This document shows, piece after piece, positions 1 through 55,852 of a stretch of DNA of 55,852 nt (positions are counted from its first letter, which is position 1; every line of letters begins with the position of its first letter). The position numbers and the translations under genes are program-made. Below the pieces are notes generated by a model, which was not told where the DNA came from, searched no databases, and saw nothing but the letters and a program-made list of their open reading frames with translations. Source of the DNA: Chloroflexota bacterium. GTDB taxonomy: Bacteria > Chloroflexota > Limnocylindria > Limnocylindrales > CSP1-4. Location of the stretch: the NCBI GenBank assembly GCA_025351245.1, contig JANXWH010000098.1:1-55852 (forward strand). The letters are read 5' to 3'.

Positions 1-568
1 GGCTCGCGTTGGTGACGTCGGTGATGTGGACGCCGCCCGACGTGCCGCCGGTCAGGTTCCAGATGCACCAGGTGTCGATGTTGCCAAACAGGAGATCGCC
101 GGCCTCGGCCTTGGCCCGGGCGCCCGCGACGTTGTCGAGGATCCACTTGGCCTTCGGGCCGGAGAAATAGGTCGCCAGCGGAAGGCCGGTCTTCGGCCGG
201 AGACGATCCGAGCCGCCATCCGCGGCAAGCGCGGCGCAGATGTCAGCGGTCCGGGTGTCCTGCCAGACGATCGCGTTGTAGACGGGCTTGCCGGTGTGGC
301 GATCCCAGACCACCGTGGTCTCGCGCTGGTTCGTGACGCCGACCGCGGCGAGGTCCGCGGCGGTGATGCCGGCCTTGGCGAGGGCGCCGCGGATGACCTC
401 TTGCGACCGGGTCCAGATCTCCTCGGGGTTGTGCTCGACCCAGCCGGGCTTCGGGAAGATCTGCTCGTGCTCCTTCTGATCGACCGCGACGACGGCACCG
501 GCGTGGTCGAAGATCATGAAGCGGGTGCTCGTCGTGCCCTGGTCGAGCGCGCCGACGTATTTCGTCAT
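1..568 (-). CDS. glpK: Glycerol kinase, N-terminal part (the 3' end runs off the window)
   Basis: Absent from the ORF track because it is cut by the window edge. The reverse complement of 541-568 reads ATG ACG AAA TAC GTC GGC GCG CTC GAC (MTKYVGALD). It continues [13 protein letters not shown]...[11 protein letters not shown], a typical FGGY glycerol kinase N-terminus. Confidence 0.9.
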
Positions 569-606
569 GTCTTTCTCCGTACGGATCGAAATGGCGCGCG
601 CCGGCG

Positions 607-1248
607 CTAGCCGGCGCGCAAAGCGTCGCGAAGGGATTCGAACAGGATCGTGGTGCTCGTCGCGCCCGGATCCTGGTGGCCGGCGGAGCGTTCTCCCAGG
701 TAGCTCGCCCTGCCCTTGCGGGCCACGAACGGGGTGACCCGGTCGCGTCCCTCGGCGGCCGCGATGGCGGCAGCGTCCAGAGCGGCCGGGAGGTCCCCGA
801 CGCCCGCCTCGAGCGCGGCGACGGCCGGCACCATGGCATCGACCATCGTCTTGTCGTCGAGCCCGGCCTTGCCGCGGGCGATGACGCCCTCCAGCCCGGC
901 ACGGAACCCTGCGGCAAGCTCGGTGGGGCCGATCTCCGTGGCCGTTCCGAACGCGGTGCCGAGGCGAAGGAAGAACGTCCCGTAGAGGGGGCCGCTCGCC
1001 CCGCCGACCGTCGAGATGAGCTTCATGCCAGTCTGCTTGAAGAGCGTCCCGGCATCGCCATCCGGGAGCCCCGGGAGGAGCTCCATGATGGCGGTCATCC
1101 CGCGGTCCATGTTGATCCCGTGGTCCGCGTCGCCGATGGCGGAGTCGAGCTGCGTCAGCTCCTCCTTTGCGTCGTGGATCCGGGCGGCGAACGTCTCGAG
1201 GAAGCGCGAGAAGTCGCCTGTGGAGATCACGGGCGTCAGACTCCCCAC
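607..1248 (-). CDS. dhaL: Dihydroxyacetone kinase subunit L (ADP-binding, DAK2 domain)
   Basis: DAK2 motifs are present: [31 protein letters not shown] and [21 protein letters not shown]. The GTG at 1248 overlaps the dhaK stop. An alternative in-frame GTG lies at 1230. Confidence 0.9.
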
Positions 1249-2234
1249 CGCAGGGCGGGTGTCTTGACCGGCGCGTCCCAGAACCGGAGCAGCTCGTCGT
1301 CGAGCTTGAGGAGCGTGATCGACAATCCCGCCATCTCGAGCGACGTGATGTAGCTCCCGACCAGGTTGCGCGCGATCGTGATCCCGCGTCCTGTCAGGAT
1401 CTCGTTCACCTTCCGGTAGGCCACGTAGAGCTCGATGAGCGGCGTGCCACCCATCCCGTTGACGAACGCGAGGACGCGGTCCCCGCTCGCGAAGATGCCC
1501 TCCTCGAGGATCGGCGTGACAAGCATCTCGACGATCTCGTCGGCCGGCCGGAGTGCTTCGCGCCGGCGTCCGGGCTCACCGTGGATGCCGACGCCGATCT
1601 CCATCTCCGTATCGGAGATGTCGAAGGTCGGCTTGCCGGCGGCGGGCACGGTGCAGGAGGTCAGGGCCATGCCCATCGACCGGACGTTGTCCTGGACCTT
1701 CTGGCAGAGCGCGGTGACCGTCTTGAGGTCGGCGCCGGCCTCGGCGGCCGCTCCGACGATCTTCTCGGCGAGCACGGTGCCGCCGACGCCGCGGCGACCC
1801 GCCGTGTAGAGCGAGTCCTTCACGGCAACGTCGTCGGCGATGACGACCGAGGCGACCTCGATCCCCTCCGCCTGCGCGAGCTCGGCCGCGATCTCGAAGT
1901 TCATGATGTCGCCGGTGTAGTTCTTCACGATGTGAAGGACGCCGGCGCCACCGTTGACCGCCTTCGTGGCGGCGAGCATCTGATCAGGCACGGGCGAGGT
2001 GAAGACTGCGCCCGGGCAGGCCGCATCAAGCATGCCGAGCCCGACGAAACCGCCGTGCATCGGCTCGTGGCCTGAGCCACCGCCGGAGATGACGCCCACC
2101 TTGCCGGGGCGAGGCGCGTCCTTGCGGACGATGATGTTCGGTTCCTCGACGCGAATGAGGTCGGGGTGCGCCGCGGCCATGCCGGCGAGCGCCTCGTCAA
2201 CCTCGCGCTCCGGGGTGTTGATGAGCTTCTTCAT
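1236..2234 (-). CDS. dhaK: Dihydroxyacetone kinase subunit K (DAK1 domain)
   Basis: The protein reads MKKLINTPE...[35 protein letters not shown]. The ATG at 2234 was chosen because GGAGGAG lies just upstream. The track ORF starts 6 codons earlier. Confidence 0.92.
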
Positions 2235-2356
2235 GCGCTCCTCCAATGGCAAGTCAACGGCGGATGCTCAGGGATGCCATGGACCTGATCGGAGCGCCGG
2301 CGGCGGGGCCGAAGCCGCCGGCGCGCGGGATCGCGAGGATCCCTCCTGGGATCAGG

Positions 2357-3091
2357 TCAGTTCGGGAGAACCTTCAGGATGAAGTTCTGGTACAGGGAGA
2401 CCCACACGACCGCGGCCACGGCACCGCCGATGAGCGGTCCGACCACCGGGATCCAGGCGTACTCCCAGTCGCTGCTGCCCTTGCCGGGGATCGGCAGGAT
2501 GGCATGCATGATCCGCGGCCCAAGGTCGCGGGCGGGGTTGATCGCGTACCCGGTCGTACCTCCAAGCGAGAGGCCAATCACGACGACGAGGAGCGCGACG
2601 GCCAACGGGCCCAGGCTCGCAGTGTTCTTGCCGAACGTGAGGATGACGAACACCAGCACGAAGGTCCCGATGATCTCCGAGAGCACGTTCCAGAGCGGGC
2701 TGCGGATCGCCGGGCCGGTGCTGAAGACGGCGAGCTTGAGGCCCGGGTCCTCGGTCTCAGCCCAGTGCGGGTAGTAGTGCAGGAAGACGAGCGTGGCACC
2801 GATGAACGCGCCCAGGAACTGGGCCACGAGGTACATCGGCACCTGGTCCCACGGGGTCTTGCCGGCGATGGCGAGACCGAGGGTGACCGCCGGGTTCAGG
2901 TGCGCGCCGCTGTACGGGCCCGAAACCACGACACCCGAGAAGACGGCCAATCCCCACGCGAGGGTGATGACGACCCAGCCGCCCGCAAAGGCCTTGGACT
3001 TGTTCAGGAGGACGCCCGCGACCACGCCGTCGCCGAGGAGGATCAGGATCATGGTCCCGATCAGTTCCGCTACGAATGCTTCTGGTTTCAT
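2357..3091 (-). CDS. glpF: Glycerol uptake facilitator (aquaglyceroporin, MIP family)
   Basis: Two NPA motifs (HLNPAVT and INPARDLGPR) and multiple TM segments are present. The ATG at 3091 is preceded by GGGAG. Confidence 0.9.
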   Translation of the reverse strand: MKPEAFVAELIGTMILILLGDGVVAGVLLNKSKAFAGGWVVITLAWGLAVFSGVVVSGPYSGAHLNPAVTLGLAIAGKTPWDQVPMYLVAQFLGAFIGATLVFLHYYPHWAETEDPGLKLAVFSTGPAIRSPLWNVLSEIIGTFVLVFVILTFGKNTASLGPLAVALLVVVIGLSLGGTTGYAINPARDLGPRIMHAILPIPGKGSSDWEYAWIPVVGPLIGGAVAAVVWVSLYQNFILKVLPN

Positions 3092-3351
3092 GCTCACTCC
3101 CTCTATTGGGTGGACGCCAACGTCGGCTGCAAGCCTGCTGGCTCGATCCCTCCACTGCCGCGGCCGCGACCCCGGCCCGGGTCGCCTGGCGGCCGATCAC
3201 GCCGACGCCACAGTGCCCTCGAGCACTGTTGCGGAAACGGTACGCCCGCCGGGGGGCCGAAAACGTCAAGGAAACGTCTAGGTTGCAGAAACGTTGCGGT
3301 TTGCGGCCGTGAAAGACGGTGCCGGCGACGGCACAGGCAAGGCTTCGCGGG

Positions 3352-3999
3352 TCAGGCGCCGCCCGCCGCCGCGTCCGCGAGGGCCCGGAGGAGCAGCGCG
3401 CTGGAGACGGCGCCGGGGTCGAGGTGGCCGATGGACCGCTCCCCCAGGTAGCTCGCCCGACCCTTGGTCGCAAGGAGCGGCAGCGTGTCGCGAGCGCCGG
3501 CTTCGGCCGCGTCGGCCGCGCGGTGCAGCGCGCTCGCGACATCGACGCCGGTCGCACCCGCAGCCTCACAAGCGACGACCGCGGGGACGAGCGCGTCGAG
3601 CATCGTCTTCTCGCCTGGCCGGGAGCGACCGAGGGCGGCCACGCCGTCGACGGCCGCCCGGAGGACAGCCGCAAGCTGTGCCGAGGTCACGACCGACCCA
3701 CCAGGCCAGGCCTCCAGCGCAGCGCCCGCCCGCAGGAGCGCACGGCCGTAAAGCGCGCCGCTGGCCCCCCCGACCGTGCCGGTGATGGTCCGGCCCGCCA
3801 GCACCAACAGGGGTCCCGGGGCGTCCGTGGCGAAGTCGCCGGCGGCCAGCCGGGCCTCCAGCGCGCCGAAGCCGCGGTGCAGGTTGATGCCGTGATCCCC
3901 ATCGCCGATCGCAGCGTCGAGCTCGGTCAGGTGCACGCGCTCCGCGGCGATCCGGGATGCGGCCAGGCGAAGCCAGCCGGCGATGAGCGCGCCGCTCAC
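3352..3999 (-). CDS. DhaL-like DAK2-domain protein, paralogue 2
   Basis: DAK2 motifs are present: LDAAIGDGDHGINL, GGASGALYG, GEKTMLDA and [21 protein letters not shown]. The track ORF extends to 4230, but that part overlaps dhaM. The in-frame GTG at 3999, 20 nt after the dhaM stop, is taken as the start. Confidence 0.75.
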   Translation of the reverse strand: MSGALIAGWLRLAASRIAAERVHLTELDAAIGDGDHGINLHRGFGALEARLAAGDFATDAPGPLLVLAGRTITGTVGGASGALYGRALLRAGAALEAWPGGSVVTSAQLAAVLRAAVDGVAALGRSRPGEKTMLDALVPAVVACEAAGATGVDVASALHRAADAAEAGARDTLPLLATKGRASYLGERSIGHLDPGAVSSALLLRALADAAAGGA

Positions 4000-4018
4000 G
4001 AGGTGGGCCGCCGCGCGG

Positions 4019-4450
4019 TCACCCCGGAGCCGTCCCGTTGGCCGGCCAGTCGTCGGGGAGCTTGTCGTGCCCTGGCGGCACCTCCGAGGCGGCCAGCACG
4101 GCGGTGAGCGGTCCGCCGCCTGCGGCCTCGACGGCCGCTCGCACGGCCCCCTCGACGAGCGCGCCGCGACTGACCCGGACCCGCGCCCGATCGGCCGGCA
4201 CGAGATCGTCGAGCGCCATCTCGAGCGCAAGCGCGGCGCTGCCCAGGTCGAGCAGCACGACAGCGCCGTCCGGAGCCTCCGCGAGGACCCCGCGCACCGC
4301 CGCGAGGATCATCGGCGCGCTGGTCCCCAGTGCGCCGCCGTCCGTGCCGCCGGCCACGCTGACGAGGACTGCGGGCGCGGCCTGGGCCAGCATCGCGCGG
4401 AGCCCGCGGAGCAGCTCGGGGCTGTGGCCGACCAGGACGATCGCGACCAT
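4019..4450 (-). CDS. dhaM: PTS-dependent dihydroxyacetone kinase phosphotransfer subunit, single EIIA(Man)-like domain
   Basis: The N-terminus MVAIVLVGHSPELLRGL has the conserved His9 context, followed by VLLDLGSA. The ATG at 4450 is preceded by GGAGG with a 7-nt spacer. Confidence 0.75.
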   Translation of the reverse strand: MVAIVLVGHSPELLRGLRAMLAQAAPAVLVSVAGGTDGGALGTSAPMILAAVRGVLAEAPDGAVVLLDLGSAALALEMALDDLVPADRARVRVSRGALVEGAVRAAVEAAGGGPLTAVLAASEVPPGHDKLPDDWPANGTAPG

Positions 4451-4528
4451 CGAGCACCTCCGGGCATCCGGCGGTCCGCCCCGGATCGCCGCGGACGGGC
4501 CCGCGGCGGAGGGTAGACTCTGCGCTGC

Positions 4529-5254
4529 ATGAGTCTAGGACGACCCGACCGGCAGGCGGTGGGTGCCGGCGCCACAGCGGTCACGATCACCGCGGAGGAC
4601 GTCGTCGCCTTCATCGGGCGCGCGGCGACGACGATCGCCCGTCACGAGGCGCTGCTCGACCGGCTCGATGCCGCGCTCGGTGACGGCGATCACGGCACGA
4701 ACATGACCACCGGCCTCCAGGCCGTGGTCCGCGCCCTCACGGACGAAGCACCGGCGGAGGCGGTCGGCCCGCTCGACGTCGGGGCATTGCTCCGCCGGAT
4801 CGGGCACACCCTGGTCGGCAGTGTCGGCGGTGCCAGCGGCCCCCTCTACGGGACGCTGTTCATCGAGACGGGATTCGCGCTGGACGGGCGACACGCGGTG
4901 GACCTGCCCACCCTCGCCCATGCGCTCGACGCGGGCCGGGCCGGTCTCGCACGTCGCGGCCGTTGCGCGCTCGGCGACAAGACGATCCTCGATGCCCTGG
5001 AGCCCGCCACCCGGGCACTCCTCGCCGGGGCGGCGACGGGGCTCCCGCCCGACGAGGCCTTCGTGCGGGCGGCCCGGGCGGCTCGGGCGGGCGTCCGCGC
5101 CACGATCCCGATGGTCGCTCGACGGGGGCTCGCCCTGCGGCTGGGTGAACGATCGCGCGGCCATCGCGACCCCGGCGCGACCTCGTGCTTCCTCCTCGTT
5201 CGCTCCATGCTGGACGGACGGACCGGACGGCGCCCGCACGTGCGACCCCGGTGA
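4529..5254 (+). CDS. DhaL-like DAK2-domain protein, paralogue 3, first gene of an operon with a two-component system
   Basis: DAK2 motifs are present: [32 protein letters not shown] and RLGERSRGHRDPGA. Its TGA stop (5252-5254) overlaps the GTG (5251-5253) of the downstream kinase. Confidence 0.75.
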   Translation: MSLGRPDRQAVGAGATAVTITAEDVVAFIGRAATTIARHEALLDRLDAALGDGDHGTNMTTGLQAVVRALTDEAPAEAVGPLDVGALLRRIGHTLVGSVGGASGPLYGTLFIETGFALDGRHAVDLPTLAHALDAGRAGLARRGRCALGDKTILDALEPATRALLAGAATGLPPDEAFVRAARAARAGVRATIPMVARRGLALRLGERSRGHRDPGATSCFLLVRSMLDGRTGRRPHVRPR

Positions 5255-6852
5255 GCGACGAGGACGCACTCCGGGCGCGCGTGGCGACCCTGGAGGACGA
5301 GCGCCGGCGAGCCTTCGACGAGGCCCAACGCGAGGCGGACGCGATGTTCGCCCAGTACCAGCTGAGCCAGTTGCTGGCCTCCGGCGACAACCTGGAGAAG
5401 CTGGCGCCGGCCGTCCTCGCGGAGATCGCCCGGACGAGCGGAGCCGGGGCCGCCGCGCTCTGGCTGGCAGATCGGACGCGGCGGACGTTTCATCTGATCG
5501 CGTCGGTCGAACCGGGGGACGAGCCGACGGCAAGCGGATCGGACGGCGGCACCGAGCTTCCGATCGCGTTCGCCGACTCCGGTACGGCGGGTCGCTGGGC
5601 TGCCCGCGCCGGCTGGTTCGGCGTCCCGCTCGAGGAGAGCCGCGCCCTGGGCGTCGGCGGGGCGGGCCGCGTCGCGCTCGGCTACCTCGCGATCCGGCCG
5701 GCGCGCGGTGGGACGCTGGACCCTGGACACGCCCGCTATCTCGGGCTCGTTCGGCGAGAGCTGGCCCTTGCGTTCCGGGCCGCCCAGCTGCGCGGGGCCC
5801 TCCTGCACGAACGGGCGACGCTCGCCGCGATCCTCGATGGCGCGAGTGACGCGATCATCGCGGTGGACTCCGATCGCCGGATCACCCGGCTCAACGGTGC
5901 AGCGGCGCGGCTCGTCGGCGCGGCGGAGCGCCAGGGAATCGGGGCGACCTGCGAAGCCTTCCTGGGGTGCCTGCCGGAGGATGGCGGCAGTCGCGGCTGC
6001 GGACGCACCTGCCCCTTCCGGGAGGTGCTGGCCCACGGGCGGCCGCTGATCCGCGAGCAGATCGTCGCCGGCGTGGACAGTGGGGCGATCCCGGTCGCGG
6101 CGAGCTACGCGCGGATGACGGGCTCGCCACCGGGCGCGGTCGCGGTCCTGCGGGACCTGCGCGTGACGCGCTCGCTCGATGCGCTCAAGTCAAGCTTCGT
6201 CGCCACGATCTCGCATGAGCTTCGGACGCCCCTCGCCCTCATCAGCGGCCATTCGCAGAGCCTCCTTCACCTGGGCCTCGACGCGCCCACGAGCCGACAC
6301 CACCTGGAGCGGATCGGGGATGCCGTGGACCGGCTCGGCTCACTGGTGGACGACGTGATCGACGTGTCGCGCCTCGAGAGTGACCAGCTCCTGCTCGACC
6401 GCGCGCCCGTCGACCTCCAGGCCCTGCTGCGTGCGTTTGCCGCAGAGCAGGGCGAGCTACCCGGGGCGCCATCGATCACGCTGGACGTGCCGGCCCTGCC
6501 GCAGGTGGACGTGGATGCCCGCCGCATCCGGCAGGTCATGGCAAACCTGGCGGCGAACACGCAGAAGTACGCGGGCACGGGTGCGTCGATCACGATTCGT
6601 GCTCGCCACCTGCCCCCGGACTCGGTTGTCGTCACGTTCGCCGACGACGGCGAGGGGATCGACTCCGCGGAGCGGGCCCAGGTGTTCGACCGGTTCTTCC
6701 GGGGCGAGCGCGTCCGCGAGTCCCGCCTTCCCGGGAGCGGCCTCGGGCTCTACCTGTGCCGGCGGCTGGTCGAGGCGCACGGGGGCTGGATCCGGCTGGA
6801 CATGGCACGCCGCGGCATGTCGATCTCGTTCCGGCTCCCGGTGCTCCAGTGA
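5251..6852 (+). CDS. Soluble sensor histidine kinase (coiled-coil/GAF-like N-terminus, PAS with a Cys-rich motif, HisKA, HATPase_c)
   Basis: It has the H-box SHELRTPL and an N-box/G-box region (NLAANTQKY, DDGEGI, GSGLGLYLCRRLVEAHGG). No TM segments were seen. The GTG at 5251 is taken as start because of the GTGA overlap; the track ORF starts at 5185. Confidence 0.85.
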   Translation: MSDEDALRARVATLEDERRRAFDEAQREADAMFAQYQLSQLLASGDNLEKLAPAVLAEIARTSGAGAAALWLADRTRRTFHLIASVEPGDEPTASGSDGGTELPIAFADSGTAGRWAARAGWFGVPLEESRALGVGGAGRVALGYLAIRPARGGTLDPGHARYLGLVRRELALAFRAAQLRGALLHERATLAAILDGASDAIIAVDSDRRITRLNGAAARLVGAAERQGIGATCEAFLGCLPEDGGSRGCGRTCPFREVLAHGRPLIREQIVAGVDSGAIPVAASYARMTGSPPGAVAVLRDLRVTRSLDALKSSFVATISHELRTPLALISGHSQSLLHLGLDAPTSRHHLERIGDAVDRLGSLVDDVIDVSRLESDQLLLDRAPVDLQALLRAFAAEQGELPGAPSITLDVPALPQVDVDARRIRQVMANLAANTQKYAGTGASITIRARHLPPDSVVVTFADDGEGIDSAERAQVFDRFFRGERVRESRLPGSGLGLYLCRRLVEAHGGWIRLDMARRGMSISFRLPVLQ

Positions 6853-7586
6853 TGCCGGACCCGATGCCCGGGGCGCGAATCCTCATCGTGGAGGACGAGC
6901 CGGAGTTCGCCGACCTCCTGGCGCTGTGGGTTGAGCGGCACGGCTGGCAGCCGCGCGTGGCCCGCGACGGCGCCGCGGCGATCGTCGTCTTCGAGGCGGA
7001 GACGCCCGACCTCGTCCTGCTGGACCTGAGCCTGCCCCGACTGAACGGCTGGCAGGTGATCGAACGGATCCGCGCGTCGAGCCTGGTCCCGATCCTCCTG
7101 GTCACCGCGCGCGATTCCGAGCAGGACAAGATCCGCGGCCTGGGCGCCGGCGCAGATGACTACGTCACCAAACCGCTCAGCTTCCCGGAGCTGATGGCGC
7201 GCATCAAGGCCCTCCTCCGTCGAGCCAATGCCCACGCCGTGGTGATCGCCGGCGACGAGCTCCGCCACCCGGGGCTGGTCATCGACGGGCGCGGCCACCG
7301 CGCGACCGCGGGCGGCCACGAGATCCACCTGACGCCGACCGAGTACCGCCTGCTCCGCCACCTTGCCGAGCGCCCGGAATCCGTGGTCGGCCACGCCGAC
7401 CTGCTGACCGCGGTCTGGGGCGCGGGCTACCGCGAGGAACGCCACCTCCTGCGCGTGACGATGCGCAACCTGCGGGCGAAGCTCACCGAGGCGGCGCCGA
7501 CCCGGCGGTTCATCGCGACGAGCTACGGCGTGGGCTATCGGTTCCGGGCCGGCGCGGACGCCGCGGAGACCGCGGACGAGGGCTGA
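6852..7586 (+). CDS. OmpR/PhoB-family response regulator
   Basis: The receiver domain reads ILIVEDEPE...LVLLDLSLP...DDYVTKP. The winged-helix output reads LTPTEYRLLRHL...GVGYRF. The ATG at 6852 shares one nucleotide with the kinase TGA (TGATG). Confidence 0.9.
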   Translation: MPDPMPGARILIVEDEPEFADLLALWVERHGWQPRVARDGAAAIVVFEAETPDLVLLDLSLPRLNGWQVIERIRASSLVPILLVTARDSEQDKIRGLGAGADDYVTKPLSFPELMARIKALLRRANAHAVVIAGDELRHPGLVIDGRGHRATAGGHEIHLTPTEYRLLRHLAERPESVVGHADLLTAVWGAGYREERHLLRVTMRNLRAKLTEAAPTRRFIATSYGVGYRFRAGADAAETADEG

Positions 7587-10500
7587 TCCGGGGCGGACGG
7601 GCGTCGAGCCGCGGCCACGCGGGTCACGATCGCCTGGGTCAGCACCCACGCCCGGGCCGCGTCGCGCGGGATCCGGATCCGGACCTGGCTCGCCGCGAAC
7701 GTGACGTCCCCCGGCCGGACCCCGGGAAGCGGCGCGCCGGCGATCAGGCGCATCGCCTCCCCCCGTGAGAGCCCCGACCCGAAGCGGACCACGAGCTGGC
7801 CCTCCTCGCGGGCCAGCGACGAGATCCCGGCCGCCTCCGCGGCCAGGCGCAGCTCGGCGACCTCCACGAGTCGGAGGACCGCGGGAGGCATCGGCCCGAA
7901 CCGGTCGGCCACCTCCTGCCGGAACGCCGCGAGGTCGCCTGGCGTTCGGGCGCGCGCCAGCCGCCGGTAGAGCTCGAGCTTCGCTCCTTCGTCGGGAATG
8001 TAGGCGTCCGGGAGGTGGGCATCCACGGGGAGGTCCACCGTTGCCCCTGCCGGGGCGAGCGTCGGGGCGCGGCCCTCCCAGGTCGCCTTGCGTTCTTCCA
8101 CCGCCTCCGCGAGCAGCCTCGTGTAGAGATCGAAGCCGACCGCGGCCATGTGCCCCGACTGCTCGCCGCCCAGGATGTTGCCGGCGCCGCGGATCTCCAG
8201 GTCGGAGAGCGCGATCTGGAAGCCCGCACCCAGCTCGGAGGCGTTGAAGATCGCCTGGAGACGCCTGCGCGCCTCGTCGGAGAGGCGGTCGCGGCGGCGG
8301 TAGAGCAGGTACGCGTAGGCCCGCCGCGAGCTCCGCCCCACCCGGCCGCGGAGCTGGTAGAGCTGGGCCAGGCCCAGCGTGTCGGCGCGATCGATGACGA
8401 TCGTGTTCGCGTTCGGGATGTCCAGCCCGGATTCGATGATCGTGGTGCAGACCAGGACGTCCGCCTCGCCGCCGGCAAACGTGCGCATGACGCCCTCGAG
8501 GAGCCGTTCGTCCATCTGCCCGTGGCCCACCACGACCCGCGCCCCGGGCAGGAGCCGGCGGAGCTGGTCCGCCTGCGCCTCGATCGTCTCGACCCGGTTG
8601 TGGACGTAGAAGGCCTGCCCTCCGCGATCCAGCTCGCGGAGGATCGCGTCCTTGACGAGCCCCGCGGACGCCTCGGCGACACGCGTCTGGATGGGCAGGC
8701 GGTCCTCTGGGGGCGTCTCGATGACGGAGAGGTCGCGGACACCGACGAGCGCGAGGTTGAGCGTGCGCGGGATCGGGGTCGCGGAGAGCGTCAGGACGTC
8801 GACCTCGCGGCGCAGCTGCTTGAGACGCTCCTTCGCGGCGACCCCGAAGCGCTGCTCCTCGTCCACGACCAGGAGGCCGAGGTCGCGGATCCGAACGTCC
8901 TTCGAGAGGAGCCGATGGGTCCCCACGACGAGGTCGACCGACCCGGCGGCCAGCCCGGCGAGCGTCGCCTGCTGCTCGCGCGGCGGGACGGACCGCGAGA
9001 GCATCCGGACCGTGGTCGGGAAGGCCGCGAAACGCTGGGTGAACGTCCGCAGGTGCTGGTCGGCGAGGACGGTCGTCGGGACGAGGACCGCCACCTGCCG
9101 GCCGTCCTGGATCGCCTTGAACGCGGCCCGCAGGGCAACCTCCGTCTTGCCGTAGCCCACGTCGCCGACGACCACCCGGTCCATCGGCCGGCCGGCTTCC
9201 ATGTCCCCCTTCACGTCGACGATGGCTCGCTGCTGGTCCGGGGTCTCCTCGTACGGGAACGAGGCCTCGAGCTCCTGCTGCCAGGGCGTGTCGGGTGCGA
9301 ACGCGTGGCCCTCCGCGGCGGCCCGCGCGGCGTAGAGTTCCAGGAGCTCCTCGGCCAGGTCCGAGACCGCCTTGCGAACGCGGGCCTTCGTCCGGGCCCA
9401 CTCGCCGCCACCCAGCTTCGAGAGGCCGGGCCGCTCCGCCCCCGCGTAGCGGCTGATGCGAGCGATCTGCTCAAGCGGCACGAAGATCCGGTCCGTGCCG
9501 GCGAAGCCGATCTCCAGGTAGTCCCGCTCCTCGCCTTCGCTGCCGCGCCGGAGCATCCGTTCGTAGCGGCCGATCCCGTGGTCGACGTGGACGACGAGGT
9601 CGCCCGCCGTGAGGCGCTCCAGGATGTCGCGCGGCACGACGCGTCGAAGGGCCTTCGGCCGGCGGACGCGCACCGCCCCGAAGAGCTCGCGGTCGGTGAT
9701 CAGCACGAGGCCGTCCGGCCCTCCGGCGAACCCGGCGTTCAGGCTGCGCCCAACGAGCGTCACGGCACCGGGCGGCGGCGCGGTCGCCGGGTGGAACGTG
9801 ACACCGGCCGGGATCCCCGCCTCGCCGAGCAGCTCCGACAGCCGGGGTGCCTGGTCCGAGGCGATCACGATCCGTGGCGCCGGCGAGCGCTGGGCCCCCG
9901 GCGCCCGGCGCGAGGCCACGATCCCCGGGAGGACGGCCGGTCGGTCGTCCTCGGCTTCCTCCTCCGCGATCGGGACGGTGGCGGGCCGGCCCGCGCGCCA
10001 GCGCTCGATGGCGCGCGGGAGGCTCGTGCTCCGGCCGGGCGGCAGCATCGGCTCGCGCCAGCCGAACGGGTCCTCGGTCGCGGCCCCGCCGCCGATCGCC
10101 TCCACGGGCCCGGACTCCCAGGTCAGCTCCAGCGTCCGGCCGCGGACGAGGCGCGCGTTCCAGTCGCGGGGCCCGACGTACGCGCCCGGCCACTCCCCGG
10201 GGAGCTCGCCCGCGGCGATCAGGTCGCGCCGCCGCTCCGCGGCCTGCTCCCAGAGGAACTCGGCCGCGGAGGCGACGTCGCCCGGCTCGTCGAGTACGAG
10301 GAGCGTCTCGGGCGGGAGATGGTCGATCCCGGAGACGGGGCAGAGGATCGCGGCCCAGACCTCGGCCGCGTCCCCGGCTTCCAGGGCGCGGGTCCCGGCG
10401 GCCGCCGCCGGCGCGTGGTCGTCGGCTCCCTCGAAATGCGCGAGGTCGGCGGCGAGGCGTTCCGGGAGCTGCGCGGCCAGCCGCCCGAGCCGCGCCCGGA

Positions 10501-11350
10501 TTCCCGCCGAGCCCTCGGCGGGGAGGAGGAACTCGCTGGCGGGCAGCAGCTCGATGGCCTCTGCCGGCCCGACCGTGCGCTGGTCGGTCGGGTCGAAGCG
10601 GCGGAGGCTGGCGATCTCGTCGCCGAAGAACTCGATCCGGACGGGAAGGTCGGCGCCCGCGGCGAAGATGTCCACCAGGCCGCCCCGACGCGCGAACTCG
10701 CCGCGCCCGGCAACCTCGATGACCGGCTCGTAGCCCAGCCGGAGCAGCTCCGCGAGGAGCGGACCCTGGACCTGCCGGTCTCCGGTCCGGATCGTGCGCG
10801 GCGCGGCCGGCAGGTCGTCCCGACCGAGGGTCGGCTGGAGGAGCGCCTGGACCGAGGCCACGAGCACCCGGGCACGCCCGGCACGCCACGCGGCCAGCGC
10901 CGCGACGCGTGCCGCGGACTCGTCGCGGACCAGCTCGCTCCGCTCATAGGCCAGGGCCGACCGCGGCTCCAGGACGGCGACGGCGGCGGGATCGCCGAGC
11001 CATGCCACCAGCTCGTCCGCGACGCGGTCGCCGATCTCCGCGTCCCGGGCGATCCAGCAGACCCGCTCCCCGCCGGCAAGGGCCAACGCGGCCGCAAGGA
11101 ATGTCTTGGCGCCGTGGGGAACCGCGGTCACGGCCGCGTGCCGGCCCCGGGGACCGGGCGCGGAGCCGCCGGGTCCCAGCGTGCCGCTCAGCGCCCGGAA
11201 GGACGGCGTGCCGTGGAGGAGCGGCGGCAGGACCGCGAGGTCCGGGATCCGCCGCCGGGCACCGCGGCCGTCATCGGGTGCCAGGCCGGTTCCGGCCGCG
11301 CCGACCCGGTTCGCACCCGGAGCGGTACCGCCGGGCCGGCGCACGCTCAC
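7535..11350 (-). CDS. mfd: Transcription-repair coupling factor
   Basis: Superfamily-2 helicase motifs are present (GDVGYGKTEVALRA, DEEQRFGV, TATPIPRT) together with CarD-like and TRCF C-terminal regions. The GTG at 11350 overlaps the pth stop (GTGA). The ORF-track N-terminal extension to 11533 overlaps pth. Confidence 0.9.
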   Translation of the reverse strand: MSVRRPGGTAPGANRVGAAGTGLAPDDGRGARRRIPDLAVLPPLLHGTPSFRALSGTLGPGGSAPGPRGRHAAVTAVPHGAKTFLAAALALAGGERVCWIARDAEIGDRVADELVAWLGDPAAVAVLEPRSALAYERSELVRDESAARVAALAAWRAGRARVLVASVQALLQPTLGRDDLPAAPRTIRTGDRQVQGPLLAELLRLGYEPVIEVAGRGEFARRGGLVDIFAAGADLPVRIEFFGDEIASLRRFDPTDQRTVGPAEAIELLPASEFLLPAEGSAGIRARLGRLAAQLPERLAADLAHFEGADDHAPAAAAGTRALEAGDAAEVWAAILCPVSGIDHLPPETLLVLDEPGDVASAAEFLWEQAAERRRDLIAAGELPGEWPGAYVGPRDWNARLVRGRTLELTWESGPVEAIGGGAATEDPFGWREPMLPPGRSTSLPRAIERWRAGRPATVPIAEEEAEDDRPAVLPGIVASRRAPGAQRSPAPRIVIASDQAPRLSELLGEAGIPAGVTFHPATAPPPGAVTLVGRSLNAGFAGGPDGLVLITDRELFGAVRVRRPKALRRVVPRDILERLTAGDLVVHVDHGIGRYERMLRRGSEGEERDYLEIGFAGTDRIFVPLEQIARISRYAGAERPGLSKLGGGEWARTKARVRKAVSDLAEELLELYAARAAAEGHAFAPDTPWQQELEASFPYEETPDQQRAIVDVKGDMEAGRPMDRVVVGDVGYGKTEVALRAAFKAIQDGRQVAVLVPTTVLADQHLRTFTQRFAAFPTTVRMLSRSVPPREQQATLAGLAAGSVDLVVGTHRLLSKDVRIRDLGLLVVDEEQRFGVAAKERLKQLRREVDVLTLSATPIPRTLNLALVGVRDLSVIETPPEDRLPIQTRVAEASAGLVKDAILRELDRGGQAFYVHNRVETIEAQADQLRRLLPGARVVVGHGQMDERLLEGVMRTFAGGEADVLVCTTIIESGLDIPNANTIVIDRADTLGLAQLYQLRGRVGRSSRRAYAYLLYRRRDRLSDEARRRLQAIFNASELGAGFQIALSDLEIRGAGNILGGEQSGHMAAVGFDLYTRLLAEAVEERKATWEGRAPTLAPAGATVDLPVDAHLPDAYIPDEGAKLELYRRLARARTPGDLAAFRQEVADRFGPMPPAVLRLVEVAELRLAAEAAGISSLAREEGQLVVRFGSGLSRGEAMRLIAGAPLPGVRPGDVTFAASQVRIRIPRDAARAWVLTQAIVTRVAAARRPSAPDQPSSAVSAASAPARNR

Positions 11351-12042
11351 GGGGCGGGCTCGTCCGGGCCGCCCGGCCGGGTCCGCCGCCAACCCGTCCG
11401 GGTCCGACGGACGCCGTCGGCGCCGGGCGGCCCATCGACCTCGCCGGGCGGCGCGGTCCGCGTCTCGTCGGCGGGCCGCAGCTGGAAGGCGTTGTAGCGG
11501 TTCGAGGCCTTGCTCACGCCGTCGCGCGCCCACGCCTCCACCGCGTCCGCCGCCGCGTCCAGCAGCTCGTCGAGGCGCTGCCGCTCCGCGGGCTGGAAGA
11601 CCGAGAGGACGTGATCCACCGCGTCCCGGCCGGGCTCGCCGATCCCGATCCGGAGTCGCGGAAATGCCTCCGTGCTCAGCTCGTCGATGATCGAGCGGAG
11701 GCCGTTGTGGCCGCCGTGGCTGCCGCCCTCGCGGAAGCGCATCTTCCCGAAGGGCAGGCTGAAGTCGTCGGTCACCACGAGCAGCTCGTGGAGCGGGGCG
11801 CGCTCCCGGGCGATCAGCTTGCGCACCGCCACGCCGGAATCGTTCATGAATGTGAGCGGCTTCGCGAGCACGAGGTCCAGGCTCCGGAAGCGGCCCTGCA
11901 CGACGGCGCTCGCGTCACGCGTCCGCCCGCGGCCGGCCCAACCCGCCCGGTCCGCGAGCCGGTCCACCACCATCCAGCCGATGTTGTGGCGCGTCTTCGC
12001 GTACTGCTCGCCCGGATTCCCGAGCCCGACCACGACCTTCAC
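11347..12042 (-). CDS. pth: Peptidyl-tRNA hydrolase with a roughly 40-aa C-terminal extension
   Basis: The protein begins VKVVVGLGNPGEQYAKTRHNIGW and contains GGHNGLRS. The GTG at 12042 is preceded by GGAGGA. Confidence 0.9.
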   Translation of the reverse strand: MKVVVGLGNPGEQYAKTRHNIGWMVVDRLADRAGWAGRGRTRDASAVVQGRFRSLDLVLAKPLTFMNDSGVAVRKLIARERAPLHELLVVTDDFSLPFGKMRFREGGSHGGHNGLRSIIDELSTEAFPRLRIGIGEPGRDAVDHVLSVFQPAERQRLDELLDAAADAVEAWARDGVSKASNRYNAFQLRPADETRTAPPGEVDGPPGADGVRRTRTGWRRTRPGGPDEPAP

Positions 12043-12169
12043 GCTTCCTCCGCGCGGCGGCGGGCGGTCCCGCGGCACGCTGAACGGCCCGAATCCGACG
12101 TGGATCGGGCCCCTCGCGGGATGGTACCGCGCCCCGGAGGGAGTGGCTCACCCGGCGTCTCAGACTTGC

Positions 12170-12748
12170 TCACCCGGCGGCGAGGATCGTCCGCTCCAGC
12201 GCCCGCATGGCGACCTCCTCCGCGGGCTCCGCGTGGTCCCAGCCGCAGAGGTGGAGCCCGCCGTGGACCACGAGCAAGCGGAGCTCGTCGGCCGGAGTCC
12301 AACGGACGTCGCCTGTCTGGCCGCCGCGGCCCTCGGCCGCCTGAAGGACGGCGCGCTCGACCGAGACGACGATGTCGCCGAGATGGAGCCGCGTCCCGGG
12401 CGGCAGGAGGAATGCCCGCTCGGCGGCGGCCGGCCGCGCGGCCGGGACCGGCGCACCCGCATGCGGCGGGTACGCCTCCGACGGCAGGAGCGGAAACGAG
12501 AGGACGTCGGTCGCGCCCGACTTCCCGAGAAACGTCCGGTTGAGACGGGCCAGCTCCGGGTCGTCGGCAAGGACGAGGCCGACCGAGGCGGGCTCCGGCG
12601 CCCCTCCCGCCACGAGCGCCGACCGGAGGACGCGCGCGAGAGCGGCGGCGGGCAGCGCGAGCGGCACGCCGGCCCGGATCTCCAGGTCCACGCGGAACGG
12701 CGGCAGGTAGAACCGGCGCGGACCCGGGGTCGGCCGGGACGCGGTCAC
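12170..12748 (-). CDS. ybeY: rRNA maturation endoribonuclease YbeY
   Basis: It carries the zinc motif HGGLHLCGWDH. The GTG at 12748 overlaps the upstream stop (GTGA). Confidence 0.85.
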   Translation of the reverse strand: MTASRPTPGPRRFYLPPFRVDLEIRAGVPLALPAAALARVLRSALVAGGAPEPASVGLVLADDPELARLNRTFLGKSGATDVLSFPLLPSEAYPPHAGAPVPAARPAAAERAFLLPPGTRLHLGDIVVSVERAVLQAAEGRGGQTGDVRWTPADELRLLVVHGGLHLCGWDHAEPAEEVAMRALERTILAAG

Positions 12749-14901
12749 GTGCCGCGGCCGCCGGAGCCCGCCTCGCGGCGAGCCTCCAGCTCGACGATCT
12801 TGTTCTGGGGATAGGCGATTCGCTGGTGGTACATCCCCAGCAGCTGGGCCACGAATGCCTCGCGGACCTGCTCGATGTCGCGGAGCGTCAGCTCGCATTC
12901 GTCGAACTGGCCGTCCTCGAGGCGCTCGGCGATGATCCGGCTGACCATCGCCCGAAGCGTGGGTTCGTCATGGCTGGCGAGCGAGCGGACCGAGGCCTCG
13001 ACCCCGTCGGCGAGCATGAGGATCGCCGCTTCCTTCGACTGGGGCTTCGGGCCGTTGTGGCGGAAGCGGCGCTCATCCAGCGCGTCGGCGGCCGCGAGCC
13101 CGGCGGCCGTCCCGAGACCGCCGTACGGCGCCGCCGCCTCGTCGCGCGCCTTCGCCCAGAAGTAGCTCATGCGGGCCGTCCCGTGGTGCTGCGGGATGAA
13201 CGCGATCAGCGGCTTCGGGAGCTTCGCCCTGTAGGCGAGGTCGATCCCGCCGGCGACGTGCGCCTTCAGGAGCTGGGCGCTGGCTTCCGGCGTCAGGTGA
13301 TCGTGGATGTTCTCCCCGCCGGCCTGGTTCTCGATGAAGCCGGCCGGGTTCTCCAGCTTGCCGACGTCATGGTAGTAGGCGGCCACGCGCGCGAGCAGCG
13401 AATCTGCCGCGATCGCTTCGGCCGCGCGCTCCGCCAGGTTGCCGACCATCAGCGCGTGGTGGTACGTGCCGGGCGTCTCGAGGAGGAGCCGCCGGAGCAG
13501 CGCCTGCGACGGGTTTGCGAGCTCCAGCAGCTGGAAGACTGTCAGGATCCCGAACAGGTTGCCGACCACCTGGAACGTCCCCACCGTGGCGACCGCAGCG
13601 CCGGCCGCGGCGGCCGCGGACGCCCCGAAGAGTTGGAGGACACCCGTGATGTCGCGCGTCCCGAGGAGCGAGAAGATGGAGACGACGGCAACGTTGGCGA
13701 CCGCGATCGCGACGCCCGCCTGGATGAAGACGGCGACTCGATCGCCGCGGCGGACGGCCAGGATGCCGGTCAGCGAGCCGACGAAGACGTAGGTGGCCAG
13801 CTCCAGCGAGAGGTCGTTCGAGGCGCCGGCGATGACCGCGAGGAAGAACGAGAGGACCGTCGCCGGCCCGGCTCCGAGCAGGATCGCGACGAGCATCCCC
13901 GCCCCGGCGCCCGGGACGAAGAACGGCAGGATGGAGCGCCCGGCGGTCAGCTTGTAGGCGAAGGCGGTCACGAGCAGGACGAGGCCGAGCAGGGCGAGCG
14001 TCCGCGCCCGGTGCCAGAGCTCCTGCTGGTAGCGCCACAGCCACGCGAGGTAGAGGATCACGACGAGCGCGGCGAGCAGGAACCAGCCAGCGATCCGCGC
14101 GATGTCCAGGCGCGCTTCGGTGAGGCCCAGCGCCTTGAGCTTCTCGATGTCGGCGGCCGTGACCTTGCGCCCGGCGTCGATGAGGACCTCGCCCTTGGCG
14201 ACCGCGACCTCGACCGGCGCCACCGCGTCGGCGGCCGCCTGGCGCCTCTGCGCGGTGAGCTCGGCGCTGTACGTGGAGTTCGGAACCAGGAGCGGGTCCA
14301 CGATCTCCGTCGCGAGACCGCGCTCGTCATCGGTGAGCTGGAGCGAGAAGAGGCCACCCAGGTTGCGTCGCGCGGCCTCCATCTCCGAGTCGCGCAACTC
14401 GGAGCGCTGGAGCGTCCCGAGCACGCGCGTTGCCTCGGCCGCGACCAGTGACCACCGTTCCGCCGCCATGGCGTCGAGCGTCTTGCGAGCGGCGGGGGAG
14501 ATTCCCGCCAGGGTCCCTTTGAGGGCCGTGCTCCGCTGCGCCGGTGCCAGCTGCCCGGCGAACGCCGCGTCGACTGGCGCCAGGGCTGTGGCGAGCGTCT
14601 CGAGCTGGCGCCGCGCAAGCGACGATGCCGTGTCGGCCCCGAAGTCGTACTGGGGCTCCACCGTGTCAGCAGCTGCCTGGCGGGCGGCGGCGGTCTGGAC
14701 GGTCGATTCGAACCGGATCGCCCGCGGCGCACGGATCTGCTGGGGCGCAACGCTCCCCTCCTGGAGGTTGTAGGCCTGCGGGAGGTCGCCGATCGAGAGG
14801 ATCGCGGTCAGGCCGCCGACGAGCAGGATCGTGACGACCGCGAGCCGTACCGCATCACGCCGCGTGAAGCGGGTGACGAGGTCGAAGCGCCGGGAAAGCA
14901 T
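12745..14901 (-). CDS. 7TM receptor with intracellular HD hydrolase domain (YqfF/PgpH-like)
   Basis: It has an N-terminal TM segment, an extracellular region, seven TM helices and an HD domain (HHALMVGNLAE...YYHDVGK). The ATG at 14901 was chosen because it lies just after the yqeY stop. Confidence 0.85.
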   Translation of the reverse strand: MLSRRFDLVTRFTRRDAVRLAVVTILLVGGLTAILSIGDLPQAYNLQEGSVAPQQIRAPRAIRFESTVQTAAARQAAADTVEPQYDFGADTASSLARRQLETLATALAPVDAAFAGQLAPAQRSTALKGTLAGISPAARKTLDAMAAERWSLVAAEATRVLGTLQRSELRDSEMEAARRNLGGLFSLQLTDDERGLATEIVDPLLVPNSTYSAELTAQRRQAAADAVAPVEVAVAKGEVLIDAGRKVTAADIEKLKALGLTEARLDIARIAGWFLLAALVVILYLAWLWRYQQELWHRARTLALLGLVLLVTAFAYKLTAGRSILPFFVPGAGAGMLVAILLGAGPATVLSFFLAVIAGASNDLSLELATYVFVGSLTGILAVRRGDRVAVFIQAGVAIAVANVAVVSIFSLLGTRDITGVLQLFGASAAAAAGAAVATVGTFQVVGNLFGILTVFQLLELANPSQALLRRLLLETPGTYHHALMVGNLAERAAEAIAADSLLARVAAYYHDVGKLENPAGFIENQAGGENIHDHLTPEASAQLLKAHVAGGIDLAYRAKLPKPLIAFIPQHHGTARMSYFWAKARDEAAAPYGGLGTAAGLAAADALDERRFRHNGPKPQSKEAAILMLADGVEASVRSLASHDEPTLRAMVSRIIAERLEDGQFDECELTLRDIEQVREAFVAQLLGMYHQRIAYPQNKIVELEARREAGSGGRGT

Positions 14902-14905
14902 GGGA

Positions 14906-15427
14906 TCAGCCCGCGGGCGGGCCGCCGGCCGATCCGGCGCCACCGCCTCCGTGCGGGGCCGCGTCGTGCGCCGTGAGGTCCGCGGCCGCGAGCGCCTGCG
15001 CGACCAGCTCGCTGACGTGCTTCCCATCCGCGCGGCCGCGGGTCGGACCGGCCAGCCGGCCCATCACCCGGCCGAGGTCGCGGGCCGACACGGCGCCGGT
15101 CGCCGCGATCGCGTCGGCGATCAGCGCGTGCAGCTCATCCTCGGTGAGGGGCTGCGGGAGGTACGCAGCGATGACGCCGATCTCCGCCTCCTCGTTCGCG
15201 GCGAGGTCCTCGCGGCCGCCCTTCCGGTAGGCCTCCACGGATTCGCGTCGGGTCTTCACCTCGCGAACCAGGACGGCGAGCGTAGCGTCGTCGGAGAGCT
15301 GGGCGTGGTCGCGCTTCTCCAGGGCGTACACGCTGCTCCAGGCCATTCGGAGGGTGTCGCGGCGCAGCACGTCACCCGACCGCATGGCGGCGGTCATGTC
15401 GTCGTGAAGGCGATCTCGAAGGGACAC
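14906..15427 (-). CDS. yqeY: GatB/YqeY domain protein
   Basis: The sequence VSLRDRLHDDMTAAMRSGD...REVKTRRESVEAYRKGGREDLA matches the YqeY family pattern. The GTG at 15427 is the inferred start. Confidence 0.8.
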   Translation of the reverse strand: MSLRDRLHDDMTAAMRSGDVLRRDTLRMAWSSVYALEKRDHAQLSDDATLAVLVREVKTRRESVEAYRKGGREDLAANEEAEIGVIAAYLPQPLTEDELHALIADAIAATGAVSARDLGRVMGRLAGPTRGRADGKHVSELVAQALAAADLTAHDAAPHGGGGAGSAGGPPAG

Positions 15428-15621
15428 CGGCGGTGGCTCCTGTCGCGTCGGGCGCCGGGCGGCCATGCCCCGCGGGCGGGCCACGGCGCGGCGCCGATTG
15501 GCGTTGGGGGCCTCCGGGGCCCGGGATGCGGGCCGGGGAAGCGGGTGGAACCGGCGGTGCGTTCGGGGCGGGTGATCGGCCTGGTTCGGCCGGTGCGTGC
15601 CCTAGCCGCCGGTCCCGGCGG

Positions 15622-15804
15622 CTAACCCTGCTGGCGGGCGGCCTTCTTGCGCTTTGCTTCCTTCCGCTTCCGCTTCACGCTGGGCTTCTCGTAGTGCTCG
15701 CGACGGCGAGCTTCAGCGAGAATGCCGGATTGCTGGATCTTCTTGTTGAAGCGGCGAAGCGCGCTCTCGAAGGTCTCGTTCTCACCAACGCGGATTTCTG
15801 CCAA
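15622..15804 (-). CDS. rpsU: 30S ribosomal protein S21
   Basis: These are the last 60 codons of the 422-aa track ORF: [60 protein letters not shown]. The TTG at 15804 is preceded by GGAGGTGA. Confidence 0.9.
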
Positions 15805-16378
15805 TGCCGGGATCACCTCCTCCGCCCTGGGATCGTCCGGTTCGCGGCGCCGCCGGGCGAGTGTCGGCGCACGCGTGCTCGGCGGCACGCGCGAACGCGG
15901 CCTCCGGGCCCGGCGGAGTGTAGCCCCGGCGAGGCGGCGTTGGCAAACGCCGGCGGTTCGCGAAGCCGACTCGAAGGCCGAGGCGAAGGCCGAAGCCGAC
16001 ACCCGAAGCCGGCGGCACCTCCACGGCGCCTGCAGCACCCACCGTGCACGTGACGCACACTCCGGCGGCCGACACCCGCTCCGGCGGCTCCAGCGTGCTC
16101 GTTTCGTGCGTGCCATACACGAAATGAACAGCGACCCGGAGCGAGGGGCCGCCGCTGTGCGTGCCATGCACGATTCCTGCACGAGGGGGACGCCCGCCGG
16201 TCGGATGATGCGTCTGACGCACGCCCAGGCCGGGATCTTGCGCTGGGCGCACGGAATCGACCGATTCCGTCCCGCCGCGCGACTCCGATCGTCACCACCC
16301 TGCGAGTCGACCGCGACGACTCCGGGCGGCCGCCCCGCCGCCCGGGCTCCCGCCCCGCCGTCCGGGCGCCCGCCAAGT

Positions 16379-16756
16379 CTACCCGCCGGCTTCGCCGTCC
16401 ACCGATGCCCCGCCGCCCGCCGCGGCCGGACCCGCGACATCGGGCAGCAGGTAGAGCGCCATCCGGAGCGGGGTCCGGGCGCGGATGGAGTGCGGCGTCC
16501 GGGCCGGCATCCGGAACCAGGTCCCGGGATTGAGCGCGTGTGGTTCGCCGCCCACGATCGCATCGCCTTCGCCGTCGAGGATGTGGACGACCGCCGGCCG
16601 AGCGGCCGTGTGCTCGGAGAGCTCCTCGCCGGGGGCGAACGCGAAGAGGACGAGCCGCAGGTCCGGCCCGTCGTACAGCGTCTGGCTGTGGATCCCGCGG
16701 GGGACATGGGGAGCCTCGGCGGCGAGGTCCGGGAACACGAGCACGGGTTCGGACAT
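16379..16756 (-). CDS. Cupin-domain protein
   Basis: The cupin-like core reads [20 protein letters not shown]...[11 protein letters not shown]. The ATG at 16756 is preceded by GGAGG with an 8-nt spacer. Confidence 0.7.
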
Positions 16757-16877
16757 GGTGGCGACCTCCGCCGACAACGGTACGCCGCTGCACCTGCCGA
16801 CGCGATCCGGGCCCGATCATCGCGCCGCAGGCCGGATCGCGGTTGCGCAGCCGGCCGCCGTCGTCCACGATGCGACG

Positions 16878-18539
16878 GTGACCAAGACACGGCGCACCCT
16901 CGTCGATCTCCTGGAGGGGGCGGCGGCCCGGTACGGCGATCGCACGGCGCTCGCGATCCGGCGCGACGACGGCACGATCCAGGCGTGGAGCTACCTCGAG
17001 CTCGATCGGCGGAGCCGGCTGGCGGCGTGGCGGCTGCGCTCCCGCGGGCTCCGGCCCGGCGACCGGCTGCTGACGTGGTCGACGTCGTGCCCGGAGCTGG
17101 CCGCCGTCTACTTCGGGGCGATGCGGGCCGGCCTCATCCTCGTGCCGCTGGACCTGCGGATGGCCCCGACCACGATCCGGAGGATCGCCGACCGATCCGG
17201 GGCGAGGCAGCTCGCAACCGGCACGGGGCGCGACGCCCCTGATCCGGCGGAGGCCGACCTCGACCACCTGCCGACCGCCACGATCGACGACCTGTGCGCC
17301 GAGCCGGGCGCCGGCTTTCCCGCCGACTGGGAGACCACGCTGGGCTCCTGGGTGCGCCCGGCCCCGGAGGATCCCTACCTGCTCGTCTTCACTTCGGGCA
17401 CGACCGGCACGCCCAAGGGGGTCGTGCTGGCCCACGAGAACACGATCGCGGGCGTCGACGGGTTCCACCAGATCGTCCCGGCCATGGAATACCGCGTCGT
17501 GTCCGTCCTCCCGCTGGCCCACCTCTTCGAGCAGGCGATCGGGCTGTACTTCATCCTCGATCTCGGCGCCCGGATCCTCTACGTCCGGACCCGCAACCCG
17601 CGGGTCGTGTTCGAGTCGATCCGTGACCATCGGACCACGGCGATGATCGTCGTCCCGCAGATCCTGGAACTCTTCTGGTCCGCCCTGGAGCGGGAGGTCG
17701 AGAAGCAGGGCCAGGCCGCGTCGTTCCAGCGCGCCCGGGCGGTCGCCCGCCGGCTGCCGATGGCCGCCCGGCGCTGGATGTTCCGGCGGATCCACCGGCA
17801 GCTCGGCGGCGGCCTCCGGCTCCTCGTGTCGGCGGGAGCCTTTCTCCCGCCGGCCCTGCAGCAGGGATGGGAGGACATCGGGGTCGTCGTCATGCAGGGG
17901 TACGGCGCAACCGAGACGGGTTCCGGGGCCTGCACGACCTGGCGGGATCATCCCCTGGGCACGGTTGGTCGCCCCGTCCCCGGGATGGAGATGCGCATCG
18001 CCGAGGACGGCGAGGTCCTGTTCCGGGGTCCCAGCGTGACCCGGGGATACTGGGAGGACGCGGTGGCAACCACGGCTGCGTTCACCGACGACGGCTTCTA
18101 CCGCTCGGGCGATCTGGGCCGGCTCGACGGACACGGCCGACTCGTCCTCCACGGTCGAAAGCGGGACATCATCGTGTTGCCCAGCGGCCTGAATGTCTTC
18201 CCCGAGGACATCGAGAACGCGCTCCGCGTCGCCGGCATCCGCGACTCGATCGCCCTCGAGACGGAGCCTGGACGGATCGAGGCGATCATCCTCGCTCCGG
18301 TCGCCGCGCAGGCGACCGGGGCGTTCGGCGACGATGGCGACATCACGCGCATCCGGGCCGAGGTCGACGCCGCCGTGAAGGCCGCGAACGCGACGCTCGC
18401 GGTCCAGGCGAGGATCGCCGCGTGGCGGTTCTGGCCGGACGTCGACTTCCCGCGCACGCTCACGCTCAAGGTGAAGCGCGACCAGGTCCGTGCCTGGGCG
18501 GCCGTGTCCGCGCCACTGCCGGTCACGGAGGGGTCGTAG
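16878..18539 (+). CDS. AMP-dependent acyl-CoA synthetase/ligase
   Basis: It has the AMP-binding signature [20 protein letters not shown], the motifs YGATE and GD, and a C-terminal LKVKR. The in-frame GTG at 16878 is the inferred start. Confidence 0.85.
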
Positions 18540-18575
18540 CCCGGGGTTGCGGAGGCGAGTGACCGACGGCGCACC

Positions 18576-19145
18576 TCACCCGCGCGGGATCGGCACCTCC
18601 GACCCCACCGACGCCAGCGCGGCCGCGACGTCCGGCGTCTTCGGGTCCGGCGACGAGGCCGGCGACCACGGGTAGAAGACAAGCGTGGAGCCCACCTGGC
18701 GCAGGACGAAGCGGACGTCGGGCGGGAACTGGACCCGCCCCGGGCCGCTCGTGATGTAGGCGGCGAGGTCGCGACCGCCGTCCGCCGCGAGGGCAAGGTC
18801 CGGGAACTCGTAGATCACGAAGTAGCCGCCGGCCGGGTCGACCGGGAGCACGGCGTGAAACGGCCAGCGCGCGACCGCAGCGAACGACGGGGGCTCGGCC
18901 GGACGGATCGCCGTGAGCGTCGACTCGAGCACCAGCCCGCTGGCACGGAGGGCGCCGTCCAGCTGCACGAGTGTCGTCTGAACGGCCGTGGAGGCGGTCG
19001 GCCGCGCGGTCGGGAGCGGCTCGAACGTGCGATCGGCCGGGGCCGCGCCCCCGCACGCGGCCAGGAGGCCACCGGCGGCGATGGAGGCAGCGACCAGCGC
19101 CCGACCACCGGCGTACGCGCCGCCGAACCGGCGAGGGCCCGTCAC
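18576..19145 (-). CDS. Putative lipoprotein, function unknown
   Basis: The signal peptide has a lipobox (ALVAASIAAGGLLAAC|GG). The GTG at 19145 overlaps the HIT gene stop (GTGA). Confidence 0.6.
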   Translation of the reverse strand: MTGPRRFGGAYAGGRALVAASIAAGGLLAACGGAAPADRTFEPLPTARPTASTAVQTTLVQLDGALRASGLVLESTLTAIRPAEPPSFAAVARWPFHAVLPVDPAGGYFVIYEFPDLALAADGGRDLAAYITSGPGRVQFPPDVRFVLRQVGSTLVFYPWSPASSPDPKTPDVAAALASVGSEVPIPRG

Positions 19146-19489
19146 CCCGGCGGCCACTGCATCGCCCGGCCGCCCAGCAGGTGCAGGTGGAGGTGGCCGA
19201 CGGTCTGCCCGCCGTCGGCGCCCGCGTTGACGACGAGCCGGTAGCCACCGTCGGCGATCCCCTCGGAGCGCGCCAGTGCCGCCGCGGCCGCCAGGAGACG
19301 CCCGGCGATGGGCGCGTCGGCCTCGGTGAGGTCGAGCGCAGATTCGATGTGCGCCCGCGGCATGAGCAGCAGGTGAACCGGCGCCATCGGGTGGAGGTCC
19401 CGGATCGCGACGATCAGCTCGTCTTCGTGGACCTTCGCGGCCGGGATCTCGCCGGCGACGATCCGGCAGAAGAGGCAATCGGTGCTCAC
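19142..19489 (-). CDS. HIT-family (histidine triad) nucleotide hydrolase
   Basis: The protein begins CLFCRIVAGEIPA and ends with the histidine triad GQTVGHLHLHLLGG. The GTG at 19489 overlaps the mtaB stop. Confidence 0.85.
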   Translation of the reverse strand: MSTDCLFCRIVAGEIPAAKVHEDELIVAIRDLHPMAPVHLLLMPRAHIESALDLTEADAPIAGRLLAAAAALARSEGIADGGYRLVVNAGADGGQTVGHLHLHLLGGRAMQWPPG

Positions 19490-21057
19490 GCGGGACCTCC
19501 GCTGGACGGGGGAAGGCCGGCCGGCGCGCCTGCACCGGGACCGAAGCGTACGACGGCGTCCTCGATCGGGCGGCCGGGGAGCGTTCCAGGCGGACGCGGG
19601 ACGAGCCCGAGAAGCCGGCCCACGACGCGCCCCGGGTCGACCGGATCGATCCCGACGATCGCGACGCGCGCCAGGTCGCCGGCAAGGAAGCCCGGGCCGG
19701 CGAGTCCGGCGAGTGATGCCGCGCGCGCCTCCGCGCGCACCAGGACATGATCCTCCGCGTGCCCGATCCAGCCACCCGCCGGGTCGGGCCGCTCGAAGAG
19801 CACACGCCGCTCGGCCCCGACCGCGCGAGCGGCGAAACGCCGGTGCGCCGAGGCAGCCAGCGCCAGGAGCTCTGTCGCCCGCGCCCGGCGCGTCGGCTCC
19901 GGCACGTGGCCGGCCATCCGCGTGGCAGGCGTGCCGGGTCGTTCCGAATAGCGGAAGACGTGGATCCCGGCGAGTTCCAGCGACCGGACGAACGCGAGCG
20001 AGCGGGCCCAGGCCGCGTCGTCCTCGGTTGGGAAGCCGACGATCATGTCGGCGTGGACGGCTGCTTCCGGGACGGCGGCCCGGATGCGCGCCACGACTCC
20101 CGCGTAGAACGCCGTGTCGTAGCGACGCCCCATCCGGCGGAGCACGCCGTCGTCGCCCGACTGGAGCGGCAGGTGGAGGTGGGGCAGGCAGCGCCCGGCC
20201 CCATCGACCAGCCAGGCCACGAGCAGGTCGTCGTCCACGTGCTGCGGCTCGATCGACGAGAGCCGGATTCGCTCGACGTCGGTCTCGGCGAGAATCCGCC
20301 GGACGAGGCCGGCCAGCGTCAACGCGCTCCGGGCGTGCGCGCCGCGAGCGCCCCGCTCGGACCACCCGCCGTCGTACGTGCCGATGTTGATCCCCGTCAG
20401 GACGATCTCGCGGTGACCGGCGGCGAGCGCGCGGCGCACCTCGGCGAGCACCGCATCAGGGGCCAGCGACCGCTCGGCGCCGCGCGCCCGCGGGATGATG
20501 CAGTAGGTGCAGTGGAACGAGCAGCCGTCCTGCACCTTCACGAAGGCGCGCGTCCGGTCGATCCGGGCTCGTCCGTCCGCGATCCCCTCGATCTCGACGC
20601 CGGCGAGGGTCGGGAGCGGCCCGTCGAGCGAGCGAGCCGCACCGGCCCGGTCGGGATCGCCACCGCTCCCCGCCCCGCCGATCAGCCGCTCCACGTCCGC
20701 GAGGAGCCCGTCCCTGGCGGCGTTGTCCGCGACCAGCGTGCGCGGGTCGTCGCCGGCGAACCCAGCCGGGTTCACGGCCACCGAGCAGCCGGTGACGATG
20801 ACGGTCGCGTCCGGGCTCGTGCGGCGGGCGCGGCGAGCCGCCTTGCGCGACTTGTCGTCTGCCACCGCGGTCACGGTGCACGTATTGACGACGTGGAGCT
20901 CGACCGGGGCGCCGTCATCGACCAGCTGAACGCCACGGCCGCGCAGGAGCCGCGCCACGGCGTCCATCTCGGCCTGGTTGACCTTGCAGCCGAGGTTCGT
21001 GATCGACGCGCGCCGGATCGGCCGGCCGCCGTGCGCCGTCAGCACGCCGTCGGTCAT
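19486..21057 (-). CDS. mtaB: Radical-SAM methylthiotransferase, MiaB/RimO/MtaB family (MtaB-like by context)
   Basis: It has the N-terminal UPF0004 cysteines (LGCKVNQ, VNTCTVT, GC) and the radical-SAM motif CSFHCTYCIIP. The ATG at 21057 is the inferred start. Confidence 0.8.
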   Translation of the reverse strand: MTDGVLTAHGGRPIRRASITNLGCKVNQAEMDAVARLLRGRGVQLVDDGAPVELHVVNTCTVTAVADDKSRKAARRARRTSPDATVIVTGCSVAVNPAGFAGDDPRTLVADNAARDGLLADVERLIGGAGSGGDPDRAGAARSLDGPLPTLAGVEIEGIADGRARIDRTRAFVKVQDGCSFHCTYCIIPRARGAERSLAPDAVLAEVRRALAAGHREIVLTGINIGTYDGGWSERGARGAHARSALTLAGLVRRILAETDVERIRLSSIEPQHVDDDLLVAWLVDGAGRCLPHLHLPLQSGDDGVLRRMGRRYDTAFYAGVVARIRAAVPEAAVHADMIVGFPTEDDAAWARSLAFVRSLELAGIHVFRYSERPGTPATRMAGHVPEPTRRARATELLALAASAHRRFAARAVGAERRVLFERPDPAGGWIGHAEDHVLVRAEARAASLAGLAGPGFLAGDLARVAIVGIDPVDPGRVVGRLLGLVPRPPGTLPGRPIEDAVVRFGPGAGAPAGLPPSSGGPA

Positions 21058-21227
21058 CGCCGGCTTACCAGGAGCACTGGCTGGGTGGACATCAGGAACG
21101 CGATCAGCCCGACGGCGGTGAGCGTGAAGGGCAGCAGCGGGCTCGGCACGAACGGCGAGACCGCGAGCGCGACGTGGCTCACCAGGATGAGCGGGAAGAG
21201 CGGAGAGAGCGGGGCGAGGTTCGGCAT
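21054..21227 (-). CDS. Small hydrophobic protein (57 aa), hypothetical
   Basis: Hand translation gives MPNLAPLSPLFPLILVSHVALAVSPFVPSPLLPFTLTAVGLIAFLMSTQPVLLVSRR. The TGA overlaps the mtaB ATG (ATGA). It is absent from the ORF track, and no clear SD was seen. Confidence 0.4.
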   Translation of the reverse strand: MPNLAPLSPLFPLILVSHVALAVSPFVPSPLLPFTLTAVGLIAFLMSTQPVLLVSRR

Positions 21228-21256
21228 CTCGAGTCAGCGCAGCAGGGCGAGCGGCC

Positions 21257-22255
21257 CTACCCGGCCGGACGCTCCACGTCCAGGGCGACCCAGTCGCCCT
21301 CGGCCTCGCGGCGCACGATGAGAAGGCCGGCGGCGACGAACGCGGACCGGACGTCGCCCTCCCGGTCCACGAAGATGCCCGACGCGAGCAGCCGGCCGCC
21401 CGGCCGCAGCTCGTCCCGGAGCCCCGGCGCGAGGGTGAGGAGCACGGATGCGATGAGGTTCGCCGCAACGAGGTCGAACGGGCCCGCGCCCGACGGCACG
21501 GATCCCTGCCACGCCCGGACCCGCCGGGCGAGCCGGTTGCGCCGGGCGTTCGCGAGCGTGGCCTCGATCGCGATGAGGTCCGTGTCCACGCCGATCATCT
21601 CGCCGGCGCCGAGGAGGCCCGCCGCCACGGCCAGCACCCCCGACCCGCAGCCGACGTCCAGGAGCCGGGCGCGCCCGTCTCTCGCGGCGCCGTGCGCCAG
21701 GAGGCCGTCGTCCGCCCAGCGCTCGATCCCGGCGAGGCAGAGACGCGTGGTGGGATGGAGGCCCGTCCCGAACGCCATCCCTGGATCCATGGCGATCACG
21801 ACGTCATCGGGCGCTCGGCGGTGGCGCCGCCAGGTCGGTCGGATCACGATCCGACGCCCGATCCGCATCACGCGCACGTGCCGCTTCCAGGCGGTTGCCC
21901 AATCGGATTCGTGGACAACGGTCGTGGCGAGCTCGCCGATCTCGCGCAGGCCAAAGGCTCTGAGATGCCCGAGCGCCCGGTCGGCCGTGGCGACCGCCTC
22001 GCGGACGGCCCCCGGGTCCCGTGCCGGCAGGTAGGCCCGGACGGTGGCAGGCTGCGACGGGTCCGCGACCGCGCCCAGCCCCTCGTCGGTCAGCCTGAAC
22101 CCGGGTTCGACGCTCACGCCTCCGGGCGCCACCCGCGAGAGGATCTCACTGACGGCTTCGACGGCCTCCGGGTCGCAGGTGACCGCGAGCTCCAGCCAGG
22201 TGGCGTCGCCCACGAGCCCGTCCCCCGCGGGATCGGCGACGTGCGCGCGGATCAC
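21257..22255 (-). CDS. prmA: Ribosomal protein L11 methyltransferase
   Basis: The sequence reads W..AWKRH..V.RIG.R..I.P.W, then DPGMAFGTGLHPTT, with the SAM motif LLDVGCGSGVLA. The GTG at 22255 overlaps the dnaJ stop. Confidence 0.85.
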   Translation of the reverse strand: MIRAHVADPAGDGLVGDATWLELAVTCDPEAVEAVSEILSRVAPGGVSVEPGFRLTDEGLGAVADPSQPATVRAYLPARDPGAVREAVATADRALGHLRAFGLREIGELATTVVHESDWATAWKRHVRVMRIGRRIVIRPTWRRHRRAPDDVVIAMDPGMAFGTGLHPTTRLCLAGIERWADDGLLAHGAARDGRARLLDVGCGSGVLAVAAGLLGAGEMIGVDTDLIAIEATLANARRNRLARRVRAWQGSVPSGAGPFDLVAANLIASVLLTLAPGLRDELRPGGRLLASGIFVDREGDVRSAFVAAGLLIVRREAEGDWVALDVERPAG

Positions 22256-23382
22256 CCCAGCGCGTCCTTGATCCGGTCCAGGACCCCGGCTTTGCCGGTA
22301 CCCAGCCCCGTCTCGCCGGAGGCCGCAGCGAACGCCTCGAGCGCCTCGCGCTGCTCCTTCGTGAGCTTCGTGGGGATCTTGACGTCGATGAGGACGTGCA
22401 GGTCGCCGCGCGCGCCCGCCCGGCGCAGGTGGGGAGCGCCGCGCCCGCGCAGCCGGATCTCCGTGCCCGGCTGCGTCCCGGGCTTGATCTCGAGGTCTTC
22501 CTCGCCGTCCGCCGTCGGCACCCGGACGCTCGTCCCCAGCGTCGCCTGGGCGAACGAGAGCGAGAGGTCGTGGAAGAGCTCCGTGCCCTCGCGCTTGAGC
22601 GACGGGTGCGGCGTGACGTGGATCGCCACGTAGAGGCTGCCCGGCGGGCCGCCCCGGGGCCCCACTTCGCCCTCGGCGGAGAGGCGGATCTGGTGGCCGT
22701 CGTCGATGCCGGCGGGCACGCTGACGCGCAGCCGTTTCGTGCGTTCCCGCCGGCCGTCGCCGCCGCAATCCTCGCACGGCGCCTCCACCACCTTGCCCTC
22801 CCCGCGGCAGCGCGGGCAGGTGACCACGTTCACCATCTGGCCCAGCATCGTCTGGCGGACGTGCCGGATCTCCCCGCGACCCTGGCACTGCGGGCAGGAG
22901 ATGGCCGACGAGCCGCGCTTCGCGCCGCTCCCGGAGCAGGTGACGCAGCGGTCGAGTACGGGGAACTCGATCTCCTTCTCGGTGCCGCGGATCGATTCCT
23001 CGAAGCTGACGCGCAGGTCGTAGCGGAGGTCGGAGCCGACGACCGCCCGCCCGCGCCGCGCCCCGCCGGCGCCCGCAGCCGTGCCGCCGAAGAACGCGTC
23101 GAAGAGGTCGGAGAAGCCGCCGAATCCCTGCTGCGAACCGGCGAAGCCAGCGGACCCGTTCACCCCGGCCGCCCCGAACATGTCGTAGGCCTGGCGACGC
23201 TGTGGATCGGAGAGGACCTGGTACGCCTCGTTGATCTCCTTGAAGCGCTCGTCGGCCCCGGAGTCGCGGTTGACGTCCGGGTGCCACTGCTGGGCCAGCT
23301 TGCGGAAGGCGCGCTTGACGTCCGCGTCGCTGGCGGTACGAGGCACGCCGAGAATCGTGTAGTAGTCGCGTTCGGTCGCCAT
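22252..23382 (-). CDS. dnaJ: Chaperone DnaJ
   Basis: It has a J domain (DYYTILGV...HPD), a G/F region and four CxxCxGxG zinc-finger repeats. Confidence 0.95.
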   Translation of the reverse strand: MATERDYYTILGVPRTASDADVKRAFRKLAQQWHPDVNRDSGADERFKEINEAYQVLSDPQRRQAYDMFGAAGVNGSAGFAGSQQGFGGFSDLFDAFFGGTAAGAGGARRGRAVVGSDLRYDLRVSFEESIRGTEKEIEFPVLDRCVTCSGSGAKRGSSAISCPQCQGRGEIRHVRQTMLGQMVNVVTCPRCRGEGKVVEAPCEDCGGDGRRERTKRLRVSVPAGIDDGHQIRLSAEGEVGPRGGPPGSLYVAIHVTPHPSLKREGTELFHDLSLSFAQATLGTSVRVPTADGEEDLEIKPGTQPGTEIRLRGRGAPHLRRAGARGDLHVLIDVKIPTKLTKEQREALEAFAAASGETGLGTGKAGVLDRIKDALG

Positions 23383-23484
23383 TCGCCCGCAAGTCTACGG
23401 GAGGCGCGCGGTGGGGCGTCCCGCCGGACCGCGAGACCGCCGGACCGCGACCGGTGCCGGCGTGGCGGGAGCGACGCGGCCGGG

Positions 23485-24432
23485 TCAGCGAGTGGGCTGA
23501 TCCTCGATCACGAGCGACGCGGCGACATCGGCAGCCTGCGCCGTGGCGCGGGAGGCGAGACCGCCGTCAGGACCAGCCTTACGCGGGCCGGCCGTCCCGG
23601 GGTCGGTCGCATCCTCGCGTGCGAGCACGGCCGCGGCGATCCCGATGTCGGCCGCGGCGAGCGCCGCCCCAACGATCCCCGACGTGTTCAGGTACTGGGC
23701 GGTGACGATGGGTGCACGCGCGGTCAGGAACCTCGAGTACTTGGCGTACTCCTTGCTGACCCCGCCGCCGAGGATGATGAGGTCCGGCCAGAACCAGCGC
23801 TCGAGCAGCGCCATGTACTCGCTGAACTCCCGGCCCCATTTCTTCCAGCCCAGCCCGCGGCGCTCGCGGGCCGCGCCGGAGACGAGCGTCTCGGCGTCCT
23901 TCCCGCGGTAGGTCACGTGCCCGAACTCGGTCGAGTCCAGGAGGTGGCCGTCAATGAAGAGCGCGCTGCCGATCCCGGTCCCGATCGTGAGCAGGAGCAC
24001 CGTCCCCTGCACGCCCTTCGCGGCGCCGAACGTCGCCTCCGCGAGGCCGGCCGCATCGGCATCGTTGACGAGCCGTACGACCCGACCCAGCCGGGCAGAG
24101 AGCATCGCCTCGGCGGGCGCCACGATCCAGGACTTGTCGATATTCGCCGCGGTCATCAGCCGGCCCGCCTTCACGACCCCGGGCAGGCCCGCGCCGGCCG
24201 GCATGCCGGGGGTGACGTGCCCGTCGGCGACGAGCTGGTCCACGATCCCACCGATCGCCGCGATGACGGCCTCCGGTGTCGCCGGCTGCGGCGTCTTGAC
24301 CCGGAGCCGCGGCGAGGCGAGCTCGCCGGTGACGAGGTCCACGACGGCGGCCTTGACCCCGGTCCCGCCCACGTCGATGCCGATCGCGGTCCGGGGGGCG
24401 GCAGGTGCGGGGCGCTTCGCTCGGGGACTCAT
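23485..24432 (-). CDS. ppgK: ROK-family polyphosphate/ATP glucokinase
   Basis: It contains [23 protein letters not shown] and EFGH. The internal ATG at 24432 is preferred over the track start at 24474. Confidence 0.75.
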
Positions 24433-24604
24433 TTCGTCGCAGGATACGCGCGGCGCCACCGATCTGCTCGGCACCCTGGGCGGGCCGCGGCGCTCATCCT
24501 CATCGGCGGCGACGAATCGCCTGCCGGCGGCCCGGACGACCCATGGACACCCGTGGACCGGCCGAACAGCCGGCCCGAGCTGCAGGGCCGGAGCTGCCTC
24601 GCGG

Positions 24605-25405
24605 CTACTTCAGGAGGAGCCGCTCCAGCCGCCGCGACGTGATCGCGAGCCCGACGAGACCCATGATCGCCAGGTAGGCAATGTGGACGAAGATGCCCGG
24701 GCCCACGATTCCCGTCGTGAGGCTCCTGATCAGGTCGACGCCGTGATAGAGCGGCGTCATCTGGACGAGAAGGCGCACGCCGTCGGGGTAGGTGTCGAGG
24801 GGATAGAAGGTCGCCGAGAAGAGGAAGAGCGGCAGGATCACCATCTGGACCATGTCCATGTCCTGCCACGTCCGCATGAAGGTGGTCGCTGCCATCCCAA
24901 CCCCGGCGAACGCGAAGCCGATCAGGATCGCCGCCGGAAGCGCCAAGATCGCGAGGGGGCTCTGCACGAAGCCGAGGACGAACATCACGAGCAGGAACAT
25001 CGTCGCGTAGGTCGCGCCGCGGATCAGGGCCCAGCCGATCTCGCCCAGCGCCACGTCGCCGACGCCGATCGGCGTGGCGAGGATCGCGTCGTAGGTCCTC
25101 GCTTCGCGCAGCTTGTAGAAGACGTTCATCGTCGAGTCGTAGATCGCTCCGTTCATCGCCGATGACGCCATGAGGGCAGGCGCGACGAACACCGTGTACG
25201 GCACCTCCTGGCCACCGAACGGCACTGCGCCGATGAGTGCGCCGAGGCCGAGACCGATTGACAGGAGGTAGAAGAGGGGCTCGAAGAAGCCGGACACGAT
25301 CACCATCCACGTACGCCGGTACACGAGGACGTTGCGCTCGATGAGCAGGCCGGCCCGGCGGCCACCGAACTGGGCGGGGGACGCGAGTCGCGCAAGGAGT
25401 GTCAT
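24605..25405 (-). CDS. ABC-2 type transporter permease
   Basis: It has six predicted TM segments and an ABC-2/NodJ-like pattern. Its ATG overlaps the upstream permease stop (ATGA at 25402-25405). Confidence 0.8.
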
Positions 25406-26196
25406 TGGCGCAGCCGGCGCCGCAACGCGATGGATGCCACGACAAGCCCCAGAGCTGCCACCCCGACGAGGTAGGTAACGTGGACCAGCACGCCGACCGG
25501 GGTCGCCGTCCCGAGCGCCAGGGTCCGGCAGAGGTCGACCCCGTGCCAGAGAGGCGTGACGAACGCCACCGGCTGGAGGAACCCGGGCAGCTGGCTGACC
25601 GGGAAGAAGGTCCCCGAGAACAGGAAGAGCGGGATCACCCCGAACCGAAAGAGACTATTGAACCCGCTCGGGTCCTTCTGGCTCGCCGAGAACCCGATGA
25701 TCGGTGTCGCGAAGGCAAGGCCCGTGAGGATCGCCGCCGGAACGGCGAGGAACGCCTGCGGGCCGGTAGCCGCGCCGAAGACGATCATGACGCCGAAGAA
25801 GATGCACGTCACGAGCGTCAGGCGCAGGCCGATGTAGAGCAGCTTGCCGACCAGGATGTCGACCACACCGATCGGCGTCGCGAGCATCCCGAGGAACGTC
25901 CGGTCCCACAGGATGCCGCCCATGATCGGGAACGTCGATTCGCCGGCCGCGGTCTGCATCGCAGTGGAGGCGAGGAGTCCGGGTGCCAGGAACGCGAGGT
26001 AGCTCACGCCGCCGAGGAGAGCCGCGGACGCCGCCGCGCCGCCTTTACCCGCGGCGACGTACCCACCGAGCCCCACGCCCATCGCCGCCAGGTAGAGGAC
26101 CGGGTTGAGGAACGAACTCACGAGCGTGCCACGGAACGCGCGTCGGTACTTCAGCAACTCGTGCTCCAGGACCAGGATCGACGCTGGAGTGGCCAC
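25402..26196 (-). CDS. ABC-2 type transporter permease
   Basis: It is a paralogue of the adjacent permease and is multi-TM. Confidence 0.8.
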   Translation of the reverse strand: MATPASILVLEHELLKYRRAFRGTLVSSFLNPVLYLAAMGVGLGGYVAAGKGGAAASAALLGGVSYLAFLAPGLLASTAMQTAAGESTFPIMGGILWDRTFLGMLATPIGVVDILVGKLLYIGLRLTLVTCIFFGVMIVFGAATGPQAFLAVPAAILTGLAFATPIIGFSASQKDPSGFNSLFRFGVIPLFLFSGTFFPVSQLPGFLQPVAFVTPLWHGVDLCRTLALGTATPVGVLVHVTYLVGVAALGLVVASIALRRRLRQ

Positions 26197-26206
26197 GGCG
26201 GTTGCC

Positions 26207-27145
26207 TCAGTCGACCAGGCTGTGGCCGGTCAGCCGCAGGAAGACATCCTCGAGCGAGGAGCGCCGGACCAGGCTCATCTCCGGCCGCAGGCCGCGCTCG
26301 TGAGCCGCGGTCGCCGCCGCGTCGCCGTCGGCCGCGTAGACGAGCACGCGGTCGGGGAGCCGCTCCACGCGGTCGCCCAACCCTTCGAGCAACCCGCCGA
26401 GCGTCTCCTGGACGCCCACCGGGAAGCGCATCTCCAGGACTTCGCGGCTGCTGTGCTGCTCGATGAGCTGGCGCGGCGAGCCCTGGGCCACGATCTTGGC
26501 CTTGTCCATCACCACGAGTCGGTCGCAGAGCTGCTCCGCCTCGTCCATGTAGTGCGTGGTGAGGACGAGCGTCACGCCCTTCTGTTTGAGGCGGTAGAGC
26601 CGGTCCCAGAGCAGGTGCCGGGCCTGCGGGTCCAGGCCCGTGGTCGGCTCGTCGAGCAGGAGCAGGTCCGGCTCGTTGATCAGGCTCCGGGCGATCGTGA
26701 GCCGCCGCTTCATCCCCCCTGAGAGCGGCTCGACCTGGTCACGCGCCCGCTCCGAGAGCTGGACGAAGTCCAGCAGCTCGGCCACCCGCTGCCGGATGAC
26801 GCGTCGTGGGAGGTCGAAGTAGCGGCCGTAGATCGCCAGGTTCTCCGAGACCGTCAGCTCCTGGTCAAGCGTGTCCTGCTGGGGCACGACCCCCAGTCGA
26901 GCGCGAATGCGCGGCCCGTCGGTGCGCGGGTCCATCCCCAGGACGGACAGCTCCCCACCGGAGACCGGCGAGACGCACGCGATCATCCGCATCGTGCTGG
27001 TCTTGCCGGCGCCGTTCGGGCCCAGGAAGCCGAAGCTCTCGCCGGGCGCCACGTCAAAGTCGATCGCGTCCACCGCGGTGAACGCTCCGAAGAGCTTCGT
27101 CAGCGCGCGGGCACGGATGAGAGGCGGTGTCGACGGGTCGGCCAT
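26207..27145 (-). CDS. ABC transporter ATP-binding protein (DrrA/NodI-like exporter ATPase)
   Basis: It has Walker A (GPNGAGKTS), the signature LSGGMKRRL and Walker B (LLLLDEPT). The ATG at 27145 is the inferred start. The 673-aa track ORF is an upstream read-through. Confidence 0.9.
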   Translation of the reverse strand: MADPSTPPLIRARALTKLFGAFTAVDAIDFDVAPGESFGFLGPNGAGKTSTMRMIACVSPVSGGELSVLGMDPRTDGPRIRARLGVVPQQDTLDQELTVSENLAIYGRYFDLPRRVIRQRVAELLDFVQLSERARDQVEPLSGGMKRRLTIARSLINEPDLLLLDEPTTGLDPQARHLLWDRLYRLKQKGVTLVLTTHYMDEAEQLCDRLVVMDKAKIVAQGSPRQLIEQHSSREVLEMRFPVGVQETLGGLLEGLGDRVERLPDRVLVYAADGDAAATAAHERGLRPEMSLVRRSSLEDVFLRLTGHSLVD

Positions 27146-27191
27146 GGACGGGGAGTGTATCGGGTCGACCCCGGAGAGGCCGGCCCGGGCA

Positions 27192-27238
27192 CGCGGTGGC
27201 TGGCACGCGGCGCCGGCGGGCGCGCGGTGGCTGGCACG
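27192..27238. promoter_or_regulatory. Two copies of the 16-nt direct repeat CGCGGTGGCTGGCACG (27192-27207 and 27223-27238) in a divergent promoter region
   Basis: The perfect repeat was read directly from the sequence. It lies between the ABC ATPase start (27145) and the HTH gene start (27266/27296). Confidence 0.5.
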
Positions 27239-27295
27239 GCGCCGTGATGTGCCCGATGAGTTCGGGTGAAGGACGTCGGGCCATCCTTCGCCGCA

Positions 27296-28123
27296 ATGGA
27301 TACCGTTCGGTTCGGACTCTCGGTTCGGGCGCTGCGGCGGCGACTCGGGTGGCGACAGGTCGACCTCGCGCGGCACGCGGGCATCTCCCGGACGGCCATC
27401 TCCCGCGTCGAACGAGGCAGGGCGGATCGGCTGACCATCCGGATGCTCCGCACGCTCGCCGATGCGCTCGGCGCACGGCTCGACTGCCGGCTGCTCTGGA
27501 ACGGCGAGGCGCTCGACCGACTGCTGGACGAGTCGCACGCCGCGCTGGTGGAGACGGCCGTCCGATGGCTTACATCCCTCAGCTGGGAGGTCGCGACCGA
27601 AGTCTCGTTCTCGATCCGAGGCGAACGCGGCTCGATCGACCTCCTCGCGTTCCACCCGGCGACGGCGATGCTGCTCGTCGTCGAGGTGAAGTCGGTGGTC
27701 CCGGACGTCCAGGCCACCTTCGTCACGCTCGACCGGAAGACTCGGCTGGCGAGTGAGATCGCGCGCGGGCGCGGATGGCGGCCGGCACGGCTTGGACGGC
27801 TCCTCCTGGTGCGCGAAGACCGAACCGCGCGGCGACGGGTCTCGGCGCACGCCGCCACCTTCGCCGGCGCGTTCCCGGCGCGCGGCTGGGCAGTTCGAAG
27901 GTGGCTTCAAGATCCCGCCGGCGGCGGGCGTGGCGAGATCCCCGCCGGTCGACCGGCCACCTCCGGCGATCGAACCCCGTTCTCCGGCCTGATGTTCCTG
28001 CCAGGTACACCCCAGGCGGGCGCACGTCATCGCGTCTCGGCTCGCTCGCCGGGAGTCGTGGTCGGGCCACGCGTGAGCCGGGTCCAGGAGACCTCGGCGC
28101 CGAACGCAAGACTGGTCAGGTGA
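27296..28123 (+). CDS. XRE-family HTH protein with a C-terminal PD-(D/E)xK-like nuclease-fold motif
   Basis: The HTH reads LRRRLGWRQVDLARHAGISRTAISRVERG. Downstream are E (DESHAALVE), D (GSIDLLAF) and ExK (VVEVKS), spaced as in restriction-endonuclease-fold proteins. An alternative GTG start lies at 27266. Confidence 0.7.
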   Translation: MDTVRFGLSVRALRRRLGWRQVDLARHAGISRTAISRVERGRADRLTIRMLRTLADALGARLDCRLLWNGEALDRLLDESHAALVETAVRWLTSLSWEVATEVSFSIRGERGSIDLLAFHPATAMLLVVEVKSVVPDVQATFVTLDRKTRLASEIARGRGWRPARLGRLLLVREDRTARRRVSAHAATFAGAFPARGWAVRRWLQDPAGGGRGEIPAGRPATSGDRTPFSGLMFLPGTPQAGARHRVSARSPGVVVGPRVSRVQETSAPNARLVR

Positions 28124-28238
28124 CCCCCTGGGGCGCACATGACAACAGCGGCGCGACGAACGCCCGCGTCGTGCCCGTATGGCAGGAACTGGCAGGGCGG
28201 TCTTGACGCCTACCCGCGTGGCGGACACCTAGCAGCAC

Positions 28239-28496
28239 CTGCCCGGCGGCGGTCGGCGGCGGTCGGCGGCGCGATTGCCCGGCCGGCGGCGGTCGGCGAC
28301 GATCGGCGGCGCGATTGCCCGGCCAGCGGCGATCGGCCCGCGCCTGGCGGCGTGATTGCCCGGCCGGCGGCGGTCGGCGACGTGGGTCCGGTCCGTTCAC
28401 GACGCCAGGTCGGTCCGGCGCGGGAATCGCGAGGCCCGGACGCCGGCCGGCGGCGATCGGGTGGTGCCGGCGCGATTGCCGTGCCGACGGCGGATC
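28239..28496. repeat. Intergenic GC-rich tandem repeat family with a roughly 40-41 bp period
   Basis: The core GATTGCCCGGCC(G/A)GCGGCG(G/A)TCGGC occurs at 28273, 28313 and 28354. A partial copy lies at 28239 and a degenerate copy at 28474. The region sits between the convergent 3' ends of the HTH gene and dnaK. Confidence 0.7.
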
Positions 28497-30422
28497 CTAG
28501 ACTTCCTTGAACTCGCCCTCGACCGTCTCGTCGTCGGCCTCCGGGGTTGCCGCGGGTTCGCCGCCTGGTTCGCCGGCCGGCCCGCCGGTCCCGTCGCCCG
28601 GGGGCGTGCTGGCCGCTGCGTAGGCCGCCGTGCCGACCTTCTGGAGCAGCTCGGCGAGCTCGGTCGCGCGCGCATGGACCACGTCGGCCGATTCGGTCTT
28701 GAGCGCGTTGCGGACGTCGGAGACCTTCCCCTCGACGGCGGCCCGGTCCTCGGGCGAGACCTTCTCGCCGAGATCCTTGAGCGTGCGCTCCGCCTGGAAC
28801 GTGAGCGCCTCCGCCTGGTTCCGGGTCTCGACCTCCTCGCGGCGCTTCTGATCTTCGGCCGCATGTTCGGTTGCCTCGCGGACCATCCGGTCCACGTCCT
28901 TCTTGTCCAGCATGGACGAGGCGGTGATCTGGACCTTCTGTTCCTTGCCGGTGGCGCGGTCCTTCGCCCGAACCTCCACGATGCCGTTCGCGTCGATGTC
29001 GAACGTCACCTCGACCTGGGGTACGCCGCGCGGGGCGGAGGGGATCCCGTCCAGGATGAACCGGCCCAGGGTCTTGTTGTCGGCCGCGAAGTCGCGCTCG
29101 CCCTGGAGGACGTGGATCTCGACCTGCGGCTGGTTGTCCGACGCCGTGGAGAAGACCTGGCTCTTCGAGGTCGGGATCGTCGTGTTTCGCTCGATGAGCT
29201 TCGTCATGACGCCGCCGAGCGTCTCGATGCCGAGGGAGAGCGGCGTGACGTCCAGCAGGAGGACGTCCTTGACGTCGCCCGCCAGGACGCCGGCCTGGAT
29301 CGCGGCGCCGACCGCGACGACCTCGTCTGGGTTGACGCCCCGGTTGGGCTCCTTGCCCCCGAACATCGCTTTGACGGCCTCGATGACCGCAGGCATCCGG
29401 GTCATGCCGCCAACCAGGACGACCTCGTCGATCTCGGCCGCGGTGAGGCCCGCGTCCTTGATCGCCTGGCTGACGGGGCCCTTCGTCTTCTCGACGAGGT
29501 CGCCAACAAGGTCCTCGAGCTTGGCGCGGGTGAGCGTCACGACCAGATGCTTCGGACCGGCGGCGTCCGCGGTGACGTAGGGCAGGTTGATCTCCGTGGA
29601 GATCGACGACGACAGCTCGATCTTTGCCTTCTCGGCCGCTTCCTTCAGGCGCTGGAGCGCCTGCGGATCGGAGTGCAGGTCGATCCCCTGGTCCTTCTTG
29701 AACTCCGCGAGGAGCCAGTCCATCACCCGGATGTCGAAATCGTCGCCGCCGAGATGCGTGTCGCCGTTCGTCGACTTGACCTCGAAGACGCCCTCGCCCA
29801 GCTCCAGGATCGAGATGTCGAACGTGCCGCCGCCCAGGTCGTAGACGGCGATCTTCTCGTCCTTCTGCTTGTCCAGGCCGTAGGCGAGCGACGACGCGGT
29901 GGGCTCGTTGATGATCCGCTTGACGTCCAGGCCGGCGATGCGGCCGGCGTCCTTGGTCGCCTGGCGCTGCGTATCGTCGAAGTAGGCGGGCACCGTGATG
30001 ACCGCCTCGGTCACCTTCTCGCCGAGGTACGCCTCCGCGTCCGCCTTGAGCTTCTGGAGGATCATCGCGGAGATCTCGGGCGGCGTGTAGTTCCGTCCGT
30101 CGGCGAGCGCCACCCGGAGCCCGTCGGATGCGGGGTCCTTCTCCACGGTGTACGGGACGAGCGCGCGGGCGTGCTTCACCTCCGGGTCGTCCCAGCGGCG
30201 CCCCATGAAGCGTTTGATCGAGTAGACGGTGTTGGCCGGGTTCGTGACCGCCTGGCGCTTCGCCAGCTGGCCGACGAGGCGCTCGCCGGTCTTCGTGAAG
30301 GCAACCACGGACGGGACGGTCCGGCCGCCCTCGGCGGACGCGATGACGGTCGGCTCGCCGCCCTCCATGACCGCGACGACCGAGTTCGTCGTACCGAGGT
30401 CGATGCCGATGATCTTGCCCAT
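28497..30422 (-). CDS. dnaK: Chaperone DnaK (Hsp70)
   Basis: It contains [17 protein letters not shown] and [10 protein letters not shown], giving full-length Hsp70 similarity. Confidence 0.98.
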
Positions 30423-30471
30423 TGCGTGCAGTTCTCCTGGTGTCGAGGGTGGGGTTGGAGTGGTTTGATGG

Positions 30472-31050
30472 TCAGTTCAGCCGCGGGCTTCCGTCGCTGA
30501 CGGCGACGAGGGCCGGACGCAGCACGCGGTCCCGAAGGCGGTAGCCGCGCCGGATCTCCAGCACGATCTCCCCCTCCGGGGCGCCGCTCCCGGAGACGTG
30601 ACTCAGCGCCTCGTGCTCATTTGGGTCGAAGGGCAGCCCGAGCGCCTCGATCGGGGTCACGCCCTCGCGCTCGAGGAGCGCCCGGAGCTTGCGGTCGATC
30701 GCGACGATCCCCTCGAGCCACGGGTTGTCGCGCGCCTCTGGCGGGAGGTGCTCCAGGGCGAGGTCGAAGTCGTCGGCCAGCTCCACGACCCTCGTGACCA
30801 GGGCCTCGCGGGCGCGGTCGAGGTCGCGCTCCCGGTCGGCCTCCGACCGGCGCTTGAGGTTCGCGTAGTCGGCCGCGGCCCGCTGGGCCGTCACAAGGTT
30901 CTCGTCGGCCTTCGCGAGCGCCGCATCGCGTTCGGCGGTCAGCGCCTCGATCTGGGCGAGGAGCGCCGTCGGGCTCGTGTCGAGCTCCGCGATCCGGTCG
31001 TCGGCTCGCGTCCGGCGGTGCGGCGTGGGCTGGTCAGGATGGTTCGGCAT
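30472..31050 (-). CDS. grpE: Nucleotide exchange factor GrpE
   Basis: It has a coiled-coil N-terminus and the GrpE C-terminal pattern (FDPNEHEA...GY.L.DRVLRPA). Confidence 0.92.
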
Positions 31051-31066
31051 GCGGCGTCCCCGAGCT

Positions 31067-32140
31067 TCAGGAGTAGAGGTGGTCCACGAGATCGTTCATG
31101 AGGCTGGACACGAAGCGCACCGTCCCGATCGCCTGCGGGTACCGGAGGCGGGTGGGCCCGAGCACGCCGACGAAGCCCACGGCGGCGCCGGGCCGCCCGT
31201 AGGGTGCCAGGACCAGGCTCACGTCGGCCATCTCGTCCGGTCGGTTCTCGCGGCCGATGTACACGCGCAGGCCTCCGTCGACGGTCACGGCCTCGAACAG
31301 CTCGGCGAAGTACGTCCGGTTCTCGAGCGCCTCGAAGACGCGGCGCAGCTTCTCCGAGCTGGCGAACTCGGGCGCCGCCATCACGTTGAGGAGACCGTCG
31401 CTGAAGAGTTGCTCCACGGTGGCCGCGTCGAACTCGCGCAGGAGTCGGAGCGCGCGATCGCCGGCGCGGCGGACCAGCGCGAAGATCGCGTCGTCGGCTG
31501 GCGCCTGGTCGAACCAGCGGAGATGCTCGGCCACGTCCGCGGCGCTTCGTCCGGCGCACGAGGCGTTCAGGCGACGGACCGCCTCCTCGAGATCCTCCTG
31601 GGTGGTCCCCGCGTCGAGCGTGAACAGGGTCTGCTTCAGGGTCCCTTCGTTCAGGACGATGATGAGGCTGGCCATCCGGTCGCCGATCGGAACCAGCTCG
31701 AAGCGCCGGATCTGGGCGGCGCGCGGCTTGGCCGGCGTGGCGATTCCGGCCGAGCGCGTGGCGGAAGCGAGCGTGGTGGCCGCGAGCCGGAACCACTGGT
31801 CGGTGGCGAACTCCACCTGCCCGAACTGGTGCCGGATCGTGAGCTGCTCGACCGGCGAGAGCGGGACCTCGCCCATCAGGCTCTCGACGTAGAAGCGATA
31901 GCCGGCGTCGGTCGGCACGCGGCCGGCAGACGTGTGCGGGTGGGAGAGGAGTCCCTCCATCTCGAGTTCCGCGAGGATGGTCCGGACGGTGGCGGAGCTC
32001 ACCTGCAGGCGGTAGCGCTCCACGAGCGTCTGTGAGCCGACCGGGGCCGCGCTCGTGATGTAGTCCTCGATCACGACGCGCAGGATCGCCTGGGCCCGAT
32101 GGTCCAGGGGGCCGGCGCTGCGTCGAATGCCACGTGCCAC
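31067..32140 (-). CDS. hrcA: Heat-inducible transcription repressor HrcA
   Basis: The N-terminal winged helix reads RAQAILRVVIEDYITSAAPVGSQTLV. The gene sits upstream of grpE-dnaK and has a GTG start at 32140. Confidence 0.92.
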   Translation of the reverse strand: MARGIRRSAGPLDHRAQAILRVVIEDYITSAAPVGSQTLVERYRLQVSSATVRTILAELEMEGLLSHPHTSAGRVPTDAGYRFYVESLMGEVPLSPVEQLTIRHQFGQVEFATDQWFRLAATTLASATRSAGIATPAKPRAAQIRRFELVPIGDRMASLIIVLNEGTLKQTLFTLDAGTTQEDLEEAVRRLNASCAGRSAADVAEHLRWFDQAPADDAIFALVRRAGDRALRLLREFDAATVEQLFSDGLLNVMAAPEFASSEKLRRVFEALENRTYFAELFEAVTVDGGLRVYIGRENRPDEMADVSLVLAPYGRPGAAVGFVGVLGPTRLRYPQAIGTVRFVSSLMNDLVDHLYS

Positions 32141-32156
32141 GGGTTTCTCGCTCCTG

Positions 32157-32183
32157 CTGGCACTCGTATGTTGCGAGTGCCAG
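32157..32183. promoter_or_regulatory. CIRCE-like operator 1 (CTGGCACTC-N9-GAGTGCCAG)
   Basis: It is a perfect 9-bp inverted repeat with a 9-nt spacer, 17 nt upstream of hrcA. The canonical CIRCE is TTAGCACTC-N9-GAGTGCTAA. Confidence 0.8.
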
Positions 32184-32189
32184 TTCTCG

Positions 32190-32216
32190 TTGGCACTCTC
32201 ATCGGGAGAGTGCCAA
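32190..32216. promoter_or_regulatory. CIRCE-like operator 2 (TTGGCACTC-N9-GAGTGCCAA)
   Basis: It is a second perfect 9-N9-9 inverted repeat, 6 nt after the first. Confidence 0.8.
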
Positions 32217-32333
32217 CCATTCGCGGCGATCGTAGCAGGAGGTGCGCGCGAGTGTCAATCGAGCCGCCTGCAGCACATGCCCGGCCAGCACGTGCCCTGC
32301 CTCGCCGCGAACCGACGGCGGCTCCGCGCGACC

Positions 32334-33620
32334 TCAGACGAGGCGGGCGAACAGCTCGTTCGAGAGGAGCCGTCCGCGGAGCGTAAGGCGCACCCGCTCC
32401 CCCGGGCCGTCCTCGATCAGGCCGTGCTCGGCGGCCCATGCGAACGCATCGATCCGGCTGAGCGCGGCGTTGCGCGGAACGCCGCGTGCGAGCCGGAGAC
32501 CAAGGAAGAGGGCTTCGGTATCCGCCGTGGCCGCGTCCAGCGACTCCGAGCCGCCGGGCGGCAGCATCGGCGCGACACCGCCGGACACCGACACCAGCGC
32601 GGCCATCCACGCGTCAAGGCGCGCGGCGTTCCAATGCCGCATCGCGCCGTCAAAGGAGTGCGCCCCCGGACCAACGGCGGCGTACGGGCGTCGCTCCCAG
32701 TAGACAAGGTTGTGGCGGCTCTGGTGGCCCGGGCGCGCCCAGTTGGAGAGCTCGTACCAGGGGTAGCCGCTGGCCTCGAGCATCGCGTCGGCGAGGCCGT
32801 ATGCGCCGGCGGCCCGGTCCTCGTCCTGGGTCGCGCGCGCCGCCTCGCGCCACCGGCGCGCACCCGGCGGCGTTGGGAGATGGTCGCCGGATGGGCCCGT
32901 GAGGCCTTCGGCTTCCGGGTCGTCGAGCGTCAGCGCGTAGGCGGACACGTGGTCCGGCCCGAGCGCGAGAGCCGCCTCCAGCGTCTCGGTCCAGCTCGCG
33001 AGCGTCTGGCCGGGGACGTCGTAGAGGAGGTCGATGCTCACGCTCGCGATGCCCGCTTCGCGCGCCCCGGCAACGACATCGGCGACGTCCGCCGGCCGGT
33101 GACGCCGGCCGAGCGCCCGGAGCTCGTCGGGCTGGAGGCTCTGGGCACCGATCGAGATCCGCGTGATCCCTGCCCGGGCAAGGCCGGCGAGGTCGCCACG
33201 GTCGTCGGGCCCCGGGTTCGCCTCGAGCGTCACCTCGGCGCCGGGCGCCAGCCCGAAGCGAGCCCGGATCTGGTCCAGGAGCGCGGCGATCGCGCCGGGG
33301 GGCAGGAGCGACGGCGTGCCACCGCCGAAATAGACCGTCTCGAGGGCCGGTCGCGCATCGCTGCCCGGCCGGCCGAAGGCCGCATCGAGCGCGTCCGCCC
33401 GCATGTCCAGCTCCGCGGCGACGGCGCGCAGGTACGCGGAGACGCGACTGCGCGGACCGACGGCGGCGGCGCCCGCCACGACCACGAAATCGCAGTACGG
33501 GCAGAGGGAGCGGCAGAACGGCACGTGGACGTAGAGCGCGACGGGGGCCGCCGGGGCCGGGATGTGGGCCGCGAACGCCGGGACGTGGGCCGCGGGCGCC
33601 GGCGCGTCGCCGGTCGTCAT
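32334..33620 (-). CDS. hemW: Radical-SAM HemN-like protein (heme chaperone HemW / YqeR-like)
   Basis: It has the radical-SAM motif YVHVPFCRSLCPYCDF. The ATG at 33620 overlaps the upstream stop (ATGA). Confidence 0.85.
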   Translation of the reverse strand: MTTGDAPAPAAHVPAFAAHIPAPAAPVALYVHVPFCRSLCPYCDFVVVAGAAAVGPRSRVSAYLRAVAAELDMRADALDAAFGRPGSDARPALETVYFGGGTPSLLPPGAIAALLDQIRARFGLAPGAEVTLEANPGPDDRGDLAGLARAGITRISIGAQSLQPDELRALGRRHRPADVADVVAGAREAGIASVSIDLLYDVPGQTLASWTETLEAALALGPDHVSAYALTLDDPEAEGLTGPSGDHLPTPPGARRWREAARATQDEDRAAGAYGLADAMLEASGYPWYELSNWARPGHQSRHNLVYWERRPYAAVGPGAHSFDGAMRHWNAARLDAWMAALVSVSGGVAPMLPPGGSESLDAATADTEALFLGLRLARGVPRNAALSRIDAFAWAAEHGLIEDGPGERVRLTLRGRLLSNELFARLV

Positions 33621-34381
33621 CGGTCCGCCCGAGCCTCCTCGCCGGGCGGCTCCATCTGCCGCCAGCCGTCGGGCGGACGCCGGAACTCCCAGGAATCCTC
33701 GACTTCGTGGCCGCGCGGCGCGGGCTGGCCGGCATGGCCGGTGCACACGAAGACGGCGATCCGGGTGACGGCGTGCCCGAGGAACGCAGCGCCGATGCCG
33801 CCGGTGATCGTGGTCAACCAGCCGGCGGCGATCCCGAGGAAGAGCGACAGCCCGAAGACGTAGCGGCTGCGGCCGGGGGCGCCGGTCCGCGTCGCGAGCA
33901 CGTACAGGAGCGCCTGCACGACGATCGCAATGGCGGGGTCTATCCCGGCGACGAGGAGGAAGCCGAGGACGAGGCCGCGGAAGGTCGCCTCGTCGATGAA
34001 CGCGGTCCCGATCGCGTTGAGGACGGCGCCCGGGTAGGACCAGAGCGGGGGCATGCGGAGGCGTCCGTAGCGAAGGCGCGCGAAGAGCACCGCCTGGGCG
34101 GTCCCGATCGCGCCGAGCGCGAACCCGCCGAGGAGCGCCCCGCCCCGGTCGCCCAGCCCCAGCTCAAGATCGCGGGCGGGCGCCGGGTGGACGACCAGCG
34201 CCGCAGCGATCAGGGCGAACCCCAGCAGGTACCAGGCCATCCGCCGTCGGAAGGTGCTCCGGCGGCCGTCGGCGGAGGGCTCGTCGTACTCCGCGGCGCT
34301 GAACGTGGCCGCCTCGAGGCGCAGGAGGAACAGCAGGCCGGTCAGGCCCAACGTGACGAGGACGCGGAGCAACTCCTGCAC
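33617..34381 (-). CDS. CPBP-family intramembrane metalloprotease (CAAX protease-like)
   Basis: It is multi-TM, with a FIDEATFRG motif (EExxxR-like) and a later FLGHAVTR histidine motif. Confidence 0.7.
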   Translation of the reverse strand: MQELLRVLVTLGLTGLLFLLRLEAATFSAAEYDEPSADGRRSTFRRRMAWYLLGFALIAAALVVHPAPARDLELGLGDRGGALLGGFALGAIGTAQAVLFARLRYGRLRMPPLWSYPGAVLNAIGTAFIDEATFRGLVLGFLLVAGIDPAIAIVVQALLYVLATRTGAPGRSRYVFGLSLFLGIAAGWLTTITGGIGAAFLGHAVTRIAVFVCTGHAGQPAPRGHEVEDSWEFRRPPDGWRQMEPPGEEARADR

Positions 34382-34396
34382 AGGCGGTCGCCGCGC

Positions 34397-36211
34397 CTAG
34401 CCGGCGTCGCCCATGCGGAGCACGGCGAGGAAGGCCTCCTGCGGGATCTCGACCGACCCGACGCGCTTCATGCGCTGCTTGCCTTCCTTCTGCTTCTCCA
34501 GCAGCTTCCGTTTCCGCGTGATGTCGCCACCGTAGCACTTGGCCAGGACGTTCTTGCGCATGGCGCGGATCGTCTCCCGGGCCACCACGGTGGACCCGAT
34601 CGCCGCCTGCACGGGCACCTCGAACATCTGGCGCGGGATGAGCTCCTTGAGCTTCTCGGTCAGCTGCCGGCCAGCGGTGTGGGCCTTGTCGCGATGGACG
34701 ATCAGCGACAGGGCATCCACGGGCTCGCCGTTGACCAGCACGTCCAGCTTGACGAGCCGCGCCGAGCGGTAGCCGATCTCCTCGTAGTCCATCGACGCGT
34801 AACCCTGGCTGCGGCTCTTGAGCTGGTCGAAGTAGTCGATGATCAGCTCCGCGAGCGGCATCTCGAACGCGAGCAGGACGCGGGTCGGGTCGAGGTACTC
34901 CATGCTCGTGAACGTGCCGCGGCGGTTGGTGGAGAGCTCCATGAGCGGCCCGATGTAGGTCGACGGGGTGATCACGGAGAGCTTCACCCACGGCTCCTCG
35001 ATCGTCTCGATCTCCCCGGCGGATGGCATCAGGGCCGGGTTGTCGACGGCAAGGACGGGCCCGCCCCCCATGGGTGTGACGCGGTACTCCACGGAGGGTG
35101 CCGACGCGATCAGCTCCAGCGAGAACTCGCGCTCCAGGCGCTCCTGGACGATCTCCATGTGGAGGAGGCCCAGGAAGCCGCAACGGAACCCGAAGCCCAG
35201 GGCGATCGAGCTCTCCGCCTCGAACGTGAAGCTCGCGTCGTTGAGGTGCAGCTTCTCCATCGCGTCGCGGAGGAGCGGGTAATCCTCGCCGGAGATCGGG
35301 TAGATCCCCGCGAAGACGAGGCTCTTGGCGGGCAGGTAGCCGGGCAGTGGTTCGGAGGCGGGCGAGGCTGCGTCGGTGACCGTGTCGCCGACCTGGGCGT
35401 CGCGGACGCTCTTGAGGCCCGTGGCGATGTAGCCGACCTCGCCGGCGGCCAGCTCATGGACGGGGACGAGCTGCGGGCGAAAGACACCCAGCTCCAGGAT
35501 GTCCGTCTCCGCACCCGAGCCCATCAGCCGGATCCGGGAATGCTCATGAATTGTCCCCGCGGCCAGGCGGACGTAGGTCACGACGCCCTTGTACTGATCG
35601 TAGTGGGAGTCGAAGACGAGACCGCGAAGAGGGGCCCGCGGGTTCCCCTTCGGGGGCGGCACGCGCGCCACGATCGCCTCGAGGATCTCGGCGATGCCGG
35701 TCCCCTCCTTCGCCGAGGCCAGCAGCACCTCCTCGCGCGGGATCGCAAGGACGTTCTCCAGCTCATCCATCACCACGTCCGGCTGGGCGGACGGCAGGTC
35801 GATCTTGTTGATGACCGGCACGATCACAAGGTTCTGGCGGAGCGCAAGGTGAACGTTGGCGAGCGTCTGCGCCTCGATCCCCTGGGCGGCGTCGATGACG
35901 AGGATGGCGCCCTCGCAGGCCTGGAGACTGTGGCTCACCTCGTACGCGAAGTCGACGTGGCCGGGCGTGTCGATGAGGTTGAGGCCATAGACCAGGCCGT
36001 CGGCGGCCGTGTACTCGATCCGGACCGCGCGAGCCTTGATCGTGATGCCCTTCTCGCGCTCGAGATCCATCGAATCGAGGACCTGGCTGGTCATCTGCCG
36101 CGGATCGATCGTGTGGGTCTGCTCGAGGAGTCGGTCCGCGAGCGTCGACTTGCCGTGATCGATATGGGCGATGATCGAGAAGTTGCGCAGGCGTGACTGG
36201 GGGATCGACAT
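34397..36211 (-). CDS. lepA: Translation elongation factor 4
   Basis: The protein begins [22 protein letters not shown] and contains DTPGHVDF and NKID, with the LepA C-terminal domain. The ATG at 36211 is the inferred start. Confidence 0.95.
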
Positions 36212-36398
36212 CGGGAGGCGAGTGTAGCGGACCCTGCGGGCCGCGCGAATGGAACAGGGTGGGCCGGTCCTGGGGGCACTGGCTGGCCGCCCGTCGGTGC
36301 GTCTGGTATCATTCGCGGTCGCGCCGTCGCGGTGTCCTCTCCCGCTGCGCGGCACCTGATCCCAGGACAATCCTTCCCCACCCGAGGACAGAACGCCA

Positions 36399-37154
36399 GT
36401 GGCTCACTCGCCCCGCGGCTGGACCGGCGCACGGACGCCGTCCGGGTTGAAGCGGGTCCGTCAGGCCGAGCGACGCGAGGCGATCAACGCCCCGCGACGC
36501 ACGAAGGCCAAGACCCTCGTCACGAAAACCCTCAGGATCGCGACCGGTCAGGCGGAGGGTGACGCGACCGTCACGCTTGCCGAGGCCATGAGCGCGCTCG
36601 ACAAGGCGGCCAAGGTCGGCGCCATCCACCCGAACACGGCGGCGCGTCGCAAGTCGCGCCTGGCCAGGAAGGTGGCGGCGGCGGTCGGCGGCGCGACCGT
36701 CCAGACGGCCGCGAAGATCACCAAGACCACCGGCGCGGCGGCCGCGGCGAAGGCCGCCAAGGCCCGCATCGCGGCCGGCAAGGCCGAGAAGGCGAAGGGC
36801 GCCCAGACGGCGGCCGGAAAGGCAAAGGCGGCGATCGCCCGCGCCGGCCGGACCGATGTCGAGACGACGAAGGCAGCGCCTGCAGTGCCGGTCACGGCTC
36901 CCAAGGCCCGCGGACGCGTCGCGTCGAAGGCCGCTCCCGCTCCGGCGGAGAAGCCGGCGACGAAGGCCGCGCCCAAGGCTGCCGCGGCGGCGAAGGCAGC
37001 CACGAAGCCGAAGGCCAAGGCCGCGCCGAAGGCCAGGGCAGCCACGAAGTCGAAGGCCGCGGCCGCGCCGAAGGCCAAGGCACCCGCCGCGGAGGCACCC
37101 GCCGCCAAGGCACCCACGAAGGCCAAGGCCGCGCCGAAGAAGAAGGCCGAGTAG
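36399..37154 (+). CDS. rpsT: 30S ribosomal protein S20 fused to a roughly 150-aa Ala/Lys/Pro-rich C-terminal tail
   Basis: The S20 core reads [23 protein letters not shown]...[21 protein letters not shown]. It is followed by [17 protein letters not shown]-type repeats up to the stop. The GTG start has GAGGAC upstream. Confidence 0.8.
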
Positions 37155-37200
37155 GCCGCACGGCGCCGGGCAGGCCGGCGCCGCTCCCCCCCGCACCACT

Positions 37201-37233
37201 GTTCGACCCCGGGCGCGTTGCCCGGGGTCGAAC
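37201..37233. terminator. Strong hairpin between convergent genes (GTTCGACCCCGGGC-GCGTT-GCCCGGGGTCGAAC)
   Basis: A 14-bp perfect stem was read from the sequence, 47 nt after the rpsT stop. It may act bidirectionally. No long U tract follows. Confidence 0.55.
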
Positions 37234-37317
37234 GATTCCGGGCCGGGCGCCGTCGAGAGGCCGCCCGCGGCTCGAGGGCAACGCACGGACCCCGCACCCG
37301 GGCCGGTCCGGCGGACG

Positions 37318-37896
37318 TCAGGCGGTCGGGGCTCCCGGGGCGGCAGCCGGACGCTGGGCCTTCGGTCGCGCGAACCCGTACATCGCCGCCCCGAACACGC
37401 CGCCGGCAAGACAGAGGATGGTCACCGTTCCCGTGGTCCCAAGCTGCTCGCGCCAGTAGAACGCGGTGAACGACGCGGCGTCGGTGATCCCGGCCTTCTC
37501 GAACTGCGCAGCCTTGCCCTCGTCGGCCACGTACCGCTGGTAGACGCAGTCCGCGCCGGGCGCGCAACCGGCGATCGGACCGCCCTGGCTGGCGTCGCGG
37601 TAGCCGTTGTCGGCGAAGAAGAAGATCGCCTTCGTGCCCGCGAAGAGGAGCGCGAGCGTGACCGCGGTGAGGAGCGACGCGTACGCCCCGTTGAGCAGGA
37701 TCCGTCGCCACGGACCGGCTCGCCGGTCCGCCCTGGCGTTGGCGTAGTAGCCGATCAGGAGGCCGGCCAGCGGCGACATCAGCCAGAAGACGGGTTCGAT
37801 GGGAATCACCAACAGGAAGCTGACGGCGATCGTCATCGCCATCCCGACGCCGACCCATCCGGCGAAGATCGCGCCGCGGTCCACGAAGCGACTCAC
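37318..37896 (-). CDS. Hypothetical membrane protein
   Basis: Several TM segments are present (MAMTIAVSFLLVIPIEPVFWLMSPLAGLLIGYY...). The in-frame GTG at 37896, downstream of the eno stop, is taken as start. Confidence 0.5.
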   Translation of the reverse strand: MSRFVDRGAIFAGWVGVGMAMTIAVSFLLVIPIEPVFWLMSPLAGLLIGYYANARADRRAGPWRRILLNGAYASLLTAVTLALLFAGTKAIFFFADNGYRDASQGGPIAGCAPGADCVYQRYVADEGKAAQFEKAGITDAASFTAFYWREQLGTTGTVTILCLAGGVFGAAMYGFARPKAQRPAAAPGAPTA

Positions 37897-37984
37897 GCGG
37901 GCCCTCCGCCGGCGCGGCGGTCGACGACCGCGAAATGGGCGGCCCCGGCCGGCAAGCCGGCCGGGGCCGCGAGGAACGCCAACG

Positions 37985-40524
<2,540 letters not shown>

Positions 40525-40580
40525 GGCAGGCTGCTGCCTCTGCTAGCGGGGGTTGCGGAGCAGGCTGATCGCGCCGGCGA

Positions 40581-41588
40581 TCAGAGCCGCTCGGCGATGA
40601 TCTTGACGAGGTCCGCGACGCGGCAGCTGTAGCCCCACTCGTTGTCGTACCACGCGATGACCTTCACGAAGTTGCCGCCCAGGACCATCGTGCATGCGCT
40701 GTCGATGATCGAGGAGCGCGTGTCGCCGCGGAAGTCGGAGCTCACGAGTGGCTCGTCGCTGACACCGAGGATGCCCTTCATGGGGCCGGCCGCGGCGGCC
40801 CGGAAGGCCGCGTTGAGCTCCTCGACGGTCGTCTCGCGCTCGAGCTCGGCGGTGAAGTCGACGACGGAGACGGTCGGGGTGGGGACACGGAGGCTGAAGC
40901 CGTCGAACTTGCCCTTCAGGTCCGGGATGACGAGCGCGAGCGCCTTCGCGGCGCCGGTCGTCGTGGGGATGATGTTCAGGGCGGCGGCGCGGGCACGACG
41001 CGGGTCCTTGTGGGCGACGTCCAGGATCTTCTGGTCGTTCGTGTACGAGTGGATCGTGTTCATGAGGCCGCGCCGGATGGTCCATCCGTCGTGGACGACC
41101 TTGGCCGCCGGGGCAAGGCAGTTCGTGGTGCAACTCGCGTTGCTGATGATGTGGTGCCTGGCCGGGTCGTAGGCCGCGTCATTGACGCCGAGGACGATGG
41201 TCACGTCCTCCTTCTTGGCCGGGGCGCTGATGAGCACCTTCTTCGCGCCAGCGTCGATGTGCACGCGTGCCTTGTCGGCATCCGTGAAGCGACCCGTCGA
41301 CTCGATGACGATGTCGACGCCAAGCGCCTTCCACGGCAGCTGCGACGGATCCGCGACCTGGAGAACCTTGATCTCGTGGCCGTCGACGATGATCGCGTCG
41401 TCGGTATGCTCCACGGTCCCTGCGAAGGCGCCGTAGGTGGAATCGTGCTTGAAGAGGAGCGCGTTCGTCGGGACGTCGACGATGTCGTTGACCGCCACCA
41501 CTTCGATGTCGGGGGCGCGCTCGATGAGCGCCTTGAGGGACTGCCGGCCGATTCGACCGAACCCGTTGATGCCCACGCGTACGGACAT
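40581..41588 (-). CDS. gap: Glyceraldehyde-3-phosphate dehydrogenase
   Basis: The protein begins [16 protein letters not shown] and has the active site SNASCTTNC. The ATG at 41588 is preceded by GGAGG. Confidence 0.95.
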
Positions 41589-42005
41589 GAGTTGAACCTC
41601 CGCTGTGCGGTTAGATGGACCGGTTGAACCCGGCCGCGACGTGCGCAGCCGGGTGGGATGCATGAGGACGCAGGGGTGGAGGCGCCGCGCCGATGAGCGC
41701 GGCACCCGTGGCGAGCGCCCCGCGGAGCCGGAGTGCCCCGCTTCGGCCGGCGCGGGCAACAGAGCGGGCCGAGCGATCAGCGACGGCGCATGGCGGCGCG
41801 CTGCCGACTCCGGGGGCGGGAACGGGCCGTGGGGACACTGGACCTCGTAGGTGCGGCGGGAACCACGCGCATTCTACCAAGCGTCCCGTGCCGGTCAGTC
41901 GGGCCGACCGTCCCGCCGTCACGGTCCGAACGGCCCGCAGCGCCGCGGGAACCCGGACGGGGCAAGCCGGCCCGGTCGCCGTCGCTGGCTGGAGCGGGCG
42001 GGGCC

Positions 42006-42084
42006 GTGCCGGCCCGGGCGGGGCGGCCCCGTGCGGGTCCACGCCGCGCGACCAGGTGCCGGCCCGGGCGGGGCGGCCCCGTGC
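42006..42084. repeat. Perfect 29-nt direct repeat GTGCCGGCCCGGGCGGGGCGGCCCCGTGC, two copies (42006-42034 and 42056-42084)
   Basis: Read directly from the sequence. The period is 50 nt, and each copy has internal self-complementarity. Confidence 0.75.
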
Positions 42085-42096
42085 CGGCCCGGAAAG

Positions 42097-42134
42097 CGAT
42101 CGAGCCCCCGCCGTCTCCGGCGAGGGCTCGATCG
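42097..42134 (-). terminator. Hairpin downstream of the zinc-ribbon gene
   Basis: The stem CGATCGAGCCC / GGGCTCGATCG has a 16-nt loop and lies 17 nt after the stop at 42151. Confidence 0.45.
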
Positions 42135-42150
42135 ATCGCGCGAGGTGCGG

Positions 42151-42291
42151 TCAGCCGCCGATGCGGAACATCTTCGTGCCGCAAACCGGGCAGGTGCCCT
42201 GTGTAGCGGGCTTACCGTTCTTCATCGTGATCTTCTGTGCGTCCTTCATCTCGCGCTTTGCCTTGCACTTTACGCAGTACGCCTCGGCCAC
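42151..42291 (-). CDS. Small zinc-ribbon protein (46 aa), DUF5679-like
   Basis: The protein reads VAEAYCVKCKAKREMKDAQKITMKNGKPATQGTCPVCGTKMFRIGG, with CxxC...CxxC. The GTG at 42291 is preceded by GGAGG. Local GC is lower than in the surroundings. Confidence 0.7.
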   Translation of the reverse strand: MAEAYCVKCKAKREMKDAQKITMKNGKPATQGTCPVCGTKMFRIGG

Positions 42292-42460
42292 TCCAGGAGC
42301 CTCCCTTTCGTCACGGTGGACGTCGTCGGACCGGTCGCCCGGCGCTCGTCCGTTACGAGCGATACGGGTTCGGCGCAGCCATCTGGTGGGGATTCGTCGA
42401 ACCCAACAGATCCGAGGCGGCGCGAACTCGCGCAACGGTAGTCCGCGCCGCATCGGAGCG

Positions 42461-45400
42461 TCAAGCCGATTCCCGCGCGATTGGGCCGGATGACGCGCTC
42501 GGCGGCGCGGGATCGTCGGCAACCGCGACCTGATCCGGCGTCGACGCGGCCCTGAACGGGACCCCGATCTCGGCGACGCGTCGCGCGATGCGCGCCCGGA
42601 CGATGCGCCGATCCCGGCGTCGACGGACCACCACGAGCATCGCCCCGGCAGTGGCGAGCGCGCCGATCGAGCCGGCCCCGGCCGTCATCGGCGCAAACGG
42701 GACGTCGCCGACGCCACCCGCCGCGACCGTCTCCGGCGACGCGGTCACCGGCGACGAAGGTGCGCCTGGGTCATCCGACTGGAGTACCTCCGTGCCGTCG
42801 GCCGGGACGACTTTGTCCGAGAGCGGGAACTCCTCCCCGAGGTCGCCGAGCCGCACGAGGTCGGCCGCATCGGTCACCCGGATCGTCGGCGGCGTCCCGG
42901 CCTGGACGACACCAACAGCGCCGATGGCGTCACCGGGTCCAAGCAGCGGCAGCAGCGAACGCGCATCACCGGCGAGATCGAGTCGCACGCTCCCGGTCCC
43001 GTCATCGAGAACGAGCCCCGTCGCGTCCACCGCCACGACGAGGCCGCCGACACGGACGGAGCGGCCGGCGAGGCTGGCGAGGCCCGCAGCGTCCGCCGAC
43101 ACGGGTGCAGTCGTGCCCCCCGCTCCGCCCCAACCGAACGCCCCGGACGTGGCGGACGTGCCCGGCCCGCTCGCCCCCGCACCGGGTCGGGCCGTTCCCG
43201 CCGAGCCGGTTGCACGGGCAAGGACCCGGATGTCGGCTGGCGATCGCGGCACGATGACGAAGTGCTGGTCCGTCGCAGCCGGGTTCGGGCGGAGGAGGAT
43301 TCCGACGATGCGGACCCGGCTGCCCTCGGCGAGGGTCGTTGCCGGGATCCCGGCGCCCGGCAGCCCGGCAACCGGAACCGACCCGCCGGCGACAGCGAGC
43401 TCCGCGCGCCATCGATCCCCGAGTCGGCGCTGGGCGGCGACGGTGCCCTCGATCGCGACGAGGCGCCACTCCAGCGCGGTCGAGGGCGGGCCGGCCAGCG
43501 CAGTTGGAGCCGGCTCTGCCGCGTGCCCGAGGACGATAAGCGTTGCGGCGGTGATCCGCGGTGCGCCGTATGCGCGGCCGAGCGTTCCGACGACGCGCAC
43601 GCGGTCTCCGGGGCGCGGGGCGGACGCGTCGCGGGGAACCAGGAACTCGACGGCAGCCGTCGCGTCCTGGACCACCGACCGGCGGCCCGTCGCGTCGAGG
43701 AGCGTGCTCGACACGCTGACGGTTCCCTCGACCGCGACGCTCCCGCTCCCGAGGCCGAGTGCGGCCGCGATCGTCGCGACGGGTGGATCCGACGCGCCGG
43801 GCCGCGGACGCGGCGTCGTCCCAGGTGACGGCATGGGCGTCGGGCTCGGCGTGGCGCCGGCGGGCCGGGTCACGTCGCCCACGTCGCGCAGCCAGAGGCG
43901 ATAGCCATCGAGCTTCCCGCGAGCGGACGCACGCTGCCCCACGATGCCGACGAGGCGCAGCCGATCGCCGCGCCCAGCAACCTTCGGCTCTAGGCCGCTC
44001 GCGCGCGCGGCGCGAGCACGAAACGGCACGCCGGTCGCGTCGAGCAGGCTCAACACGAGGTCGCCGCCCGGCTCGCGGACGATGGCAGCGTCGAGCGTCG
44101 CGTCGAGCGTGACGAGGCGGGCCTCCACGAGCTCGCCGAGCGATGCGGCCCCGATCGGCAGCGGGTCGGCGAGCGTGGCCGCGCTGATGAGCCGGACGCC
44201 CTCGGCCGCCGGCCGGATCTCCAGCTGCCCGTACGGGTCGACCAGGCGGCCGACGACGTCAAGGAGCGCCCCGCGGGCCGGCGCCGCGCCGTCGGGGAAC
44301 CGGACGAAAATGCCGCCGCTCGCGTCGGCGACGACGCCAAGCGGCGGGAGCCCCACCCGTCCGGGCTCGGCGGTGACGACGCCGCGAACGCGGACCGTGG
44401 TCCCGATCGCCGCGCTGCGCGCAACCGCGATCGTCGCCGGTTCGCCGGGCGGTGCCGGCGTAGGCGACGGCGTAGGTGACGGGGCAGGTGACGGCGACGA
44501 CGGTGGCGATGGCGCAGGGCTCGGCCTGGGCGTTTGGGAAGGGCTCGGCGTGGGCGATGGCGAGGGCGCAGGGCTCGGCGTGGGCGATGGCGAGGGCGCC
44601 GGCTCCTCGATCAGGTCGAGCGCGTCGACGACGAACAGGCGATACCCGGTCGTGCCGGTCCCCGAGGAGTCGCGCTGCCCGAGCGAACCCGCGACCGAGA
44701 CGAGGCTGCCTCGGGCCGGCACGAACGCGCCCGCGCTCCCGGCGAAGATGATGCGCAGGGGGCCGGACCCATCATCGAGCGTGACCGCCGGACCGTCGGT
44801 GAGGATCGTCGGCGCGTCGACCACCGTGCCATGGACCCGGAGGCGCAGGCCCTCGAGCGGCTCGACCGCGGCGCCGGTCGTCGCCTCCGTCGCGAGCGGC
44901 ACCGGGCCGGCGGCCAGCAGCGTCGGCGGGCCCGCAAGTCGGATGGTGCGCTCGCCGTAGCGGTCATCGACGACGCCGGCCACGCGGATCAGCGACCCGG
45001 CCGCCATCGGATCGGCGACTGATGCCGCGTAGATCGCGATTCCCGCGGTGTCGTCCTGCAGGAACCCGCCGCGACCAGCCTCGAGGAGGCCGAGCGTGGT
45101 CGACAGGACGCCCTCGACCGTGACGGAGGTCCCGTCGGGTGCCCCGCGCGCCGCGGCGATCGAGACGGCGGCAATCGGTGTCGGCGACGGCGCCGGGCTC
45201 GGCGTTGGCGTGGGCGTCGGTGTCGGCGTGGGTGTCGGCGTGGGCGTGGGTGTCGGCGTGGGCGTGGGTGTTGGCGTCGGTGTTGGCGACGGCGCCGGGC
45301 TCGGCGTTGGCGTGGGCGTCGGCGTCGGCGTGGGCGTTGGCGTCGGAGACGCGGACGGCCCCGGAACGGGGGCTGCCGCGCGGCTTTGCGGGATCGGCGC

Positions 45401-46012
45401 CGGGAGCACCGCCCAATCTGCGGCGTTCTGGTTCGTGTCAGTGACGTTGCCACTGCTTCCGCCGGGTCGCCGCTCGATGCTCTGGCCGGCCGGCGGTGCC
45501 GTCGCGGCGGCGCCCTCGACGAACGCGTTCGTGGCATCGCCCCAACCAACCGCGTCGACGGGAGTCCCACCGACCGGACGAAGCACCAACGAGCCGCCCG
45601 TGGCCGCGAACCCGCCAGAATACGTGGCATCGGCGGTCGCGGCATACGATCCGAGGGCGTTCGCCACGAGCAGGTGCTGTCCCGTGGCGAGGAGCGTCAG
45701 GTCGCTCCAGGTCGCCTTCCTGGTCACGGTGGACCCCGACGACGTGACGTAGGCCAGCTCCATGCCCGCCAGGTCGGCCGGGACGGTACCTGCGTTCGTG
45801 ATCTCGACGTATTCGTCCGATGCGGACGTACCGCCGGTGACCACCTCGGCGATGAGGAGTCCCGCGGAGGGCGGCCACGCGACCGCCGCCGCGGGGCGCA
45901 GGTTCACCATCGGAGCGGGTGGCGCCTGGGGCCGCGGCGGGCCGCCAACCAACGTGGCGAGCAGAAGCAGGCTGGCGAGCGCGCCGAACGCGGCGCTCCT
46001 CGGGGCGCGCAT
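42461..46012 (-). CDS. Large secreted, C-terminally membrane-anchored protein with a lamin-tail domain, Pro/Thr/Ser linkers and about seven repeated beta-rich modules
   Basis: It has a signal peptide ([23 protein letters not shown]) and an LTD pattern (LLIAEVV...[18 protein letters not shown]...). Two PT/PS linkers follow, then repeated modules of the type IAAAR...G..V.VEGVV......GGF.QD..GI.........G..V.V.G.V. A C-terminal TM helix is followed by RRRRDRR. Confidence 0.75.
44455..44600. repeat. Low-complexity GC-rich repeat encoding the second Pro/Ser/Thr linker
   Basis: Reiterated GGCGAYGG/GGGCTCGGC units lie inside the CDS and encode [13 protein letters not shown]... Confidence 0.7.
45176..45350. 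repeat. Hexanucleotide-type repeat (GGCGTGGGYGTCGGY)n encoding the (PT)n linker
   Basis: Read directly from the sequence. It includes a roughly 38-nt segment (GGCGACGGCGCCGGGCTCGGCGTTGGCGTGGGCGTCGG) repeated about 101 nt apart. Confidence 0.8.
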
Positions 46013-46190
46013 GGACGACCTCCCGGCGGGCAGGTAGCGGCGGTGGGTGGCCGGCGGGCCGGACGTCGTGGCGGCAGCGACGCGATGGGTGTACCACGCA
46101 CCGCTCACCCATCACTTATCCGCAGCCGCGCTACGATGCTCGGCGCGGCACACCCCGCCGCCCCCCCCACGACACGACCCAGGAGGATCC

Positions 46191-46907
46191 GTGGCCCGCG
46201 CGAAGAGGACCGAGCGCGCCGAAGCTCGCCGCCGCTACCGTTCCGTCGAAGGAGTCACCGAGAACCCAGACCTCGAGATGGACGAGGCCGACGCCTTGGA
46301 CGTGCCGACCGCCGCGCTCCCCCGCGGCTCCCGTGCGAGAAGGGCCGAAGGTGGGGCGACTGCCCGGGGTGACGCCGCACCGCCCCCGCGCGCCGGCTTC
46401 CTCGCGTCACTTCGCCGCGCGGCGGCTCCGGCGGACATCCGCGCCGATGTCCGGGCGCTGCCGTCAATCGCGATCCACTCGAAGGCGCTCTGGGTGCCGC
46501 TGGCCGTGATCGGCGGCGTCACGGCGCTCTTCTTCATCCCCGGGATCTCGCGGAACCCGCTCGTCGCGCTGCTGGGAAACCTGGCGCTCCAGCCGCCGCC
46601 GATGATCCTGCCCTTCCTGGCCGGTATGCTGGCGCCACGGGGCGCCTGGCTCGTGGGCGGGATCGTGGCACTCGCCAACGCGGTCGCGTATGCACTGCTC
46701 TTCGGAGTCTTCACGAACTCGATCCAGACGGGGCTGGGCTTCACCTACGTCATGACCACGGACCAGAAGGTCGGGATCGTCGTGAACGCGATCCTGACCT
46801 CCGTGCCGTTCGGCATCCTCATCGGGGCGTTCGCCGGCTTCTACCGCCGGTTCCTCGCGATGTCGACCCCGGCCCGGCCTGCCCAGGCCAAGTCGAAGCG
46901 TCGCTGA
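46191..46907 (+). CDS. Hypothetical membrane protein with a basic, disordered N-terminal region
   Basis: The GTG at 46191 is preceded by AGGAGGA. An Arg-rich N-terminus of about 95 aa is followed by four to five TM segments. Confidence 0.6.
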   Translation: MARAKRTERAEARRRYRSVEGVTENPDLEMDEADALDVPTAALPRGSRARRAEGGATARGDAAPPPRAGFLASLRRAAAPADIRADVRALPSIAIHSKALWVPLAVIGGVTALFFIPGISRNPLVALLGNLALQPPPMILPFLAGMLAPRGAWLVGGIVALANAVAYALLFGVFTNSIQTGLGFTYVMTTDQKVGIVVNAILTSVPFGILIGAFAGFYRRFLAMSTPARPAQAKSKRR

Positions 46908-46955
46908 CCAACCGCCAATCCGGCATCGCGTGACGCCGGACCGATCCGTCGGTCG

Positions 46956-49900
46956 TCAGCCCAGCCGACGCATGCCCGCATGGCCAAGCTGGCGCACGCC
47001 GTCGGGTCGCTCGGGACCGCCGGCGGGTCGGGCCATCTCGACGAGCGGGCGGATCTCGTGGGCCACCACGTTCACCACGCTCGACTCCCGTTGCAGGCTT
47101 CCGTCAACCACCAGGAGGGCGTTGCGCCGTACCACGCCCCGCAGGCGCGCCCACGTGTCCGGCCAGAGCGTGACGTTGACCATCCCGGTCTCATCCTCGA
47201 GCGCGAGGAAGACGGTTCCCTTCGCCGTCATCGGGTGCTGGCGGGTCACGACCAGGCCACCCACCCGCACGCGACCGGGCCGCCGCTCCGCGAGCGCCGC
47301 GTTCGTGACCGCGCCCAGCCGCTCCAGCGCAGGGCGGAAGAGCCCCACCACCTGGCGCCGCGCGTCGAGCGAGAGGATCGCGTAGCTGTCACCGAGCCGC
47401 TCCAGCTCGGTGAGCGGCGGGAGGTCCGGCGCCGGCGTCGCCGGGAGCCGCAGGTCCAGGGGCCGGCCGGCCACCCGACCACCGCCCCTGGGTGCTCCTT
47501 TCGCCGGCCGTGCCACCTCCCGCAGCTGCCAGAGGAGCTCGCGGCGCGGCCGCCCCAGCGAGTCGAGCGCACCCGCGCGGATCAGCCGTTCGAGCACCTC
47601 CTCGGGGAGACCGGTCCGTTCCACGACGTCCGGAAGCGACGTGTAGGGACCGCGCGCCCGCTCCACGTCGAGGTGGGCGGCGTGCTCCTTGCCGATCCCC
47701 TTCACGAGATGAAGCCCCAGGCGGACGCCCCAGCCCACGGTGCCCTCCGCGGCCCATCGCTCACGCGCCGCGGAGACCGGGATCACGCAGGCTGACGAGC
47801 GAACCGGGCGCGGCCGCGCGGCGATCCCGGCATCGGCGGGGAGCGGCTCCCCGGGGTCGCCATCGTGGCGCCCGTCGTCGCCGGCCGTGCCCGCGAGCGC
47901 CCAGCCGGGCCGACCCGCCCACTCGGTCGTGGTTCGATGGAGGGACGCGTTGACGTCCACGGGGAGGACCGCGACGCCGTGGCGCTTCGCGTCGTTCACC
48001 AGCACCTCCACCGGATAGAAGCCCATCGGCTGGGCGTTGACCAGGCCAACGAGGAACTGGGCCGGGTAGAAGAGCTTGAGAAACGCCGACTCGTAGGCGG
48101 TCCGGGCAAAGGCTGCGGCGTGACTCTTTGCGAACCCGAAGCTCGCGAAGCCGGCGACCCCGCGGTAGAGCTCCTCCGCATCGACCCGCGGCATCCCCTG
48201 GACGCGAACGCAGCCGTCAACGAACCGGGCGTGGAGCTTCTCCATCTCCGCGCTAGAGCGCCACGTTCCCATCGCGCGACGGAACCCGTCCGAGTCCCCG
48301 GGCGAGAACCCGGCGACCTCGATCGCGATCCGCATCACCTGCTCCTGGTAGAGGATCACGCCCATCGAATCGCGGAGGATCGGCTCGAGCGACGGATGCA
48401 GGTAGGTCACCGGCTCCAGCCCCTGCCTGCGGCGCAGGTACGGGTGGACGGCGTTCCCCTGGATCGGGCCCGGCCGGATGATCGCGACCTCCACCACCAG
48501 GTCGTCAAGGCAGTTCGGGCGTGACTTCGGGAGCGTCTGCATCTGGGCTCGGCTCTCCACCTGGAAGACGCCCACGGTGTCGGCCGCCTGGAGCATCGCG
48601 AAGACCTCGGGGATCTCCTCCGGGAGCCGGTCGAGGTCCACGCACGTCGCGCAGTCGTGCTCCACGAGCGCAAGCGTCTCGTCCATGGCGGCGAGCATCC
48701 CGAGGCCCAGCAGGTCCAGCTTGATGAGCTTGAGCGTCTCCACGTCCCGCTTGTCGAACTGGACGACGACCCGGCCCGGCATCGTCGCGCGCTCCAGCGG
48801 CGCGATGTCGATGAGCGGCGCGGCAGTCACGAGCATGCCGCCGGTGTGGATGCTGAGGTGGCGGGGGAAGCCGTCGATTCGGGCGCACAGCTCCAGCCAG
48901 CGCTCCCACGGCGAGAGGCCGGCCACGCTCCCACCGCGCGGCCGGGACGGCGCCTCGGGGTCGATCCCGGGCGTCGGGCCGGGGGCGGGCGCCTCGGGGT
49001 CGGGGGCGGGCGTCGGGCCGTGGGCGGGCGCGGGATCCCAGTGCCTCGGCCGGCCCAGCCGGTCCACCGAGCGCGGCGGCGGCTCGAGGATCCCCGACTC
49101 CGCGTCGATCGCACGCCCGTCCATCGTGCCGGGCACGTCTGAGACGCGCCGCGGGCCGGCGCCAGGGCCGAATGTGTGTGCTGACGTGACCACCGGCGAC
49201 CCGCCGCGTGTCGGCGGCCCGACCGCGGTCGGCGAGCCGCCGCGCGCGAGCCACGCGACGCTCGCGGGGGAGTCGCCCGGGCCGCCCTTGTCATCCGACG
49301 GCCCACCCGAACGGATCGCGGGGCGGGGGCCACCGAACGGTGGACGGCCGTCAGGGCGCCCGGAAAGCCGAAACGGCAACGCGTGCCGAAACGCCGCCGT
49401 ATCACTCCCATCATTAGCGAGCAGGGTTCCACCGTCGGTGGTGCCAGCCACCAGCCTCGACCCGCCGGGCTGGCTGCTGCCGGGGGCCTGGTCGGAGCGT
49501 GACGCACCACGAACACGCTCCGAGAGTGCGGCGGCTGGGCCTCCCGAGCGCGTTCCCGGGCTCGGAGCGGCGACGGACGCCCCCGGAATGCTGTCCCCTA
49601 CGCCTGGGGCTGATACCGCGACGGCCTGGGCCGCGGGGACGAGCGTGGGTCCGTGCGCGGGGACGAGCGTGTGCCGAATCGCGGGGCCGAGCGTGTGCCC
49701 GACCGCGACGGCCTGGGCCGCGGGGCCGAGCGTGTCGTCCGACGGCCCACCGGGCCGAATCGCGTGGCCGAGCGTGTGCCGTGCCGCGGGGCCGAGCGTG
49801 TCGTCCGACGGCCCACCGGGCCGAATCGCGACGGCCTGGGCCGCGGGGCCTTCCCCCGCTCGGCGCGCGTCCTCGCGTCGCGGCAACCGCCCGTTCCCCG

Positions 49901-51695
49901 CCTCCCCCACTCCGCTGGTGCGGAGCCGCCCGCCACGAGCATGGTCGAGTTGTCCCATGTCGTCGACGAGCCCACGCGCGCCCGCGCGGACGGCCGAGGC
50001 TTCACCGTCCCGGACCTGACCGGGCCGTCGGAAGAACTCCGCGAAGCCGCCGTCAACCTCCAGGTCCCGCCGGACCATCACCGAGTCGTACGTCTCGAGC
50101 GCCTTCGCCACCCGGTCCACGAGGGGCCGCGGGAAGCCGAGGGCGGTGCCCACCTCGCGGACCGCCGAGCGCGCCCGGTACGTCACGAGATTGCAGACCA
50201 TCCCGGTGTGCTCGGCGCCGTAGCGCTCGTAGACGTACTGGATCACCTCCTCGCGGCGCGCCGAGGAGAAGTCGATGTCCACGTCCGGGTAGGTGGTCCG
50301 GCCCTCGTTGATGAACCGCTCGAAGAGGAGGTTGTGGCGGATGGGATCCACGCGGGTGATCCCGAGCGCGTACGCCACGATCGAATCCGCGGCACTCCCC
50401 CGTCCCTGGGCGGGGATCCGGCGTTCCTTCGCGAAGCGCATCAGGTCCCAGCAGATGAGGAAGAACTCGGCCAGGCCGGTCCGCTCGATGACATCCAGCT
50501 CGTGGGCGAGCTGGCGGACGACCGGTGGCGTCACCGGGTGATAGCGGCGCCGGATCCCCGCGTGGCAGAGCTCCACGAGGTACGAGAACGGCGTCTCGCC
50601 GCCGGGGACCGTGAAGCCCGGGAAGCGGTACCGCTCGAAGCCCAGGTCCACCGTGCAGGCCGCCGCGAGCGTGCCCGCGTTCGCGAGCCCCTCCGCCCAG
50701 GCGCGCGCGGTGTGCGGGTCCGAGGCGGCCGGGTCGCCGGGAGGGAGGGCCGCGAGCTCGGCCGCGGACTTGAGGTGATGCTCGCCGCTGGGGGTGCGCA
50801 GGTCGGCGAGCGTCTCGAGGCTCCGGCCGTGGCGGATCGCCACCAGGACGTCGTGAAGCTCGCGGTCTCCCGGGCGCGCGTAGTGGACGTCGTTCGTGAC
50901 GACCACCGGGAGGCCCAGCTCAGCGGCCAGGCGCGCGGACTCCGCCACGAGCCAGTCATCGTCGGGGAGGAGATGATGGGCCAGCTCGATCACGAAGCCG
51001 GCGCCGGCGATCGTCTCGCCGGGACCGCCGAACCGGCGCGCATATTCCTCGGCCACCGCCCGCGCCCCCGCCCGGTCGCCCGCCCGGAGCCGCCGCGCCA
51101 GCTCGCTCTCCCGGCAGCCCGAGAGCGCCACGAGCCCGTCGACGTGATCCGCGAGGAGCGCCTGGGTGAGCCGGGGCGCGGCCTTGGTCCCGGCCAGGTT
51201 CGCGCGGCTCAGGAGCCGGCAGAGGCTCCGGTACCCGGTCGCGTCGCGGGCGAGCAACACGAGATGCGGTCCCCGCTGGGGCGCCCCCACGCCGCGGTGG
51301 TCCTCCTTCGTCGCTGCCCGGTGGCCGGGCAGGCGCGCGCGCTCCGGTCGCGGCCGGACGGGCAGGCCCGCGAGCGGCCGCTCGGCCCGAGCGCCGTCGG
51401 GGGCGGACGGGTGACCCCGGCGGGCAGGCCGGCGACCCGGGATGACAAGCCCGTCCGGATCCGGGACCAGCGGGTCGGCGAGCTCCACCTCCACCCCGAT
51501 CACCGGATGGAGGCCCGCCTCCTCCGCCGCCGTCGCGAAGCGGACGACCCCGTAGAGGCCCCGGTGGTCCGTGACGGCAAGGCCCGAGAGCCCCAGCTCC
51601 ACGGCCCGCGCGACGAGGTCCGCGGGCGGCGAGGCGCCGTCGAGGAAGGAGAAGTTCGTGTGCGCGTGGAGCTCGGCATAGGGCGGCGCGGGCAT
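46956..51695 (-). CDS. dnaE2: Error-prone DNA polymerase III alpha-like subunit DnaE2 (ImuC) with a large internal insertion
   Basis: The PHP N-terminus reads YAELHAHTNFSFLDGAS. Palm and finger motifs are present (FPRHLSIHTGGMLV, VVQFDKRDVE, GLLKIDLLGL-like), along with a C-terminal OB region. At 1579 aa it is much longer than typical DnaE2, which I recall as about 1050-1100 aa. Confidence 0.9.
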   Translation of the reverse strand: MPAPPYAELHAHTNFSFLDGASPPADLVARAVELGLSGLAVTDHRGLYGVVRFATAAEEAGLHPVIGVEVELADPLVPDPDGLVIPGRRPARRGHPSAPDGARAERPLAGLPVRPRPERARLPGHRAATKEDHRGVGAPQRGPHLVLLARDATGYRSLCRLLSRANLAGTKAAPRLTQALLADHVDGLVALSGCRESELARRLRAGDRAGARAVAEEYARRFGGPGETIAGAGFVIELAHHLLPDDDWLVAESARLAAELGLPVVVTNDVHYARPGDRELHDVLVAIRHGRSLETLADLRTPSGEHHLKSAAELAALPPGDPAASDPHTARAWAEGLANAGTLAAACTVDLGFERYRFPGFTVPGGETPFSYLVELCHAGIRRRYHPVTPPVVRQLAHELDVIERTGLAEFFLICWDLMRFAKERRIPAQGRGSAADSIVAYALGITRVDPIRHNLLFERFINEGRTTYPDVDIDFSSARREEVIQYVYERYGAEHTGMVCNLVTYRARSAVREVGTALGFPRPLVDRVAKALETYDSVMVRRDLEVDGGFAEFFRRPGQVRDGEASAVRAGARGLVDDMGQLDHARGGRLRTSGVGEAGNGRLPRREDARRAGEGPAAQAVAIRPGGPSDDTLGPAARHTLGHAIRPGGPSDDTLGPAAQAVAVGHTLGPAIRHTLVPAHGPTLVPAAQAVAVSAPGVGDSIPGASVAAPSPGTRSGGPAAALSERVRGASRSDQAPGSSQPGGSRLVAGTTDGGTLLANDGSDTAAFRHALPFRLSGRPDGRPPFGGPRPAIRSGGPSDDKGGPGDSPASVAWLARGGSPTAVGPPTRGGSPVVTSAHTFGPGAGPRRVSDVPGTMDGRAIDAESGILEPPPRSVDRLGRPRHWDPAPAHGPTPAPDPEAPAPGPTPGIDPEAPSRPRGGSVAGLSPWERWLELCARIDGFPRHLSIHTGGMLVTAAPLIDIAPLERATMPGRVVVQFDKRDVETLKLIKLDLLGLGMLAAMDETLALVEHDCATCVDLDRLPEEIPEVFAMLQAADTVGVFQVESRAQMQTLPKSRPNCLDDLVVEVAIIRPGPIQGNAVHPYLRRRQGLEPVTYLHPSLEPILRDSMGVILYQEQVMRIAIEVAGFSPGDSDGFRRAMGTWRSSAEMEKLHARFVDGCVRVQGMPRVDAEELYRGVAGFASFGFAKSHAAAFARTAYESAFLKLFYPAQFLVGLVNAQPMGFYPVEVLVNDAKRHGVAVLPVDVNASLHRTTTEWAGRPGWALAGTAGDDGRHDGDPGEPLPADAGIAARPRPVRSSACVIPVSAARERWAAEGTVGWGVRLGLHLVKGIGKEHAAHLDVERARGPYTSLPDVVERTGLPEEVLERLIRAGALDSLGRPRRELLWQLREVARPAKGAPRGGGRVAGRPLDLRLPATPAPDLPPLTELERLGDSYAILSLDARRQVVGLFRPALERLGAVTNAALAERRPGRVRVGGLVVTRQHPMTAKGTVFLALEDETGMVNVTLWPDTWARLRGVVRRNALLVVDGSLQRESSVVNVVAHEIRPLVEMARPAGGPERPDGVRQLGHAGMRRLG
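49617..49850. repeat. Direct repeats inside the dnaE2 insertion
   Basis: A 47-nt perfect repeat, CCGCGGGGCCGAGCGTGTCGTCCGACGGCCCACCGGGCCGAATCGCG, occurs at 49718-49764 and 49784-49830 (period 66 nt, or 22 codons). GCGACGGCCTGGGCCGCGGGG recurs three times. Confidence 0.8.
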
Positions 51696-51758
51696 GGCAC
51701 GACCCGGTGGACAGCGTCGAGAAGGGACGGCGGCGCGGCCGTCGCGGCCGGCGGGGGT

Positions 51759-51774
51759 AGGTCAACGATAGAAC
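51759..51774. promoter_or_regulatory. LexA/SOS box candidate TAGAACATACGTTCTA
   Basis: It is a perfect palindrome with a GAAC-N4-GTTC core. It lies 64 nt upstream of the dnaE2 start and 68 nt upstream of a divergent small ORF. Confidence 0.7.
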
Positions 51775-51842
51775 ATACGTTCTACCAACGTCAAGACCCG
51801 CGACTGCAACAAACGAGCCCGCTCGGACGTCAACTGGGGACG

Positions 51843-51968
51843 ATGCACGCGCTCGCCCACGGCACCCGGACCTTCCTTCCCTCGCTCGCGCTGGTCCTGC
51901 TCGCGGTCGCGTTCGTCTTCGGCGCTCTCCCGGCGCTCCTCGCGGCCGCCGCAGGAACCGCCCCGTAA
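51843..51968 (+). CDS. Small hydrophobic ORF (41 aa), hypothetical
   Basis: The protein reads MHALAHGTRTFLPSLALVLLAVAFVFGALPALLAAAAGTAP and has a single TM helix. It is divergent from dnaE2 across the SOS box. The SD (GGGGA) is weak. Confidence 0.3.
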   Translation: MHALAHGTRTFLPSLALVLLAVAFVFGALPALLAAAAGTAP

Positions 51969-52091
51969 CCAACGAGCACGTCCCGTCGTCCGGTACTGGG
52001 GTCCGGACGATCGCCGTTCGGGTCCCGCTGGTGGTCCCACTGCCGCGGGGCCCGAACGTCTTCTGGACCCGGACGCGAGCGGCGGATTAGG

Positions 52092-52667
52092 ATGGCGCCG
52101 ATGCAGACCCGACGACGCTCCCATTCCATCGGTGTTCGCGCCCTGGTGTGCCTCTTCGCGGCGACCGGCCTGCTGGCCGCCTGCACCGGTGCCGCGAGTC
52201 CTGCGACGGCGCCCACGACCTCCAGCCACGGCCCGTCCGCGTCCACCCCCGCCCAGACGCTCGCGGCCGTCACGCCGACTCCCCGCGCGACGCTCGCGGC
52301 CATCACGCCGACTCCCGGCGCCGCCACGGTGGTGACGGTGGCGTGGGGCAAGATCTGGGACCGGGTGCCGTCGAGCTTCCCGGTCCCGTCCGACGCCGAG
52401 CCGGCGCAGCCTGCCGACCCGGTGGAGGGCCCGTCGAGCGGTGTCTTCACGACGAGCCTCGGCGTGGACGAGGCGGCGCAACGCATCGAGGCCGCCCTCA
52501 CGGCGGCCGGCTGGTCCCTCGGAGCGATGACCTCGGGCGAGGACGGCAGCCGTGACATCTCCGCGGTCGGCGCGAGCCCGGGCTGTCGGTCGCGGGTGAT
52601 CGTTCGCCCGCTTGGCAGCGTGCACTTCGTGACCGTCTACTATGGCGCGAGCTGCCCCCGGCCCTGA
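52092..52667 (+). CDS. Putative lipoprotein, function unknown
   Basis: It has a signal peptide with a lipobox (LFAATGLLAAC|TG), a PT-rich linker and a roughly 110-aa globular C-terminal part. Confidence 0.65.
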   Translation: MAPMQTRRRSHSIGVRALVCLFAATGLLAACTGAASPATAPTTSSHGPSASTPAQTLAAVTPTPRATLAAITPTPGAATVVTVAWGKIWDRVPSSFPVPSDAEPAQPADPVEGPSSGVFTTSLGVDEAAQRIEAALTAAGWSLGAMTSGEDGSRDISAVGASPGCRSRVIVRPLGSVHFVTVYYGASCPRP

Positions 52668-52697
52668 CCCGGCGGACCCACCAGAGGAGCGCGCGCG

Positions 52698-52829
52698 ATG
52701 GGACCGACGGCACGCGAGTGGCTGGGCGCCGGCCTCCTGGTGCTGGTCCTCGTGGGGCTGATCATCGTGCTCGTCGCGGCCGGCGCCTCCGGTGCGAAGC
52801 CCGCCGCGCTCGCCCTGCTCCTCGCCTGA
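52698..52829 (+). CDS. Small membrane ORF (43 aa), hypothetical
   Basis: The protein reads MGPTAREWLGAGLLVLVLVGLIIVLVAAGASGAKPAALALLLA. GAGGAG lies 8 nt upstream of the ATG. It is absent from the ORF track. Confidence 0.35.
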   Translation: MGPTAREWLGAGLLVLVLVGLIIVLVAAGASGAKPAALALLLA

Positions 52830-52928
52830 CGCGAACGTCGGCCCACGGCCGGACGATGCCGGACGGCCCACGGCCGGACGGCCCACGGCCGGACGATGCC
52901 GGCGAGTCCGCGGTCAATCGCGCGGCCG

Positions 52929-53177
52929 TCAGTCGTAGAGCCGTTCCAGGTGCCACGAGCCGTCCACGCGGTCCAGGTAGACGAGGGCGAGCCACTGGCG
53001 TCCGACAACCTTGAAGTAGTCGCGCGCGATCGGGCGACCCCACCACGCCTCGTCGACGCGCCAGCGCGTGCAGACCTCCACCGGCTCGCGACGGCCGGCC
53101 CAGCGAATCGCGACGAGGCGGCCGGCTTCGTCCAGCTCCGCCTCCACGGCCGGGTGCTCGCGCAGGAGGCGCGTCAC
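52929..53177 (-). CDS. Small conserved-looking protein (82 aa) translationally coupled to imuB, function unknown
   Basis: The protein reads VTRLLREHPAVEAELDEAGRLVAIRWAGRREPVEVCTRWRVDEAWWGRPIARDYFKVVGRQWLALVYLDRVDGSWHLERLYD. The GTG at 53177 overlaps the imuB TGA (GTGA). The composition is aromatic-rich and not low-complexity. Confidence 0.6.
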   Translation of the reverse strand: MTRLLREHPAVEAELDEAGRLVAIRWAGRREPVEVCTRWRVDEAWWGRPIARDYFKVVGRQWLALVYLDRVDGSWHLERLYD

Positions 53178-54463
53178 CGGGCCGGCTCCGCGCCGTCGGC
53201 GGCCACGGGACGCCACGTCCAGCGTGCCTCGGGCAGCGGCGCCTCGGGATCGGCGAGGGCCAGCCGGCCCACTCGACCCTCCCCATAGCGGACGGCCAGC
53301 CGGGCGAGCTGCCAGCCGAGCCGGGTGGCCGCGTTCGCCTGGGGGACAAAGAGCGCGAGCTGGTAGCCGGCGGCGGGCGTGACGTCGAGCAGCTCCAGGT
53401 CCAGGCGCGCGATCGGCGCGGCGGGCGGGTCCTTCTCGAGGCGCGCGAGGAGGAGCCGCTCCAGCGCCTCCGGATCCGCGGAGGGTTCCGGGAACCGCTG
53501 CTCCACGATCCGCCGCGGGAGGTCCTCGCCGGGGAGCGGGAGCCGGCCCGGCAGGAACGTGGGGTCGAGCGTGAGCGTCAACCGGGCGCGTCCCGCGGCC
53601 GAGCCCCGCGCGTCGAGCTGCGCCGCGAGCGCCCCCGCGACCCGCCGCAGGACGAAGCGGACCGCCTCCAGCCCGACGATCGGCTCGTCGGTGGAGAGCC
53701 CCAGCGCCAGCCGTTCGGGACTGCGGCGCGGGCGGAACGGCTCCGTCTCGCGGCCGTTCGCCCGATCGTGGAGCCGCGCGCCGACGTCCGTCCCGAAGCG
53801 CGCCACGAGCGCCGAGCGCGGCAGCACGCCGACCTCCCCGATCGTCGCGAGGCCGAACCGGGCAAGCCGGGCACGCACCTCCGGATCGCGCGAGAGGGCC
53901 GCGGCCGGGAACGGGGCGAGGAACGCGGCATCCCCGCCGGGCGGCACGCAGACACACGGGACGGCGGCCGGGCCCGGGCCGGTGGCGGCGGCGAGCGCGG
54001 CCGCGAACCGGGTCCCGGCGATCCCCGCCCGCGGCGTCCCCGGGAGAAGCGGCGCGAGCGCGGCACGGACCTTCGCGAGCAGGACCGGCTCCGACCCCCA
54101 GAGCGGCTCCAGGCCGTCGAGCTGGACCTCGAGCGTCCCAAACGCGAGATCGGCGGCATCAAGCGGGCCGGCGATGCCCGGGCTGAACGCCGCGAGCGTA
54201 TCGAGCGCCGCTTCGACGGCCGTCGCGTCCGCCCCGGGGTCGGGCGGGATGAACGTGGCCTCCGGGGCGAGCCGGTGCGCCTGCCCGAGGGGGATCCCCC
54301 GCCGGACGCCGAGATCCCGGGCGGCCTGGTTCGCGTCGAGGACGACGCCGTCATCCCACGGCTGCCCGCCGAGGATAAGCGGTCCGTCGGGCAGGTTCCC
54401 GGGCGGCCGCTGCCGGGCGAGCCGGAGCGCGAGATGTGGCCAGGAGAGATGGAGGAGGCGCAT
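53174..54463 (-). CDS. imuB: ImuB, Y-family polymerase-like mutasome subunit
   Basis: The N-terminus MRLLHLSWPHLALRLA...VVLDANQAARDLGVRRGIPLGQA is typical of ImuB-type, catalytically inactive Y-family proteins. Its position between imuA' and dnaE2 fits. Confidence 0.85.
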   Translation of the reverse strand: MRLLHLSWPHLALRLARQRPPGNLPDGPLILGGQPWDDGVVLDANQAARDLGVRRGIPLGQAHRLAPEATFIPPDPGADATAVEAALDTLAAFSPGIAGPLDAADLAFGTLEVQLDGLEPLWGSEPVLLAKVRAALAPLLPGTPRAGIAGTRFAAALAAATGPGPAAVPCVCVPPGGDAAFLAPFPAAALSRDPEVRARLARFGLATIGEVGVLPRSALVARFGTDVGARLHDRANGRETEPFRPRRSPERLALGLSTDEPIVGLEAVRFVLRRVAGALAAQLDARGSAAGRARLTLTLDPTFLPGRLPLPGEDLPRRIVEQRFPEPSADPEALERLLLARLEKDPPAAPIARLDLELLDVTPAAGYQLALFVPQANAATRLGWQLARLAVRYGEGRVGRLALADPEAPLPEARWTWRPVAADGAEPAR

Positions 54464-55613
54464 CGGTCGATGGGTGGGGCTCGTGCTGCGGTCCAGGTGG
54501 AATGGCGGAGATGGGTTGGAGGGAGGTGACGGCGGAAGTGGCGGCGCCCCGCCGGAGGATGCCGGGCGGCGCTCCCGCGACGGGCGGCGCTCCCGCGACG
54601 GGCTCCTCCACCAGGAGCTCGTCGCGGGCCAGGCAGCGGTCCCGCGGCCCGCCCTCCGCGTAGAGGATCCGGAGCGTGGTCCGCCGGTCCGGCGCCCCGT
54701 GGTGGTCCTTCGCGACGCGGACCTCCGTCCGCTGCCCCACGACCTCGCGACCCAGCCGGACCCAGCCGCTCCGCCGGAGCTCCAGGCGCAGGCCGGCGCC
54801 CTCGTCGAGCGCGGCCCGGAGCGGCGCGGGGGTGTCGGCCGGCTCGAGGACGAGAAGGAGCGCGCCGGCCCGCCGGGCGAACGCGACCAGTCGTGCCAGC
54901 TGGTCGGCGAGGTTGGGCGCGCGCGGGCCGCGCCGGACCGGGACCATGGGGGTTGCCGGCGTGGTGGTTGCCGGCCGCCCCGCGCGCGCCAGCCGCCCCG
55001 CGCGCGCCGTCCCCAGGTCCAGCACCAGGATGTCCACCGCGCGCGCCTGGAGCAGCGTGCCGGCCATCGCGAGCGCCTCGGCCGAGTCGTCCGGTACCAG
55101 GACCGCGAGCCACTCGAGACGGACGCCGCGGGCCACCGCCTCGACGGGGTCGAGCGCATGCGGGAGGTCCACCCAGGCAGCGAGCGCGCCCCCGACCTGC
55201 GCCTCGGCGAGCACTCGGAGCGCGAGCGTCGTCGCGCCGCTGGAACCCGCTCCCGCGAGCGCGACGGTCCCGGCCCGCGGGAGGCCGCCGGCGGCGAGGA
55301 GCGCGTCGAGCGCGGGAAAACCCGTCGGGATCGTCCGGTCGGGCGCGGCCGGTGCGGGTCGGGAGCGAGGCACGACGGGAATCGGGTTTGGCGTCCGCAT
55401 GTCGGGCAGCGGGAGCAGCGCTGGGTGACCGCCGGGAGGCGGGGTCCTGGTGTCGGGCGCCGTTGTCAGCGGCCCGGTCGTCGGCTGGTTCGCCGTCGGG
55501 CGAGAGGCCACCGCGAGCGCGCCGAACACCTCCGTCGCCGGCCGCGGAGCTGCCGCACCCCAGCGCTCCCGGAGAGAGGCGAGGACGGCGGCGCGGTCGG
55601 GGTGGCGGTCCAT
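54351..55613 (-). CDS. imuA: ImuA'-like RecA-fold protein (SOS mutasome component) with a low-complexity C-terminal tail
   Basis: It contains TGFPALDALLAAGGLPRAGTVALAGAGSSGATTLALRVLAEA, a degenerate RecA/SulA-like P-loop region. The ATG at 55613 lies just downstream of an SOS box. The longer track ORF would run into the tRNA gene. Confidence 0.75.
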   Translation of the reverse strand: MDRHPDRAAVLASLRERWGAAAPRPATEVFGALAVASRPTANQPTTGPLTTAPDTRTPPPGGHPALLPLPDMRTPNPIPVVPRSRPAPAAPDRTIPTGFPALDALLAAGGLPRAGTVALAGAGSSGATTLALRVLAEAQVGGALAAWVDLPHALDPVEAVARGVRLEWLAVLVPDDSAEALAMAGTLLQARAVDILVLDLGTARAGRLARAGRPATTTPATPMVPVRRGPRAPNLADQLARLVAFARRAGALLLVLEPADTPAPLRAALDEGAGLRLELRRSGWVRLGREVVGQRTEVRVAKDHHGAPDRRTTLRILYAEGGPRDRCLARDELLVEEPVAGAPPVAGAPPGILRRGAATSAVTSLQPISAIPPGPQHEPHPSTDAPPPSLLATSRAPARPAAAAREPARRTAYPRRAAVG

Positions 55614-55625
55614 CGGACGGCCACG

Positions 55626-55643
55626 ATAGAACATCTGTTCGAT
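55626..55643. promoter_or_regulatory. LexA/SOS box candidate ATAGAACATCTGTTCGAT
   Basis: It has a GAAC-N4-GTTC core and lies 13 nt upstream of the imuA' ATG. It shares the flank CGATAGAACAT with the dnaE2 box. Confidence 0.7.
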
Positions 55644-55775
55644 GTTGGGAAGGGCCATATGGCGCGCCACGCCGGCCCGGCCGCCGGCACTGACCGGCCC
55701 GGCCGCCGGCTCCGGAGGCCGTGCTACACTCTCGCCCGGCGATCGCCCCCTGAGCGCGTGCGATCGGCCTCCCGT

Positions 55776-55851
55776 GGGGATGTAGCTCAGCTGGAAGAGC
55801 ACCGCGTTCGCATCGCGGGGGTCAGGGGTTCGAGTCCCCTCATCTCCACCA
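55776..55851 (+). tRNA. tRNA-Ala (anticodon CGC) with encoded CCA
   Basis: A hand-folded cloverleaf gives acceptor GGGGATG/CATCTCC with the G3:U70 alanine identity pair. The D arm is GCTC/GAGC, the anticodon stem CCGCG/CGCGG, the anticodon loop TTCGCAT and the T arm AGGGG-TTCGAGT-CCCCT. Confidence 0.93.
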
Positions 55852-55852
55852 C

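Follow-up and report, generated by a model that had tools for sequence, protein, structure and literature searches.

A three-gene unit encoding a diverged DhaL paralogue (DhaL3), a soluble sensor histidine kinase and an OmpR-type response regulator was found in a 55,852-nt stretch of DNA from a Chloroflexota bacterium (the whole of this stretch is hereafter called the window). With a probability of about one half, this unit is an operon devoted to regulating the neighbouring glycerol/dihydroxyacetone (DHA) genes, in which DhaL3 serves as the nucleotide-state co-sensor of the kinase. Judged by comparative genomics, the module looks like an undescribed means of reporting PTS/DHA status to transcription. 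The preliminary description of the locus knew of no earlier account of this architecture, and none of a DAK2–histidine kinase module was found in the literature searched. The hosts are abundant uncultured soil Chloroflexota (Limnocylindria-like), in which regulation is essentially uncharted.

The features of the locus are collected in Table 1. The junction of dhaL3 and the kinase gene reads ccc-ggTGAgcg, with the GTG at 5251 overlapping the TGA at 5252-5254, and the TGA of the kinase gene (6850-6852) shares one nucleotide with the regulator ATG at 6852 (TGATG), while an in-frame GTG at 6849 offers an alternative start with a 4-nt overlap. Overlapping junctions of this kind are typical of stoichiometric partners. 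Both overlaps had been described beforehand and were confirmed, together with the divergence of the three genes from dhaM and the status of DhaL3 as the third DAK2 protein of the locus after DhaL1 and DhaL2. The kinase was also correctly said to lack transmembrane segments, its maximum Kyte-Doolittle 19-residue mean being 1.21 versus 2.39 for GlpF. Its designation as a PAS kinase holds in part: the PAS domain is present, but it is not alone, since an N-terminal helix, a GAF-like domain and a linker helix precede it.

Table 1. Coordinates of the dha genes, the regulatory module and its domains in the window
Feature	Position	Strand	Evidence
dhaL1	607-1248	-	Pfam Dak2
dhaK	1236-2252	-	Pfam Dak1
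glpF	2357-3097	-	Pfam MIP
Candidate operator: direct repeat TAGACgtttccTTGACg, 11-bp phasing, upstream of glpF	3261-3280	-	Conserved repeat
dhaL2: canonical DhaL paralogue, downstream of dhaM	3352-3999 (3999 approximate)	-	Pfam Dak2
dhaM: single-domain EIIA-man type phosphoryl donor subunit	4019-4450	-	Pfam EIIA-man 4.4e-13
dhaM/dhaL3 divergent intergenic region, 78 bp	4451-4528	.	Sequence
dhaL3: diverged DhaL paralogue, DAK2 domain, 241 aa	4529-5254	+	Pfam Dak2 E=6.8e-45
Soluble sensor histidine kinase, 533 aa, GTG start	5251-6852	+	Pfam PAS_4/PAS, HisKA, HATPase_c
Motif FAQYQLSQLLASG, kinase aa 33-45, C-terminal end of long N-terminal helix	5347-5385	+	Alignments, AF2 model
GAF-like domain, kinase aa 48-150	5392-5700	+	AF2 model; Pfam GAF_3 sub-threshold
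Long linker helix, kinase aa 158-197, between GAF-like and PAS	5722-5841	+	AF2 model
PAS domain, kinase aa 198-303	5842-6159	+	Pfam PAS_4/PAS_8/PAS
HisKA (kinase aa 313-377) and HATPase_c (kinase aa 422-531) transmitter core	6187-6843	+	Pfam; HATPase_c 6.3e-23
OmpR/PhoB-family regulator, 244 aa from ATG 6852	6852-7586	+	Response_reg 1.6e-26, Trans_reg_C 1e-20

A genome collection was scanned with a DhaL3 alignment; of the at least 600 matches, those listed were mostly canonical dhaKL(M) loci, which served as a control set. Besides the window, 16 loci contained a DhaL3-type gene with context, and in each of them the module was the same up to the limits of the contig, with dhaM divergent (wherever the contig covered that side), followed by dhaL3, the kinase gene and, where the contig allowed, the regulator gene. 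The survey of DAK2–kinase–regulator synteny proposed in the preliminary description was therefore positive and extended over two Chloroflexota lineages. In the lineage of the window the flanking mfd and pth genes are syntenic as well, whereas loci of lineage B (L085, L086, L090) keep the module among flanking genes unrelated to those of the window's lineage. The 4-nt NTGA overlap was present between dhaL3 and the kinase gene in 9 of 12 loci and at the kinase/regulator junction in 6 of the 8 loci scorable there, the window counted; gene order and overlaps persist down to identities of ~50% for DhaL3 and ~40% for the kinase. DhaL3 and its kinase family were never seen apart wherever the context could be read, and among the loci with context this kinase family occurred with DhaL3 only. 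The recurrence of gene order and overlapping junctions in related loci indicates that these genes do not lie side by side by chance, and shared ancestry contributes to the synteny because every locus comes from a single phylum. Rosetta-stone fusions of DAK2 and kinase were absent among 105 sensor homologues. One apparent fusion, P0241 (627 aa; partial Dak2, sensor, partial HisKA), was not counted as evidence: both of its end domains are cut short, which suggests that, as with P0218, a frameshift led the gene call to run through the overlap of the two genes.

DhaL3 is related to E. coli DhaL (2btd/3pnl) with E=3.6e-35 and scores 167.7 bits with the DhaL model TIGR02365, above its cut-off of 138.3, DhaL1 and DhaL2 reaching 225 and 200. 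The protein keeps D47/D52/D54/H55, GGASG (100-104), GDKT (149-152) and DPGA (214-217). Throughout the DhaL3 clade there is no variation in the Mg2+-binding Asp triad D47/D52/D54 (E. coli D30/D35/D37) or in GGASG, GDKT and DPGA. The retention of these elements across ~50% divergence suggests that nucleotide binding by DhaL3 is under selection. The K-G-R-A-S-Y loop (E. coli R178) is not kept in DhaL3, where R-G-L-A-L-R was found in 12 of 12 sequences; the changes R to L, S to L and Y to R of GRASY are fixed in all of them and give GLALRL, and the subfamily signature ARRGLALRLGERSRGH is located at residues 197-212. Canonical DhaL proteins have the Arg and Tyr of GRASY in 91/91 cases and the Ser in 89/91; of 90 motif instances, 78 read GRASYL, and the others, DhaL3 excepted, keep the Arg. 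DhaL3 is monophyletic and forms a clade separate from canonical DhaL, and dhaL3 never adjoins dhaK, the dhaK-adjacent gene being a separate canonical DhaL gene in every locus. In human TKFC, Arg543 was reported to be essential and to contact ATP (PMC11506722). We infer that this residue occupies the same position as the Arg replaced in DhaL3, and the replacement could also impair the acceptance of the phosphoryl group from DhaM. Having lost this Arg, which all 91 canonical DhaL proteins share, DhaL3 is not the plain DhaL-like carrier of the preliminary description.

In the AF2 model of the kinase sensor (pLDDT 85), an N-terminal helix (aa 3-43) is followed by a GAF-like domain and, beyond a linker helix, by a PAS domain. 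In the kinase alignments, the majority of positions of the FAQYQLSQLLASG motif are invariant and the others are at least 90% conserved, which makes this motif a candidate docking or dimerisation surface. The PAS domain includes a Cys cluster (nt 5950-6012) in which C234 and C240 do not vary, C254 varies hardly at all and C250 is changed to His in other members. According to the AF2 secondary structure, these cysteines are placed at E-alpha, the E-F loop and F-alpha, and the fourth Cys/His of the cluster would lie where PAS domains usually hold their cofactor. Possible sensing sites of the kinase itself are the GAF pocket and this PAS Cys/His cluster. The phospho-acceptor His322 (nt 6214-6216) lies within SHELRTPL, and the regulator has the receiver Asp58 within LLLDLSLP and a winged-helix output domain, so that the H-box His, HATPase_c domain, receiver Asp and winged-helix output of a classical two-component system are all present. 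No NCBIfam equivalog reached its cut-off for the kinase or the regulator. The best similarities are to PAS-HisKA kinases of the PhoR/PnpS/WalK type (157 versus 400 bits, for PnpS) and to PhoB/MtrA-type regulators (184-194 versus ~300), all far under the cut-offs, and unlike PhoR, PnpS and WalK the kinase is not anchored in the membrane, its N-terminal sensor also differing from theirs.

E. coli DhaR, whose sensor binds DhaL-ADP, is controlled by the DHA kinase subunits DhaL and DhaK, and the module resembles this system in several respects. In both, the genes for regulation are transcribed away from the dha operon; the modelled sensor shows the domain order of the DhaR sensor (GAF-like, linker helix, PAS); and by analogy a DhaL protein is proposed as the ligand that would report the ADP/ATP load. 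In the E. coli system, DhaL is the co-activator and DhaK the co-repressor of DhaR (PMC10084136, PMC6643234), activation and repression being governed by the nucleotide load of DhaL (PMC10084136). The two systems differ in output, DhaR carrying AAA+ and HTH domains in one chain whereas the module has a HisKA/HATPase transmitter and a separate OmpR-type regulator. Moreover, the ligand proposed here would be a paralogue reserved for this purpose, its catalytic loop altered, instead of a working DhaL subunit. Homology of the sensor to the N-terminal region of DhaR, DhaR(N), was considered and dropped, and only the like architecture was kept. The DhaR(N) complexes 4lry, 4lrx and 4lrz ranked 6, 17 and 18 of 1429 structural matches to the sensor model, with ~300 aligned columns at TM values of 0.37-0.42, and belonged to the small number of matches that were full-length. 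The N-terminal 175 aa retrieved generic GAF domains, e.g., those of PtsP, sigma54 regulators and phytochromes, and DhaR was absent from the best 50 Foldseek matches when the helix-GAF half was used alone. Alignment of the kinase family profile with DhaR(N) by hhalign gave a probability of 12% with register only at the start of PAS, BLASTP against E. coli DhaR(1-320) returned no match, and phmmer against the PDB returned weak FixL PAS matches only.

The glpF-dhaK-dhaL1 genes (607-3097, minus strand) are the presumed target operon of the regulator; the operon continues into glpK off the left end of the window, and an FGGY glycerol kinase gene comes next in the orthologous loci. The dhaM product scored 88 bits against TIGR02364, under the cut-off of 98.25, and dhaL2 is limited to the lineage of the window. 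No EI or HPr gene was found within the 55.9-kb window, and the PTS relay is therefore only putative in this organism. The intergenic region between dhaM and dhaL3 contains a GGAGG Shine-Dalgarno sequence for dhaM on the strand opposite to dhaL3 and a conserved -10-like TAGACT (4514-4519) located 9 nt before the dhaL3 ATG, which suggests a leaderless or near-leaderless dhaL3 transcript. In this region GTAGACTC is conserved in L001-L004, and TACACT occurs in L006, L032 and L085.

Upstream of glpF, the direct repeat TAGACgtttccTTGACg is unique in the window (0 expected) and conserved in L001-L004 and L006, with its proximal TTGACG 21 nt upstream of a -10-like TACCGT (3242-3237). The window's own dhaM/dhaL3 intergenic region has no TTGAC repeat; in lineage B, a related repeat, TTGCT-N6-TTGAC, was found in the dhaM/dhaL3 intergenic region of 8 of 8 loci examined. 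The TTGAC repeat tracks the dha promoter in both lineages and is oriented towards the dha operon, though the promoter position differs. In pho boxes a direct repeat takes the place of the -35 element, and the candidate operator would likewise replace a -35 element. From its sequence and position, the 11-bp-phased repeat is plausibly the operator of the regulator. A sigma70 consensus scan of positions 1-8000 found no promoter, which is unsurprising at 73% G+C, and Rfam gave no match in the region.

These features suggest a path from DHA availability to transcription. DhaL3, retired from catalysis with Mg-nucleotide binding retained, would exchange phosphoryl groups with DhaM~P, which would set its ADP/ATP state, and in the presence of DHA the canonical DhaL/DhaK pair would drain DhaM~P. 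One nucleotide form of DhaL3, the ADP form by analogy with E. coli, would then dock on the helix-GAF-PAS sensor and switch the kinase/phosphatase balance of the histidine kinase. The phosphorylated OmpR-type regulator would bind the 11-bp-phased TTGAC repeats in the -35 region of the dha promoter, presumably resulting in activation. Weighing against this scheme are the failure to find specific homology between the sensor and DhaR(N), the possible sensing sites of the kinase itself, the Arg replacement in so far as it also hinders phosphoryl transfer from DhaM, the lack of EI and HPr genes in the window and of a TTGAC repeat in its dhaM/dhaL3 intergenic region, and the restriction of all loci to one phylum. 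A more specific form of this scheme is put forward tentatively, in which DhaL3 would be a pseudo-enzyme whose fixed ADP/ATP coenzyme is the signal and which is stoichiometric with the kinase, providing a two-component read-out of the PEP-EI-HPr-DhaM relay. That the gamma-phosphate of DhaL3-ATP is itself passed to the kinase, chemically joining both phosphorelays, is extremely improbable, being made much less likely by the normal ATP-binding domain kept in the kinase.

Other readings of the same locus were weighed against this scheme. The kinase might respond to a signal of its own, either a small molecule bound by the pocket of the GAF domain or redox/metal at the PAS cysteines. DhaL3 would then not be the input but an additional catalytic isozyme, perhaps a specialised one, co-transcribed with the two-component system by which it is regulated. 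The passing TIGR02365 score with all nucleotide motifs kept, the generic GAF fold of the N-terminal domain, and the conserved PAS cysteines with the fourth Cys/His at the cofactor site agree with this reading. Against it stand the replacement, in every DhaL3, of the Arg found in 91/91 canonical DhaL proteins, the separation of dhaL3 from dhaK at loci that always have a canonical DhaL too, the constant pairing of DhaL3 with one kinase family (where context is available) and the conserved start/stop overlap. It is considered unlikely.

Alternatively, DhaL3 might act on the PTS branch by buffering or competing for DhaM~P and thereby tuning the flux through canonical DhaL/DhaK, with the two-component system setting the DhaL3 level only. 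The constant divergence of dhaL3 from dhaM and the combination of a retained nucleotide site with a changed catalytic loop fit this reading, but it leaves unexplained why dhaL3 is strictly translationally coupled to the kinase gene and not to dhaM and why the kinase family is restricted to DhaL3, and it appears rather improbable. Linkage devoid of functional meaning, i.e., neighbours by descent in one clade with a two-component system controlling unrelated genes, would account for the confinement of the loci to Chloroflexota and the syntenic mfd and pth flanks in the window's lineage. It is made very improbable by the lineage-B loci, which hold the module amid different flanks, by the persistence of order and overlaps at the low identities given above, and by the direct repeat found at the dha promoter in both lineages despite its shifted position.

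The proposed co-sensor role of DhaL3 has parallels in other signalling systems. PII (GlnB) with NtrB, itself a TM-free PAS kinase, and EIIA-Ntr (PtsN) with KdpD/PhoR are cases in which a small cytoplasmic protein binds to a histidine kinase and shifts its kinase/phosphatase balance, metabolic information being encoded via a bound nucleotide/effector or PTS phosphorylation. Unlike PII/NtrB and EIIA-Ntr/KdpD, the accessory protein here has the DAK2 fold, its gene shares a translationally coupled operon with that of the kinase, and its signal would be a tightly bound ADP/ATP coenzyme. In Lactococcus lactis, the TetR-family regulator DhaS reportedly has the co-activator DhaQ, a paralogue of DhaK. 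By analogy, both systems would dedicate a duplicated non-catalytic DHA kinase subunit to control of the dha operon; a paralogue of the DHA-binding K-subunit acts with a one-component TetR regulator in L. lactis, whereas a paralogue of the nucleotide-binding L-subunit is combined with a two-component system here.

DHA kinase subunits and paralogues that steer transcription, DhaL/DhaK with DhaR and DhaQ with DhaS, are textbook trigger enzymes. If the co-sensor reading is true, the module would be a third form, in which the same metabolic read-out is re-plugged into a different signalling chassis, the nucleotide-binding subunit having been duplicated, deprived of the conserved catalytic Arg and then linked with a histidine kinase that is soluble. 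The module would, moreover, be a clear example of how an adaptor protein of its own can connect a PTS branch to a two-component system. The G-L-A-L-R-L signature was present in ~222 of the 240 clusters listed, and over 200 clusters that databases label 'dihydroxyacetone kinase subunit DhaL', recognisable by this signature, are probably regulators and not subunits of the enzyme.

A diverged DhaL paralogue, DhaL3, is encoded in the window together with a histidine kinase and an OmpR-family regulator (dhaL3-HK-RR). The preliminary description of this unit as three genes divergent from dhaM and overlapping at both junctions is confirmed in the sequence, with GTGA shared by dhaL3 and the kinase gene (5251-5254) and TGATG at the kinase/regulator junction (6850-6854), and the kinase lacks any hydrophobic segment, in line with its earlier assignment as a protein free of transmembrane helices. 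An in-frame GTG at 6849 offers an alternative regulator start, giving a 4-nt overlap with the kinase gene. The phosphorelay residues are present, namely His322 in the kinase H-box and Asp58 in the regulator receiver domain. The G+C content of the window is about 73%.

Genes around the module and AlphaFold-modelled elements of the kinase sensor
Feature	Position	Strand	Remarks
glpK (start)		minus	runs off the left end of the window
dhaL1	607-1248	minus	
dhaK	1236-2252	minus	
glpF	2357-3097	minus	
dhaL2	3352-~3999	minus	254-bp gap to glpF
dhaM	4019-4450	minus	EIIA-man domain only
dhaL3	4529-5254	plus	Dak2, E=6.8e-45; 78 bp from dhaM
Histidine kinase gene	5251-6852	plus	533 aa
OmpR-family regulator gene	6852-7586	plus	
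mfd and pth	within left 12 kb		convergent, beyond the regulator gene
Sensor N-terminal helix			40 residues
Sensor GAF-like domain	aa 48-150		
Sensor linker helix	aa 158-197		40 residues
Sensor PAS domain	aa 198-303		

Pairwise identity among the window's three DhaL paralogues is 41-47%, whereas the best 120 database matches to DhaL3 reach 61% or more and are therefore taken as its orthologues. Genomic contexts were collected by gene look-ups, by a genome-collection scan, and by mapping the window's proteins with tblastn onto every fetched locus. A survey of DAK2-kinase-regulator synteny, as the preliminary description had proposed, found the module kept in all DhaL3-type loci examined (L001-L007, L026, L032, L083-L086, and L088-L090): dhaL3 is followed by the kinase and then the OmpR regulator as far as each contig extends, and dhaM is divergent wherever the contig covers that side. 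The canonical loci among the matches listed in the genome-collection scan, about 70 from many phyla, are plain dhaK-dhaL(-dhaM) and lack a kinase of this type. That dhaL3-HK-RR is a conserved module is well supported. Lineage A (the window, L001-L004, and L006) carries the catabolic genes as glpF-dhaK-dhaL1-glpK, with an extra canonical dhaL2 after dhaM and syntenic flanks (mfd, pth). In lineage B (L007, L026, L032, L084-L086, L088, and L090), one operon, dhaM-ptsH-glpF-dhaK-dhaL-ptsI, faces dhaL3-HK-RR. Apparent DAK2-kinase fusions (database representatives P0241 and P0218; locus L083) were rejected, as their domains are truncated and they look like frameshift read-through over the dhaL3/HK overlap in error-prone assemblies.

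DhaL3 is a clear homologue of the E. coli protein DhaL (E=3.6e-35). When 104 DhaL proteins from the fetched loci were placed in a neighbour-joining tree, DhaL3 and its orthologues grouped as one clade, within which His55, the Mg-binding triad of Asp residues D47/D52/D54 (D30/D35/D37 in E. coli), and the motifs GGASG, GDKT, and DPGA are invariant. The fixed differences from 91 canonical sequences cluster in one loop, which reads A-R-R-G-L-A-L-R-L-G-E-R-S in DhaL3, unlike the canonical proteins. Position 201 is Leu in 12/12 DhaL3 and Arg in 91/91 canonical sequences, Tyr204 of the canonical set is replaced by Arg with the same counts, Ser203 is replaced by Leu, and I50L, K89R, M153I, and K199R are also fixed. 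Two protein searches listed 240 clusters of the DhaL3 type, about 222 of which have G-L-A-L-R-L or a one-residue variant, and the signature G-L-A-L-R-L-G-x-R-S divides the DhaL3 type cleanly from canonical DhaL. The replaced Arg corresponds to R178 of E. coli DhaL, 32 residues from the C-terminus. Arg543 of human TKFC, described as essential and ATP-contacting (PMC11506722), likewise lies 32 residues from its C-terminus, a distance by which, rather than by alignment, the two would be equivalent. With the nucleotide motifs kept and the loop Arg replaced, DhaL3 probably still binds nucleotide but is unlikely to serve DhaK as an ordinary partner in catalysis. Since an Arg appearing three residues later may partly compensate for the lost one, DhaL3 is not called dead. 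Its score against the NCBI DhaL equivalog model (167.7 bits; cut-off 138.3; DhaL1 225 and DhaL2 200) accounts for its plain name DhaL in public records, and more than 200 DhaL3-type clusters are filed as 'dihydroxyacetone kinase subunit DhaL' or 'dihydroxyacetone kinase-like protein'.

The kinase sensor (aa 1-308) represents a small family: a word-indexed search gave 105 matches, all kinases of about 530 aa, and an exhaustive search of 1.84 billion representatives gave 21 clusters at E<=1e-30, beyond which generic PAS proteins followed. The sensor was modelled with AlphaFold from a 43-sequence alignment (mean pLDDT 85). Conservation is highest in FAQYQLSQLLASG, where the first helix ends, with most positions invariant and the others at least 90% conserved. 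In addition, the PAS domain carries a Cys cluster (nt 5950-6012, aa 234-254), in which C234 and C240 never vary and C254 almost never does; C250 of the window's lineage becomes His in lineage B. The model places the cluster at E-alpha, the E-F loop, and F-alpha, the usual cofactor position in PAS domains, where it could form a metal (Zn) or Fe-S (redox/O2) site.

Foldseek of the sensor model against the PDB returned mostly single PAS domains, and the E. coli DhaR(N)-DhaK/DhaL complexes 4lry, 4lrx, and 4lrz ranked 6, 17, and 18 of 1429, DhaR(N) being among the few matches over about 300 columns (TM 0.37-0.42). DhaR(N) is a GAF-PAS tandem, activated by DhaL and repressed by DhaK according to the nucleotide load of DhaL (PMC10084136). 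Membership of the sensor in the DhaR family was nevertheless rejected and the likeness regarded as architectural only, because hhalign gave a probability of 12% with the linker and PAS start alone aligned, in register, BLASTP of the sensor against DhaR gave no match, and Foldseek with the helix-GAF half alone yielded generic GAF domains, with DhaR not among the matches listed. The system is at most DhaR-like in its working. As the module here diverges from the dha genes, so does dhaR from dhaKLM in E. coli. Full-text literature searches returned no account of a histidine kinase linked to a DAK2 protein; besides DhaR with DhaL/DhaK, the nearest precedents are L. lactis DhaS with the DhaK paralogue DhaQ and small signal proteins that bind kinases, namely PII with NtrB and EIIA-Ntr with KdpD/PhoR.

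OmpR/PhoB regulators usually bind direct repeats one helical turn apart, in place of the -35 element. Upstream of glpF lies such a direct repeat with 11-bp phasing, TAGACgtttccTTGACg (3280-3264, minus strand), whose proximal TTGACG precedes a -10-like TACCGT by 21 nt. The 19-mer of this repeat occurs once in the window (0 expected by chance), and the block is kept in lineage-A orthologues. The dha operon of lineage B begins at dhaM, and there TTGAy-N6-TTGCT-N6-TTGAC(G) lies in the dhaM/dhaL3 intergenic region, reading along the dhaM strand, with the TTGCT-N6-TTGAC core in 8/8 loci examined; the strict three-site pattern was not found elsewhere in 1.46 Mb of fetched loci. The TTGAC repeats are candidate binding sites of the module's regulator. 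The dha promoter sits at different positions in the two lineages, yet the repeat goes with it. Control of the dha genes by the regulator is argued mainly from this, and regulation of these genes by the module is given a probability of about 0.8. The model is weakened by the window's own dhaM/dhaL3 intergenic region, in which no TTGAC repeat was found.

A -10-like TAGACT lies 9 nt before the dhaL3 ATG (4514-4531) with no Shine-Dalgarno sequence between them, suggesting a leaderless dhaL3-HK-RR transcript. The element reads GTAGACTC in L001-L004 and TACACT in more distant loci, and in L001 it indicates that the annotated dhaL3 start is too far downstream. The glpF leader extends about 140 nt past the putative -10 (3098-3236, minus strand) and opens with a hairpin, CAGTGC-TCGAGG-GCACTG (3211-3228), which still pairs in L002 and L004 by two-sided changes (CGGTGC...GCACCG) and is followed by a conserved GGAGGGA block. 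No Rfam family matched the leader, and the hairpin may act in attenuation, as a target for antitermination, or in stabilizing the RNA.

In the proposed mechanism, the ADP/ATP state of DhaL proteins would be set by PEP, EI, HPr, and DhaM~P, and DHA would lead canonical DhaL/DhaK to drain DhaM~P. DhaL3, passing its phosphate on poorly, would equilibrate with DhaM~P and thus report the drain; one of its nucleotide forms would bind the helix-GAF-PAS sensor and switch the kinase, and the phosphorylated regulator would activate the dha promoter. Binding of DhaL3 to the kinase is slightly favoured, and nucleotide state as the signal is a tentative proposal with somewhat less than an even chance. The genes for EI (ptsI) and HPr (ptsH) lie inside the dha operon of lineage B (L085, L086, L088, and L090); neither is present in the lineage-A loci or in the 55.9-kb window, and their absence from the window weakens the model.

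Alternatively, the kinase may sense on its own with DhaL3 as an isozyme, and the conserved PAS Cys cluster, which could be an independent second input, could then be the only one; DhaL3 might also serve as a buffer for DhaM~P. The dhaL3 stop and kinase start overlap by 4 nt in 9/12 loci, two of the others overlap by 8 nt and the third has a 7-nt gap, and the kinase/regulator junction shows a 4-nt overlap in six of the eight scorable loci, the window counted. The linkage could, moreover, reflect mere descent. Representation of just one phylum weakens the model, the loci being labelled as Chloroflexota ('Candidatus Limnocylindrales', 'Candidatus Limnocylindria', and 'Chloroflexia' MAGs) with one bin labelled Eisenbacteria; gene order persists while identity drops to about 50% for DhaL3 and 40% for the kinase, and the outer flanks of lineage B vary between loci.

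The dhaM-dhaL2 pair (3352-4450, minus strand), with a second canonical DhaL behind dhaM, is confined to the lineage of the window. Two DhaL genes, not three, occur in L001 and in the loci of lineage B, and the sole canonical DhaL of lineage B is often nearer DhaL2 than DhaL1. The 3' ends of the regulator gene and the convergent mfd ORF overlap tail to tail by about 52 nt (7535-7586), and an MFS transporter gene lies between regulator and mfd in L001. At the right end of the window, a tRNA gene (55776-55848, plus strand) is its sole Rfam match.

Follow-up and report, generated by a model that had tools for sequence, protein, structure and literature searches.

A membrane-anchored lamin-tail protein with seven OB modules in Limnocylindria, a possible multivalent polymer tether

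What can a long surface protein built from nucleic-acid-type folds do if it has no enzyme domain of its own? This question was raised by a gene in the 55,852-nucleotide stretch of Chloroflexota DNA that we analysed as a whole (the window). The original prediction, made from the letters alone, had described a membrane-anchored lamin-tail-domain (LTD) protein with about seven OB-like repeats and without a catalytic domain, and had proposed an extracellular DNA receptor, a biofilm matrix anchor or a phage-decoy layer. Our analysis led to a tentative answer, a type I membrane protein of Limnocylindria without an enzyme domain, which may work as a multivalent polymer tether. As far as sequence and models can indicate, a polymer such as extracellular DNA would probably be held by it at the cell surface.

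The open reading frame runs from 42461 to 46012, starts with ATG and gives a product of 1183 aa; the gene is on the minus strand, which the first reading had left out. The frame is open beyond the ATG at 46012, as far as a GTG at 46108. We took ATG 46012 as the start because a GGGAGG Shine-Dalgarno sequence is located 6 nt 5' of it and the homologs begin at the same MRxPR N-terminus as its product. Members of the family are currently annotated only as "LTD-containing" or "hypothetical", and one relative (P0257) carries the JGI label 'YhcR'. Transcripts of this gene or of close orthologs were found in soil.

Domain layout of the 1183-aa protein

Reading from the N-terminus, the gene is divided as follows.

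45941-46012, minus strand: start codon and Sec-type signal peptide, aa 1-24 (MRAPRS plus a hydrophobic stretch; top hydrophobic window)
45401-45868, minus strand: lamin-tail domain (LTD), aa 49-204, acidic, net charge -9 (Pfam PF00932)
45176-45400, minus strand: (PT)n linker, aa 205-279, disordered (pLDDT < 50)
44909-45175, minus strand: OB module A1, aa 280-368, OB of the BOF/ExeM-NucH type (AF2 pair model, NF033681 overlap)
44603-44908, minus strand: OB module B1, aa 369-470, with DDGSG and a second motif, packed rigidly on A1
44444-44602, minus strand: P/S-rich linker, aa 471-523, disordered (pLDDT < 50)
43865-44443, minus strand: second OB pair, A2 (aa 524-612) and B2 (aa 613-716), mildly basic (pLDDT > 90)
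43784-43864, minus strand: short Pro-rich linker, aa 717-743 (pLDDT < 50 at aa 720-739, composition)
43214-43783, minus strand: third OB pair, A3 (aa 744-836) and B3 (aa 837-933), the most basic part (pLDDT > 90)
43112-43213, minus strand: Gly/Ala/Ser/Thr-rich linker, aa 934-967 (pLDDT < 50 at aa 937-967, composition)
42848-43111, minus strand: seventh OB module C, aa 968-1055, OB of the tRNA_anti-codon type, acidic (Pfam PF01336, pLDDT > 90)
42689-42847, minus strand: disordered acidic membrane-proximal stalk, aa 1056-1108 (pLDDT < 50 at aa 1056-1114)
42563-42688, minus strand: TM helix, aa 1109-1129, running into a basic cytoplasmic helix, aa 1130-1150 (RRRRxRR..ARIAxRLA; second-highest hydrophobic window)
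42461-42562, minus strand: variable disordered cytoplasmic tail, aa 1151-1183, and stop codon (pLDDT < 50)

The N-terminus is hydrophobic over aa 6-24 (a helix of aa 2-22 in the model), and in most homologs this stretch is followed by an AxA site, while sequence inspection found no obvious cleavage site in the signal peptide of this ortholog. After Sec export, the protein is predicted to be held in the cytoplasmic membrane by a single C-terminal TM helix. In the model, the TM segment and the basic helix form one helix (aa 1113-1149) with RRRRDRR after the TM segment, and both parts were kept in all C-termini inspected; the tail behind them is variable (pairwise identity 0.23, length 0 to 47 aa). 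The LPXTG motif was absent from the query and from 26 homolog C-termini, the Gram_pos_anchor match reached 14.4 bits (cut-off 20) over the hydrophobic segment only, and no sorting-enzyme gene was identified among the genes inspected.

The LTD is the outermost domain and forms the end of the ectodomain that points away from the membrane. Pfam PF00932 scored 41.3 bits over the whole protein and 45.6 bits for the domain alone (cut-off 34.3), and the match (aa 49-158) contains both EYVEITN (aa 67-73) and DLAGMEL (aa 80-86). All 40 family members scanned had an LTD match at E <= 0.01, some homologs scoring below the cut-off. In the full-length AF2 model the domain is an Ig-like beta-sandwich of about 10 beta-strands (aa 52-203, pLDDT > 90), and it is the best-conserved part of the protein (mean pairwise identity 0.67). 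The other elements named in the original prediction (signal peptide, (PT)n and PS linkers, TM helix, basic tail) are likewise present in the translation, as are its recurring motifs (IAAAR at aa 285, IAVAR at aa 528, IAAAL at aa 748, GGFLQD at aa 315 and YG...I at aa 352, 594 and 815), and its architectural reading was right in every respect.

In the ectodomain of about 1,085 aa, rigid domains are connected by five disordered linkers with 242 residues in total, mostly Pro/Thr/Ser-rich and one Gly/Ala-rich. The order outward from the membrane is C, A3B3, A2B2, A1B1 and the LTD. The (PT)n linker has 34 Pro and 22 Thr in 75 residues, its DNA is a tandem repeat of period 6 with 28.7 copies (45175-45346, TRF), and its length is from 36 to 183 aa within the family. 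The P/S-rich linker has 26 Pro and 14 Ser in 53 residues and is encoded by tandem repeats of period 12, 24 and 30, and the stalk varies from 35 to 73 aa across the family with a pairwise identity of 0.26. Fixed module sizes together with variable linker lengths are the pattern expected of a spacer-and-binder design.

Long Pro/Thr/Ser linkers and a near-zero Cys content (most members have none) are also typical of wall-spanning exported proteins. They would fit a structural envelope protein, an alternative that we consider unlikely but with an appreciable chance of being right: the LTD and the OB modules, the latter as oligosaccharide binders, would bind a polymer of the wall or S-layer, for example peptidoglycan, and not nucleic acid, and the protein would tie the membrane to the wall or act as a spacer in the single-membrane Chloroflexota envelope. 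In Corynebacterium, both LTD and ExeM/NucH proteins have been listed among the anchored proteins of the surface, which agrees with such a role, but the Pfam wall-binding domains LysM, SH3b, PG_binding and SLH were not found in the window protein or 40 members.

Seven related OB modules and the search for a catalytic domain

Internal similarity and structure models gave exactly seven OB modules where "about seven" had been estimated, namely three rigid tandem pairs (A1 B1, A2 B2, A3 B3) and one single module (C). A1, A2 and A3 share 35-38% identity with each other (E 3e-10 to 3e-5), and the pairwise E-values were 3.6e-10 for A1/A2, 2.8e-10 for A1/A3, 2e-8 for B1/C, 3e-6 for B1/B2 and 1.5e-6 for A2/B1, which indicates that the seven modules are mutually related well beyond chance. 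Every module was modelled with pLDDT > 90 as a beta1-3/helix/beta4-5 barrel (pair and full-length models, DSSP); the AF2 model of the A1B1 pair had a pLDDT of 95 and a pTM of 0.89. The OB family search pointed the same way: PF01336 scored 34.8 bits over the whole protein (cut-off 27) with its best stretch in module C, which reached 18.4 bits when scanned alone. The same family was matched in 39 of 40 members (E <= 0.01) with up to 60.8 bits, and the A and B modules are tied to C through internal similarity.

The Foldseek matches listed (top 50 per search) were only nucleic-acid-type OB proteins, including HIN-200 tandem OBs on dsDNA, RPA, Teb1, POT1, BRCA2, bS1, SSBs and AsnRS as well as OBs of LEF-3, ExoVII, RecJ and DnaE. 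Neither an adhesin nor an Ig fold was among these top 50 in any search, so the expectation of nucleic-acid-type repeats was borne out. B1 aligned to the AsnRS OB with 3.1 A over 96 columns and 24% identity, while the likeness of the pair to its structural matches (about 10% identity, TM-score 0.38-0.43, rmsd 8-9 A) is at the level of the fold only. Both sequence and structure place the B and C modules in the nucleic-acid-type OB group, which speaks against an envelope role with a ligand other than nucleic acid.

No catalytic domain was found in the window protein by Pfam, NCBIfam, PADLOC, PHROGs and PDB-sequence searches, and whole-protein and per-module scans gave no match to SNase, EEP, metallophosphatase or other catalytic families at E up to 1. 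The same was true of catalytic families in 40 members (E up to 0.01) and in 8 shorter or longer variants (E up to 0.001), and all segments that are folded with confidence in the full-length model could be assigned. The claim that there is no catalytic domain thus holds for the window protein, its 40 relatives and the 8 length variants by profile searches. Since the OB fold gave rise to the staphylococcal nuclease fold, one or more of the OB modules could itself be catalytic and the protein still a surface nuclease. Each module does have invariant Asp, Glu and Arg residues (in B1, for example, E384, E387, D414, Q446, D448 and R458), but besides the missing family matches, the top 50 Foldseek matches listed for each of the two models included no SNase-type structure, the modules (85-105 aa) are smaller than an SNase domain, and the DDG(S/T)G motif lies at the beta2-beta3 turn and is one that we take to be a structural motif of this OB family. 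We regard such a hidden enzyme as extremely improbable.

Relation to known OB-fold proteins

The closest likeness is to the extracellular nucleases ExeM, Xds and NucH, which have the same N-terminal order of signal peptide, LTD and OB fold(s) and are also retained at the surface by a C-terminal hydrophobic segment with basic residues. With the NCBIfam profiles NF033680 and NF033681, aa 38-156 (the LTD) aligned to positions 12-128 of the 884-position ExeM/NucH profile, and aa 320-396 (the first OB) to positions 31-111 of 546 in NF033681. These profiles were matched by 33-35 of the 40 members with a best E of 2.3e-10, over the LTD and OB parts only, and the whole-protein scores (24.8 against 300 bits and 18.5 against 1300 bits) were below the curated cut-offs. 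The alignments indicate that the protein is homologous to the N-terminal, substrate-handling LTD and OB part of these nucleases, with the OB pair multiplied. The link to ExeM/NucH in the original prediction was therefore real at the level of LTD and OB profile similarity, but its arrangement was not, because LTD and OB both precede the EEP domain and do not flank it.

The EEP catalytic domain of these nucleases is missing here, and the profile was matched only to position 111 of 546. The Limnocylindria protein has seven OBs, compared with one annotated in Xds and two putative regions in ExeM, and the long Pro-rich linkers are specific to its family. At its C-terminus a Gly-rich TM segment with RRRR is followed by the conserved helix and 30-55 aa of cytoplasmic tail, which exceeds the usual length of a sorting signal such as the short GlyGly-CTERM-type one of ExeM. 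Cys is absent in most members, whereas ExeM has possible disulfide Cys and two were mutated in Xds. In ExeM of Shewanella oneidensis and Xds of Vibrio cholerae, deletion of the OB region abolishes DNase activity and the LTD is dispensable (PMC6085458, PMC6746945), so the shared domain order argues for a nucleic acid ligand and against the envelope alternative. Sediment bacteria also have proteins with LTD, nucleic-acid-binding and nuclease parts in DNA-degradation loci (PMC8289736).

By structure, the top Foldseek matches were HIN-200 proteins (AIM2, IFI16, p202/p204), with E 5e-6 for the pair and, for the full length, 3e-11 against p204 HINab on dsDNA. They share a rigid tandem OB pair and units repeated along the chain, but they are cytosolic, eukaryotic proteins with 8-12% identity, and the TM-score given above, which is below the 0.5 required for a superposition of the tandem pair, and the rmsd mean that the within-pair geometry is different. 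Pfam HIN gave no match in the window protein or 40 members, and the resemblance is an analogy, not family membership.

Exported OB folds are also found in the BOF family (PF04076; YgiW/VisP, YdeI/OmdA, SipA). The window protein had no BOF match, whole or per module, but some homologs reached the cut-off of 25.8 over A1 (35.7 and 32.8 bits), and the relation is thus one between homologous modules; the YgiW/YdeI model NF033674 was matched by 20 of the 40 members. The BOF family consists of small periplasmic proteins with a single domain, from Gram-negative bacteria, whereas here the fold is one of seven modules in a 1,183-aa anchored protein. What BOF proteins are known to bind is peptidoglycan, cationic peptides and porins rather than nucleic acid, and these BOF-like A modules favour an envelope role, as does the binding of YgiW/VisP to peptidoglycan reported in PMC5636140, which cites Moreira 2013.

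The Firmicutes proteins YhcR (B. subtilis), SWAN (S. sanguinis) and SsnA (S. gordonii) likewise combine exported OB folds with a C-terminal surface anchor. Their nuclease and nucleotidase domains and their LPXTG sortase signal both have no counterpart in the Limnocylindria protein. ComEC, the DNA-uptake channel, has its N-terminal OB (DUF4131) at the outer surface of the cytoplasmic membrane; this OB was matched weakly, with 17 bits in the window protein (cut-off 31.6) and in 5 of 40 members (best E 2.3e-5), but the competence channel and the metallo-beta-lactamase domain of ComEC are absent here.

Charge, gene neighbourhood and proposed function

The charge of the modules is far from uniform. 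Of the eight folded domains, four have a strongly acidic net charge that is conserved in the family (LTD -9, A1 -4, B1 -6, C -9), and the membrane-proximal pairs A2B2 and A3B3 are the only basic folded units (family means A2 +1, B2 +1, A3 +2, B3 +5; pI of B3 about 11). Aromatic residues are few, and module C has none. Conserved residues form a cluster in B2 (Q693, R694, Y704, R705, W707, R709) and are also found in A3B3 (W849, R867, W868, R908, R923), and the Arg/Trp/Tyr clusters of both pairs are located at beta4-L45-beta5.

The acidic LTD, A1B1 and C agree with an envelope role. They could also, by analogy with a proposal made for the periplasmic BOF protein SipA, form a cation sponge that would keep cationic antimicrobial peptides, polyamines or metal ions away from the membrane by binding them first. 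The conserved acidic charge and the BOF-like A modules are in line with this, and SipA binds cationic antimicrobial peptides while YgiW/SipA protect against cadmium and peroxide (PMC6370654). But the conserved basic A3B3 pair would be left unexplained, no stress-regulon context was visible next to the gene, and the argument is one of analogy only, so we consider a sponge very unlikely.

Within Limnocylindria, the family was found in at least 283 species genomes, which are all MAGs from uncultured soil and sediment Chloroflexota, and length and gene order are conserved across it. It is a core gene with a constant chromosomal position between dnaE2 and gap-pgk-eno. No nuclease, nucleotidase, transporter or competence gene was adjacent to it at the compared loci, and the locus is not part of a DNA-degradation or competence cluster. 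This constant housekeeping position without adjacent DNA-handling genes suits a structural envelope role at least as well as a nucleic acid tether, but the protein is evolving far more quickly than the genes around it (identity 42-46%, neighbours 75-87%), which speaks against an envelope role. The PADLOC models of anti-phage defence gave 0 families for the protein, and nothing in the searches, PADLOC and PHROGs among them, supported the phage-decoy role that had been proposed. The idea that all modules are alike and bind DNA as one array has lost ground as well, because the module charges differ, the A modules match BOF and the core gene is outside any DNA-degradation or competence locus.

One further gene keeps its place beside the target:

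46191-46907, plus strand: divergent membrane protein of about 240 aa, of no known family, in the same position and orientation in L001-L003

This neighbour is 238-263 aa long in those three loci, was found by tblastn in 43 of 83 loci and had no match in Pfam, NCBIfam, PADLOC or PHROG; it is a possible candidate partner. It bears on another reading, in which the LTD and OBs are a protein-protein scaffold that recruits secreted enzymes or S-layer or pilus components, or that signals to the divergent membrane protein through the conserved cytoplasmic helix, with RPA32, Stn1, TPP1 and RMI2 as OB precedents. The nearest PDB/Pfam sequence matches of B and C are indeed such protein-contact OBs (TPP1/ACD, RPA32, STN1 and RMI2), but with E 0.08-0.4 and 0.017 they are not significant. 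BOF proteins bind porins, the high conservation of the LTD suggests one specific conserved partner, and the conserved basic helix and neighbour would suit signalling; no partner has been identified, however, and the neighbour has diverged so far that tblastn misses it at about half of the loci, and its function is not recognisable. We find a scaffold of this kind rather improbable.

We therefore return to the multivalent tether, the reading that we tentatively prefer. Rather than acting as an enzyme, the protein would make several weak OB-ligand contacts along a flexible line, which might reach perhaps tens of nanometres, capture a polyanionic polymer and keep it at the cell surface, extracellular DNA or RNA being the most likely candidate. 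A2B2 and A3B3, basic and with conserved Arg/Trp/Tyr clusters, would be the likeliest polyanion-binding units, while the acidic LTD, A1B1 and C would probably recognise another target or bind via divalent cations. Nucleic acid captured in this way would then be accessible to separately encoded nucleases, phosphatases or uptake machinery.

Architecture of the surface protein

The gene is one long open reading frame on the minus strand, open from GTG 46108 and with an ATG at 46012. Because a GGGAGG Shine-Dalgarno sequence precedes ATG 46012 at a gap of 6 nt, and because homologs begin with a conserved MRxPR that matches the N-terminus read from this codon, the product was assigned as a protein of 1183 aa (42461-46012, minus). 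Long ORFs also run on the opposite strand, as a by-product of a G+C content of 73-75%. The top two hydrophobic windows of the protein lie at aa 6-24 and aa 1111-1129. In most homologs an AxA site follows the N-terminal hydrophobic stretch, which is therefore a predicted cleavable Sec signal. No LPXTG motif was found in the C-termini of the homologs, which speaks against a sortase signal, and another C-terminal sorting signal is unlikely, as the tail is too long. Since it combines a cleavable Sec signal with a C-terminal TM helix and no LPXTG, the protein is, as predicted from sequence and model, a type I membrane protein with its lamin-tail domain (LTD) at the outer tip.

The full-length AlphaFold model (86 sequences) contained eight folded domains, the LTD and seven OB modules, and no confidently folded segment was left unassigned.

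Domains and linkers of the protein (modelled domains all have pLDDT above 90)
aa 49-158, LTD by Pfam (41.3 bits, cut-off 34.3)
aa 52-203, LTD in the model
aa 284-367, module A1 in the model
aa 375-469, module B1 in the model
aa 526-611, module A2 in the model
aa 618-712, module B2 in the model
aa 745-830, module A3 in the model
aa 838-932, module B3 in the model
aa 971-1054, module C in the model
aa 1000-1039, "OB-fold nucleic acid binding domain" by Pfam (34.8 bits, cut-off 27)
aa 227-273, 479-520, 720-739, 937-967 and 1056-1114, disordered linkers in the model

A single unbroken helix (aa 1113-1149) comprises the TM segment and a conserved basic RRRRxRR..ARIAxRLA, and the C-terminal tail is disordered. 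The five linkers total 242 residues; extended at about 0.3 nm per residue, we estimate that they alone would reach roughly 70 nm.

When the inter-linker segments were compared all against all, seven homologous modules of two alternating types emerged, which settles the "about seven" OB-like repeats of the original prediction. A1, A2 and A3 are 35-38% identical to each other (E 3e-10 to 3e-5), B1 matches B2 (E 3e-6) and C (E 2e-8), and the A type is related to the B type (A2/B1, E 1.5e-6; A3/C, E 4e-5). In an AlphaFold2 model of A1+B1 (40 homologous sequences; pLDDT 95, pTM 0.89), two barrels of five to six strands are packed into one rigid unit, and in each barrel a short helix separates strand 3 from strand 4.

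The possibility that the repeats have an adhesin or Ig-like fold was ruled out by Foldseek. All listed top matches of the pair model in the PDB are nucleic-acid-binding OB proteins, and no Ig-like, adhesin or staphylococcal-nuclease structure occurs among the listed top-50 matches of any search. The pair matched the HIN-200 domains of IFI16, AIM2, p202, p204 and MNDA (E from 5e-6, TM-score 0.38-0.43, rmsd 8-9 A), the anticodon-binding OB of AsnRS (96 columns, 3.1 A, 24% identity), RPA, Teb1 and Deinococcus SSB, and in the viral library baculovirus LEF-3, SSBs and the OB folds of ExoVII, RecJ and DnaE. The full-length model matched p204 HINab on dsDNA (E 3e-11) and other multi-OB proteins, namely ribosomal protein bS1, BRCA2, RPA70, Thermus SSB and POT1. 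HIN-200, a eukaryotic dsDNA sensor, shares the design of a rigid tandem OB pair repeated in one chain, which is an analogy and not family membership. Searching PDB sequences with the pair profile gave sub-threshold matches only, all of them OB folds (TPP1/ACD, RPA32, STN1, AsnRS). Taken together, the gene is real and its earlier description accurate: the quoted sequence motifs are all in place, and the hydrophobic ends, the Pfam LTD and OB matches and the modelled modules agree with it.

The linkers are encoded by tandem repeats.

45175-45346, linker-coding tandem repeat, period 6, 28.7 copies
44451-44599, linker-coding tandem repeats, periods 12, 24 and 30

These repeats are likely hotspots of slippage and assembly breaks. 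One metatranscriptome contig has a 41-nt joint that "goes back" at a linker repeat, and in one MAG (SMAG_U483) A1B1 is present on two contigs, L016 and L018.

Relatives and the link to surface nucleases

A search with the linkers removed from the query recovered 819 proteins. Nearly all full-length relatives have 1,100-1,290 aa with LTD and OB domains, and the few with a name, from Candidatus Limnocylindrales/Chloroflexota MAGs, go by "lamin tail domain-containing protein" or "hypothetical"; thus the family is already known to databases under a generic name. One genome per GTDB species was scanned, and relatives turned up in at least 283 species genomes, every one of them a MAG; the closest was a Chloroflexota MAG at 93% identity. 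The number is a lower bound, as the scan pattern is specific to the family (GQRDS motif) and relatives in other phyla without GQRDS would escape it. A wider taxonomic range was rejected. Loci labelled Dormiibacterota or Anaerolineaceae have the same gene order and highly similar neighbours, so these labels are binning or naming artefacts, as is the Cellulomonas label, which goes with a chimeric look. The protein in question (P0106) fills a 2362-nt contig labelled Cellulomonas sp. and has an S8 peptidase domain fused exactly at the PT linker to A1B1-A2B2, with 85% identity to our protein; it is most likely a chimeric assembly via repetitive linker DNA, and otherwise a domain-swapped paralog. 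IMG/VR contained no phage relatives. In an exhaustive profile search the number of representative clusters rose from 295 at E <= 1e-30 to 1,817 at E <= 1e-10 and to 5,499 at E <= 1e-3, so a wide penumbra surrounds the module; the best 150 of the 5,499 are dominated by the family itself.

Module sizes are nearly constant in the family (medians within about 2 aa of those of our protein), and linker lengths vary widely, with a PT linker of 36 to 183 aa. Conservation is highest in the LTD (mean pairwise identity 0.67 vs 0.47-0.56 in the OB modules), and 80 of 106 family proteins have no Cys. Short variants of about 950-1,070 aa have two matched pairs, long variants of 1,411-1,511 aa have five or six matched stretches, and both contain only LTD and OB. 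With two to six stretches per variant matching the pair profile, sub-lineages have more or fewer OB modules, and module number is therefore evolutionarily plastic. The short variants are P0195, P0203, P0212 and P0224 (949-1067 aa) and the long ones P0121, P0162 and P0226 (1411-1511 aa); in P0162 and P0226 the LTD begins near aa 214-229, which leaves an extra N-terminal region.

No catalytic family was found in the protein, whole or per module, at E up to 1 (Pfam, NCBIfam, PADLOC, PHROGs), in 40 family members at E up to 0.01, or in eight shorter or longer relatives at E up to 0.001, in agreement with the earlier reading that this protein has no enzymatic domain. PARP, SslE, TonB, one PHROG and several PDB chains matched only over Pro-rich linkers, and the PDB-sequence and PHROG matches were restricted to the low-complexity PT linker. 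A hidden catalytic domain was thus ruled out by the Pfam, NCBIfam, PDB-sequence, PADLOC and PHROGs searches, and it is extremely improbable that the protein is a cryptic enzyme.

The surface DNases ExeM and Xds consist of a signal peptide, LTD, OB region, EEP nuclease and C-terminal hydrophobic segment; without the OB region DNase activity is lost, the LTD is mostly dispensable, and the role of the bacterial LTD is not yet established (PMC6085458, PMC6746945). The same papers, citing Mans et al. 2004, relate that the association of LTD and OB in secreted bacterial proteins has long been noted (PMC6085458, PMC6746945). DNA-degradation loci of sediment bacteria carry proteins with LTD, nucleic-acid-binding and nuclease domains (PMC8289736), and in Corynebacterium ExeM/NucH and LTD proteins are catalogued as anchored surface proteins. 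Between 33 and 35 of 40 family members matched the NCBIfam ExeM/NucH and ExeM models, solely over the LTD (12-128 of 884) and the first OB (31-111 of 546) and with scores far below the cut-offs. The LTD and OB front end is shared with ExeM, Xds and NucH, but the EEP enzyme is found only in the nucleases, and in our family the OB pair is tripled and a seventh OB added. Judged by sequence, the family is best described as the non-catalytic front end of an ExeM/NucH-type nuclease. What is new is the combination of LTD, three rigid tandem-OB pairs, one extra OB and a TM anchor with no catalytic domain, its presence in every sampled member of one bacterial class (at least 283 species genomes), and its clear descent from the ExeM/NucH scaffold.

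Genomic setting and expression

The gene is always flanked by an imuB/dnaE2-type cassette on one side and DUF5679-gap-pgk-eno on the other; between it and the cassette lies a divergent gene for an unannotated membrane protein of about 240 aa.

Genes of the window
1-40524, remainder of the window, housekeeping by gene content
5185-6852, PAS histidine kinase
7535-11533, mfd
12745-15027, 7TM-HD receptor
28497-30422, dnaK
42151-42291, minus, DUF5679 zinc-ribbon protein of 46 aa, immediately downstream of the gene
46191-46907, plus, membrane protein of about 240 aa, divergent to the gene and kept in distant relatives
46956-51695, minus, dnaE2-like polymerase of 1579 aa with PHP, pol3_alpha, finger, HhH and OB domains
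53174-55159, imuB-like gene (IMS family), with the dnaE2-like gene downstream of it

Among 83 loci, dnaE2 was found in 71, DUF5679 in 73 and gap in 72, and most loci lacking one of them reach a contig edge. The DUF5679 gene holds its position in 73/83 loci. In some relatives a PNP_UDP_1 gene stands between DUF5679 and our gene, so there is no obligatory operon. Functional inference from the operon was dropped, as the conserved order (imuB/dnaE2, DUF5679, gap-pgk-eno) reflects genome collinearity and not a functional module. Neither a nuclease, nucleotidase, competence or pilus gene nor a paralog of our gene occurs in the 55-kb window, and positions 1-40524 contain no mobile elements or DNA-uptake genes; other genes there encode a Dak1 kinase subunit, an AMP-binding enzyme, dnaJ, a ROK kinase, hrcA, lepA, eno and pgk.

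The divergent membrane protein is basic at its N-terminus (MARAKRTERAEARRRYR) and carries a PPP motif that is invariant, and it might be a partner of the TM helix and tail. Searches of Pfam, NCBIfam, PADLOC and PHROGs gave no match to it, and in a four-sequence alignment it has no invariant Ser or Cys; a dedicated processing protease role is therefore unlikely. The dnaE2-like gene lies upstream of ours and was also seen at three homologous loci (L001-L003). The pol3_alpha match of its product is split into two stretches, and a low-complexity, internally repeated region of about 350-450 aa (e.g. AIRPGGPSDDTLGPAA, twice) is located between aa ~550 and the finger domain at aa 1000. Relatives of this polymerase have 1414-1449 aa, and no intein domain was detected in it. 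Its C-terminal OB (46956-47270) and module C (42848-43111) belong to a common Pfam family and are 42% identical over 48 aa (E 3e-4, nine-sequence search), which by this comparison is probably family resemblance and not evidence of local duplication.

At loci with a GAPDH identity of 80-87% our protein is 42-46% identical, and such faster divergence would be typical of a surface-exposed protein. The locus was found in sediment metagenomes, and soil metatranscriptome contigs with 90-99% identity span unique parts of the gene. This points to transcription of the gene itself or of close orthologs, although such libraries can contain DNA. A promoter and terminator scan was uninformative.

Candidate ligands and significance

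Rigid binding modules, long flexible spacers and a membrane tie with no enzyme would point to a multivalent tether, and a non-catalytic tether for extracellular DNA is the leading candidate, though somewhat less likely than not. A nucleic-acid ligand is favored by the homology of the family to a DNase front end, by the Pfam class of module C and the internal similarity linking it to the B modules, by listed structural neighbors that are exclusively of the nucleic-acid type, and by the conserved basic A2B2 and A3B3 with their invariant Arg/Trp/Tyr. These residues lie at beta4-L45-beta5, A3B3 has conserved charges of +2 and +5, and the pI of B3 is about 11. ComH offers no precedent for a DNA receptor with an OB fold: no known fold is assigned to its DNA-binding domain, and in that uptake system it is ComEC that has the OB.

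A uniform DNA-binding array is disfavored, since the LTD (-9), A1 (-4), B1 (-6) and C (-9) are strongly acidic throughout the members and poor in aromatics. A cation sponge, weighed at these acidic domains and beside the basic A3B3, is highly improbable. The array is also disfavored because the A modules match the periplasmic BOF/YgiW family, whose ligands differ, and because the gene acts as a core envelope gene outside DNA-utilisation loci. For characterised BOF/YgiW members, the reported ligands are peptidoglycan, cationic peptides and porins (PMC6370654, PMC5636140). A structural role in binding the wall would suit this match and the core envelope character, stands against the nucleic-acid-type neighbors of the modules, and is rather unlikely; a protein scaffold is a good deal less likely again. 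The earlier functional reading of nucleic-acid binding is plausible, with the qualification that the modules differ in charge and type.

Surface nucleases with LTD, OB and EEP domains serve eDNA turnover, biofilm remodelling and nutrient scavenging. In its broadest form, the proposal is that all Limnocylindria, an abundant, uncultured class from soil and sediment, possess a non-enzymatic receptor dedicated to extracellular nucleic acids, a membrane-anchored flexible line whose HIN-like tandem-OB pairs come from a surface DNase after loss of the catalytic domain; we regard it as doubtful. If true, it would be a bacterial cell-surface counterpart to eukaryotic tandem-OB DNA sensors and a new route by which eDNA is captured to scavenge phosphorus, take up DNA or attach to a matrix. 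Should nucleic acid prove to be the ligand, the family would define a non-catalytic eDNA-capture device and provide Cys-free, well-folding, modular OB pairs for biochemistry. If it is a wall polymer, the protein would be a core envelope component of Limnocylindria. With either ligand, the family would give a testable context for a bacterial LTD.
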